DNA of 63,711 bases, counting the filler, from Dimargaris cristalligena (Eukaryota): NCBI GenBank assembly GCA_003614675.1. It is 4 parts of 4 records of this genome, joined end to end, with 100 filler letters (N's around TTAATTAATTAA, not from the genome) between each part and the next. Parts side by side here need not be neighbours in the genome. Positions count along the whole stretch, not along the records: positions 15,999 to 31,862 come from ML002868.1; 3 more parts are not named here. One strand, written 5' to 3'. Below are positions 1-63,711 of the stretch, in pieces. The notes below the pieces were generated by a model. The model searched no databases, was not told where the DNA came from, and saw only the letters and a list, made by a program, of their open reading frames with translations. The position numbers and the translations under genes were made by a program. The stretch's first letter is position 1. Every line of letters starts with the position of its first letter.

Positions 1-1
1 T

Positions 2-1546
2 GAATGGCCCAGTAGGGACGTGTTGCTCGCCTACCGCGGCCGGGTGTACCAGCGGCTGTTCGCCCTGTTGGAGGCCTATGGCGGTGGGGGTTCGGTCGAG
101 GCCCAACTGGTGCCTATGCCCCGGCGACTGGCCCGCTGCCTGTGGATGTGCTTCGAGCATCAGGCCATGCATCTAGAGACGCTGCTGCACATGGTGATTC
201 GTTTTCCTGGCCGACGTCCTCCTACCGCCTCGGTACCCCCTCTATGGGGAACTGGCCATTCCACCTCGCCTAACCAACGGAAGGGCGGTCTTCCGTCTAA
301 GGAACATCCCCCGCTTCCCTCCACTAGTGCCTGGCTGACGCTGGGGCCCGGACTGCTCGACTACGGGCTAGGGGGTGATAATGAGGCCATCGACGATAGT
401 TGCACTACGGTGTACGACATCAAACCATTTTCATCTCCCCTTGAAAGCACCAAGGGTACCTCTGTTTCAAATCCCGACGAAGTGCCGGCAATATCTTCGC
501 TGGACCATGTTTTCGGCTGGGACAATGAAAAGCCCCGCGTTGTGGGTGCCCCGGTGGATCAATTTAATATCCAGACCCGTCCAGTGGTGATTGGCGAATA
601 TGTTTCGTGGCTGGCCAAGTATGGTGCACGTTACCTTGACCAGGCCAACCAGTCCTCTCCCAACGCCATTCCACGCAACGAAGCCGAATACATCGCCCAC
701 TGGCAGAATATCCCCGAAATGGCCGATCTAATCCCGGGGTCATGGGTACTGCTATCCAGTGCTACCAAGGATGCCCCCGAATATCTCCTACCGTCTTCTG
801 ATGGTTCGTTGGAAAGTAGTATGGTGACAATTATAAGTGGCTGTTTCGGGGTCCGTACCATGTATGGAGATATCCCTTTGGTTCATGTATGGTGTTGGCC
901 GGTATACACGTCGCAAGTTCAGGCCCAGGCCTACGCCCAAGAACACGGTGCCCGCTTGCCCACCGAAACCGAGCTCCGGTGGACCTATCAGCATCATTTT
1001 GATGGTCCTCAGCCGGAATCACTCGGACCATTGAAGTCCGATGAGCATGATAATATCCCGAGTGCTATCACTTCCCCATCAAACCATGTCGATACACGAA
1101 CTGAGCCGACTATAGGCCGCCAGCTTTATCCCGCTGACCCGTTCATGTCTAACTTTGGGCTTCGCACGTGGACCCCGCAAGATGTCGTTAATTTGCGCTC
1201 GACCCAGGTGCTTAACGGTAGCTCCGCCGAATCCCAGGTCTGCTTTGTATCAGATGGCTGGGAATGGACAGTGACTCCATTCGCACCATTGAAGCCCGTG
1301 CAACCGGCCCCCTCATTGGCGGACCAATCCACCGAACAGGCGGCGTTTGCGATATCTCCCCAGTATCCCAATTACTCCACCGACTTCTTCAAAGGCGAAT
1401 ACTATGTGGTACTGGGTGCATCGTGGGCCACCCACCCTAGATTGGCCCAGCGCCGGAGTTTCCGCAATTGGTACCAGGCCGGCTATGGGTTCGCTTTTAT
1501 CACATTCCGACTGTGTCGGTCCGCTTCTTCCCCCCGTGTCGAATAG
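2..1546 (+). CDS. EGT1: Ergothioneine biosynthesis protein Egt1-like sulfoxide synthase, C-terminal part (DinB_2 + FGE-sulfatase domains); 5' end lies outside the window
   Basis: Frame is open from position 2 (EWPSRDVLLAYRGRV). Iron-binding HxxxH motif EHQAMHLETLLHM, plus FGWDNE, RLPTETE, GWEWT and YPNYSTDFF..GASWATHP..RRSFRNWYQ, typical of EgtB/Egt1. Confidence 0.85.
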   Translation, partial: EWPSRDVLLAYRGRVYQRLFALLEAYGGGGSVEAQLVPMPRRLARCLWMCFEHQAMHLETLLHMVIRFPGRRPPTASVPPLWGTGHSTSPNQRKGGLPSKEHPPLPSTSAWLTLGPGLLDYGLGGDNEAIDDSCTTVYDIKPFSSPLESTKGTSVSNPDEVPAISSLDHVFGWDNEKPRVVGAPVDQFNIQTRPVVIGEYVSWLAKYGARYLDQANQSSPNAIPRNEAEYIAHWQNIPEMADLIPGSWVLLSSATKDAPEYLLPSSDGSLESSMVTIISGCFGVRTMYGDIPLVHVWCWPVYTSQVQAQAYAQEHGARLPTETELRWTYQHHFDGPQPESLGPLKSDEHDNIPSAITSPSNHVDTRTEPTIGRQLYPADPFMSNFGLRTWTPQDVVNLRSTQVLNGSSAESQVCFVSDGWEWTVTPFAPLKPVQPAPSLADQSTEQAAFAISPQYPNYSTDFFKGEYYVVLGASWATHPRLAQRRSFRNWYQAGYGFAFITFRLCRSASSPRVE

Positions 1547-1755
1547 CTGCTATCAACCATGGCATTTAATTTTAAGTCGTGATCTTGCATAAAGATCAAA
1601 CCAGGTTTTTTCGTATTTCATTATCCAGTTACTCAAAAATATATATAATAGTTTACTAGCTGTCAATTGTAATGTTAGCCAGTGTATGATATGAGTTAAA
1701 AAGAGTTGGCAGTATAGCTCAGGCGATTCCAGTAATGGCTGTGCAAGTGATATGA

Positions 1756-4700
1756 CTAGGATTGCACCATGGATTCGAGGCCATGTAGAGAATCGTATAG
1801 CAACTGTTAGAGGAATACGTATTGAGTGTGGGGTATAGTACAATGTAGGTTAGTTTTTGAGGGGATCTTCTTTGGTGTATTGTTATTGGAAACATGCCAA
1901 ACCCTATTTCAAGTACAAACCGCGACTTTAAAATGTGTATGCTGAAAATCAATGGCCAGTAACTCATTACAGCACAACTGCATTGGCCTAGATGGACTAC
2001 CAGTCCGCGTTTAAAAAAAAAACATCTTAAAAAAATAGCCATCTCTCGCATTTACCTTTAGGCGTTGCTTGACGCTGGCTCGCAGCCCGCAAAAATCGGC
2101 GATTTTGCCTATCCATCGTAGACAAAACTCGGTTAAAATACATAGCGCACCGGTCGGGGTGGACCAGCCCGTCGCGAAGCCCGCTTGCTGACTTTTCTGA
2201 CTAGCCAGCAAATCAGCCAACCCCAAACTAATTTCGACAATCACGGCGACCAATTCGGGGTTGTGATCGGATACTAACGATAGGTCGTCGTCGAACCCGA
2301 CCCCCATGGTGGTGGCCGGGCTACTACTGGAGGTTAGTAGTAGTCGAGAAAGGCCACCGGGATGAACGACACCCGGTGGAGCATTAGATAAAGTGGAGGA
2401 TGTTGACGAAGCGGCGGAGGGGGATGGCGATATAGTGGGCGTGACGTAGGGCGAAAGTGCCGCCGATAAAGTGGGCTGGATGGGTCCGTTGGGCAGTTGG
2501 TATAGGCCCCGGCCCGCATTACTAGCAGCGGCACTTGCGCCTGTAGTCGTCCCAAGGCCGACCGGCGTGGGGTGTGGTGGCTGGTCGTGGTGGTGGTGAG
2601 TCGAATCCATTGGATCACCCATAGTTCCACCCCCGTTAGGCTCGGTAATGGTGGGGGTTGATGGTCGGGTCAATAATTCACCATCCCGGATGATCTTCAA
2701 GTTAGCCAATAGCCCAATCAATTGTTCGTAATGAAACATAATCGTCGGAGCGGCTGACATAAGACGACGGCGGGGTGGTTTGGCGATGGATTGCTGAGCG
2801 GGGGTACCGAACCTACCCCCCAATCGGCCGTAATGAGTACTACTACTACTACTGCCGCCTCCCTTTCCCCCCTGGCGGTCCTCCCGCCCGCCCGCCGCTT
2901 TAGTGGCTTGGCTTAAACACCACCGGGCGTACTCAATCACCAACGCATTACAGTGACGGGTGAGCAGCGGGTAGGGCCGGCCGGCGAATTCCACGTACTG
3001 GTGGGTGGTCCGAATCGCCCGCGCTAGGGCCTTCATGAGTTCCTTGGGGGATAGGCCCCCAGGTGCGGAATGGTCCAACAGACCCAGTTCCCCCGGTAAT
3101 GCGGTACCCAGTCCTCCTTGTTGTAGCCGACCGTAGGTCAGTCCCGCGGACGAACTATTCCACAGGACCAAGTCCCGGCGGAACTGGCCCACGAAAACGG
3201 CCATGAGGTCCAGTAACCACTGCTGGGCTAAACCAAGGAGCGTTTCGTCAACGGGGAAACCCACGGCGCGCCATTCGAGGGCATTTTGGGCCAGAACTTC
3301 ACCGTAGAGACGCTGTTTTTGGTCGAGAAAGGTTGCGAGGGAGACTTGGTTGGTGCCTAATTGGTCAAGGGCAAGGGAGGGTGAGGTTTGAATGGTAAGC
3401 TGCATATCGTCGACGGCGTGGAGGTATTTGGCCGCGCTGAGCAGGTGGTTGAACTGGGTGGGTAACCAGGGGAGGGTTTGCTATAGACAGGTACCGGAGG
3501 GTCATTTACAAGATAGTGAAGGGTGAGTCATAAAATACCATTTTTTGTTTTTGGTAAATCTACAAAATATTTAGAGTGATCAATGCAGTAACTAGATATA
3601 TAAGGACAAAGTAGTCAACCATAGCAACTTACAGAGAGAAATTGAAACTGGTGCATGGTGAGCCATTCGCCAATAGCGTGGATATGGGTTAACGCTTGTT
3701 TCATAGCCAGGTAATCTACACGCCCGGAGCGCTGGGTTAGAGTGGCCAAGTAGGACTGCAATTGTTGCAGCTTGTCGTTATACGTGGCCCGAAACTCAGC
3801 CGGACTAGTCTGATTTTGATGCGCACGGGTTTGAATCCAGTGTTCAAGGGCCTGTGGCGATGCTTGCTCATTATTCTCCCTACCACCACCTAAGCCAAGC
3901 GGGCCGTCCATCTGTTTTACCGCCTGACTGAATATTGGCGGAATCAATTGATCAATCAGGGTCGCGTGCGATACGGTATGGGTGGCATTCACATCCCAAT
4001 CGAGCTGGTAACGAGTCGGATAGTGGAAGCCGTCGTCGTCGAGACCCAGTCGACCGAAGTGATGTTCCGGGGACATGGAAGGCTGTTTGGCCGCGGTTGT
4101 GGATTTCGGCCGCGAGGCCAGTTTGGCCATGGATGTAGAGCGGAGTTTGGCTATTGGTTTAATGGGACCCGGAGTCAACTGGTGGGTCGGAATAGGGTTA
4201 TGGTTTAATTCATTGGGCATGGCAAAGTGACCTGATGATCGGGGACGATGCTCCGGTGAACATTGCATGGCAGTATTCCCCTCGCCCGGGCTACTATTAT
4301 CATGGTCATGGCTATGGGGTTGACTTGGCTGATCCATAGGGTGTTCAAGTCGGCCGTGGTTCACCGGCTCGGATAACGAGGGGTTCCCATGACTACTAGT
4401 GGATGTGGGTTCCATCGACGAGGAAGTAGTAATGCCGCGTTTCTGGGTAGAAATAGTTGGGCCACGGCCGTGCGGGCCGTCGTCTCGCGATACCGACAGG
4501 GCGCGGGCCAAACGAGTCGATAGGGCCTGGGATAGTTTGGCTGATTTTAAGTCGCGGTCGCCCCAGGGGTCGAATGAGGGTTTACGCTTATGACCGGTGG
4601 TGGAACGCGACTCCAGGGGGGACCCAAGGGGCAGGGGGGGCGAGGTCGTAGCAGGGCCGTCGATAAGCAGTTCCCCGAAGGCCGGTGTGGCTACATGGAG

Positions 4701-4934
4701 GCGACTTGGTCGTATGGTACCACCACTATGGCTAAAGCTATGGCTGCTCCCGCCTACTACCACTCCGCTGCTCCACGCGGGCGAGCCGGTCCCCGTTGGG
4801 TCAGGCGAAAGATAATTGCTGGGCTGGCGGGGTCGAGGAGGCCGAATGGGACAGCCTCGCTCGTCAAGTAGGACATTTTCGAAGGCCGTTAAAATCGTCA
4901 AGAGGGGTTGTACCCATAGTGCCGAATGGTCCAT
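1756..4934 (-). CDS. Hypothetical ~900-aa protein, 3 exons (4934-3633, 3480-2056, 1803-1756)
   Basis: Two long ORFs join in frame via a GTAAGT..AG intron (3632-3481). A second phase-0 intron (GTAAAT at 2055, CTAACAG at 1804) gives the terminal exon LLYDSLHGLESMVQS*. Ser/Pro/Gly low-complexity tracts; no family recognised. Confidence 0.7.
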
Positions 4935-6235
4935 GTTCGGGGAGAGGGGGGAGGTCTATAGGAAAATATGATAGTAGGTACTCGGCCGTTTTTTAGGAAG
5001 TAAGGGTAGGTAGCGGAGAGTTGCTGATTCCAGGTAGCAGTGGTGGCGCGATTCCCTTAAAGTAATAATAAACTATATTGTTGGTAGGTGGACTCTTTTC
5101 CACAAATATATGGCAAGCTGGGAAATGTCAAGGTATTTACCACACGTGACCGGATTCATATGTCATTTCTTATGCTCTGCTGCTACTACGGCTCTACCCA
5201 GAGTTATTATGATGGTTGATAAACCCAATTGGCTATTTAGGCCAATTTGAGCAAGGGGGGTTAATTATGCCACTATTCGTCATAAAAACACAGGCATAAA
5301 CGCTCCCCATTCTACCTTGGCTCTTAAATGGCGGTTACAATATGTGCATTCCCTGACAATCCCTGTAGCTATGGGATTTGAGCGACACCAATAGCCTGAT
5401 ACTGATGCTTAGCGAATTGGTGAGCGAACTTAGGTGTTATAATTAGTAGATAAATTTATTAATCGGTTGAGACATGAAGTGATAAATGAGGATACTAGTG
5501 AATGAATGTATTTAATGAGCAGGCGGGAGTAATAGTCATCTGAGGGGGCTCTACCTCGTTGAGTTATTACTTCCTTTTTATATTGGAGAATTTAGAGGTC
5601 TAAGTCGGAATGGTGTGGCCGCAGCAACATCAGGTTCTCCTCCACGGGGATTGTGTTCGATTGGAGGTGGCTCCACCCTAGCTGTATTCCCATTACCATG
5701 AACTACTTGGCCGATGCCCAGTGTCGCAGTCGGCTCAGCATTAACAATACCAAATGAAGTGTTAGCAGCACTCGGTAATGTTCGAGTAATTATGTTCTAT
5801 TATGTGCTGTATGCTTTGTTATAATTGGATTTTGTTTATACAGGCCAACTACCGATAAACATAAATTGCGGAAAACGGGAAGCCTCGATAAACTACATTT
5901 CATCCAACATCTTAACAAAGGTCAAAATAAGCACCTGATGCCGAGTCATTGGTATCACCACTTTGGGGTTACGTTGTCCAAACTAGGCGTAAATCTCGAT
6001 GGCGCTGAATGGCAGCCGCCATTTATTATTAATTGCGATAATAAGCCTCACACGCCCAATGTCAGAGTTAAAATCACCCACAGAAAATGAAGTGGAGAAG
6101 CAAAATTAATGGGTTGGAATAAAATTCATAACTAAATCCAATGTAGCATACTAGAGTGTCGATATAACCAGAGCGTAGTAGAAACCATAGCTCCACGAAT
6201 GGGGGGCCATTAAAAAGAAACGGAGTATCAGCAAT

Positions 6236-8797
6236 TTAAGCCAAGCGCCAGCGGAGAGGAATCGATGTCCAGGTCACCGGCGCCAGATCAATATCGTAAG
6301 TGTAAACATTAAGCTTCACCACATAGTCATCCTCTGGGGCGACAATCTTCTGAGTCGGGGTAATGAAGACATCCCCACCCCAACCATACGTGTAGTTATA
6401 GGAGCCGGCGTTCATGTAGTTGCGAGCGAAGTAAATGATGTTTTCATCAATAACACCGTAATCCACCGTCGGTGTAGCGGCCTTGGCCAGAGTAACACGC
6501 AGACGGCGGGCGGGGTGTTGAAGGCGGAACAGAACCCCCGCTCTAATAGCCGGAGTGAACGTATTCAAGGTGCTCAAGCACTGTTTTTGCACATTGAAAA
6601 CCAGACAGGGTAGACCCGAGGCGAGGGGAGGTAGAACGGGGACCTGGGTAGACTTGTACGAGAAACCCAAGATCGGGAGGGTGTAGTTGAACCCCATGGA
6701 CACGCCCGCGGTGGGGAATAGAGTCAAATAAGCACTGTAAAGGAACAGGTCCTCGCGGACGTGAGATGAGTGATCCAGGTTAATGTTGAAAACGCCCAGT
6801 TTACCAGCCGCCGCCGTGACCTGGCGTTTGTTAAACCAAATCGCGGGGATCTTGGCATTGTCGCGCGGAGGGATGACCAAGTACTTTTGGGCATCGAATC
6901 CGGAGGAACTGATGGTGTTGACCGAAGTGATATTCATTTCAATGGGAGTGGTACCGATGTTCGTGAAACCAAAGAACACGTCGAAATCCCGCCAGTCGGT
7001 ATCGGGGAACGTCCCGTTGACGCTGGTGAAATTGAAAATGGCCTGGGAGGCGGTGGCCCCGAAGGCATTGACAATCCCGGCGCCCTGTCGGGCTACTGAG
7101 TAGGGGCGGAGCACAGTGGGATGCATTTGGGGCCGCGCCGTATTCACGACCGCCGAAATCGTACCGTTGTTTGCGTTGGACTTGCCGTTTTCCATGGCCA
7201 GGGCGGCAACACCAGCGACGTACGGGGTAGACATGGAGGTACCCGTCATATGTCCGTAATAGCCCGCGTACGTTGGGTATGGGGCGTAAATGTTAACCCC
7301 GGGACCCAACAAATCGGGCTTCACTTCGGACGTGGGACCGGGGCCCCAGGACGAAAAGGACGAAGGGGCCCGCGGGGTGATGGCATCAAAAACAATACTG
7401 TCCGACTTGGACGAGATGCGCACCGTGGTAGTGGCGATCTTATTAATCAAGTAGGTGGCGTCGGTCTTGAAAATGGAAACCACTGGGAATACGGTCAAGT
7501 AATTGGTATACTCGGGGCGATAGAGCGTGTCATCGGAGGTTTGGTAAACCACCATCTGAACCGCACCAGCCGCTTGGGCATTACTGGCCTTGATGTCCAT
7601 CATACAACCGCCAATCTGTAAGAGGACTACCTTACCGGTATAGTCAGGCAACGGGGCACACCCAAAGTCATCCGTAGTACTACCGACGGTGAACCCGCGG
7701 ACAATCTGGACGTTGTTTAAGGTAGGGGTTTCAATGTTGATGGGATTCATGGTACGCCGGATGGCCACATTCTCATTGGACGTCACATTCATGTACTGGC
7801 TGTAGTAGATGGGGAAATCCGCCGAGCCCACTGAAACGCAATGGGGGCTGATCGATGGACCGTCAACGGCCCACATCCCCTCGGCACCTCGATTACCCGC
7901 TGCCGCCACCATCAGCACCCCCAGTCGGGCCAAGTTAGAGGCAGCGACACTAATACCAGACTCGCTCCATTTACCGGGGAAGCCCAGGGACATGGTGATA
8001 ATATCCATGCCATCAATGAAAGACTGTTCCATGGCTTTGATGACAAAGTTCTCGTAGGTGAGCAGTCGGCAGTTCAAGACTCGGTAGATACCAAGGGTGG
8101 CCCCGGGGGCTACCCCCTTGTAGTGGCCGTCGTTTCCGGCGACGATCCCCGCAACATGCGTGCCGTGCTGGGTACACACCTCAATGGGGTTGTCATCCGG
8201 GAAGCCACCGTAGGAGTTTCCGTTATCACCGATAAAGTCCCAACCGTATTGGATACGGCAACCGGGGGTCTTGTAGCAGTTGCCGAAGGCGGGGTGGGTG
8301 TAGTCAACTCCGGCGTCAAGGATCCCGATTTTAACATTGGCGCCCGTTTTGCCGAGCTGGTTGTGCACGTGGTCAACCCCGGTATAGTTGTGGGCCAGCA
8401 TGGGTTTCGGGGGGAGTCGAGGCAATACCCCGGCCGCCGCGAAGGTGGACTGGTCAATGGACGAGGCACTGAGCTGCCAGGCGTAGGTAACCCCAGACAG
8501 ACTGTTCACAGTGTCACTATAAGAATCATCCACCGAGATACTCATGCCATTCATAATAACGGTATAATTCATGACGACGGTAAAGGGGATTCCCAGAGCA
8601 GCCATTTGGTTGTAGAACGTCTGTGCGCCCGCTGCGCCGGCTGGGGTACCCGGGGCCCCTGGGAAAGTGACAATGTACTGGTGGGGAATGGTATCGGGAG
8701 TGATATGGGTGTTGCTATTACCCTGACCAACCGAAAGAGGCAGGTTGCTAACAAGGGCGGCGGCGAGTGCCCCCCATACGGAAATTAGGCGCACCAT
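6236..8797 (-). CDS. Secreted subtilisin-like serine peptidase (S8A, Vpr-like) with prodomain, PA domain and C-terminal beta-rich region
   Basis: Signal peptide MVRLISVWGALAAALVS; catalytic motifs ILDAGVD, HGTHVAG, AAAGN, GTSMSTPYVAG; PA insert (GKVVLLQIGGC..KASNAQAAGA); intronless, 853 aa. Confidence 0.95.
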   Translation of the reverse strand: MVRLISVWGALAAALVSNLPLSVGQGNSNTHITPDTIPHQYIVTFPGAPGTPAGAAGAQTFYNQMAALGIPFTVVMNYTVIMNGMSISVDDSYSDTVNSLSGVTYAWQLSASSIDQSTFAAAGVLPRLPPKPMLAHNYTGVDHVHNQLGKTGANVKIGILDAGVDYTHPAFGNCYKTPGCRIQYGWDFIGDNGNSYGGFPDDNPIEVCTQHGTHVAGIVAGNDGHYKGVAPGATLGIYRVLNCRLLTYENFVIKAMEQSFIDGMDIITMSLGFPGKWSESGISVAASNLARLGVLMVAAAGNRGAEGMWAVDGPSISPHCVSVGSADFPIYYSQYMNVTSNENVAIRRTMNPINIETPTLNNVQIVRGFTVGSTTDDFGCAPLPDYTGKVVLLQIGGCMMDIKASNAQAAGAVQMVVYQTSDDTLYRPEYTNYLTVFPVVSIFKTDATYLINKIATTTVRISSKSDSIVFDAITPRAPSSFSSWGPGPTSEVKPDLLGPGVNIYAPYPTYAGYYGHMTGTSMSTPYVAGVAALAMENGKSNANNGTISAVVNTARPQMHPTVLRPYSVARQGAGIVNAFGATASQAIFNFTSVNGTFPDTDWRDFDVFFGFTNIGTTPIEMNITSVNTISSSGFDAQKYLVIPPRDNAKIPAIWFNKRQVTAAAGKLGVFNINLDHSSHVREDLFLYSAYLTLFPTAGVSMGFNYTLPILGFSYKSTQVPVLPPLASGLPCLVFNVQKQCLSTLNTFTPAIRAGVLFRLQHPARRLRVTLAKAATPTVDYGVIDENIIYFARNYMNAGSYNYTYGWGGDVFITPTQKIVAPEDDYVVKLNVYTYDIDLAPVTWTSIPLRWRLA

Positions 8798-11700
8798 CGG
8801 TTAGAGAAATTAGGCGAAGAGGGTTGAAACAAAGATTAGGAGTGTATGGTAAAATAAGTATAGGATAATGAAGGAATTAGCCCGAAAAGGGGCAGGGGAT
8901 TGTTAGAGAAATAGCTATGAAAGTGCGTCATAAAAGGTCACGGTATCGTTTGGTCATTAGAGTGGCAAGCCAATGATGGGGGCAATGGTGGATGGATTTG
9001 AGGTCCCATTTATATTGCCAATCGATTAATCAACTCTTGTTTGGAAGGATACTTTAGTTTATGTATTAATGGCCGTGTAGAGCAATGGACGACAGGGGTT
9101 GCCAGTAATGCCTTCCTTGACCAGAGATGCTCAAAATGCCCTAACTGGCTGGCTCTCCATAGCCGCGGCATTTGGGCCAAGCTCGGCACTTAAAAACACC
9201 CAATCTGAATAGTGGACGAATGGGGACATGTCCTTTACCGTCCTTACCCGGTGGTTATTTAACCCTTCCTATTCTAGCACATCCCACATGGACATAAATG
9301 CCAGGGCTGCTTCCACTACCCTTTCCTTAAGAATCCTTCCGTTAGGCAATCTATACTGTTGTGAAATACAGTCTACCTACAACAATGGGGTAATCCATTC
9401 CCATGACAACTAGTTTCATACTGAAGGTGGTATAAATGCCTACCTTAGTGAGTGTGGTCACGGATGATCACTCGCTTCTTTACTGTATCTTTTAATTTTA
9501 CTCGTGGTTTGATCCTGCGATATTTTTATCATGAGTTTTTAAGTGATAAAAAAACTCAATGCTAATGCGGTTGGCTTCCAAGTCCGTCGAATGAAAGCTA
9601 ACCCATGCTGAGGGGCTAATAGCGAGAATATACGCGGACATTGCCCCAATAGTTTGGTGTGGGATTTTATTTCGCACTCACAGTGACAAGCCTTTCCCTT
9701 GATTAGGAGGGTGACGGTTTAGTTGCAGGTGAAATGCTAAAGTAGGCAAGTATCTCAGCGCACCTATACTAAACAGGAGTATATGTGTAACATTAACTAT
9801 AGCGATCACCATCAAGAAAATATCGACTTTGAAGACATGGGAGGCTTGGTTAATCCATACTTATCGACTAATACGTTCGAATATGAACACCCATCCCCGT
9901 TCTTAAACACTGGTGGTGGGAACTCTGACTCAAACACTAAGCCATCCTGTATTGCAAGTATATCCAACTGGGTGATTCGTGTAGAAAGCGTTTATTTTAT
10001 ATCTGGGACTTGTTTCCAACACTGAATTTCAAACAAGCCCGTGGCATTGTTTGTCAGTGGACTGGGGGACTTATTAGGCAATGGTAAGAGTAAAAAAAAT
10101 GAATAAGCAAGTTGTAAGTTAATTATTAAGAGGTTGGGGAATTCTTCCAGAATGGGGAAATGGCACCCCTTGTCCAATGTTCATAGTACCCCTTGGCGGG
10201 CTAGAGAGTGTCGCTGAAGCACACACCGGTCGATATTGAACGGTTGCGAAAGCCCAGGTGTATTCTTCTAACCCTAGTCAGTGGCAATTCCTGGTAAGGC
10301 ATCTTCTATTAGTCAATTCTTGAATTTAAGGTTGTCGGGCATGTCCGCCTATGAGCCAGCCACCTTTTTACTGTTTTGGGGGGAATCACTGAATCTCTTT
10401 TGGAAATCCTCGTGGACCCTCCGTGCCTCTCTGTCAATAAAAAACCTAGTACCCCCCACTCCGGCTATAAAGCGATTGGACATTTGGGCTGGTATTGGTC
10501 CTGCCTATATGGGATGATCCCTATCACAAGCGGCTACACACTATCATAGTTGCTGCTCTATGATCAGCGTTTACCTACTATTTTCTCTTGTCATATTCTA
10601 ATCGTAATTCTCAGGCTGATCCATTTAACCTATAGAATATGAATACATATATAGGTAATTCAAAGATTGGCAGCTTCCACGCGCATGGCCACTTAAACAT
10701 TACCAGTATTTATTCTAGGGTGGCCTTAATTTAAGCCTCCAAAATAGGAATACAGGCTGCTCTTTTTTCCCTACATAGTCGAACTCAGAACACCAATCAT
10801 TCCTTGCAATGAAGGAGGTATTTCTCACGAAAGAATCTGATTCCTCTGGCGACTGTTACCCTTTCAAAAAAGCTCACAACACCCCTGATACACTATAAAT
10901 GATAAGGTCTGAGTTATATTTGCGTGGGTAAAGTACGCTGGAATTCGCTCAAACACGCATGATTTTTTAGTCGACTGGTTGCTTATTGGATAATGCAGTG
11001 CTGCTGATCAGCAATCCCTGCGTGCACCCTACCACACTCATCTTAATAAGTTTCTAGAACCAAGTCTTCTCTATGGTCACCTCGAATAAACGGCAAACAC
11101 ATCAATGTACATTGCACACCTTGGGAATGCATTGGGAAAAGATTCACCTCAGCTATATAACAAAAACTTAGGTAGTTTTGCTGGCTGAAACATATTTTCA
11201 CCTAAATTTATATCGTGCATATTTCATTCTAAACCATATACAGTTGTGTCAACTTTCACTCAAACCAAACCTCCAAAGTTTTGCACAGCCGCGGTAAATT
11301 GTATACATATTTATATATATTGTTATCACACTAGACCTCTTGTAGAGGTGCCTTGTGAGTCTAGCTAATCCGGGGGACACACACCTTACCCCACGTGAAC
11401 CTTTCTAGGGCATTTTGTTACACGCTTAGTGTCCGTCACGGACAATTATGCGTTATTCTAATTAAAGAGACCTGTATGTTTAATAACCTGTTTTTTAAAG
11501 GGAGTGCGGAGAATAGAAGGCATATTATGGGTTCATATTCTTTGCGATTACTGGATATGTGGATTAAGTTGATCGACCTGTTTAATATTGTAAGATTTGT
11601 GAAGCGATTGTATGATTTTGTATATGCATGTTGAATTATCATATCATCACCTGAAAATGCTCTGTAGATTCCTATTCAAAAAAAGTGCGCAATGGGAACT

Positions 11701-14700
11701 AGTGGATAGATTTATGTGCCGATTGTAATCGACGAAGTATCCAACCTATTGGGCACTAACCCCAACAAATACCAGGCAAGGTGATGAGATGTGTTTCGTT
11801 TTCTTAGAGAAACGCTCTGAACCTGGGCATAGATTAGCTCACAAGATATTAACCATCGGTGGGCCATTCTAGATGGTGCTTTGGATTGCATCTGAATCAT
11901 CTATCCAATCCTACAGCACTTAAAGGGCCCTGCAGTACGTCTTTCTCGGAATATCAATGAGCCGTTTCCAATATTTTGGATCACCATGGGGTTCTTAGGG
12001 GCAATCGCCAAGGTGATATTTGATAGACCATTGGTCCCTTTCAGTACATGTTTCATAGTTGAGCCTGGTCATAGAGCTATCACTGGGACATATACAATAG
12101 AGGAGGGTGCGGATAGGCCAGTATATAGGAGCTTCAGGGTGATCCTTACCATCCTTCTAGAATTCCCTAGCGCCCTAATTCATCCTAACCCATTCTGTTT
12201 CTTAAACGAGCCAATATACCTCTGAGCTATTTTACAATGTAGGATCATAATGTAACCAATTAAGCCGAGTGGGGCCAGAGAACAGTGTAAATAACTAATG
12301 GCCGAGTAGGGCAAGTAACTAAAGAAATGAGGTAAATTAATAATTATTTTATTGAAAGACACTGGATCCTGGTCTGTCGCTCGGGACGGCCCATATTATT
12401 CCTCTGGGGTGAGGTGTGGTTCTTGTGCCGTTGGGGTGGGGCTATCTTCCTCCATGGTGGGGGATAGATGAGTCGTGACATGGTCCCTTGGTTCCTCCTC
12501 ACTCAAGTACCATGTACTGTGGGGAGGACTGACCTCTCGCCCATGAGTGGTGGATGCCTCCCCCGGTTGCAATAAGTACTGGTATAATACTGGCAGATAC
12601 CTCACCTCATTCCCAATGAATAATGAACTAAGTGCCCTGTTCTAAACGGCATATTAGAGTAGTAGGTGAATTCGAGTGCTTCTAAAAATAGCTCAGCACC
12701 TATCTCAATCAAGTCGATACCCGCCTAGTGGTTTATGAAGCACTATATGGTTATTACAGCCGAGATCCATGTCTGCGGATATATTTTGTAAAATATGTAC
12801 AAGAAGGTATACTCCTAATACACGGATGCTGGCTGGTAGTCTGGTAGAGTTGTACTACAGATTCCTGGGTTGAGTTGATACAGGTCCCGACTGAGAGTTT
12901 GGCCCAACCATCGGGGGTCGGGGGCATTGCTGGTTTTCTAGACTGCAAACCTGCCTTAAAACCAGATAGGCGAGTCATTGGGAAACCATTTAGTGTTATA
13001 GTTGGTGTCTACTGCCCAAGTCACTGTTAATGATATGGAAAAAACATAAATAATACCCGGGTGTGTTAATCAATGATAAATAATCAAAATTACTCATGCA
13101 ATTCAATACTATTAGACTTAGCCTGGCTAAGCCTTTCTGGGATGAAATGCTTTGGTGTGGCAAGTTCATCGAGAAATGTGATAAAGATGCTCACTCAGGT
13201 CTATCCATGATTATTATTATTTCAATGCTAGCTGCTGCTGCAGTTGGACTGGGTTTTTGGCTGGAGAACCATCTTTCCCTTTTAAATCAGGGGTGATGAC
13301 AACTTCACAACAATATAGGCTTTAATAAAGGTACAGATGAGAATACCCTTTGCTGAAAAGAATTGAAGAACAAACGGCTGCATAAAATGTGTTTCGACTT
13401 TGATAATCCCATTGCCAAATGCCCAAGCCAATTAGGAGCGCTGAGCTAAGAAGGTAACTAATATGCTATTAAAGGGCACAGAGTAAAGGTTGTATGCATA
13501 TAAATAAATAGGTTGAGTAGATGCTTAGGGAAAGAGGGCATTCCGAAGGTGATTAGTAGACACCCCAGGGAAATTAACTTCCTGGGCCGCATTGATAAAA
13601 TGAGAACAGCTCTAAAAACACAACCTAAAGAGTGCACTAGTGTTGCATCCACAGTCATGGTAGGGCTTAACTCCAGTCACCAAGACGATCCAGCTCCATT
13701 GGAGTCCACTGGCACAGCTGGAACTAGAGCGGCCGCTATGCCAGATAACCAGAGCGTCTTGCAGCCACCCTTGACCCGACCAGGGACTCCTTACTAATAA
13801 CCCCCCTTTTCACTATAACCGGCTGATGACCGGCTCATGCATGCATTGTTCTTGAGAGTTCGATGAAGTTCTTTCCGGCCCCTTCATTGCCTTTAGATGT
13901 TAGTTATAGGTCATATAAAAAGTGTACGGGCGTCACACCCTGATTCTTTAGTTTACTAGCGCTCGCATTGCTATCATTAAGGTTCTTACTATCAGTTCTT
14001 CGTAATAAAATGCTCATACCATTTGCTATTCTAACACTAGCTTGAACCAATCTCATAATAAATTACAATTGTTAATGCTAGATCAACCAAGGTACTTAGT
14101 ATTAGCCAAGCAGCCCATGGTGATGGACCCATGATTAGGATAGAACTACTCCCAATTGGGTAACACTTTGGTGAAGCAAAGTCTGGCAACACTACCAGAA
14201 CCAACCCCAGCATGTCCATACCAAACCCACTTCTATGTGCTATTGCCCAGATCCATAACAATGAGTGACTTAATTACACCTCCAGACTGGACTGGGGTGA
14301 AGACCCTCCACATAGATAAGGGGAGCACCCACTTGTACCCTGTCTCTGGTTGGACCTTTAATCATCCAATATAAAAGCAAGGTCTGATCTGACACACTAG
14401 TATCCTCAACTGAATGTAGACCTCCTCCATCACTATACCCAATCACTGGTTTCTGATTTTGCTATTATCTATTATATATTCCTATAGATATTGATAGCAC
14501 CACTCATTATTCATTACTAACTGTATATGCTTGCTGACTCACTCTATAATTCAATCACACATTTACCAGGGCTCAATACTACAAAAAGTAGACCCAATGT
14601 TGTCTATTTACATGTTTGATGTATTTGGTATGTGTAGTTGCCCCCAGGGGTTAAGGTAGCCAAGAGTTAGGTGTAAACCAAAGAAGATGTTTTCACAATG

Positions 14701-14797
14701 AAAAAGTTGCCACTGTGAAACCTTCCATATTTTATGTGAGTGAGAAATTAATTTAGCTGTCTAATTAACATTTTACACAGAAAAATCAATACCATAG

Positions 14798-15352
14798 TAT
14801 CACCAGAATTAACCACTCTTAGTCCATTAAGAGTCCTGAGGATAGGTTTCTAACAGTAGGTGGGGTTTAGACTCAGCTAAGTGGGCTACTAGCATTAGGA
14901 TAGGGGTGCAAGTTAATGCCAGTGATATGCAGCAGGCACACTTACTAGTTAGCACAAGGGGAATAAGTATATAGAGTTTATTGAGGTAGACTGGGGGATT
15001 TGAATAAGCCCAGGAATTGAACCAGTCCCAGTGGGGCCTAGTTATATATACACAGGGATGGCTCCAGAGGGAGGTCCCAAGGGAAATATGACTAAGATTA
15101 AGGTGCAGATAGGTAAAGAATCCAACTGGATGACTTTGCATCAGGAAGACTCTCATGGGAACTGGAAGAGTCTTAGGTCAGCAAGTTGAGTGTTTAGGGT
15201 ACTAGTATTGGGGTTGAATGGGCAGGATTAAATAATAAAGGATGCCCCCATAGTACTGGGGGTGACTATGGGAGGGTCAATATGGCACTATAAGGCCAAA
15301 ATAGGACAGGCAATCATTAGGTCTGGATTAAGTCAGATTAGGAGGGCTGACA
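14798..15352 (+). repeat. LTR-like dispersed repeat family A, copy 1
   Basis: Starts TATCACCAGAATTAACCACTCTTAGTCC, ends GATTAGGAGGGCTGACA; clearly alignable to copies at 17046, 26239, 31616, 46225 and 46855. Confidence 0.8.
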
Positions 15353-15898
15353 ATTGGTAAGAAATTTTAAAATATTAGAAGGGTAGTTTTTTTAATAAAC
15401 TATAGTTTCTATATACTAGCTACAAGATTATATATAAAAGAAAGTTTAAGTTTATTATAATTTAATTTAATATAGGAATAATCCTTTAAAAAGTAGTAGT
15501 AGACTACTTTAAAGTATTAAAAAGTAGTAGTTATCAACTTTAAAGTATTGAAAATTAATGGAAAGTAGTTAAAGAAAGCTAATTTACTACTAGTCCAATT
15601 ACCAGGCATCAATTTACATAGCATAGTTTTTTTTTAACTTTCCCAAGTCATTATTCATAGATTTATTTTAGGTCTTATAATTGAACACAGGGTTGGTGAA
15701 CATTTTTCCCTCGGTATAAAAAAAAGTCCCATCAATGTACCTATTTTCCGTTTCGATAAAAAAAAGTACCACTACATCATTTGGAACTTTCATCCAAATC
15801 ATTATATAGTTATATTGAACCTTTCCCATATGTAAATAGGCAAGAGTCACGTTGACTTCACACCTCCCCAACCTGAGTAAGTTTGTCTTCTTACGAAG

Positions 15899-15998
15899 NN
15901 NNNNNNNNNNNNNNNNNNNNNNNNNNNNNNNNNNNNNNNNNNTTAATTAATTAANNNNNNNNNNNNNNNNNNNNNNNNNNNNNNNNNNNNNNNNNNNN
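15899..15998. other. Assembly gap (100 nt of N with TTAATTAATTAA spacer)
   Basis: N run with a central all-frame-stop spacer; same structure at 31863 and 47795. Confidence 0.97.
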
Positions 15999-16828
15999 GG
16001 ATGGATTGGTTTCCCTGATGGATTCGATATAACTCAGAGTATAGAGTTAGGACCTTGGCCATAAGTAGTTTGGTGAAGCGATTCACCATTGTTTTCCAGA
16101 TTTCTTTGGCCGTCAGTTCACCATTGAGGGAGTCTGTGTACTGGTTATTCATGGTTACATGGAGCACAAATGAAGCCATTCGATCATCCTTAAGGTACTG
16201 CTTGTTTAAAGCCTTTCCCTTAGGATCATCAGTAGTTGTTGGTTCAAAACCATCTTCTACAATCTCCCAAAGATCAGATGATTGTAGGTATAGGTGCATA
16301 GACAGGGCCTAAGCAGTGTAGTTATCACCATCAAACTGGTGGGGTTGGATGTTAAGTTTAGAAAGTTTAGAACTCATTGTAAGAGTAGGTAGTAAGGTTA
16401 ATTGATGTTTAAAAGGGATGGATGGATGAGTAAATGGATAGTTGGATAGATGAATTTCAAAATGAAAGGTAGATGGATAAGTATCCAGTATGGTAGATAG
16501 ATAGTAGATGAATGTTGTGATTGAGGTATAAATGACTAGTTTATTGGAAACACACCAGGGCTCATAACCTGTTGGAAATATGGATTTGATAGTAAACGCA
16601 AGTATCTTCGAATACAACTAAAATGTTTTAAAGAAGAGAGAAAGAACCGCAAGGGGCAAGGCTAGATGCCCGCGGTAGGTTTTATTGAGTTGGAATTAGT
16701 AGTGATAATGACTAGGACGAAGTCCCAGGTATATAATGATATAGTAAAGATTAAAATATAGTCCCGAGTATAGGACAAGCCAATCAGAGTAAAGGAATTG
16801 GTGGGATGGGGGAAATGAATTTCCAACA
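15999..16828 (-). mobile_element. Ty1/copia LTR retrotransposon remnant: 5' LTR (16570-16828), PBS, disrupted gag
   Basis: LTR bounded by a perfect 10-bp inverted repeat TGTTGGAAAT/ATTTCCAACA, followed on the minus strand by copia-type PBS GGTTATGAGCCC. gag reads FDGDNYTA*ALSMHLYLQSSDLWEIVEDG...TAKEIWKTM (DUF4219/Retrotran_gag_2-like) with an in-frame stop; truncated at the gap. Confidence 0.9.
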
Positions 16829-17045
16829 CAATATCCAACACAACCCTCTTCCATGTATGGCTATTACCATAATATAATCTTATCATTTTGGGAAAGTAGT
16901 CCCAAGTGAATATGGGAGAGTGAACACCTACAGAGTAATAGTGTCTATAAAGAAACTCTTGTAGGTTGAGGATTATACCAATGCTAGCTGGCTAAGTAAG
17001 TGAAGCAGGGTATAGTGGCTCTACTTTATTAAATAGTTCTATAGC

Positions 17046-17634
17046 TGTTACTTAAGTTAACTACTCTTAGTCTATTAAGAGTCCTGAGGATAGGCTTCTA
17101 ATAGTAGATAGGGCTTGGGCTTAGCCAAGCAGTCTACTAGTATTAGGTACAGGCATGGTACTAACTAATAAAGCTTCAGTGTAGGTATAGGTATAGGTAA
17201 GGGATATACAGTGGGCATACTTACTAGTCAGTATAGAAGGGGTGAGTATATATAGGGTTTATCAGTGGTAAACTAGGGGGGTAAGAGTAAGCTAAGGAAT
17301 CTAACTGGTCTTAATAGGGTCTAGTTATATATACTAGGGATGCCTCTAGAGGGAGGTCCTAGGGGAAGGATACTACTAAGACTATAAAATAGGTAGTTAG
17401 GCTAACTAGATAGCCACTAGTATCTAGAAGACTCTGATGGTAACCAAAAGAGTCTTTGGATCAGTACTTGAGTAATTAATGTAAAGAGGTGGAGTCCAGA
17501 AAGGGAAGGGTTATATAATATAGGGTGATCCCATAGTATGAGGGGTGACCATAGGAAGGTTAATATGGTACTATTAGGCCTAATAGAGATAGACACTAAT
17601 GTATCTGGATTAGGGTGGATTAGATAGTCTAATA
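17046..17634 (+). repeat. LTR-like dispersed repeat family A, copy 2
   Basis: TGTTACTTAAGTTAACTACTCTTAGTC...GGATTAGATAGTCTAATA; heavily transition-mutated copy. Confidence 0.8.
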
Positions 17635-20325
17635 CCCCACACTTTTAATCTGACTGGGCTGCAGATATTAGGTGATTATTTATCTTTTGTTAGGTAAATG
17701 GTTATAGTAAGATGGTGATAAGGTAGGTAGGACATGGTAGTATGTAGTCTTGCATATGAACCTATGGTTCCAATGTGAACATTACCTAGGTGTATAGGGG
17801 AAGTATTCCACTCATTATAATTGATGTTGGCATACCCTTAGTTATCCCCAAGTGCCTCATTGAGATCAATTAGTTGAGTTTCAATTCCTAAATATAACAA
17901 ATAAGAACCATAAGAAGAAAGAGGAGGATTCAATCAATAAGGATGATTAGAATCATACGTCACACAGTTTGTCATGGAAAATACCCCTGTAGGGGGAAAC
18001 TCGGTTTAATATTGGCCACCAAGTCGCATTAGGGGGTGCTTGTTTAAGCCGATTGGCATCCAAGTACCAAGGACGTGTATGGTATACACATACAGTGAAT
18101 GGCATTCATATGTCACCTTGAAAAGGGTTTGGCTATCCTCTCTATCCATAATATTCGACGAATGTAGGTATATTGTATTGAGTACTGTAGGTTGTACAGT
18201 CCCTCTGGTGATGCTAATTTGTTGGATATAGATTTCAGTAATCCGTAATTTAAATATAAGGACAAATGTCGTTGCTGAATCCTATAGACCCGGTGCTCTC
18301 CTTTCGAGTTTCCCCTCGTGGGCGGGTATTCCTGGCCCCTCTCAAACCCTATGGTCAAAATATTTTTCGCAGATCTCTAGCTGATGCATTTGGATTGGGG
18401 TTACATCAGGGAATATCTATACAAGGAGTTCCCACTTTGCCCAGGCTAATATTTATATTTAGATGATGGTGTTTTCTGCTTTTCATTGGCTATTAAAATA
18501 AACGTGCAATTTTACCCCTGTTCTTCAAGAACGGTTCATTCAAAGTGGGTATTCCTTGATGACATTCTGGGTGCCATATATCCTGGCATTGCTTTACATA
18601 TCTCTTTATTTACTACCACTGTTTTTAGTATCTGGCCAGGGGCCTCTTGTGTGATACTGGACCGGCTAGTTGTAGCATCCGGTTTAACCATAAATCTGGA
18701 TGGGCTGGAATATATCTCGCACCAAGAGACTTATGTGGTGAGTGGACTTTACTGTGGTCCATATGGCCGTTACTGACTATGGTTTGTATAATAACAGCAC
18801 TAGTCTAGACCTAAGGGGAATTTTACTTGGAAACGAGAGGTCAAATTGAATGGCGACTGGGACCCAAATCTATTCTACCCAAGCAGGAAAATGGAAATCC
18901 TAATATTCGTCACTGTGATATTAGTGGATGGACTTACAATTATACGATGAGGCAATGAAGTGGCTGGGAATAGGAATCACAATTCCCAGCAACATATAAT
19001 GATTGTCGGTGCCCAGTTTTCCGAATTCATTGAATTGGGGCTAACGATGATCGGCACGGCCGAGTCTCGCTCAGTTAAACGGCTGCAGCGTATAGTACCC
19101 CGTAACTATAGATCGTAAGTGACGGCTGGAGAGAATGGCCGAGAGCCCATATGCCCAACCTCGCTGCACTTTTAGTACGCTGGTCGAAGACCTTCCTGGT
19201 GAACTCCAGACCATCCCCTGTAAAGCCCTTTCCCTCACACACACACCTTCTCTCTTGTTATATATATGCCTTGCTATCAAATTCTTAACTGTCAGGGGCT
19301 TTTCACCAGGGATCCTTAGGAATAGACAAGGCATACGTGGCCATTTGTCACAGGCTTGGTCTGAATATGTCTCTCCACCTTCCATCCAATTTACTGCAGG
19401 AAGTCTCGGCTATTTTCGGGAAAGTATTCACTTTGTTCTGTGGTATGTGATGTATGTTATCATACCTAAGACATTTTACGTCCCCATGTCTAACTGCATC
19501 GCTATTACTATTATTATGCGAGCGCCCGTGTCGTTATTGTTTTTGTATTCTTCCGGAGTACCCCAGCTTTACCACTCCACACCCTAATTGCATCTAGGTT
19601 TTAGTAACCATGGTAACCTTTTATAAAGGATGCCCTCGGTTGACGAGGGAAAGTAATAATCCCCATATCCACCCCAACTCATACCAGCACACTTCCAATT
19701 CCTTTACTTGCTCTTTTATTTACCTAAATATTTATAGGTTACTTCAAATAAACTTTTCTCAAAACAACACCGTTACCACTGAACAAAGTGCGGTTTTCTT
19801 AGGAACTCTTGTATCTTTACAATGCCTACAGACTTATCTATTCACCAATCAGTGTTATTTAAAAAGATGGTGACACGAGGAGCCATTTAAATCCGACCCG
19901 ATCAGGTGAACAGGAGAGTGCGGGGGCGTTGTATTGCTTGCTGTATATAATCCAGCCAAGAAATTTGGCGCCTTAGGGTTTGTTGAATGACGAAGGAGCC
20001 AATAATATAAGAGGGGACGCAAGGTGAAGGAGGAAGGGGGAAACTCACCCTCTAATTCCTTTTTCACGGTAACTTGTTCTCTTAGTGAGCCTTCTCTTCT
20101 AAGCCTTGTCACATTCCTATTGCCCAGCTACTGTGCCGTCTTTTCTCTGGCTCTCCCAAACCATCCGAGGACTATTTATCTTCTTTGACCAAACGACCTT
20201 GCCCATACGCTTCGTCATTCCCTCTCTCTCTTTCTCCTACTATATTACTTTAGCTAACCCTTAAACTTTGACCATCACTTCCCCAGCCCTGTTCACCTGA
20301 TTGTGTGACGTATAGACTACCCACC

Positions 20326-22050
20326 ATGCCGCGTATTGACGATTTGGTTGACCGGGCCTGCCATCCCTCCCTCACTGAGCCTGACATGGCCCTCAACCTC
20401 GACGTCTGCGACCTCATCAACACCAAGCAACAAACCTGCCCGCACAATGCCGCCGTCCGCATCTCCAAACACATTAACCACCGCAGCCAGCACGTCAACC
20501 TCCTCGCCCTGGAACTCCTCGACTTTTGCGTCAAAAACTGCGGTCACCCGTTCCACTACCAAATCGCCACCCGCGAATTCCTCGAGGAATTGGTCAAGCG
20601 GTTCCCCGACCCACCCGCCGTTGCCCCCACCCGGGCTCAGTATCGTATTCTGGAGATGCTCCAGGAATGGCGGGTCACCATCTGTCGCCATTCCCGCTAC
20701 AAGGGGGATTTGGTTAACATTGAGAAAATGGGCAACCGCATGGCGTACAAGGGGTATATGCTGCCCGAGGTGCAGGTGGACCAAGCCACGATTCTGGGTC
20801 CCAAGGATGATTTGCAGTCACCGGAGGAAAAGGAACGGGAAGATAGACTGGCCTTGGGGGCAAAACTGCAGGAATTGCTCCGCCGGGGCGGGGCCGACAA
20901 TTTGGCCGAGGCGAACCGGCTGATGAAACTAATGTCGGGTTACGACAAAAACTCCAATTTTCGGGAGGCCCGGGATTACGCCGCGGAATGGAAACAAGAA
21001 CTCGATGATATTGAACTTAATACCGGGCGGTTGGCCCATTTTGTCAAGTACTCGCCCGACCCCTCGGCGTTTGACTTTGACAACGAACCGCGGACGCTGC
21101 TCAATACGGGTCTGCGGCACCAAAAGAAAATCCAGAAACTCATCCAGGAAAACGAGGACCACGAGGATTTAGGCCGTTTGTTGCACCTTAACGACATCAT
21201 CGGCGAAACCATTGAAGCCGTGCGGTGTGTCCAGAGTGGCCAACCCGTCACCCAACTACTGGCCCACGCTACCCTGGGCCCCAAGGAACCCCGGAATGAC
21301 GGGGGCCGTGACTCTGCGCTGACGTCCATGAGTGGCAATAGCGCGCATAACCTGGCCCTTATTGATTTGGAATCCATCCTCGAAACCCGCTCATCGGCCT
21401 CCAGTGACCGCCCCCGCAGCGACTCCATGGCCTCTGGTCCTTCGGCTCTTTCGTCGAGAAGTACCATGGAACTCCGTCCATCGACCTCGTCATCCGTCAA
21501 CAACCACCTTCTCTTGGACGACCTGGTGGGCCTGGAATTCGACCGCATGTCCATCAGTTCGGCCTTTTCGACCATTTCCCAAGCCCCACTGACTAACAAA
21601 ATGACCTCGTCGGCGTATAATTTGGAACAACAGCCCCTAGGCACTGGATTAAGTGAAAGCGGTGGTATTGGTGGTGGTAGTAGTGGTGCGGTGGATACCA
21701 TATCGTCACCCATGTCCCCCACAGGGTCCACTTTCAACACGGGTTTGCAACCGCGCATTTCCGGCCGAGCCAAGAGTCAGCTGCTGCCGCGGATGACTGG
21801 TGTTATTAGTCACCAGCACAGCGCTAGCTCAGGCAGCTTTTCGGCCATGGCCACCACCCCCACTACGCCGGTATTCCACGGTCTATCCCCCGGTCCCAGC
21901 TCCTCCCGGAGTAACTCGGTCGCCTCGGTGCGGTCACCCTACGTACTGACATCGGCCAACACTAGGCCTCAGTCATCTAATCCCACGACCCCGGCCAACC
22001 CCCCTCAATCGTCGGCAGGCTCTAGTGGCGATTTGATTGATTTGAGTTAA
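20326..22050 (+). CDS. GGA-type (Gga1/Gga2-like) VHS+GAT clathrin adaptor with no recognisable GAE ear domain
   Basis: VHS: RACHPSLTEPDMALNLDVCDLIN..LLDFCVKNCGHPFHYQIATREFLEELVKRFP. GAT: AKLQELLRRG..LAEANRLMKLMSGYD, LGRLLHLNDII. Clathrin-box-like LIDLE and terminal DLIDLS. Start CCACCATG at 20326. Confidence 0.88.
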   Translation: MPRIDDLVDRACHPSLTEPDMALNLDVCDLINTKQQTCPHNAAVRISKHINHRSQHVNLLALELLDFCVKNCGHPFHYQIATREFLEELVKRFPDPPAVAPTRAQYRILEMLQEWRVTICRHSRYKGDLVNIEKMGNRMAYKGYMLPEVQVDQATILGPKDDLQSPEEKEREDRLALGAKLQELLRRGGADNLAEANRLMKLMSGYDKNSNFREARDYAAEWKQELDDIELNTGRLAHFVKYSPDPSAFDFDNEPRTLLNTGLRHQKKIQKLIQENEDHEDLGRLLHLNDIIGETIEAVRCVQSGQPVTQLLAHATLGPKEPRNDGGRDSALTSMSGNSAHNLALIDLESILETRSSASSDRPRSDSMASGPSALSSRSTMELRPSTSSSVNNHLLLDDLVGLEFDRMSISSAFSTISQAPLTNKMTSSAYNLEQQPLGTGLSESGGIGGGSSGAVDTISSPMSPTGSTFNTGLQPRISGRAKSQLLPRMTGVISHQHSASSGSFSAMATTPTTPVFHGLSPGPSSSRSNSVASVRSPYVLTSANTRPQSSNPTTPANPPQSSAGSSGDLIDLS

Positions 22051-22780
22051 TGTAACAAAGTACTTTTAGGCCCGTGTTTGTCCTTGGCTTCATTATCTTG
22101 AGTGCACAGAAGAGTATAGAGGTCGTCGAGGTTAATGCTAAGGAAGATACACCACACCTAATCACCCGGCTCGCACCTACCACCAACAACCACTTGTTGT
22201 ATTGGATTTGGGGGTTTTTTTAAAATACGATTTGGGAGCTATGTTTTAAGATGACTTGCTTTACTTGTTTTTATATATAGCGGGGATGTGCATTAGTAAC
22301 TGAGGCATTCTTTTTATTTTTATCATTATTAAATACCCCAGGGTATCTGTATTCCAATATCACTAAACAGTGGCTAGGGTAACTACGAGAAAAGACACCA
22401 CCATCAGTGTGAGTGGGAGGTGCCGTTCACATTATTGCAAGCCGATTATATTTTCTGGTAGAACATGTTGTCTGTTTTTTCTGAACCGGAAACTCTCAAT
22501 GTAGCACGAAATGACTAGAAAAGCGCGATACAGGGATAGAACTGAACTAAACAGACGAATTACATAAGCTCGGCATTCCTTACCCCATTCTTCGTTTGTA
22601 AATGGCCTAGTTGACTTATCTGCTTTTTACCTTTCCCGAACACTTTACTCGCATATTCTAGTACACCTTGCATTTAGACCATTGGTCTTTACAACGTGCA
22701 ATACGACGCCTGGGCCAACTTGACCTCTATCGTTCCCTCCCCCTAAACTATTTCCCATCGGTTTCACTTCAGCACCGACC

Positions 22781-23313
22781 ATGGCTGCTCCCGAGTTCCC
22801 GCATCGAGTCCAACTCGAAATTCCCTTCCCTTCGGAGAAGGCCGCTAGCATTGCCGCCCAGGCTCTTGCTGTTGACCGCGATCTCAGCGCCAGCCAGATT
22901 TCAAGCACATTCACGACGGAAGGCAACCAACTACACGTGTATGTTCATGGGTTGATACACCCCACCCAAATTGCGATATATTAATATACCGTGTCCATGG
23001 AACGGACGCTATGTCTTACTACCAAACCAAAGGGACTGTAGAAAACGAAAAACACTCTAGGTGTGGTATCCCTTTCCACTAGTTGGAGCGGCCGAGAGTC
23101 CTCCCCCTGTCCTCCTAATATTTCGCCAGTTTCCTGCTTATTTGAACTTCTTAATAACCTTGTATGAACTGTATAAATTAACCCCCCCGTTCCCCCCACA
23201 ACAGAGTACTAGAAGCGACGAATCTGCGCATCCTCCGCATCGCCACTAATTCATTCTTCGAAATGATTATCATGGTTACCAATACACTTGGCGAATTCAC
23301 ACCAGTAGCCTAG
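22781..23313 (+). CDS. PCC1: EKC/KEOPS complex subunit Pcc1 (LAGE3 family), 2 exons (22781-22938, 23205-23313)
   Basis: LEIPFPSEKAASIAAQALAVDRDL...EGNQLHV, then GTATGT..ACAG intron, then VLEATNLRILRIATNSFFEMIIMVTNTLGEFTPVA*. Confidence 0.88.
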
Positions 23314-23671
23314 TGCCCATTTCCAGGAACTCGGCATATACGACATGATCTTTCTGGTAATCCTGCCGGCGTACTTGGACAGTAAACTGAATAGAAGGCC
23401 ACAGTTGGAAGAGTGGGTGGCGACCGGCTTTTCAATCGAGAAAGCCACCATGGCCTTAGCCATAGCTCGCGCCCTAGCGGCATGCCTATACCAATATTAC
23501 TAAATGTAAAAGGCTTGTTCATCCAGACCGTTAAATAATATAAACGTTGACAGATTTTATTATAAAAAACAAGTGAAAAAAAAACGTGAATGGAAGAGGA
23601 AAAGCAATGTTTATTGTATATAGTATATATATACTAACGATATATATGGTTCAATTGCGAGGTGTCTTCTA

Positions 23672-24304
23672 TTAGTGCAGAGCCTTTACGCTGGTAATAA
23701 CGGTATCCAGATCCTCCTTGTAGTCGGCCTCGCTTTCCGAAGCCTGGCCAGTCAAGACCATAACGGTACAAGTAGGGCGCTTAGTGTGAGCCGAGGCACC
23801 AAGCTCGACCTTGCTCGAGATAAAAATATAGGGCACGTTCTTGTCTTCGCACAGCACGGGCAAATGCGAGAGAACATCGACGGGCATCGTGTCACCGGCC
23901 AGAACGACCAGGCCCTGGGAGCCCTTGCGGAGGGCCTTGACGACCTCCTTGACACCTCGGCGAGCGTTCTTTTGCTTGGTGGCTAATTGGAATAGAGAAA
24001 ATCGGAATAGATGGATGGGGGTGGGGATGCATAAAAGCCAAGAAGGTGGTTAGATGGTCTGTCCCTCCCATACAATAGATATTAATCTGATCTCGGGGAG
24101 AACTAGTTTAGGCTATAATCTAGTTGTATAACGACGAATGGGCTAGAATATTTAATTACCTTTCTTGACCACTTTGAAGATCTTCTTGCTCAGCTTTTCG
24201 TTGGCCAGGGGAGTGGCGATGGGCGACAGATAGGCCACGGTGGGGACAGCCGGGGTGGCGGAAGGCTTGGTGTCGATGGCGATTTCCTTGGACTTCTTAC
24301 CCAT
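23672..24304 (-). CDS. NHP2: H/ACA snoRNP subunit Nhp2 (L7Ae family), 2 exons (24304-24160, 23982-23672)
   Basis: LSPIATPLANEKLSKKIFKVVKK|ATKQKNARRGVKEVVKALRKG..PVDVLSHLPVLCEDKNVPYIFISSKVELGASAHTKRPT; GTAATT..TAG intron. Confidence 0.93.
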
Positions 24305-26238
24305 AGTGACTGATGGAGATAGATGGGGATATGAGCAGAGTTGCGAGGGTGTGTGTGGGCGTGACTTAGTAAGTCGGGTATGTAAATACGGTATCTAGAG
24401 AAGGGGGAGGTAATAGTTGATGTGCGTAAGGCAAGGGTTAGTATTGGCATATGAAGAGCCACTGTTGGCCTTGTCACTTGCAGTTACCGAGCAATAAGTA
24501 TACCCCAGAGGCGGGAACTCGTTCAGTTTGGAATTAGCGGGGAGCAGGAGAACCGACGGAGCTGTTGCGACTATGACTGTAAAAGGTCAGGGGAGTTTGA
24601 GCGGTCTGATCGGAGCAGTATTGAACATGCGAAAGAGGGGTCTTCTATATACGTCTAATCAGCGTGAACTGGCGACAGTCAGTATAGACTTACTTGAATA
24701 AACGGTACAATTGGGGCGAATTCCAAAGAAGAAATAAAACAGAGTTGCAAAAGGCCGAGTTTAGGCTTCGTACCAGTCACCAAGTCTTTTTTACTGGTTT
24801 CGCGTTGCTAACTTATTTTCCCTTTTTTCACCAGCAATCCCACCAGCAGACACTTTGAAATCTGCACCGCTTTCCAAAGACATCACTTTCAGAATGGCAA
24901 GAAAAAAAAACGACCTGGGCTAAAGAGGGGCAATTATAATAGCTACTTATAAAATGGGCCACGGCTCTATTGAACTGACAAGCTGGAAAAATTGGCTTAA
25001 CATTTAATGTCACGTGATATACTGTGGGTGCATTTTGGGCTGGAGCCGCTAAGATGAGAGGCTCTAGATTTTCTTAAATAAAGCTGATGGTGGACGGGGA
25101 AATACAACTTTGTAGAGCATAGTATTCTAATGTTGACGTTATATTATATTACACTCTTTATTCTACTAACGTACAGCCAAGTCGTATTTGATATTGGCGG
25201 TCATTTAAAGGTATTTCCCCAAGGTAGCCCCTAGGGACTGGGGCAGTGAAGTAAATATATTACAATGTACATCAATGAATATCACCCGCTGTGCAATTTC
25301 ATAGAGCCTTATCAAGTACAGTGTATAAAACCCCCCATAATAAATCCAGTCTGACTGCCGTCTGCCGTAGATTCTAAAAGTCCTTCATTAGAGAGATTGT
25401 AATTCCAGTAATACACCACATTCCCTAGTGGGGAAATAAGGTAGACTAACCCCATCAACTCGGAACCGTAGCACCTTGGCTTTAAAAGTATCTCCCGCAA
25501 TTATATGCTCCATCTGCTCCATTCCACTTCAGTCAGACATTGTATTTTGATCATGAGGATCGCCAGGGCCTAGCTATGCTCCACTGTCGCTCTAGCATTC
25601 GATATTTTTCATTCATTCATTACTCCCGTACCCAGTTAGAAATGATAATAATATTTCGGGCACGGGGCCATCATACCGACCCCATTCCTCATATTTATTA
25701 TCGCCCAGTCACTACACTTTGTAGAATCATGATTGAATTTCTGAATACAGCCAGTAAGTAATGTGCTGAGTAAACATACAATTGTAATGTTGAGTGGCCC
25801 CATGTGTGATGTGCCAGGCTGGGAGAAATGTGGGGTTAATGCACCGCTCATTTCAGGCTACCTTGAAGCCGTAGTTGAGGGTCGCAACATGAAATATTTT
25901 GGGATGTCTCGGGCGCTGTACCTCATGGCAGACGTGGGATATAAACGTAGGAAACAAGAAAATAAGCTAATCAAAGTGGTGAAAATAATACTGGCGAAAA
26001 TAATAATAGTTTATTGAAATAAATTAAGTTTATCGAATAGAAAATGCAAACTTCAATTTGTAGACAATTTTATGTCTCCTTTGCAGAAATCCATCATTTT
26101 TTTATGTGAATTCAAACACTAGAGAAAATGTTAGCTACATTGCAAAAGTGGGTAAAAATGAATAGATAGAAAGCTATGATTCTTGATTTCATTGGTAATA
26201 AATCAACACTAAAAGAGTTTACCAAAATTATTAATTAT

Positions 26239-26820
26239 TATTGGATTATCTAATCTACCTTAATCCAGGCATAATAATTATCTATCCCTATTAGGCCTTA
26301 TAGTGCCATATTAACCTTCCCATGGTCACCCCCAGTACTATGGGATCACTCTATATTATATAACCCTTCCCCTTCTGAACTCTACTTCTTTACACTAATT
26401 ACTCAAGTATTAATCCAAAGACTCTTCTGGTTACTTTTAGAGTCTTCCAGGCCCTAATAGCCATCTGGTGGCCTATTTATTAATTCCTTAGTCTTAGTAG
26501 TATCCTTCCCTCAGGGCCTCCCTCTGAAGCTGTCCCCGTATATATATAACTAGGCCCTATTAGGACCAGTTAGATTTCTCAACTTATTTTTACCCCCTGG
26601 TTTACCATCACAAACCCTATATAAGCTCACTCCCCCCATACTAACTATTAAGTGTGCCCACTGCACATCCCTTACCTATACCTATACTAAAGCTTTATTT
26701 GTTAGTAATATGCCTGTACCTAATACTAGTGGCCTACTTAGCCAAGCCTGAGCCCCACCTACTATTAGAAGCCTATCCTTAGGACTCTTGATAGACTAAG
26801 AGTAGTTAATACAGGTGATA
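26239..26820 (-). repeat. LTR-like dispersed repeat family A, copy 3 (reverse)
   Basis: Reverse complement of family A (CCCACCTACTATTAGAAGCCTATCCTTAGGACTCTTGATAGACTAAGAGTAGTTAA). Confidence 0.8.
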
Positions 26821-27467
26821 CTTACTGCCAAAAATATGTGTAAGTATATTATATAGTTAGACAAGACTAATGTTAACTATTCTAGGCTAAATGGCCTCTG
26901 GTTTATATGAAAATACATTTATAAGATAATCTTATTATACTATTGTAAAAAACAGCCATATTTTGGGGGAAGGAGTACCACCATTTAGAGCCATTTTATA
27001 TATAATAATGTAAATTATATTACAAAAATATTAAAATAACCCAGCCAGTACCTCTTTAAGAATATACCTACAAAAAATTAGCACTCCAAGACCATGCATT
27101 ACTAGATCCAAGTGGATATAATTATCATTTATCAGGAAATATCCAGAAATGCTGGGCAAAATATTTCCAAAAATGACTTGTGCAGTAGTTATTTGGGGTC
27201 ATGGAGTAGCTTTCATAGTCCCTAGACCCGAACCTTATTGAATACATATAGGTCTGACTTTAGAACTATACATCCCATAACTTTTAATGACTATTTAAGG
27301 GTATGCTTAAATATTGGGAAAAGGATGGTAAAACCTGGCACAGGGTCACCAGGAAGAAGTGCTAGAGGGTCATTTGCACCATCCCCGAGTATTGCAAATA
27401 AGTTATTGCTAAATAGGGCTACTGGATCGACCTTAAATTGCTTTTTTTAAAAAATTGGTAATTTTTT

Positions 27468-27683
27468 GAGTAGCCCCCAAAAATGTATCAATGCATTAGT
27501 CATTTTAGAACGGCTATATCTTTCTCTTGAAAAAAATTACAAACTCGTCGTTTTACTCATAAAAACTAGAAAGGAAGGGCTTTCTTTTGGTTATAACCAT
27601 TTATTTATAGCTCTATTTGTTTATGAGTAATATTGTCTTAAATCCAAAAGTGCGAAATATTGATGCACTTTTTGGAGTCACTG
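27468..27683. mobile_element. Possible degenerate Tc1/mariner-like MITE
   Basis: Imperfect ~25-bp terminal inverted repeats (GAGTAGCCCCCAAAAATGTATCAAT vs reverse complement CAGTGACTCCAAAAAGTGCATCAAT) around an AT-rich core; single copy in the window. Confidence 0.35.
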
Positions 27684-28369
27684 CATAATAGTTTGCTGTA
27701 AAAGCAAAATCCCTTTTCATAAAAAGCCGCCCGTGTCTCTCTCGCTGTACATGAGACTTCTTGGGATCTATGGCCCAGGCCGTGACAAGCCATTATTATT
27801 GGCTACATTTCTCAACGGAAGAGTGGTCCACGTTTATTTAGTTTTTACATTCAAAAAAATTCACACTCTCTTTACTATTGCGTCGAATCCTGAGACTTTC
27901 ATGCAAGCGCAATTTTGCTTAACCATTTTGGTTTTTGGCTAGGCCCTACTTCCAATAATATTCTTTGAAGTGTAAGGAAAAACCCCGCTATGTAAAAATA
28001 GATACCTAATGGCTGTATCTGAAATGCTTCCAATTCACCGATTTCAAACTGTTCGCAATTACTTTTATATGCGAGTTGTAATAGACTGTGTGATCAAACT
28101 CGAGGGTGGATTTGTAGGATACTGCGCAAAGGACTCGCTATTTTAAGAGGCGGCAGCGTTAACTATAGGGGTGTTGTATTTAGAGCCAAGAATTGGGACT
28201 ATAGTACTCCCTTGAAAGATCATAACAGTGCAAGAAACCATAAGGCAAAGATCACGAGCAATCCACATCATAATGGCTAAGAAATAATGATTAATGGACG
28301 CCCCATACCTAGCATAGCGATGCCGCTTTTAATCGATAGCTCAACCCACCATATGTTCAAAAAGTATCG

Positions 28370-28903
28370 TTAGGGGAGAGTTGGCCGATGATAGCCGTGC
28401 GGACCATAGGGACCTCTTTCCCGTCTATACTGAGACCGACCTGATGCGTTGATTGCCATCGGGATGTGATTGCTGCTACCCCCTTCACAGTCCGCTCGAA
28501 CCAAATTGAATCGGTCTCGTCCGTTGCGGGGATACGGTGAGTAGCGGGCAAACGAGTCGGATGGGGGTAGTCCTCGGTAGGGGATCGGTGGTCGGGAGCT
28601 AGTAACCGGGTGGGATCTTAATAGTCGGATCACATAATCGATTTGATCACCGAGATAGTGTAGCGAATCGGTTAGTTCCACCAACATATAGTAAACGCTC
28701 TGGGTGGGTGGTTTATGCCAATTGTCACTGGTCCCGGGCAACGGTTCGGCCGAGTCGCCAGGTAGATTCGAAGTAGAAGGGGCCGTATCTGTCCCAGTCG
28801 GCACTGTGGAGGTAGGGGTAGGACCAGCTCGGGTCGGAGGGATCATGGCGGCCTGCTGGGCCTGCGACGCGAAAGTATTGGTCGCCGCATTGTTCGGTGG
28901 CAT
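28370..28903 (-). CDS. Hypothetical 177-aa Pro/Thr-rich protein
   Basis: GC-rich ORF in AT-rich surroundings, ATG at 28903, (TA)n TATA-like tract ~120 nt upstream. Central amphipathic helix VYYMLVELTDSLHYLGDQIDYVIRLL and an Arg-rich tail. Confidence 0.6.
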   Translation of the reverse strand: MPPNNAATNTFASQAQQAAMIPPTRAGPTPTSTVPTGTDTAPSTSNLPGDSAEPLPGTSDNWHKPPTQSVYYMLVELTDSLHYLGDQIDYVIRLLRSHPVTSSRPPIPYRGLPPSDSFARYSPYPRNGRDRFNLVRADCEGGSSNHIPMAINASGRSQYRRERGPYGPHGYHRPTLP

Positions 28904-31615
28904 AGTTACGGGAATTTTAAGGGGAAAATGCCGACTGAAAGTGGTGAAGATGGTGGGGTTTGGTGCAGTAGGGCGATTAAACAACCAATCCAATTGATGA
29001 GAGTAATCACAGCCTTTATATATATATATATATATATATGACCTTGGAAAAATCATATCGATGGCTGGATCGTCGTCACTGAAATTCTTTAGGGCCAGGC
29101 ATCCTAATACATTAAAATCAAACTACTGCTCTGCCGCTGGTCACCAAACAAAATAAAATGTGCGTAAGGAAAGTGAAAAGAGAGATAAATGGCATAAGTA
29201 TTCCTTTGATAATCTGACCTACCCATAGTATGCAGTCGTACCCGGGGGATTGGCGGCTATTAGACTTGCATTACGGGTTGTATTTCGGATACTCGCCTCA
29301 ATAAGCCAAGGATATAGGTCGCGAGCTTATAAATATAACCTGTGAATACCGGACAATAAGTGATATATAGCCTCGTATTAAAAACAGTGTAGGCCATACG
29401 TGAACAGGCTGGACGGTTGTTAATATATAGGCACTGAAATTAAATGTTAATAAAGTCGCCTATGATATCAAATCAGGCAATATGATCACACTTAAATTGG
29501 ACTCTACTAGCTCAGCCTCCTTTTGCGCCTTCGTTTCAGTTTTAAAGTATCATGGGCGTTAACTAACCCCTATACCGGGAGACGGCAAGACTCATATCTC
29601 TGGCCTGAAAATATACGGCACCACTATTTGCGGGGCCATTCGCAGTTTCTTGAATCGAGAGTAGTACCTGCTTCAGGCTAGTGATTGGGTCATCATTGAT
29701 AGTCGGTGACGTATATTGTTAAAAAGAATGAAAACTAACTCGCGAATAATAGTGCAGGCATTCGGAACAGTGGTATTGTGGACGCGTTTTTCAAGAGAGA
29801 TAATAACATAGAAAAGTGTACGGGTATTAGATACAGGCGGGGGTGAAATGTAGGGGAGAATCAAAATCATTGGGAGTTTTTCCAAAGCCCCACGTTACGC
29901 ATGGCGATGCGGATTACTTGGGGGATATTTTACTTGACACTTAGGTCGAGACCTTAAACGTGCCTAAGATTGCCCTGTAGCGAGGTCTAGTAAATGGGGC
30001 ATACCTAATTGATTGCCAATAGAAATGGGACGAGGTACCCCATTACCCGGCGGCTATGATGGTAGTTTATGTTGGATTAATAATGAAGGGGTTGAAGAAG
30101 AAATAATTTCGTGTCAATTGCTTCAGGAAGACCCTTGATTCACTGGCAATGCGGTGTACGTGATGTAGGGAGGAGTTTCGGATAAGTTGCATCTACTTTT
30201 GCGAGACGATAACTCCCCCTATCGCATTGAATTATGTATAATCCTGGCACATTAATCAAAGACGGTTATTTTACGGCGTCTCCTCATCGTAATACTCCTC
30301 AATGAGGGACGTAGGTGTTATAAAAAAGACTCACTATGCAACAAAACATGGCCTGCCACAAAAACATTCAACTATCGAATAAAGGGGTATAGTATTAAGT
30401 TTGACGAACCCGTCATCATGCAATTGCAATTCAAGCAGTCTTAACTTCATTATGATGCTTAGTAACCGCCATACTAATATTAGTTCAAGAGTACATTTCC
30501 TAAAGTGCTCGGTGGTGGTTTGAACTGTTATGACCTTTTGTCAATCGTTCTCGACAGTCTTTTAAAAGTCGAATTTCTTTCCTCTGACTATATAGAATGA
30601 CTATATATAAGTGTTGATATGTGTAGTAATGGCGATGATAATAACCCTTTTCACACGGGTAGTACTGTCCGCGATTCTTTAGGCTAAGTAAACTTGGATT
30701 ACATAGACCAAATTGGAAATAAGGTTTGTAACTAGGTTGGGCAGATTAACAAAGAAGGTTCTAATATACTGATCTTGAGACTATGCGCTGCATTGCAATT
30801 CTGGGGATAAATGGGCCCAATGGAAATGTCTGGGGTTAGGTAATAGTCGATCCTATAGACGAGAGATTATAGAACAATGCCTAGAATGGAGAATTATTAT
30901 ACATTTATGCCTCTCCATTTGAAGATAATAGTGATTATTTTTTTGGGACAGAGACTCGTCCTTTACGGGGCTGGTTAACGAGGGCCAATTCGGAGGTGTA
31001 GCATTATGTTCCTTATAATGGTCGGCTGGGGGAAAGAAACCGACGAGGCGAAGGATGCTACCCGCTTGACAATATCCAACTTGTAGTGCTGCGATCTGGG
31101 TATTGGGGAGGGTTTGGCGTGGCCCTGCCGGGTTGTAGGCAATTGGACCGCGCAGGGGTGTATGAGGCAAGACTCTGTTCTTCCGGAACACTTGACCGAG
31201 ACGCCGGTGATGGTGACACTGACGATGATGAGGACTCTGTCACCCTCGGAAAGACAGAACAATGACGGGACATTCGAGACAAGGATATTTAACGAGTATT
31301 AAAAATATTTATAAAAAATAATCAAATAGATTAAATAGAATCGGGCTAATATAAACGAGCTCAAGGAATCCTGGTTACTTGCGGCTTCACCTTCGTGGAT
31401 CCTTCTCTGATAAGCGAGCTAACAGGTTACTTCAAAGAAGTATTCAAAAACTGGTTTAAATAATAATTTATAAGAAATACTCGGGAGACAATAATTGTAA
31501 ATAATGATATAATTAGAATAGCTAGGAGATCGTACTTGTGGCCATAATCATGTCCATATTCGTTCTCCCCGAATAAGGGAGGAAAAAGGCGGGCTTAAAT
31601 AAATTATTTGGATAT

Positions 31616-31862
31616 TGTCGCCCAGGTTAACCACTCTTAGTCCGTCAAGAGTCCCGGGGATAGGCTTCTAATGGTAGGTGGGGCTTAGGCTCAGCCAAGT
31701 GGCTACTAGTATTAGGGAGGGATCGGTACTAACTAATAAAGGATGAGTGCAGGCTAATGCAAGGGACGTGTAGTGGGCACACTTACTGGCTAATACAATG
31801 GGTGAGTATATAAGAAGTTTATTGAGGGAAACTATGGGGGTAAGAAATAAGCTAAGGAACTG
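31616..31862 (+). repeat. LTR-like dispersed repeat family A, copy 4 (least mutated, cut by gap)
   Basis: TGTCGCCCAGGTTAACCACTCTTAGTCCGTCAAGAGTCCCGGGG; begins with TG and retains CpGs lost in the other copies. Confidence 0.85.
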
Positions 31863-31962
31863 NNNNNNNNNNNNNNNNNNNNNNNNNNNNNNNNNNNNNN
31901 NNNNNNTTAATTAATTAANNNNNNNNNNNNNNNNNNNNNNNNNNNNNNNNNNNNNNNNNNNN
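31863..31962. other. Assembly gap
   Basis: N run with TTAATTAATTAA spacer. Confidence 0.97.
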
Positions 31963-32500
31963 CGCCCTCTGGTGATGAGGACTGGCCGTCCACAGTCCGG
32001 GGTTAAGTGCCGACCTCTGGATGGCACTACAGATGCACTGCCAGTGCGGGCTAAGATAGACCGATTCAGTGAGACTGAGGATGGGGTGACTATAAGACCA
32101 ACCATACGGCAGTTAGCTGAAGAGAAACACGCGAGCGTGGTTGATATGAAACAATGTCAAAAGAATTTAGCAGCCAAGTCGTTTATAGCTCGTTGGCGGT
32201 GTAGCGGCCCATAAATAGATTTCCCACAAGAACAATTGTGGACGTGGGTCGGTATAACCTCCAGAATAGCATTCTGCAAATCCTTCAAATATATGATAAT
32301 GTAAATCTTTATTGACTTGCAAAATGGCGGCTGTTATATTTCATAGAGAGCTTTATATAGCTTAAGCGTGAGCACTAAATTGGTTATGGTCTTTGGAAGT
32401 CGGATCAGCTCTGGGGAACTCCAATGTCCCATTTAGTCGTATTTCGGGAAACTTTAAATTGAATGATCAGGTCCCGAGAATCGCAGTTTCCCGGCTATAG

Positions 32501-34044
32501 CTAGAATTTTCCTGTATTCCCCCCTTTATAGTTCGGGACGGAAATATAGAGGTTGCCATTGGAAAATCGCGTTTCGCGGAGTTGGGCCTTGAATGGCAGA
32601 GGGCAGGTAGAACCATTGTCCCGGCGCGAGGGACGGGCCCGCCATTCGATCGACTCATCGTATGACGGTGGGGGGATTAAATCATGGACCATCTCCAGGT
32701 AGTGTTGCAACATGCTGGGGTCATCCAGTGAATGTAGGCAATGTTGGATACCGCGGGGATTGAGTCCCGGGTCTTCCGACAGAGTCTGGCGAATAAATTG
32801 AACATATCCGGACTTTTGCGCCTGCAAGGCTATGGAAATGGCCTGGATCCGGGACGATGATTGGAACCGACGGTCAATATTCTTTAGCAACTGGGTGAGT
32901 TTAGTGTAATGGCCGGCGTAAATTAAAGCGGCGGCTATGCGTGGGATGATGGTATAGACAAAGAGCTCGCCCAATGCTTGGAACACACTTCCCTCCATGG
33001 TTGGATAATAATCCGATTCCTGGTACTGTTTAAGAATAACCCATAGTTGGGCAATTAGAAGGTAGGAAGGGTGGCCAACTTCAATTACACTATCCATGAC
33101 CTCCGGCTTGTTGATTAGGACCGTAAAGTGGCGAACAAAACTAATGAGGACGTCTATCTCTCCGCGGATGGCAGTGTATACCAGAGGGGAGAGGCGGAGG
33201 AGTTGATCCCTAGGCAGGGTACCCACATCCACCCATGGCCCCATAGTGGGAATATGGCTTAAGTCGAGGATGTCTTCCGGGTTGGCCAAGTGAAACGAGA
33301 ACATATGCCCGTCAGTGATTTCGAAAAATTCGTTAAATTTTTCACCTGGGCTTGGCAAAATGTCGTCCCCCATACGAGCCTGGGTGGCTTTGATCCAATC
33401 GAGGTAAATGGAAATTAAACAGTCCAGTTCCGTGCGCACCAGGGTAAGCATCTCCGTATTCGTGAAGGGTTCAAGGGTGTCTTCTATCCAGCCTCTCTCG
33501 TCGGCTTCCTTGGCACTATACTTAACGATATGCCGAAACTTTTTGTAGGTCTGGAATAAATAAATATATATATATACGTTTTGAGGTTAGTGAAATTGGA
33601 AATAAATGCAGACTACGACCGGGATGACCAGCCACCCCTAACTTTTGATCTTATTACATTATTCGAGGTTCGAGTAGAATTCCCCCCCTCCCCATACCGA
33701 TAAATACTTTGCGAGGCCTAGTTGAAGGTAATGCCACTTACGGATTCAAATCGATCGATTCGGCGTAGGCCTGTTTTTAGACGACGCGACGGGCCTAATT
33801 CGCCGAGCTTCGTTATCGTCATATCGTCCACAAGTCTCTGGGGATAACTGCGAAGCTCCGAGGGTAGAGTCGGTTGCACATTAGCAGTCTTGGTGGGTTC
33901 ATAAGCAGGCGGGTTCGTGGGGATTAACTCTCTCTGAGTATCCACTTGAGTGGCCGAAACCGTCGTAGTGGCGCTGAGACAGAGCCATACGGTCAAGGCC
34001 AATCGATAAGCTGAGCGGGCCGCGGAACGATCAAAGATCAGCAT
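32501..34044 (-). CDS. Putative secreted protein, 2 exons (34044-33742, 33550-32501); paralog of 61343-63013
   Basis: Signal-like N-terminus (YRLALTVWLCLSATTTVSA); a phase-0 GTAAGT..CAG intron joins the two ORFs in frame; shares motif blocks with the 61343 gene. Confidence 0.75.
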
Positions 34045-35709
34045 GGTTTTAACGTTGCTGGGTTAGAGGTAAGAATGTTGATTAAAGCAAAACAAGACGC
34101 GGCACAACAGCTAGAGGGATTTTTGCACTGGGGTTGGACGAAGCGAGTAACTGATGAGAGAACCTTGTCCGAGCATTGGGGCAGGTATTTATACCTTGCC
34201 TGTACATCAGCCAATCGCCTTACCTACTAGCATTCCCCCTATCGTGCCCCATACTTAAGTGTAGTATAGGGGGGAATCCCCCTCACCAGTCCCCTGTAAT
34301 CACATCGAGAGAAAATCGGAGAATAATGCCAATACATTTTAAAAATGGAGTCAGTTAACGGTAAGTGTAAATACTTGGATATATATTTTAAATTTTGTGG
34401 CATTTTCATTATACCTTAAATTTATTTTATACATACCCAGTTAGTTGGATATGGCCGTCCATGTCACACGTCATGTTCCCAATACGTCAAATTAATAGCC
34501 TTTGGTCCTCCACTCGGGGAGGAGGGGGCAATTTGAAGGCGGTGGAATGACCACCAAATGTGACATTTGGGTCACCTTCATTTATTCAAATAGGGCAGTG
34601 CCCATAATGGTATATCTCCACACCCTTAACGGGAATCAATGCCAGCTGGACCTGTACGACACGAAGGACAGTAGTCTCGGTGAGTACAACTACAAGTGGA
34701 AAATGGTATTTCCTATTATCAGGAGCCAGCCAAGCTAGGCACAGTACCCCCGAATACTGGATACAGCGTGTCACCTCTATTATATACAAGATATACCCCC
34801 ATTTCCACCGGGTTCTTTATTGAAAATTTCCTGCAGTACGCGTAAACGATTCCGCGAATTCCAGATGTCTAGGTAGTATTGTTTTTTTTTTTTATTTTTG
34901 CGAATGCATCCGTAAATACTAATTCAAAGTCGCACTAAACTCACTATATTTGGTATGTGCGGCAAATTGACTGTACACGATGGACTCGTCGGCTCAATCT
35001 TAACGGGGCTTCACTAGCAACTACCTTGCCACAGATAACGCTGCCCTTTAGAATACATAAAGTTGGATTGAGCGGAAGGTGGCGCTTAATTGGTGGATTC
35101 CCAATGTCACACTTTAAAGGAGAACTGGACCGAGCCGAACTAAAAGGGGCGAACCGAGGCGGCTAGTGGTGTAACCGTTTGAGGGTCGACCGTATTTATC
35201 GAGGTGTTGGAGCAAGAGCCACCGAAGTGACAAGACTGCGAGAAAGTGTGAAAACGAAAACCATTCTTACAAACGGGACCAATTAAACTACTTTGTTTAC
35301 GACAGATGTATATTTTTATAGTATAGGCCGCTTAGCTCGATGGGTGGTAGAATGAAGGCATGCTGGCGACGACAGCCCGAAATATGTCTGGGGAAGTGGA
35401 GCCGGGAATATGTCACCCGTTATTTCTTCATGGTGAAGGTAAAATGGTGGCATTAATCAATGTATAGTTGTAGTACAATGGCTAAACAACTTTAAATGTT
35501 TCAAAGAAGCCCTGGATTTGGAACCAGTGTAAAGGCCCAGCTTCTAAAGGGACATTGTGTAGGTATAACCGGAGTATGCATTGGCCTTTCCCTACGGGCG
35601 CACTGTCCGCTAATTAAGTTTAGAGAAATATTTCGTCCACAGAGCCTCGACAGACCCAGGCTTAAATAGTGTATATGGCTAGAGTGGTATGCATTCGCAC
35701 ATTCATTCA

Positions 35710-35853
35710 ATATGGGAGAAGTTCATTCAGGCTGCATAATGAAAAATCCATCGGATGAGGCCAATATTACTGGTTAAAAGCTATTCTCACATATATTCGC
35801 CCATACACGTATATTGTAAAACCTTATACAGCTGGTTTGAATTTCATCCATAT
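35710..35853. mobile_element. 144-bp MITE family B, copy 1
   Basis: ATATGGGAGAAGTTCATTCAGGCTG...CAGCTGGTTTGAATTTCATCCATAT imperfect TIRs; same length and closely similar sequence at 42495 and 49343. Confidence 0.8.
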
Positions 35854-38800
35854 GCTTGCAACTCGTCCTGACGAGAATAAGTAAACCTGTTTAATTCAGA
35901 TGTATGTTATAATCTACTTCCATTATTGATATAATTGCCAACGGAATGGCACAACTGGGCTGTATGCCCAGGGGGCGATTTTTCTAAAATAGGTGGAGAG
36001 TGGCTGACTTCATGGACAGCGCCTGCGGGAACTCCGGGATTTTATGTTTTAATTTCAATCAACTTGAACCCTCTATGGTTACTTTTTCCCCATCACTTTA
36101 GCGATTAGTATCCGTTAAGCTACAGGCGATAGTGCCGACAACAACCCGGCTGGCCTTACCAATGCCATATACACCTCTTGGTGCATACCCATATTGCTAC
36201 GTCAAGAGACAAACTACATGACGATGTACTTACATTGCCCGGAGGTTTGGCTTACACCTGCATATTGCGTAAATATAATATGTATCGACCTGCCTATACG
36301 CTTAGTTCCTGGTCGCAAAAAATAAAGTAAACTAGTTCCTTAGTCCATATTTTTATCAGCAGTACTTAGAAGTGAGTAGTTGCCGCCGTTTCTGGCTATT
36401 AATTCCTTTGAAGCTCGGGTCTTCCCGGCTAATAAATTAGGGCGACTAGATTCAATGAGTCTGGCTTAAGGGATCAAACCGCTATTACTTGTTCTTGGGC
36501 TGTACGATTCACGCGGATCGATTGGCGCTACCGATTGCCTAGTGATATTCTTAAATGGCTGAGTATTGGCGCCAATCCGTTTAATTACTAAAATGCTATT
36601 TTAAGGGGCCACTATATCATTCACCAGATTTTCCACACTATCGCTAAGACTGTCCCCTATATTAGAGACGTAAGTACCCTTAGATTTCCAAGATTCTTCA
36701 TGGCATTTCTCGTTAAATGTGTATATGCAACTGATAGGTTCTTTTAAACAGCCTGCCCATACAACAGTGAGTATATTTAAGTGAGCTGATCGCCTGGTGA
36801 AGGCCCCTGTGGCTATCCCTACGGATCCAATGAATTTAAAATGCACTCAAGGGCAAAGGATGACGGATGGAGTAGCCAATGGCTAACTGACCTGCACATA
36901 TAAGTTGGATAGACGCTCGCGACAAAAAGAATCGGAACTATACCGCTACCAATAAATTGCGGTGGCCAGGATGGTAAATAGAGCGAGGGTTCATTTTGGC
37001 GTCTTCCGTTATGAAATGTATTTTAGTGACATAAAGTGTACTATAAGAGTTCGGTATGTCAACATGTATACTGGAAGTGACTTGGCGGGAAATAAAAACC
37101 CGTAGTCCCGGAAGCAGGCCCATGACAACAATATGTTTAACTGTAGTGACCCTTAAATAGACCTGAGGACTTGCTGCAGATTTTAGCTAAAGCAAGGTGG
37201 AGCGGCTGGTATGTATTCTCTTGGCCGTATAACCCACTAATATAAGGTCAATCTCAAAGACGGGAGGGACACTCTTTTGCAAGACGCACTGGGGGCCCGA
37301 TATGAAATATAAATTCCAAGTTGAATTTCAAGGTGTCTATCGCTGGGGATGTAGCTGGCGATTGTCAATCTCCAAACCATGATTTGTTCTACACCTACTA
37401 CCTAGCAATTACAAAGACATGAGCCTTATAGGTATAGCCTTTGTGGCTATAAATTGTTTGATGCTGAATTGATATGAGAGGGTTGAAAATCTCCCATGGG
37501 CCAGATGGGGGCACACTGTAATAACTAAGGGAGAACTTTGTGGTAACCGCGGTAGCAGTGGGGCAGGGGTGACCACTCGGCCACTAGTACCGTTGCGTAT
37601 AATGCTCGGCCTTTGAAAGTAAGTCCTGGGATTAAGATATCCAACTTCTTGATTGCCAAAGTACATCGATATGTAGTATACGTATTTCAAGTTCCACGGC
37701 ATTTCCTCTGCTGCAACGACACCGTCATTCTTGGAAATTCGAGGCCTTGTTGTTTTCCTGTAGTAACAACCTACGTGTGTTAGTAAATAATTTGTGACTC
37801 CGTGACCAACGTACTTCAAATTAATCGCCTATGATTTGCCGGTATGACGCTTACAAGACTCCGGCGATTACAGCTAAGCTATTCCAAAAAAGCTCAGACA
37901 GCAGCGAAAAGGCGAGGGCGGAGTATAAGAGGGGGGAGTGGCCCCATCAATCCCGTTACTCTCGCTAATTAGAAGACCTGGAGGAGACCACAGAGGGTGT
38001 GGCCCCTGCAAACCATACGCCCGGCCTTGGGCCAACCTAATGATTAGCGGGTCAAGTAATATTCATATTAGAGACAGAAATGATCGTCCTTGAACTATCT
38101 GAAGGGATGCGAAACATCACCATCCCGCTGTAGAAAGGGGACTACTTGCCGTTTTCCCATGCACCAAGCCATTTCGGTCAACTAAAGCAAACGCGGCGAA
38201 TTGACCAGTTTCACGTATCCGGAAAGCGCCCCAGTCTATCACCCGGCGGCCACGAAAGGAATCATTGAAACGAGCTGATGTGCATTCCTTAGATTTGGCC
38301 GTTTCCCAGCCCCGTCCCGAAATGTCGCCTATCAGCCGCGAAGGGTCTCTCTCTCCCCTTATCGGCTGGGAAAGCCATGTCACGGTGCTTCTGTGGTGAT
38401 TTGCTGAATTCCTCTGGAGCTGATTAAACCACCACTAATTGCCACTGCGCAGGTATAGTACCTTGGCCATTATTGGGCCCTGCATACCTTCCTCCCCAAC
38501 TCTTGCCAGTTTTTTTTTTGGCCAAACAGCCTATACGTATATCCACTTTTTTTCTCGGCTTTCTAGGATGGCGGCCTTTTTAGCGCTACTGCAAATTAAT
38601 ATTAGCGGAAGCCCAGGCCCTCGATAGGAGAGGGAGGTCGATATAAGTAATTTATCAACTGGAGTGTAGTATAGGGGGTAGGGTAGCCTGTCGCGTTTAT
38701 CTGAACTGGGGCGAACTCGAGAAATCCGGCAGTTCCCGTCAGATCCTTTCTTATGTAGTAGTCCCATTATGAACCGTTGCTTTTCGCTGCTTGGAAAATC

Positions 38801-39325
38801 CCTTTCCCCCAATGTTAGCGACCCTCTTCAACACAGTCAGTTGCATTCGTACTAGGGCTAGTCCCTGACAATTGAAGCTGCTTGGAAAGATTGTCGCGCA
38901 CTGTGCCAATTGTAGCAGTCCTGCCTAACACCCCCCTCTCCTTTTCCCTGAAGGGCTTTCAAATAGTAGCTTCACCCAGGTGGTTTTGTTTTACACCAAT
39001 AGTATAAAAACTCTAAAGCCGCCCTATCCATTTCACCAACATATCTAGCTTTCATTTCATTATCCCACCTCCTTCCCCCTACCAAGTACCCCAATAGTTC
39101 TATCCGGTTAACTGCACCTTATCGCCTTCTCACTACTGCTCCTCACGTCGCCCGTGGCCCTTCTCATTCCACCTATACTCTATTCCCATACTCACCCTCC
39201 CCAGTCACTGTCTCAGGCAAATTCACCCGCCAGATTTCGATTCGGAGGCAGCTCTCCCACTAGTTTTGTGCTTAGTGTTTTCCACATCCCTCCAGGTGAG
39301 GAACTCCCAATCAACCTTTGTTTAA

Positions 39326-40774
39326 ATGGCCCTTCCCGACTCCACTACCGCTGTTCCCGTTCAGGCCGATTCCGCCCCCGAGGCGACCTACCCGGGCGCC
39401 TTTGAGGGCCCCGAAAAGCTACTCGAGGTATGGTTCAAGCCGAACGACCAGAACCTGGCCCCACTGATTCCGCTGAACCCGACTCTTGCGGCCGACCCGA
39501 ATGCGACTAGCCCCCCCGTTTACCGGGGCCTCAAAGTAGTGCCCCGGCCGGTATGGGAGAGTATGCTGAAACTGGTGCACTGCGAAGTCCTCAGCGTGTT
39601 GCAGAGCCAACAAGTGGACGCCTACTTGTTGAGCGAGTCGTCCATGTTTGTGTACCCACACAAGGTCATTATCAAAACGTGCGGCACTACCACCCTCCTC
39701 CACGCCGTTCCCGAATTGCTGCGCATCGCCCAGGCATACTGCGGCTGGCCCTACATTTGGCGGACTTTTTACTCGCGCAAGCGGTTCATGTTCCCCGAGC
39801 AGCAGCGCCACCCCCACCGGGACTGGAACGACGAGGTGGCCTTCTTGGACGACCTGTTCGAACACGGCTCGGCCTACACGGTGGGCCGGACCAACGGTGA
39901 TCATTGGAATTTGTATCTGACCCGACCCGACCCCCGGGCCATCGGTGACGCAGCCGACCATCTATTCTCCGAGGAGCACGACCAGGATATCACTGTAGAA
40001 ATCCTCATGACCGAACTATGCCCCGAGGCCGCCCAAGTTTATTACCAAAAATCCCATCCTAATCCTAACCGCAGTTCTACCTCGGCGGGATCCCCCGTCG
40101 TACACTGTGACGCCGACCCCCATGTCCAGACCAACGAAGCCAACATACCCCCCAACCCCAGTCAAGCGCACCGGGGCGGCCGCTGCGTCGAGCGGCTGAC
40201 GGGCATCGGCGCCATCTACCCGGACGCCCGCACCGATTCCTACCTGTTCGAGCCCTGCGGTTTCTCCCTCAACGGCCTAACCGATACGAGCTATTTCACC
40301 ATCCACGTTACGCCCGAACCGGAGTGCTCGTACGCTAGTTTCGAATCCAACCTCAGCCTCGACTCCCACCACCCCCGGTCAGCAGGGAAAGCCCTCAAGG
40401 CCCTGGTCGAGCAGGTCGTGGGCATCTTCCGCCCCGGAAAATTCTCGGTATCGGTGTTTAAAACCCATGCTCGCCCGATCCCTGCCTGGTCCCCCCAGCG
40501 GACCGCCTCGCCGGTTCCGGCGGATAAGGCCGATGACCAAGTCGCGAATGCTACTACTACTACTACTACCAATGACCAGATCACTAGTAGTGCCCCTTTG
40601 CCCATCGACGGTCCCACCGACGAAGCCCAACACCTGGAGGCCTGGCGGGCATTCGCCGAGTCGCTACCCCCCTGGAGCCTCGAAACTCTCCGCGGCTACC
40701 GCCAAACTGATCACATCATGTATGAGTTTGACGATTACTGGCTTCGGTTCGGCTATTTCGACCAAAACCTGTAA
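39326..40774 (+). CDS. SPE2: S-adenosylmethionine decarboxylase proenzyme (eukaryotic class)
   Basis: FEGPEKLLEVWF; autocleavage/pyruvoyl site YLLSE-SSMFV; IIKTCGTT, FYSRK, FEPCGFSLNG, YFTIHVTPEPECSYASFESN; intronless. Confidence 0.96.
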   Translation: MALPDSTTAVPVQADSAPEATYPGAFEGPEKLLEVWFKPNDQNLAPLIPLNPTLAADPNATSPPVYRGLKVVPRPVWESMLKLVHCEVLSVLQSQQVDAYLLSESSMFVYPHKVIIKTCGTTTLLHAVPELLRIAQAYCGWPYIWRTFYSRKRFMFPEQQRHPHRDWNDEVAFLDDLFEHGSAYTVGRTNGDHWNLYLTRPDPRAIGDAADHLFSEEHDQDITVEILMTELCPEAAQVYYQKSHPNPNRSSTSAGSPVVHCDADPHVQTNEANIPPNPSQAHRGGRCVERLTGIGAIYPDARTDSYLFEPCGFSLNGLTDTSYFTIHVTPEPECSYASFESNLSLDSHHPRSAGKALKALVEQVVGIFRPGKFSVSVFKTHARPIPAWSPQRTASPVPADKADDQVANATTTTTTNDQITSSAPLPIDGPTDEAQHLEAWRAFAESLPPWSLETLRGYRQTDHIMYEFDDYWLRFGYFDQNL

Positions 40775-41537
40775 CTTTCCCCCGCAATATGTTTGCACCA
40801 TTCTCTAAATTTTTGTTTTTTAAAATGTCTATACCTCACTCCATATTCAAGGCAATTCAAGCCACGCCATGTTGCATTGAAGCACTCCTGTTTTTTTTCC
40901 ACGTATTAATTTAATTTAAATTTAGTATATTCTCCCCTATAATAGGTGCTACTACTGTCGAAGCGACTTACTTTGATCACTTACACCACCGGGCATGGTA
41001 AATGATTCACCCAAACTAAAGTGGTCCAGCCCGAAACCTTGACTGGGATTCAGGAGGATGGGAAGGCATTTGCACACAGATGTAATTTCAAGGGACGGTA
41101 GCGAACTGGGTATTTCGCTTCCCTATATCGTTCAGGTTTCAAATCATGGGGGGGGGACTATACGCCGGAAAGGGGCCGCATAGATAATTAGAGGGCTACA
41201 CCATTGACGAAGAAAGCCTTTGAGTCCCAAACGCCATCTCAAACATTACTGTACTCACACCGACTAATTCAGTTTCAGCCTATGATTGGGATTTTCGGAA
41301 CATTTTTTAGGGCCCGGGTTATATAGCTCCAGTCTCTGGATAAAATAGTACATAATGGCTGCCCCCCGTGTAGTAGGCGCAATTCACTCTTTCTTTACGA
41401 TTTTTGCATTCCCTTAACAACCCTCCGAAGTGCAAGGACAGACTCCACACCGACCTTTCCGTCAACCGTACCCCTTTATTCTCCAATTAACACCTAAGCA
41501 CTACCCCACCTCCACCACCACCAAGAATCTCGTTACC

Positions 41538-41948
41538 ATGGGAGGCTGTGGTATATTCGGCAATATCATCTGGGTCATCCTGGGAGGATGGGTCTATTTC
41601 CTGTACTATGCCTTCGGCGGAGTACTCTTCTGCCTCACCATCATCGGTATCCCCTTTGGGATGGAATGTTTCAAGTTGGCTCTGCTCTCCATCTGGCCCT
41701 TCGGTAAAAACGTTACCTGGCGCTTTGCTACGGAAGGCTGTCTGTCCACGGTGTTCAACGTTATTTGGCTCATTTTCCTCGGTTGGCATCTGTGCCTGAT
41801 AAATCTGTTTATGATGCTTATTTTCGCCGTCACCATCGTGGGCTTGCCTTGTGCCAAACAGTGCTGGAAGTTAGCCAAGGTCGCCCTTTGGCCTTTCGGA
41901 ACAACCATCACCGAATCCACCACCCAACCCATCATCGCCCCCTACTAG
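41538..41948 (+). CDS. Standalone YccF-domain (DUF307 x2) membrane protein, 136 aa
   Basis: Two repeats: GNIIWVILGGW...CLTIIGIPFGMECFKLALLSIWPFGK and FNVIWLIFLGW...AVTIVGLPCAKQCWKLAKVALWPFGT; ACCATGG start; intronless. Confidence 0.9.
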   Translation: MGGCGIFGNIIWVILGGWVYFLYYAFGGVLFCLTIIGIPFGMECFKLALLSIWPFGKNVTWRFATEGCLSTVFNVIWLIFLGWHLCLINLFMMLIFAVTIVGLPCAKQCWKLAKVALWPFGTTITESTTQPIIAPY

Positions 41949-42494
41949 ACTACATGTCGTGCGTGGGGTTTGGGCCACCATAAAATCTTCAATACGGTAC
42001 ATCGTTAATAGCGCCCCTGGGCGTTTTTTTTTCTTCCGGAAGTAGCTCGAAATCTATAGTTTATCAAAAAAAAACCATCTTAGTATTATTCCGGATGCAC
42101 TTTGAATGTATCTTTACATTATAAAATATAAAGGTACCCTCAATATGTTATATTCTACAATATTTTTAGTTTTGGCCGAATGATGGAAGGGAATGTTTGA
42201 ATATGCCATACGATTTGGGAATAGAGGGCTAGATTTTTTTAAGAGTACCGGGTTTGATTACAGCTATGGCTCCAGCTTAAAGTATTTTAGTATCTAGTGG
42301 TGATTTAATGCAGACCAAACCCGCCTTTCCTCTCCCCTGTAGCGTTTTTTTAGGCCCGGGAAGGATCACTTCGGGATGTTGGCGACGGGGGGGGGGGGTA
42401 ATTAAGGGTTGGTAATTAATTTATTTCCGTTAATTGGCGATTGGCCACCCAAGCCCCTACATAGTCATTTTTATGGTGGATAGATAACATCTGT

Positions 42495-42638
42495 ATATGG
42501 GAGAAGTTCATCCAAGTTGTATAACGAAAAATCCATTAGATTCGGTCAATATTACTAGTTAAAAATACATTTCCCATATATTTTCCCATATACGTATAAT
42601 GTAAAACCTTATATAGCTGGGCCGAATTTCACCCATAT
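42495..42638. mobile_element. 144-bp MITE family B, copy 2
   Basis: ATATGGGAGAAGTTCATCCAAG...GGCCGAATTTCACCCATAT. Confidence 0.8.
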
Positions 42639-44028
42639 GGTTTGGACGAAGAGTTGCTCTAGGTAGGTGTCGAGGAGTTAGCGACGCCAAAGTAGGGATA
42701 ATGATAGGCCAGTAGTATTGATTTTTAGGAAGAAAGGAGGTGATAATAGTACAGACCTAAACAAAGATAGTGCGGCAGGCTGAGTCAAACAGGGTTGCCA
42801 GTAATTAACTAGTCGAGAGTCCGCTTCGGAAATTTCATCGATAACACTATACTTGAGAACAGGTTATTACTGAGTGCGGCACACTCGAGCTTTGGAGTGG
42901 TGAGGTATACGTAAGAAGGGGTGGGTAAATGAGTCAGATGAAGGAGGCTGGCCATATGGATCTCCTGACTTTTCAATATTATATTATTATATATAGAAGC
43001 ATAGCCATGGCTGTCGGATTCATCTATACCAGACGTATCCACGCTATTCCGGCCCCCACTGCACCTTTGTCTGCCAGTTGAAGAGTCATTGAATGGAAGG
43101 GTTACACGCGCTAGTTCACACATACAGCCGGGTCTTCTCACGTCTATTTGATCCAAACCAGTCGGCACGAATATCCGATCTGATGCACCGATTAACCTGA
43201 TACTAAAGTTGAAGTATATAGTAAGGATATTCCAGTAGTTACAGCTATCAAGCCAACCGTGAGGGAGGAGGTTCTTTATCTTTCCGCCCCATCTATTCGG
43301 CCCAGATGGGTTGTTTTTAACCTAATGAAGGGCACAGAGCCCAATCCCATTTAAAGGAAAGTGATTTGGGACTGCGTTACACCCACGCCGTTGAGCACCG
43401 ATTGGGCCACTATCCTCCAATTAGATTCCGCAATTTTATCGAGCCACCCTCATTAATTGCTTAAGTACCTGAAGTAGAAGCCGCCCAGCAGGGATTGGCG
43501 AAGTAAAAGAAACCCCTTTGGTCAGTTAGTCACTAACCGCCTAGAAGATCCCTAATATACTTATCCGGGGGCAGTATAAAAAACCCCTTGCTCCCTTAGT
43601 CGTGTTTCTTCTGAGCCGAGTCCACCCCATTACAGTCGCTAATTTATTCACTCTTTAAATAAGAGTTACCCTCTTTTAAATCCGCTTTGCTCACCTATTC
43701 TTCATTTTATTCTGAAGTTGGCCGTTGATCGCTGTTTTCTTCGACCATCGATTGATTAAGCCACTAAGTTAGTATATAGATATATATGTGGTTGTGTGTC
43801 AACTAGGCTGTTCAACATTTCAGTGTTACCAAACCCCCCCAAAGTGCTTTGGGGACCCTGCAGCTTTCCCCTTCCTTTCTTGCTTATTTCACCCCGCCCG
43901 TTTTAATAATTCTCTCCCTGGCTCTGGTGAGTCATTCTGGCCCGGGCCTCTTCCCCCCCCCCTCATTTCACCCCAGTCAATAACGTGCCCTCATTTCAGT
44001 CGACTGTGCTCTGCCCAAGGAAACCGGC

Positions 44029-45940
44029 ATGTCCATAAATGAACCCCCCTCCTCCTCCCTCGGGTCCGGTCTCGGGGACCAACCCAGCTGGAGGCCCTCT
44101 TCAAGTTTGCCTCGGAAGGCGTCTAGCGGCAAATTAGGTGACCTGACTCGGACCGACGAATGCGACATGGACACCGACGACAGTGAACTGAGCGCCCTGG
44201 AACACCGCCAGTTTATCCGCAAACTGGACTGGCACCTCATTCCCTTCTTCGGCCTGGTCTACCTGTTTTGTACCTTGGACCGTATTAACATCGGTAAGTA
44301 GTGTTGCGACCCACCTGTCCTTATCCCACCCGTTTCCAAGGGGAGGCAGCCGAAGACTGAAGCTATCTAATCATGTGGAAAACAATCAACTAAAACTCTT
44401 GCTTTTAGGCTAGGTGTATTTAAATTACCCACTTTGGAACCCATTCTCAATAGTCTTAACCCGGCTTGGCCAACCTTAACCATGCGTATGCTTTTATCTA
44501 CCCTCTTCCTTATTATGATTATATTCCCCGATGCGATTAGGCAACGCCCGGCTGTTCACGCTGGAGCAGGATATGAACCTCTCCCCGTCGCAGTTTTCCT
44601 GGTGCCTCTCGATTTTTTTCGTGGGGTATATTCTCTTTGAACTACCCTCTAATCTGGCCCTGCGCCGCTTTGGCCCGTCCATCTGGCTGGGCCGTATCGG
44701 GGTCATGTGGGGAGGCATCACCATGTGCACCGCCGCAGTGACCAGCTTTACCGGGTTCTTTATCCTGCGCTTCTTTTTCGGCGTGGCCGAGGCGGGCCTG
44801 TTCCCCGGCATCATTTTTTATCTAACCCATTGGTATACCCGCCAGGAAATTAGTATTCGGATCGCTTTTTTCTACATCTCGGCGGCCCTGTCGAGTACAA
44901 TGGGCGGGCTTCTCGCCTTCGCCATCGGCCACATGGACCATACGGCCAACCTGCGCGCCTGGCAATGGCTCTTCCTATTAGAGGGTATCCCGTCCGTTAT
45001 CCTGGGCGTTTTGACGTGGTTTGTGATCCCCGACGGACCCCTCACGGCCCACCGGTGGCTGACCCCCCGGGAACGCGAATACGCCGTCAAGCGGCTGGCC
45101 CGTGACTGTACTGACATCTCCGACAGCAAGTTCGAGTGGTCTCAGTTCAAGGCCGCCATCACTGACTACAAGACCTGGTTCTATATGATCATGTTTTTAG
45201 GGTTCTTGAACCCCCTCTACGCCATGAGCCTGTTCCAACCCACGGTCATCCGGGACTTGGGCTTCAGTTCGTGGCAGGCCCAACTGCTCACAATTCCCCC
45301 CAGTATCATCAATGCCACCTGGACCGTCCTGTGCTCCTACCATTCCAACCGCACCGGGGAACGGGCCTTCCATATTGCCATACCGGCCCTGTTGGGAGCG
45401 ACGGGCTATGTCCTGCTGGCCGTTCTAACCAGCGGACCGGGCCGCTACGCCGTCATTTGCACCTTGCTCTCCATGTACAACGCTTCTCTACCACCTACGC
45501 TAGGCTGGCTGACGAATAACCTGGTGGGGTCAACCAAGTCAGCCACGGCCACCGCACTGGTCATTTCGTTCGGTAATCTTAGTGGTATTATTTCCGGGCA
45601 GTTTTACCGGGCCGATGAAGCCCCTCGCTACGTCCGAAGCCATCTTCTCAACATGGCCTTTTTGGTGATGGTCGCCATCGCCGCCCTTACCCTTAAATGG
45701 CTGCTCTACCGAGAAAACGCCCGGATTGATCGGGTCATGGGCATCAAACCTACTATAAAAACTTTGCCCATCCTACCTTCTGCAGAATCGGCCACTCCCA
45801 TCGAGGCAGGAACCGACTTGGAAACGAACTATCAGGCTGTCCCTTACCAGGAGATGGCTGTGGGTACCCTTACCCCCGAACAGCAACGGCAGCTTCCCCA
45901 AGCCATTATAGACTACCCCAACTTCCGATATACTTTGTAA
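44029..45940 (+). CDS. MFS anion:cation symporter (DAL5/TNA1-like), 2 exons (44029-44293, 44541-45940)
   Basis: RKLDWHLIP..LDRINIG|NARL, ELPSNLALRRFGP, LRFFFGVAEAGLFPG, HWYTRQEISIR, WQWLFLLEG; GTAAGT..TAG intron. Confidence 0.92.
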
Positions 45941-46224
45941 ATTTGGCCCTACTTATTCGGTGATAGCCAGCACCACATAGCCCCATATGTGCATTTTTCT
46001 TTTTACATATGATTCATAGTAATTCTAAATGTCTATTTTCACTGATAGGGCTATAAACTAATAATTCGAATTCCCAGTAATTAGAGTTTGTAAACTTTAG
46101 ATGAATATGATAAGGAATAGACCTTACCACTCGTCTATACAAGCCAATCAATAATTTAGAAGCCATATATTTAATACTATTTCTATATTTATAGATACTA
46201 GACCAATCCATTACTGGGCCCCAT

Positions 46225-46766
46225 TGTCAGACCATCTAATCCTCCTTAATCCAGTGGGTTAGATGGTCACACCTAGTACTATAGGATCATCCCTTATCAT
46301 ATAACCTTTCCCCCACTTAGACTCCACCTGTTCACACTAATTACTCAAATATTGATTTATTAGATTCTTCCAGTTATCATTAGAGTCTTCTGGATACCAG
46401 TAGCCATCCAGTCAGCCCATTTACCTATATCCTAGTCTTAGTAGCCTTCTCTCTTTAGAACCTCCCTCTAGAGTTATCCCTGCATATATATAAACAGGCC
46501 CCATTGGGACTAGTTAAACTCTTTAACTGTTCCTCCCCCCTTAGTTTACCCCTAATAAACTCTATATACACTTACCTCCCTTATACCAATTAGTAAGTAT
46601 ACCTACTGCACATCCCTTGCATATATCTACCACTAGCCTTTATTATTTAGTACTATGCCCTATACCTAATACTAGTAAACTACTTAGCTGATCCTAAGCC
46701 CCACCTACTATTAGAAGCCTATCCTTAGAACTCTTGACAGATTAAGAGTAGTTAACTTGGGTGGTA
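46225..46766 (-). repeat. LTR-like dispersed repeat family A, copy 5 (reverse)
   Basis: Plus strand begins TGTCAGACCATCTAATCC (element end ..TCTGACA) and runs to AAGAGTAGTTAACTTGGGTGGTA. Confidence 0.8.
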
Positions 46767-46854
46767 ATTACCATAGACTGTGATAGTTCTGCATATATTG
46801 TAATTCTGGCTAACCCTACTAATCATGGGAGAATAGAACTTTTTAATTTATACT

Positions 46855-47447
46855 TATTACCCAGGTTTACCACTCTTAGTCTATCAAGAGTCCCAGAGAT
46901 AGACTTCTAACAGTAGGTAGGGCTTTAGACTCAGCTAAGCAGGCTAATAGCATTAGGTATGAGGCATAATACTAACCAATAAAGGCCTAAGCCATTAGTT
47001 ATGCAAGGGATGTGCAGCAGGCACACTTATGGGTCAGTACAAGGGGGTAAGTGTATATAGAGTTTATTGAGGTAAATGGGGGGGGGGGGGTATGAATAAG
47101 CTAAGGAAACTAACTGGTCCCAATGGAGCTTGGTTATATATACACAGGGGACAACTCCAGAGGGAGGTATCTTGGGGAAGGTACTCTTAAGGTTAATACT
47201 ATGAGGAATAAGCTGACCAGATGGCTGTAAGGACCTGGAAGACTCTAATGGTAACCAGAAGAGTCTTTGGATTACTAATTGAGTGACTGGTGCAAAGAGG
47301 TGGAGTCTGGGAGGGGAAGGGTTATATGATATAGAAGGATCCTATAGTACCAGGGAGAGACTATGGGAAGTTATATATGGTGCTATATGGCCCAGTTGGG
47401 ATGGATAATCACTACACCTAGATTAAGTTGGATTAGAAGGGCTGATG
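46855..47447 (+). repeat. LTR-like dispersed repeat family A, copy 6
   Basis: TATTACCCAGGTTTACCACTCTTAGTCTATCAAGAGTCCC...GGATTAGAAGGGCTGATG. Confidence 0.8.
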
Positions 47448-47794
47448 TGGTGAACTTACCATATTTTAACCTACTTTTATTTTTTATCTATTTTTTGCAC
47501 TTATCAGAAGTACATCCCTGATGAGTGAATAAGCCCCTGCCCCTGATAAGTATAGTCATTTTTCCTCCATTTTCATGAGTATAGTATTTTTTCTATTAGT
47601 ATATTATATACCCTTGACTATGATGCAACCCTACCCCTGACCAGACTGTACCCCTGCATTCACACTGCCCCTGGCCCGATTGCACCCCTGTTCAAAGTAC
47701 AGTTAAAAATAGCTTTCCCTTTTTCCCTTCTATAGTTTTACATTGAATTTATTGGTTACCCAAGTATTACCTATCCTTTGTGATAACTAATATT

Positions 47795-47894
47795 NNNNNN
47801 NNNNNNNNNNNNNNNNNNNNNNNNNNNNNNNNNNNNNNTTAATTAATTAANNNNNNNNNNNNNNNNNNNNNNNNNNNNNNNNNNNNNNNNNNNN
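47795..47894. other. Assembly gap
   Basis: N run with TTAATTAATTAA spacer. Confidence 0.97.
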
Positions 47895-49495
47895 CTGTTG
47901 TTGGCAATGGTGATGGAGGTCTTAGAGGGTTTGAATTCCTCAAAGAGTTCTAAGTAAGGGTAGAAATGGCCACTTGCACCAGAATTGATATACTAAGTCT
48001 TAGTTAGATTTGCCTTTAAGGCAGAGGCCTTGAGGGCCAGGCCAGATTATTGAGGTTCTTGTTCATGGTGGGGAGGTGTAGGGAGCTTGAGTGGTGGTAG
48101 TCACAGTACTTTCCAGAGGGTTTCCCCTTTTTCCCTTTGACCTTTTTAAGGGCCACAGGTTTATTGAAACTGGCTATAAGGGCAGAGGAACTAGACACAA
48201 GGGGGGTTTGTTCTTGGTGTAAATAGTCTCTGTAAAGACTATCCCTGACATTGGAAAACTTCAGATTAAAAATTTTAGTAGAGTTGAAAATCACAATTTG
48301 AGTTGCAAACTCTTCCTATCTCATGGAGTTGATAAGGATCAGGGAGCAGATTATTTCCTTACCTAGTTTGAGGCTCTCAGTTTCACTGTAGAGTTGCTAT
48401 ACCTTATTGGCTATCTGGACTGGGGTCTCATTATCCTGATGTAGGTTGAAAAGTTGTTGGTAGAGCTCCAGGGTATGCAAGGCCTTGTTTGAGTTGAAAG
48501 CACTGTCCAGGGTACTCCATATTACATTCATAGATGGGCAGGACCTGATGGTTAGAAGCATATCAGCAGTGGCAGAGCCTTGGATCTTGAGCTTGGCCAG
48601 GTGGTCTTTCTTATGCCAGAACTTAGTGGAATCAAACTTAGCCTTCTCATCTTCAGTAGTTATAATGAGGGTTAGAAAGGGGGCTTCAATAACTTCCCAG
48701 AGGTTATTCAAGTTAAGGTGACTTTGCATTTGGATGCTCCAGTCATCTTAGTTTGTACCATTAAAGGTAGAAGGAGGGGGGAGATTCATTATAAAGAATT
48801 AACCAATCATTGGATGTATGGATGTATGGTTTTTAATAATTTTTAAAGGGTTTAAAGGGAATCCACTAGTGGTAGGATAGATGAAAATACCAAAAACTAG
48901 ATGGGTAGATATAGGAAAAGACTTAAAAGTATCTCTAAATAGATAAAAGAGACAGATAGAGTCAATGGATAAAAATAAAGTAAAGTAAAAGTTTATGCTA
49001 GCTACAAAGGCACAAATATGCAATTGATTGGGAATAATACACTATTATGTAGGTATATACAAGTAGTTAATGCATGTATGTATGATTATTTCAAAGATAA
49101 AAAGATAAATATGCATAAGCAGGTCTCATAACCTATTAGAATACTAAGGACATAAAGAAAATAAAACTAGAAGTAAGGGAAGAAAGTAGCTGGAGGACAG
49201 TAGGTGCCTCTAGGTGGTTAGTTTTATTGAACTGTAACTTTGGTGGGGTGAAATATAAGTGGCTAACATAAATGATCTCATGACAGCAGAATAAACTATC
49301 ATAATTGGGTGAAACAGGATAGGATAAAGAATATGTAGGAACATATGGGAGAAGTTCATTCAGGCTGTAAAACTAAAAATCCATTGGATGAGGCCAATAT
49401 TACTGGTTAAAAGATATTCTTATATATATTCGCCTATACATGTATTATGTAAAACCTTATACAGCTGGTTTGAATTTCTTCCATATTCTTCAACA
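47895..49495 (-). mobile_element. Ty1/copia remnant: 5' LTR (~49134-49495, interrupted by MITE), PBS, pseudogenised gag and protease
   Basis: PBS GGTTATGAGACC next to the LTR edge at 49134. gag MNLPPPSTFNGTN*DDWSIQMQSHLNLNNLWEVI from 48789, degenerate knuckle KYCDYH, protease *YINSGASGHF (cf. WxxDSGASxH) at ~47995-47963. Confidence 0.88.
49343..49486. mobile_element. 144-bp MITE family B, copy 3, nested in the copia LTR
   Basis: ATATGGGAGAAGTTCATTCAGGCTGTA...TACAGCTGGTTTGAATTTCTTCCATAT. Confidence 0.8.
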
Positions 49496-50935
49496 CAAGG
49501 GTCTGTGATGGAACATGCCCATCACTTGTAACAAGATTGACTGAGATAAGATTCTTAACTACAAACTGGGCGCAGAGCTTGCTCACAAATGGATTCTGTC
49601 ACCCCCCTCCCATTTTACCAGCCTAGTCCACTGTCTTCCTACCTATGTACACCCATGCCTATATATATTTACGTAGTTGCCCCTGTTCTTCTTATTTTTC
49701 TCTCTCTCTCTTTTATTAGCTCTTATTTTCCACCATTCTCACTATGTTTTTCTTTATTATTATTATTGCTGTTGTTTCATGGTGGTCACCACCGACTAGT
49801 TGTTACGTAATCAAACCCGGTATATTCCCTGACCACTACTAAGGAGAAATTCAACTAAAGCACCATTATATTTTATCCACGATGGCCTCACAATGACATT
49901 GAGCTGGCTGCCCTTACTTGATTTGGGAAGGCAATTAAGCTGATCCTTCCTTCGAATGTCCAACTGGTCTACTTGGCTATGGATAATACCGGTGGTTTAC
50001 TCAAAAAAATGCGAAGCGGGTGGTATGGAATGGCAAACGAGCCATATGCGTTTGGTAGGTGTGTCAATAGATAGACTAGGGCGTTCAGGACCGCCATTTT
50101 ACTACAAGGCGCAATGTTTGCTATTGGCAAAGCTCATGGCCCTTTAAAATAATAGAGACTCGCCTATATACGCTTATAAGTGAGCTGCTGAACTTTTGGA
50201 GTAAAACACGCCAGGGCTAGCTCTATTGTACATCCGAAGGTGCCATTGGATTCGGAATACCAGCTGCGCAATGATGCTAGACTACTAGCGACTATTTTGG
50301 TCCAGACAATTGGCTGGTTAAATCTGAGCAATAGGCCGTAGTCTATCCATAGGGTTGTTAGGAATGAAAGGGACTTAAACCAATGACTATAGGCTGGTTA
50401 TATTGTTTACTGGCTATAGTTCGACCAGCTATATTAACACGGATATCTTCTGCCGCAGTTCAATATTACTTTACTTTCCTTTCGAAAAATACCTTTTAAA
50501 TATTTTAACTAAATTTGTTGAATTAACATTACCCGCGGCATTATTCTATATACTAAACGGATAGCATTGGCTTGTCACTCTAGGCGGGCATTCAGTTGTA
50601 TTTCCACTCCGGTGAATCATATCGCCCGTTTACCACTCGGGACTGCCCCCCACACTGGTAAATAAGCGAGTCAATCGTTAATTTCGTTTTTTTTTCATGT
50701 GCTGGAGAGTTGTATAAACTTTTATTCTAAATAATTAACACTAACTATAGGACTGTGTTTACCATTTTCGGTTATTTGGCGCTAAGGCAGTCTTTTCGGC
50801 CATTTTTTAACCTGAGGGCCTCCTTTTCCACTCCGCATTTCCGATTTGGCCATCGGGGCTCTATTACCTATACACCACTCTCCATTTCTTCACATTCGCG
50901 TGCCTCGAAGTCTCCACATTTACATTCCCCTCATT

Positions 50936-53900
50936 ATGGACCAAGACAATTTACTGAAGCCCATTAACTCCGCCACAGTCCACAAGATCTGCTCGGGTCA
51001 GGTCATTATCGATTTAACCACGGCCGTAAAGGAACTGGTGGAGAACAGTCTCGATGCCGGCGCGACGCACATTGAAGTCAAATTCAAGGACTACGGCTTG
51101 GAGTCGGTGAGCGTGTCCGACAATGGCCCTGGGATCACCACGGGCAACTACGCTACCCTGTGCCTCAAACACTACACGTCTAAGCTGAGCGCCTTTGACG
51201 ATCTGGCCACCGTGCGAACGTACGGCTTCCGCGGCGAAGCGTTGAGTTCCCTCTGCGCCCTGGCTCACGTCACGGTAACCACGGCTACGGCCGACCTGTC
51301 CCCCCGCGGTGTTCAGCTGGACTACGCTTCTACGGGCGTTCTCAAGGGCCAAACCGCCATTGCCCGGGAGGTGGGCACCACGATTACGCTGAGCCAACTC
51401 TTCGCCCAGTGGCCGGTCCGGTACACACAGTTTAAAAAAACGATCCGGCGGGAATATGCGCGCTGTATGGCCGTGCTGGAGGCGTACGGGGCCGTTTGCG
51501 CCGGAACTCGGCTGGTGGTATCACATCAGACTGCTAAGCAAGGGACGGCCTCTCAAATGGTGTTCCAGAGTAATGGCAAGCCCCTGTGGTTGGACCGGAT
51601 TGCCGGGGTGTTTGGTCCCAAATTCCGCTCGCTTTTAACGTCGTATTCGGTTGCCTTGGATGAACATGCCAGCGATGGTGCAGTGGATGAGGCGGTTAAT
51701 AATGCCGATACTGCCGAAGAGCCTTTTCCAGCCATGGAAGCGGACGGGTCGAATCGGCAGAACCAAAGTCGTCCAGACGACCAGCCGCCATCCCCCGGAA
51801 GTAGCCGGATTGATGGTTACGTTTCCTTGCCCCGATCCGGATGTGGCCGCAGCGGGACGGAGCGCCAGTTCTATTATGTGAATGGCCGGCCGTGTGATTT
51901 ACCCAAGGTGGCCCGAGTGGTCAATGAAGTCTACCGCTCCTACAATCCCCAGCAATACCCCATTGTGTTTTTGAATATCCATCTGGATCCGGGCGCATTC
52001 GATGTAAATGTGAGCCCGGATAAACGAACCCTGTTTCTCCACGATGAGGCTCGTCTCCAGAACCGAATAAGGGTAAGTTGATTGGTGGTCGCGGGACAGT
52101 GGCGATGTGGGGAGGAAGGCGGGGGGGGGTATCATAATCTACTCTCTATACCGATAGTTAGGGAGTCCAGCCGATATTAAAGTATCTTAGAGCAGATCAA
52201 AGAAACACGAATTATATTTATTCTTGCCTTAAACGAGCGAATAGTCCGTAGCACTAATTAACTTCCGGTTCCGAGGGAATGGGGTCATTAAACGCCCTTA
52301 ATTCTACAACCCACTTATCACACTAACATGCAATTCCCTTACTATACCCGTAACTCTGTATCTATGGACCACGGCTACCTAGGACACCCTACACGAACTA
52401 TTCGAACCGAGTCGCTCCTCATACGACGTATGCGCTTCGAAACCCGTACCATTAAGGTCCGACTCGGTTTCTACCGCCGAGCCTGGCTCCCCGGCTGGTT
52501 TCTTTGCAAGCCAAACCCTTTTACCGGCATCCCTCGTGGGAACACCTTCGCTACCCCCAAGCCCTCTTTCCCGTGGTTCCACTTGGCTAGGCTCGGCTGA
52601 TGATCCATCATCCCGGACACCGGTAGTTTCCCGGCTACTGAACCACCTGGACCTGGACTCGTCAATGACGGACGGCGCCCTGGTACGTAAGTCAGAGAGC
52701 GATGATTCGAGCCAGTCTGAAGAAAACCTGAACAAACGACATTGCAAAGATGCTGGTCCACTGACGTTACTCGAGATGGTGGAGTCCCACGTATCAAGTC
52801 TCGGGAGTAAAGGGCTGGTGTCCCTCCCAAAGGGCATGAATGTTGATCATGCTGATATTGAGATAGACATGGCCAGTTTAGCCCCTCTGGTAAGTCAGAT
52901 TGGCCATTTTTACACAGTACTGAAACCTTGATTCCTTGTATTAACCCATGTATTGTCCGGATAGGCCACCTTCTGCCCACCTGTCTCCGCCTAATACCAA
53001 GATGGATTTTTTATACATGATAACCAATGCCTTTTAATTGAAACATCACCCATACTTAGCCGGTATTTGCCCCTGCATCCAAACCCACCGAAGAAGAGGC
53101 TTCGCATCCCGAAGCGTCTATATCCGAAAAGCCCCTCGGGGAAGGCCTTTCGCTCCCCATTCTAATCATTTGTGCGGAAGAGGCCCCGATGACCATACCA
53201 ACGGCCTCCACACCCGCCCGGGACTCGTTAACCTACTCCAGCCGCCTCTGTCGATCTGTCCAAACCATTTCCCTCTCCCAATTCACCCCTGTCGTGTACC
53301 AGCGCTATAATAAGCGATCCTCCAATATTATGAATTATTCCCAATTTTCCGCCTGGTCCCATGTCGACCAAGAGCCCATCGCCGTGACCTCGACGGACCC
53401 CCTAGCGGCGGAACTTACCAACCCACTCGTCGACTCGGAATCAGTCGACCCCATTGTCCCCGTACCCAGCGCTAATACCAAGGGCGATTCGGAGGATGCG
53501 GTGGCCCACGACGATCAACCGGCGCGAAAAACCATCAGCAAATCGGACTTTGGTCTTATTCGGGTGATTGGCCAATTTAACCTGGGGTTTATTATCGGCT
53601 GCCTCCATAATGACCTATACATCATTGACCAGCATGCTTCCGACGAAAAATTCAATTTTGAGACTTTACAGGCCACCTCCGTGATAACCTCCCAGCCTCT
53701 TATCCGGTAAGTCGTTTGTCAGGAGCCGGTAGTATTATATATTCTCAGGCTTAATAGAGGGGTGGGGGTAGAAAAAAAGCGGGTGCATGGTATATATATG
53801 TCCGGGGCATTGGAGAGGTCGGTTGGAGCGTGCCTGATTCTTTGAGAATATCTTCATGTGCCTCCGTCTAACTGAACTACCGCTAATTCAGTCTAATTTC

Positions 53901-54733
53901 GATGATTTCGATAATTTCACTCTATAGACCCAAGTGTCTGGATTTGAGTGTGTCGGAGGAGTTAGTGGCCATGGAGTACCCCAAAGTACTTAAGAAAAAT
54001 GGATTCGAAGTGACCGTCGACGATAGTCAGCCCCCCGGTCGCCGGCTAAAACTCACTCGCCAGCCCTTTGTGGACCACACTCTATTTGATGTCAACGGTA
54101 AGTTATAATGGTGTTTATCGAACTTTGGGGACACTTATTTGGATTTATATGTCCACCAGTTTGGTTGTGGTTACTTAATTATATATATATATATATATAT
54201 ATTGACATTCTTCTAACCGGATGACTCCTTGTCGATATTGATTCATGCCAATTTGGACTAGACCTGGAGGAAATTATATCCAAGTTGAGTGAAAACCCCA
54301 ATCGTATTATTCGGTGTTCCAAGGCCGAACGGGTATTCGCCTCGCGTGCATGTCGCAAGTCAATTATGATTGGGGATCCTCTCAGCCTTAATCAGATGCG
54401 GAAGGTAAGGCCAGCCTTCATGTTACGGGGAATATGTTTTCTTGATCTTTATAGTTAATAATATAACCTAGTATCTTCATTTTTGGGGCACTGGTTTGAT
54501 ATAGTTGGATTTCTGTTTGATTACTCCACTACTGAAACTCATTCCAAAAAAAATTCCTTAACCCTTTCTTTTTGATTTTCTCTTGACTGATCGGTTGGTA
54601 TTCTTGGGACCACCGGTGTTGTATCTAGATTGTCGCGGGGCTTGGGACCATTAAGCAGCCCTGGAACTGCCCACACGGCCGGCCCACGATGCGGCATCTC
54701 ATTGACTTGGACGCCCTGCCCGGGACTTTTTGA
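50936..54733 (+). CDS. PMS1: MutL-alpha endonuclease subunit (yeast Pms1 / human PMS2), 6 exons (50936-52072, 52383-52889, 53060-53706, 53928-54097, 54262-54404, 54629-54733)
   Basis: GHKL ATPase motifs VHKICSGQVI, VKELVENSLDAGA, DNGPGI, KHYTSK, YGFRGEALSSLC; endonuclease DQHASDEKFNFE, FASRACRKSIMIG, PWNCPHGRPTMRHL; all introns GT-AG and frame-consistent. Confidence 0.95.
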
Positions 54734-55884
54734 TTGTATGTTCTTTACCCATTGTGTATTTTCTTGTATCTTTTACTGCCCAATGGTACCTTATAAGACT
54801 GGATTATGTATGGAAGTCATGCGGTGAGATGGGCTGGGGGGTTGGGTTGGGTGAAGGGGATGGGCACAGTCTCTATAGTAGGACACCACCACCAAGAATA
54901 TATATATATCCTGACTACACGAGCCACTCGATGGTATTGGTTGTATTTTATTGGATGACATTGGAGTTGCGTGGTCAGAAGGTGTATTCGTCCAGGGCAA
55001 TAGCAATCGTAGCCAAGAGGGGGGGGGTGGTCGTACTGCGGAGAGAGAGGGCCTCTCCAATTTTGTTGTATTTATAGGTATGCCGTGTGGTGTGTCCGTC
55101 ATGGCATCACCATGTATGATTATTATGTGTAAGTAAGTGGTCAGTTTTTGGGAAGGGGCCCTCAAATACAATACACAGTGTATGTGAGTCAATGGAACAA
55201 TGCGGAGTGTGCCCAATTAAAGGGTTTGTCCTGACCACACTTCCATTAGTTTATACTAATGCCGGTTTCACTTGATTTCCAAGTTGTTTCAAAAGCCTGC
55301 TGTAATTCGACGATATCTGGCTTATTGTAGGAGGTGGAGGGAGGGAGGTAAACGGACATAGTTGCTATGATGCAGAGGTCCGGACCACCTGACCACCTGC
55401 GGTGAAGGGGGGGCACTTGCTTGCTTACTTAGTTACAATACCCTCTGCACCTTTTCGAGCGCACCTTCCCCACTGCCTGACTGACCGACTCAACCTATCC
55501 TCTAGCTGCCACCTCCTAATTTTCCCCCGCCCTTCTCCTAATTCAGCCATTGGTGGAGGGGGTGACTATATGCACTGGCTGTTTCCAATCCACCCCCACA
55601 AACTATAGTGGCATCATACAACGCTTCGACCACACTACTCCACCCGCCTTGTTCCCTGCCTTTTCCCCTTTTCCCTTTCCTTTCATGTATTTTCTTGTCT
55701 TGTCTTTACTTCCTCGCCTTCCATTCCATTTGTCCAGTTTTTCTGCCCCGGAGTTTCCCTATCCGTCTGACCGTAACATTTCCTTCTAATCTCCGTCCCC
55801 GAGTCTGGCCTAGCCATTATTGCCCAGGCCCCCCACCCATTCCCTCGTTTCATTCTCAGCCCCCACCCCATACTGCACCCCACC

Positions 55885-57280
55885 ATGTCGACCCCGCGCC
55901 GGCGTATCGAAGCCGATGTCATGAAGCTGTAAGTATGACCCCCCCTCTAAATCACCCGACCCCGAGCCACTTGGCCATATAGGCTGGTGCCCCCTTATTT
56001 ATCCTTCTGTATCCTTATTTTCTGTCTCTTCCGCTGCAACGCCCGGGCCGTCGTGACTCAGAAAAGCAGTACAAGTACGACCCCCTCTTGGGCAAACTCC
56101 AAACCCACTATTTCCTAGTCTGGCGAGTGCTCGTCCCCGGCTGGTCTCACCGCTACCATTACCGTTCTAACCGGAATCGCCGGCTACTTGTTTCATGAAT
56201 GCTAACCATGTATTTTCTTGTTGGCCCGTATTATGTAACGCCGCTCCTTTTTCGACAATCCTCCGTCTATGGTGTGCGATACCAAATCCACTAGGTTGAT
56301 GAGCGACTATGAAGTCAGTCTAGTGGAAGACAACATGCAAGAGTTCCACGTCAAGTTCGCCGGTCCCGAAGATAGTAAGTTGCAGAAAACTCCTATATGC
56401 TTTTGGCGGACCTAGTTAATGGTGGGCCGATTCGATGCACTTGGCAGTAGTCGATATATGCACTAACCTAGTACATTTATACCAATAGATTACTTGGGAT
56501 ATGAACTTACACATGATTCTAAATATATGTATATATCACCCGCACTGCTTCTACATATTACCTTTACTACCTTAAGCCCCATTTGCCGGTGGAGTATGGA
56601 AGATCCGTGTTGAACTTCCCGACGACTACCCGTACAAGTCGCCCTCGATCGGGTTTACTAACAAAATCTATCACCCCAACATCGATGAACTGAGTGGTGC
56701 CGTCTGCCTCGATGTCATTAACCAGACCTGGAGTCCGATGTTCGGTAAGTCCCCCCTTCGTATTTCTCCATTTTCTTTAGAACGGTGTTTGGACGAGCAG
56801 ATTTAATGTGGAAGGACCGGCCGATAGATGTCCTCCTACTTCTCCCCGGCGGTGGAGGGGGAGGAGGCCTGGTCTGTTTCTCCCCCCACCCCCACCCAAT
56901 CTGATGTGTATCCCCTTGCCCTTCTCCATTAACCGGCATTTCCCATCTCTTCATACCATCCTCCATCCACACCCTTTACCCAATATAATCATACCATGTG
57001 TACCACACATCCCCTGCCTTTAGATATGGGAAATATTTTCGATGTATTTTTGCCCCAACTCCTGCGTTACCCCAACCCTAATGACCCTCTGAACGGCGAG
57101 GCTGCCGCACTCTTATTGAGGGAGCCTAAGCAGTATGAAGCAAAGGTCAAGGACTATGTTATTCGGTACGCCACCCGCGATGCGGCCCAGCTGGATAATG
57201 AAGCAGATGACGACGACGACGATGACCTCAGCTCTATGGGGTCCTTCTCCGAAGACGACGCCGCCGATATGGAGCTGTAA
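55885..57280 (+). CDS. UBC8: Ubiquitin-conjugating enzyme E2 (Ubc8/UBE2H), 4 exons (55885-55928, 56295-56374, 56577-56744, 57024-57280)
   Basis: [86 protein letters not shown]; acidic tail. Confidence 0.95.
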
Positions 57281-58184
57281 TAGCTGGCTGTACTCCCCCT
57301 CTCCTTACATACCTGTATTCAGGCGACCGTTCCTTCGTACCCGGGAATGGTATCTGATCATGTACCTTTTCCCCGCCATTTGTCCCCCTTTGCCTCTTTC
57401 TTTCTCCACCTTAGAGCCCAATGGCCCTTTCCTCGCCACTGTATTTTTTAGTCCTTGGGGCTTGATCTTACGTTTGTTTTTTCTCACTTTTATATTCACT
57501 AGCCCAGCGTAGCTCTCATTGCGTCTTTGACCTATAATAACATACATATTCAACTGTGACCGCCTTGGCGCTATAACCCTATTATTTCCTTCTTTTCGCC
57601 CTCCAGTATAAATCCGGTGGTAACCAGCCCATTATTAATACTACCCCAATGCAGGCTCACTGCCAAACCCCCGATTTACGAGGCTCTCCCTCTCTCGTTG
57701 ACTCTGGTGGGTTAAGCTCCCCTCGGGCAATACGCTGAAAGGCAGACTCTAGTTTCAACTGGTTAAGCTAAATGGCCAAATGAATCAAGAATGGTGGAAT
57801 GATTGGATACTGTAGTGATGTTGAAATGCAAGCCTATTGGTCTGATGTATCACAGATCAAAATTGCCAAGAGGAGATGGATACTCCCGCAATGCATGACC
57901 CAAGTGGTTTTTCCTATTCACTTTCATTCGACATGTAGGCTGACCGATTCCAATTCCGGTCAATCTAACAGGTGATTACTTTCCAGTACCACCTAGTTAT
58001 TTGCTTATTTATTTATGAGGCTTCATTGTCGCGTAATAAATGGGCGTGCTAGCCTTCGGGGGTGTCCCGAAAGACGCTACTAAAGAATATGCCACTCGTA
58101 AACACACGTACAACAGGGGCTGGCCCAGCGGACTTTATAGTACTACGACGCAAAGCAAATAGAGGCAATAGGGCACCTCTCTAC

Positions 58185-59590
58185 TTAAACGGGGGTTTCC
58201 GCTGGCGCTGGCGCGGGATCCCGGTTACGATAAATGGCAAACATGCTCACCTGAATAGTTGCCAGGACCGCCCCGGCGAAATTGGGGGCAAAGACAAACG
58301 AATCGTGTATCGTATAGCCATAAAGAGCCCACAAACTCGAGGTGAGGAAAGACGTCACAGAGAGGGGGAACGAGAGCGTGTAGGTACTATGGGTAGTCAC
58401 CACCGTGCGGATGGAAACCAGCGGTGAGCTGAACATGATGACGCAGGAAAGGCAGCAGGCGAGACCTAAATGGTTGGTCGCTCGGGTTCCAGCAAGGTAG
58501 TCGACGTAGATGAACAGTACGGTGACTAAGGATGCCGCAATTAACGCCGATTTCTCAAGGTAGTTCTAAATATATGGAAAGGTGGGGTGTTTGATTGATC
58601 GATTGATTTAGCCGCCACCACCCCACAGTCGGCCCAGTTAAAAGGTGGCAAAAGAGCATACTATGAGGTGAGCGAAATAGAGTATGGGGAATATATTATG
58701 CAAGGATATCACGTAGCCATTGTTATACAATATATGGTAGTAATTGAAAGGGGAGGGGGGGATTCAGCACTTAACGCCAGCGTGTGGGGGTAATTCCTTC
58801 GAGAGACTGTTTCTATTACATTCCCCTCCCCCTCCTCACCCAAGTAATATACATTGGGGAAATTAATTAAAGGGGCTCGTGATTTACCTGGTGCTTCGTG
58901 AAAAAGTAGTGGTTGTAAAGCAAGTAAATGGATGTAATAACCCCGATGGTGTTGACCAGCACCATAAGCACATCGTGTGTAACCAGTCCATATTTACACC
59001 ACAGTAAGCAATTGACCAGCGTGGCAAACGCGGGAAACGAAGGAATCGGTACAATGGAAGGCCCAGACTTGATGCGCTTGACGATGGTCCTATAATTAGA
59101 TGGATTATATAGGCATGTGTGGTTATATATCCAAGGCAGCAGAATGATATAAGGTTAAGCAAGGTGGTTCATTGGGAGTAGGTGGGGTATATTTGGAGTA
59201 TACTGTACTGCATATGTGCGTAGCCTCTGGCCCTCGGAAACAGAGCTATATAATAGTGGAGTAGGGCTCATGGGGCGCGGTTCACTGCTAGGTTACAGGG
59301 ATGTGGTGGCATGCGTGTTTGCATGGAGTCCTAGCGAGAGGGGGGAATATCCGGCCGATTATTCCGGTGTCTATTCGGTCTGGGCAGATGGATGGGCTGG
59401 AGGGAGAGACCCTTCAATCACGCCCATTGGTCCAGTTGGCTATCCCACGAATGGACGACTTGCTATAGGGGTGGAGATGGACCTCTTGTATTAGACGAGA
59501 CAATGGGCCTTGTAAAGAACCGGCTACTTACAGTCCACTGAGGAACATGCCCGCCGTAAAAACGGTTGCGAAGGATTCAATCACCAGCAT
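58185..59590 (-). CDS. SWEET (MtN3/saliva) sugar transporter, 3 exons (59590-59532, 59089-58888, 58565-58185)
   Basis: MLVIESFATVFTAGMFLSGL|TIVKRIK..FPAFATLVNCLLWCKYGL..VNTIG..|..MFSSPLVSIRTVVTTHST..FPLS..LWALYG..DSFVFAPNFAGAVLATIQ: two MtN3 repeats. Confidence 0.92.
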
Positions 59591-61342
59591 GGGTTTAGTG
59601 AGAGTATGTGGGGGAGGGGGGGGGATAGTGGGCAAGAGATGAATGAAAAAAGTATGGGGTGTATTGAACAGAGAGAATGGCGAACTAAACGCTAGGTTTT
59701 GTAGGGAAGGAGAGAGAGCTGGAGGCTCTATAGAGGAGAGTGGGTGACGTGTGTTATAGGAGGAGCCCCAAGACAGTAGGCGTGGTAGTGTAGGAGGGAG
59801 GGGAGTCTGGCAGTGGGGGAGAGGAGCACTTTGGATTTGCGTGGTTGGATATCTCCCTTCTTTAAAAACAACAAAGAGAACCAGTCGGCGTTGTCGAGTG
59901 AATGGATTAACGGAACAGAAGGTTCCGTCGATATGAGGGTATGGTGATTCTTCAGCTCATTGCAGCCATAGCAAGGGGGTGGTTGTAGAATTCACCCGCT
60001 AAGCCGTATCTATATCTATAGGTGAGCGATTGTGGGTAAGAGGCACTTCATTGGGACACTCCGGCGGAGCTATAGTATCCCAGAATATCGGACTGCTGCC
60101 TGTCACGCCCTTCGAAGAACCGCGCTTACTTCCCGGTGATTTTGGCCGATCATCATCTCCACATTGATGAGATTGAGATAATAGGGGCCTTTATAAACCC
60201 GAATCGCGAACATCCTGGGCGCCTCCTCTACCTGCTTTCCTAAGGCCACCAACATGCGTCGGCTTAGCTGTACCATTCATTAGTCAGTTCAAGCAGAGTG
60301 GCCATACCGCTACCTATCAATTCTCCGAAGATTCGTGGCACTGCAATACAATCCTTAAATGGAAAATGCCGGCTTTTAAACGCGCTCTATTGCACGATGG
60401 GCCACGGTAATGCAATACGATCTACTGGTACCTTCAACGCCGTCCTGATAAAAAAAAACAGGTTCAGATTAAAAGAGAAATAAATATGGACATTATAAGT
60501 CGTAGCACCGGAATTGCCTTATTTCATTTGGTATCAATAGTTTCCATTGGCATTACTACTACTTCGATAACGGGATGTCTAAATCACGCCCGGGAATGGG
60601 GCATTACTCAACATCATACGGGTCATTTCGGATAGTAAGTACGTGGTTATGTTGTTGGAGTACCAAAAAAGCAGCACCAATTCCACTTGGACTGTATATT
60701 GACCTCGTACAGAATTATTAGCTATATATTTAGGCCATCTAATAAGCTGTACGGGGGAGAGGGGTCGTTCTGAACCTAAACTAGAGAGCACGGTGGCACA
60801 AAGCCAGACGCCAACCTACCTGTAACACCCTAGCCATCCGTTAGCAGGTGTGCCGTTGGGGTTTTTTCCACATTCGTGCACTATGCAAAACTATTAGATG
60901 TGCATAAAATCGGCTTGTTTAGGCCAAGTGAACAGAGAGGGAGAGGGGGTGACAGCTTTCTATTCGCGCGGTTCTCCTAGTCGTAGAGGCTGGTATCAAA
61001 GTAAGGATGTAACAATCCCCCCAACGGCATAGTGACCCCCCGGCCAGCTTAAATACTAGCTATAATCCTCCCCATCAACTCCGTTTCACCCTAATCATGC
61101 TATTCTTAACGGCTTTCGCATTTGCTTCCAAAGCTTTGTTAATCTTAATTCTTATATTGTACACCTGCTCGACCGGCACCCCATTCCAAACAGTAAGACT
61201 CAGCGACACTATTCGTGTGTGGGTCAGTAATAGTTGGGTAGCTTGTGGCCAATTTTCGAAACGGTATTGCTAGATAATAGCTCTTTTATATCCTACTTCT
61301 TCGCTTTCCGATCTTCCAACAGCTGTCGCTGAAAAATTAGCC

Positions 61343-63013
61343 ATGCGGGGCCCATCGTTCCTGAATCTCTTGTGGAGCTTTTGTCTAGGCGCCGTCCTGG
61401 CAGCCGCCCCTCCACCTAGGCTGGAGTCGCTTTCCACGGAAATCAACCAGCTTATTTTTGATCGGCTCGCATGGAAAGATAAATTTAACCTGGGGCTCAT
61501 TAGCCGACCCTTGGCCATTCAATCGGTATATAGTGGGATGTATGAAGTGGAACGGGTAAGTGGGCATCTAATGCTTGTCCCTATTGAGCTATAGGGTCGT
61601 TTTACCCGTTGCCCAATTTTCAAGGTTATCATGCACCGACTAACCTTGTGCATTCGTTGATCCACAGAATTCAGCATAACTATAACCTTAACCATTTACC
61701 TGCTTTTACATCTTAACCAATCCCAACCGACATTTGTTCGTCGGCTCGGTTAGGCCTGGGGCATCATTGATGCCTACTCCAGCGTCTGGATGAAGCCTAT
61801 AAATGGGGCCGATGAACTGGCTGGACAACTGTTCGAGCAATTGATGCCCCTTTTCGGCCCCCTTATCGAACCCGTATTTTTAACCAAACTCACCACGGTC
61901 GATATGTGGCGCGCAGGCCTTAATCCCACGGGTACGCACTTGGACCGGAGCAGCCGACTAGGTTTTCCCTCGTGGTCCTTTCAGAACTGGATGGAGAATT
62001 CTGGAATCAATTTCCAAATCCCCAGTCACTATACCCTCTCATACACTCCCGATGACTCCGAAGTGAACGACCCAGGTCACGAGACATTAGCCCTCCGGAG
62101 CTCGCAACTGGCGCCCCTCCAGCCCTTATTGCAGGCCGCTCACAAAGCCCGCCCATTCCAAGACGAGTTAAAAATGATCCAAGCCCAGGCCCGGGAAGTA
62201 ACGGTGGCTCATTTAGAAACGGCGGGCACCCTGTCCGTTTTCCTGCCCATTGTTTCCGAAATTCGGCTCGGTCGTCTGGACCGTTCCATGGCCCTGACCC
62301 GGTATCTGCGCAGCCCCCTGTTTGCCAAGGGCGCCGGGAAACACTGGTACCAATTTGTGCCGATCCCCTACTGGCAATTTGCGGTCAAGTTTTTCCTCCC
62401 GATCACCGGCGATGACGGCTATGGGCAGTTTTGGATAGCCCACTCAACCGAATTAAAATTTATGCGCGATATATTTCCCGAGGTCTTTGCCGACACTGTC
62501 ATTCGCATGGTGGTTCTGACCCTGGTGTATTATAAGGATACGGTAGGGTTGGAAACCTACTTGGAAAGCCTGGGGTCAACCCTATATCGCCAATTGCATC
62601 TGGAGGGCCTGGCCCTCGCCGCCAGTGCCCAATGGAATAGCGTCGACATTCTGAACGTCATGCTCCCGCGGGTCAGTTCTACCGAGCAGGCCCTGATTCG
62701 CCATTGTGCAAACCTATACGGTTGGGATCAAGTAGATGTTAACCTCCCGCGCGACGGTGCCAAGGGAAACACCGATTTCTTTGGCTCTTCTGAATCGAAT
62801 TGGTCGCAGGGTGCTCAGTGCCCCATCACGGTACCCGATTATATGCCCGTGCATCTAGACGCGCAGGGGCGCTTCAGTCTGCGCCTATACCCCAATCTAA
62901 ATACGGCCAAGCGTAGTGAGCCTCTGCGCCCTAAATCCAAAGCAGAGACCCAAGAGTTTTTAAACCAACTAGACAGGTTGTTGCGTGGTCAACCCCTGGA
63001 TACGGATGAGTAG
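61343..63013 (+). CDS. Putative secreted protein with N-terminal F-box-like motif, 2 exons (61343-61555, 61754-63013)
   Basis: Signal peptide MRGPSFLNLLWSFCLGAVLAA; LESLSTEINQLIFDRLAWKDKFNLGLISR; a phase-0 GTAAGT..TAG intron joins the 407-aa ORF in frame. Confidence 0.8.
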
Positions 63014-63711
63014 AGGATAGGAATTGCCTTATTCGTCAAACACCAGTGGTAGGGATGGTATGATTATATTGCCATTTGAATCCTGTACCAGACACTGTGC
63101 AGTAAAATAAATTACATATAATTGGATGCTCACTAAGTATTCATTGTCTTTAGCGAGTTGGCTTGTACTAACTTTAAAGGCTGGGCTTTTGAAACCCTCC
63201 CCTAACTGAAGCAAGTATTGCTATAGATCTAAATCAAATGCTTTCCTTACAGCCAGGAAGTATCACTCAACAATTATGTCAAGCCCACTTTTGGTTTGAG
63301 TGTGTATGTGTGCTGCTGTGGGCAGCTGGCCAGAGGCCGCGTAAGCCCCAGTACACATTGCTAATCCAAAAAGTAGTCATACTTTGGATAAATTCAAGGT
63401 CCCTGGACAATTGACGAGTTATTTCCATGGGAACGGTCCAGGGTCATTAATGTTATTTTATTTCTTTATGCTAGCTGATTCTCTTTTCGTTCAGCTTTCC
63501 AAATCATATTTCCATTTACCATTCCATCTATTATTGACGATCCTTTATGAGTAGGGCTTGGGAATAATCAGTCTCCGGCGGATTCCTTCTTGGAACCACA
63601 CCATACAACTTCTTAGCATGAATTCCTTTTTTCTCAGTTTTATCAATATCTGACATGAAGGAGGTCTGGGAAGGCTGTGTCTTCTAACCTCCCAAGTTCT
63701 ATATTTTGTTT

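Follow-up and report, generated by a model that had tools for sequence, protein, structure and literature searches.

The stretch of DNA that was analysed, referred to here as the window, is 63,711 nucleotides long, filler included, and is made up of four contigs of 15.8-15.9 kb, several of which stop within repeats. N spacers at 15899-15998, 31863-31962 and 47795-47894 mark the joins between the pieces. The long open reading frames (ORFs) encode ordinary eukaryotic proteins, namely a subtilase, a VHS/GAT protein, a SAM decarboxylase, an MFS protein and a MutL-family protein. Aligned with a protein of Dimargaris cristalligena, the SAM decarboxylase ORF (39326-40774) is identical at 433 of 433 residues, a single gap of 49 residues being probably an annotated intron, and the next relative after D. 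cristalligena is Dispira simplex, at 53% identity. Because of this match, the host can be placed as an early-diverging fungus (Zoopagomycota, Kickxellomycotina, Dimargaritales). The original prediction, in which C>T and G>A hypermutation between repeat copies was proposed for a segment of 589 bp, depended for its defence reading on the host being an early-diverging fungus, and the marker indeed points to neither an ascomycete nor a basidiomycete. The repeat-related features of the window are the following:

14758-15408, minus strand: LTR copy E, the most divergent copy, within the CpG-free gap 14001-15712
15999-16377, minus strand: N-terminal gag remnant of the element of LTR A (PF14223), cut at the contig end 15999
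16592-16828, no strand assigned: segment of high copy number that separates LTR A from gag, with CpGs kept
17040-17640, minus strand: LTR copy A, probable 5' LTR, from blastn and MAFFT against the five other copies
17641-17958, no strand assigned: CpG-free flank past LTR A, single-copy at 80% likeness from 17808 on
26239-26825, plus strand: LTR copy B, 82% identical to its sister A, in the CpG-poor gap 26034-27229
31621-31862, minus strand: LTR copy F, cut at the contig end
46263-46771, plus strand: LTR copy C, truncated at the 5' end, inverted pair with D
46849-47445, minus strand: LTR copy D, inverted pair with C
47895-49431, minus strand: CpG-free island in which a second copia family is represented by its gag (48397-48747; PF14223, E 1.5e-9)

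The segment of 589 bp is most probably one copy (copy A) of a long terminal repeat (LTR) of about 600 bp from a degenerate Ty1/copia retrotransposon. This identity follows from the copia gag that comes immediately after copy A on the same strand and from the TG...CA termini. The nature of the repeat as a copia LTR had been missed in the original prediction. The sense strand of the LTR is the minus strand of the window at copy A, the family-consensus termini are TGTCAG...GCGACA, which fit TG...CA, and the family boundary consensus TGTCACCCAG is found in the loose ends of contigs from three public sequencing runs. Visual inspection of the surroundings of copies A, B, D and E revealed no clear primer-binding site and no target-site duplication. 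The element of LTR A leaves the contig at 15999, and its second LTR falls outside the window. The six copies (A-F), which were found and aligned using blastn and MAFFT, share 69-82% pairwise identity; they differ by 18-31% and are therefore old. Shared flanks between the copies were rejected, as no homology continues past about 30 bp.

The abundance of the family was estimated by placing contigs from two studies, with four public runs in total, on positions 15999-22000 at a likeness of at least 80%. In each run, 1406-2255 contig pieces were placed, with 60-100 contigs per LTR site on a counter that saturates at 128. The summed depth of the LTR in run X2 is 140-480 times the single-copy level, which, as a depth proxy in which summed depth does not equal copy number, corresponds to roughly hundreds of copies genome-wide. 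The gag part reaches about 5-10 times the single-copy level and the segment 16592-16828 from about 120 times (run X2) to 235 times (run X1), and from bin 17808 on the depth in all four runs is that of unique DNA. Over 16797-17083 and 17144-17452, the contigs of the second study are identical to copy A, and they differ from the unique DNA of the window at one position in 4.4 kb. Therefore, an amplification or assembly artefact is ruled out.

These depths bear on the idea of a genuine RIP-type defence, in which duplicates would be recognised by homology, during a sexual or another cell stage, and a DNMT-like or another deaminating enzyme would introduce bursts of C-to-T changes, preferably at CpG and CpA, with some leakage into the flanks. 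We regard such a defence as unlikely, if not strongly so. In its favour, the LTR is both the most repeated and the most affected part of the element, and the internal parts, at about 5-10 times, have no TpA excess. The family is, however, still very abundant. The gag remnants can also be read both ways. The remnant beside LTR A (Pfam PF14223 Retrotran_gag_2, E 1.9e-10, profile positions 1-92) starts with an ATG at 16377-16375 and carries one in-frame TAG at 16311-16309, presumably where copia gags usually have a Trp codon, as a RIP-type process could have produced; against this, ORFs of about 100 codons persist in the gag remnants. The gag of the second copia family has 25% amino-acid identity to the one beside LTR A, and a Pfam search of 19 other island ORFs gave no credible match.

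CpG dinucleotides number 2652 in the window, on average one per 24 bp, and their ratio of observed to expected counts (O/E) is distributed over the classes of DNA as follows:

LTR copies, 3.3 kb: CpG O/E 0.04
Rest of the islands, 4.8 kb: CpG O/E 0.04
Other non-ORF DNA, 38.8 kb: CpG O/E 0.75
Long ORFs, 16.6 kb: CpG O/E 0.94

The claim that the repeat islands are nearly CpG-free and the genes CpG-rich is thus borne out, with 0.04 for LTRs and islands against 0.94 for long ORFs. Within the window, CpG depletion is robustly confined to the transposon islands and their near flanks. Unique DNA of like AT-richness retains its CpGs (O/E 0.75). The largest CpG-free gaps are 47677-49431, 14001-15712, 46132-47677, 16765-17958, 26537-27229 and 26034-26537, the longest of them measuring 1193-1754 bp, and the CpG-free zone extends 130-750 bp past each LTR. 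Copy A has no CpG where 20.2 are expected, copy B one against 20.3, copies C and D combined none against 48.7 and copy E none against 24.9. Copy F is the sole copy retaining several CpGs (4 vs 11.8 expected), and the DNA adjoining it (31000-31620) has 30 vs 27.1 expected.

The CpG loss is also seen in the single-copy flank and in the internal parts at 5-10 times depth, and the segment at 120-235 times keeps its CpGs. The gag remnant of LTR A has 4 CpGs vs 13.7 expected, and the island 47895-49431 has none vs about 52 expected over three sub-regions, at a TpA O/E of 0.78-1.14; the copia internal parts have thus lost CpG without a TpA excess. The segment 16592-16828, of which other copies are about 85% alike, has 7 CpGs vs 7.8 expected. 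The flank of 318 bp past LTR A has none vs 9.0 expected, at a TpA O/E of 1.09 and a TG+CA O/E of 1.11, so CpG has been lost there without a TpA excess or a loss of CpA. A CpG-free flank would suit a RIP-type defence with leakage, but the restriction of the flank to CpG loss, with CpA intact, argues against it. Instead of being unique, this flank may stem from an older relic that has diverged by more than 20% from its relatives.

A reading without any targeted process has also been considered, in which an intrinsically TpA-rich and CpG-poor LTR underwent neutral decay and was inserted into CpG-poor, AT-rich DNA. Several observations on CpG make this improbable. The AT-rich unique DNA at 29-31 kb (GC 0.39-0.42) retains a CpG O/E of 0.9-1.0, and therefore AT-richness is not the cause of the CpG loss. 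CpG-free gaps of 1.2-1.75 kb stand against the mean spacing of 24 bp. Also, at six sites where CG is retained in copy F or B, the other copies have TG, CA or TA in patterns discordant with the copy tree, which points to separate losses of ancestral CpGs in different copies. On the other side, composition is partly on the side of this reading. The TpA O/E of the CpG-keeping copy F is already 1.59 and all copies share 25 fixed TpA sites, showing that the TpA richness of the LTR is partly intrinsic.

Both strings compared in the original prediction are present, in copy A from 17046 and in copy F from 31616. Over these 65 nt, compared by eye, every difference from F to A is indeed C>T or G>A (14 of 14, seven of each), and the changes fall at CpG and non-CpG sites alike (in the context of F, five at CpG, five at CpA/TpG and four elsewhere). 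This exclusivity does not extend to the full alignment of A and F, which covers 246 positions and holds 67 differences, of which 32 are in the claimed direction, 14 are reverse transitions and 21 are transversions. Outside the 65 nt, 18 differences in the claimed direction stand beside 14 reverse transitions and 21 transversions. The chosen stretch is the most one-sided part of the alignment and is unrepresentative.

The ratio of transitions to transversions (Ts/Tv) is 1.5-4.3 in pairwise comparisons of the six copies, about 3.7-4.9 family-wide (e.g., 219 to 45 in run X2) and 5.3 on the branches of A and B. On these two branches, the per-site ratio of GC>AT to AT>GC is 1.75. A per-site ratio of 1.75 is ordinary for fungi, which is in line with the absence of a targeted process. 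The term hypermutation is too strong for such a pattern, since transversions make up 20-40% of the differences in most copy pairs, the fluxes are about balanced and the GC content of the LTRs is 0.41 vs 0.44 in other non-coding DNA. The proposed activity of the defence is likewise unsupported as worded, the copies being old. What stands of the proposed repeat-associated C>T defence is a context-dependent C>T change at repeats. The low Ts/Tv (merely 1.5-5.3 overall) and the small difference in GC also weigh against a RIP-type defence.

Among the classes of DNA in the window, only the LTRs are TpA-rich (O/E 1.52) and poor in TG+CA. The split of YR dinucleotides into CG, CA+TG and TA is 0.01/0.41/0.59 in the LTRs vs 0.15/0.52/0.33 in other non-coding DNA, and the RY control barely shifts. 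In copy A, the O/E is 1.81 for TpA and 0.57 for TG+CA. TG+CA is depleted in the LTRs (O/E 0.57-1.02) and ranges from 0.87 to 1.35 in the flanks, where the DNA to the left of B (1.35) and of E (1.32) has the plainest excess. Of the 16 windows of 500 bp that overlap an LTR, 9 have a composite RIP index above 0.3, vs 7 of the 231 others, which favours a RIP-type defence, and the five top values (0.83-1.80) all come from LTR windows. The published cut-off of 0 is looser and makes the index unspecific here, because 69 of 247 windows pass.

Private changes were scored in each copy against a majority (at least three) of the other copies, at sites where the neighbouring base is unchanged:

C>T at CpA/TpG: 48 of 137
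C>T at CpC: 19 of 262
C>T at CpT: 22 of 335
T>C at TpA: 56 of 570
T>C at TpC: 11 of 193
T>C at TpT: 19 of 241
T>C at TpG: 3 of 97

Directionality over the six copies is real but depends on the dinucleotide context. The rate at CpA/TpG (48/137) exceeds that at CpC and CpT together (41/597), the odds ratio being 7.3 (p = 5e-16). In the sister pair A and B, where the polarity is safest, 25 of 53 CpA/TpG sites changed vs 8 of 217 others (p = 4e-14), and a stricter test of A and B with outgroups gave 12/58 vs 15/274 (p = 6e-4). The context dependence in the first two comparisons argues against a reading without a targeted process. CpA to TpA is also the canonical RIP dinucleotide change according to the available part of Badet & Croll (PMC12543289), which supports a RIP-type defence.

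Simulations in which random ancestors were evolved served as a control. CpG-only hypermutation at 20-40 times gave an apparent CpA rate of 0.12-0.13 vs 0.10, and a fivefold CpA multiplier gave 0.41 vs 0.10, which comes near the observed 0.35 vs 0.07. Hidden ancestral CpGs are thereby ruled out as the origin of the CpA signal, and neither neutral nor CpG-only simulations reproduce the CpA preference, which again counts against the absence of a targeted process. No clear preference for a 5' T was observed (CCA 20/42, ACA 6/16, TCA 10/32, GCA 5/29), and a preference for the third base is absent (CAA 8/23, CAC 14/40, CAG 8/21, CAT 10/34).

Other ways of looking at the sites gave weaker patterns. 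Strict singletons show no CpA preference (CA 8/45, CC 22/89, CT 23/111) and are weakly polar (53/174 vs 62/263), the latter being in line with an untargeted process; the strict-singleton filter is unsuitable here, since sites hit in multiple copies are dropped and fast sites are under-sampled. Among the best-supported 21 of 363 sites at which the family majority disagrees with copy A, a biased subset, 11 are GC>AT, 6 are AT>GC and 4 are transversions, and the 11 GC>AT changes comprise 3 at CpA, 1 at CpG, 6 at CpT and 1 at CpC. The 31 sites with both CA and TG among the copies give no information on polarity, as they are equally compatible with a TpA ancestor. YR dinucleotides are variable at 46% vs 28% for other dinucleotides, a modest difference (p = 0.046).

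The CpA effect is present on both strands, at 25/58 and 20/74. This is expected from a RIP-type defence and bears on the reading in which the changes predate integration and stem from errors of the reverse transcriptase or from APOBEC-like cDNA editing in master lineages. Changes scored as private to a copy do include those of its master lineage, and the difference between A and B could come from extra cycles of retrotransposition. Editing of cDNA is, however, strand-specific, and it was rejected, as both strands are changed at similar rates; the CpG loss of the single-copy flank would also be left unexplained. An origin before integration is therefore very improbable.

The copies differ in how strongly they are affected. 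CpA/TpG has become TpA at 18 of 29 sites in copy A, and the CpA changes amount to 7/24 in B, 12/31 in C, 6/23 in D, 4/21 in E and 1/9 in F. This variation across the six copies is significant (chi-square p = 0.009), no such variation is seen for the other transitions (p = 0.19), and copies A and B, which are of equal age, differ as well (p = 0.027). The variation looks episodic rather than clock-like, and an intensity that differs per copy independently of general divergence is a point in favour of a RIP-type defence. The fluxes at YR sites speak against it, as AT>GC is as frequent as GC>AT (56 vs 48 events). The LTR family is near compositional equilibrium and is not in the middle of a burst. 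In Dimargaris, a homology- or small-RNA-guided deaminating defence acting burst-wise at CpG and CpA on the most repeated DNA is quite unlikely.

Taken together, the footprint has two layers, a complete CpG loss over the transposon and a few hundred bp of flank and a fivefold excess of CpA/TpG to TpA change in the LTRs. The second layer was polarised in the LTRs alone, and the TpA excess is also confined to them. The process is chronic and mild, given the Ts/Tv of 1.5-5.3, the GC content of 0.41, the balanced fluxes and the abundant family. The best reading is a long-acting, transposon-directed C>T process that favours C before a purine, with a rate at CpA/TpG about five times that at CpC/CpT.

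Transposon-targeted cytosine-5 methylation, followed by deamination of 5-methylcytosine (5mC), has in our estimate a little better than an even chance of explaining the LTR footprint. Methylation would start on the LTRs, with CG as the strong and CA as the weaker target, and from there reach a few hundred bp into the neighbouring DNA, a distance of about one or two nucleosomes. The 5mC would then deaminate across many generations, and the end state would be TpA-rich and CpG-free, at a GC content of about 0.41 and near equilibrium. A second, non-CG step is needed, because plain CpG decay predicts an excess of TG+CA and the LTRs show a depletion. Methylation of this kind may act as a defence against the transposon. 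Several observations count against methylation as the cause. The CpG-keeping segment 16592-16828 starts 212 bp from LTR A, with the nearest CpG at 275 bp, copies of equal age are unequal in CpA changes, and two analyses gave no CpA preference. In addition, the literature on the Dimargaris lineage holds no documentation of CA methylation.

The methylation reading fits what has been described in relatives. Within the same subphylum, Linderina pennispora has 5mC almost only in repeats, and in Phycomyces, transposons carry 5mC at CG and CHH, as stated in the available part of PMC11258239. CDCA7F is present in Kickxellales and nearly always co-occurs with DNMT1 and HELLS, as far as the text available of PMC10538959 goes. 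The fit follows from the 5mC of Linderina and Phycomyces together with this CDCA7F/HELLS/DNMT1 module of Kickxellales. More broadly, 5mC at transposons with CpG decay, by DNMT1/DNMT5 or DNMT1/Dim-2, is described for basidiomycetes, Phycomyces and L. pennispora in the parts consulted of PMC7862722 and PMC11258239. Dimargaris resembles these systems in the CpG loss in transposons and near flanks, with genes and unique DNA spared, and in its relation to a lineage with repeat-restricted 5mC. Unlike in pure CG methylation, the LTRs show the fivefold CpA/TpG to TpA excess and the TG+CA depletion.

The footprint can also be compared with RIP as known from Neurospora crassa and other Pezizomycotina. 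Shared features are C>T and G>A changes on both strands of repeats, a preference for CpA to TpA, high TpA/ApT, low (CpA+TpG)/(ApC+GpT) and a reach past the repeat edge. In contrast to RIP proper, which is triggered by homology before meiosis and depends on RID, the prime target in Dimargaris is CpG and CpA comes second, the severity in the LTRs is low (Ts/Tv 1.5-5.3, GC 0.41), the copies are very many and the organism lies outside Dikarya. Near-exclusive transitions, strong GC loss, many stops and small families, the hallmarks of RIP, were not found for the LTRs in the window. Other fungi show related patterns. A RIP-like hypermutation of transposons with TpCpG as the target was reportedly described by Hood in 2005 in Microbotryum, and in Aspergillus and Penicillium a 'RIP' at CpG and CpA is known. 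As in these fungi, the C>T change in Dimargaris is restricted to transposons and has CpG as the main or joint target, and it could be driven by methylation or be enzymatic. Dimargaris differs from Microbotryum in the lack of a clear 5' T preference and belongs to a different phylum. RID has been reported from Dikarya in the available part of PMC7862722, which counts against a RIP-type defence in Dimargaris.

Signals based on the composite RIP index, which favour a RIP-type defence, have been reported with a caveat for Entomophthorales, of the same phylum, and 24.2% of windows carry such a signal in Zoophthora radicans; the caveat is that RIP has been demonstrated in Dikarya only (all from the accessible part of PMC11105155). 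Dimargaris shows the same index-level signal. In contrast to Entomophthorales, where indices alone are given, the changes in Dimargaris are polarised and context-resolved in six copies of one family. The literature search on Dimargaris returned no report of 5mC, DNMTs or RIP, and the D. cristalligena genome paper (PMC6784888), in the portion available, does not treat 5mC or RIP.

A kingdom-wide k-mer screen from 2025 by Badet & Croll found repeat-directed signatures in Ascomycota only, using scaffolds above 50 kb only, as given in the available part of PMC12543289, and this result stands against a RIP-type defence in Dimargaris. A filter of more than 50 kb leaves out contigs as short as those of the window (about 15.9 kb). 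Whether repeat-directed cytosine mutagenesis occurs outside Dikarya is the question that the Dimargaris LTRs address. The transposon-directed C>T footprint is known in other fungi and is, according to the literature found, new for the Dimargaris lineage, on the basis of one family, represented by six copies in a single window. The window adds a polarised, context-resolved spectrum, CpG >> CpA >> CpC = CpT, from a third zygomycete lineage. If methylation is the cause, the LTRs would preserve the evolutionary trace of methylated transposons in Dimargaritales, a group for which the literature search returned neither a methylome nor DNMT data. If it is not, they would point the way to a RIP-like system in a fungus that diverged early, and a RIP-type origin would mean that repeat-directed mutagenesis predates Dikarya or arose independently in Zoopagomycota.

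Next to LTR copy A, one of six copies (A to F) in the window of the ~600-bp LTR of a degenerate Ty1/copia retrotransposon, lies a segment that is itself repeated:

16592-16828: high-copy segment of 237 bp, flanked by LTR A on one side and by the start of gag on the other.

This segment occurs at ~120-235 times single-copy depth, with other copies being ~85% alike, and its CpG content is normal (7 observed vs 7.8 expected). The CpG-free LTR A lies just 212 bp from the start of the segment, and the nearest CpG of the segment is 275 bp off.

A remnant of a second copia family is also present:

47895-49431: second copia family remnant, with a gag (PF14223) at 48397-48747.

The gag of this family is 25% identical to the first gag, which belongs to the element of LTR A. 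The remnant has 0 CpG in 1.5 kb, yet shows no excess of TpA. Its first in-frame stop probably falls at a position that is tyrosine in most copia gags, and the change would then be a transversion.

In addition, a small repeat family of ~150 bp was observed in three copies with 81-90% identity:

35710-35862: first copy.
42495-42642: second copy.
49343-49494: third copy.

These copies lie within or adjoin CpG-normal DNA and have kept some CpGs, and their variable CpG sites mostly show transitions, together with one transversion.

Further features of composition are found in the first contig. Across the 5 kb at 9001-14000, CpG is partly depleted (O/E 0.45-0.68), GC is 0.40-0.45 and no ORFs of more than 110 codons are present. 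This region, adjoining the CpG-free transposon island at 14001-15712, could represent a relic that is older and has decayed further. The highest composite RIP index outside the LTRs, 0.79, was obtained for the 500-bp window 2751-3250, in GC-rich, CpG-normal DNA that carries a long ORF:

2011-3480: minus strand, ORF of 489 codons.
3615-4955: minus strand, ORF of 446 codons.

A Pfam search of these two ORFs gave no match for either.

Two of the LTR copies are arranged as an inverted pair:

46263-47445: LTR copies C and D, 3' ends facing, with a 78-bp spacer between them.

An amplification chimera was ruled out as the source of this pair, since C and D are too divergent (72% identity across 1.1 kb); nested or rearranged insertions are candidate origins. 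The window consists of four contigs, each shorter than the preceding one, separated by N spacers (15899-15998, 31863-31962 and 47795-47894). Several contig ends are located within LTR or copia remnants, indicating that the assembly was broken at this repeat family.

On the strand aligned to the plus strand of copy A, the LTR contains 26-30% G and 12-15% C, and the sense strand of the element is therefore C-rich. Because this asymmetry is common to all six LTR copies, including F, it is probably ancestral and not made by the mutation process.
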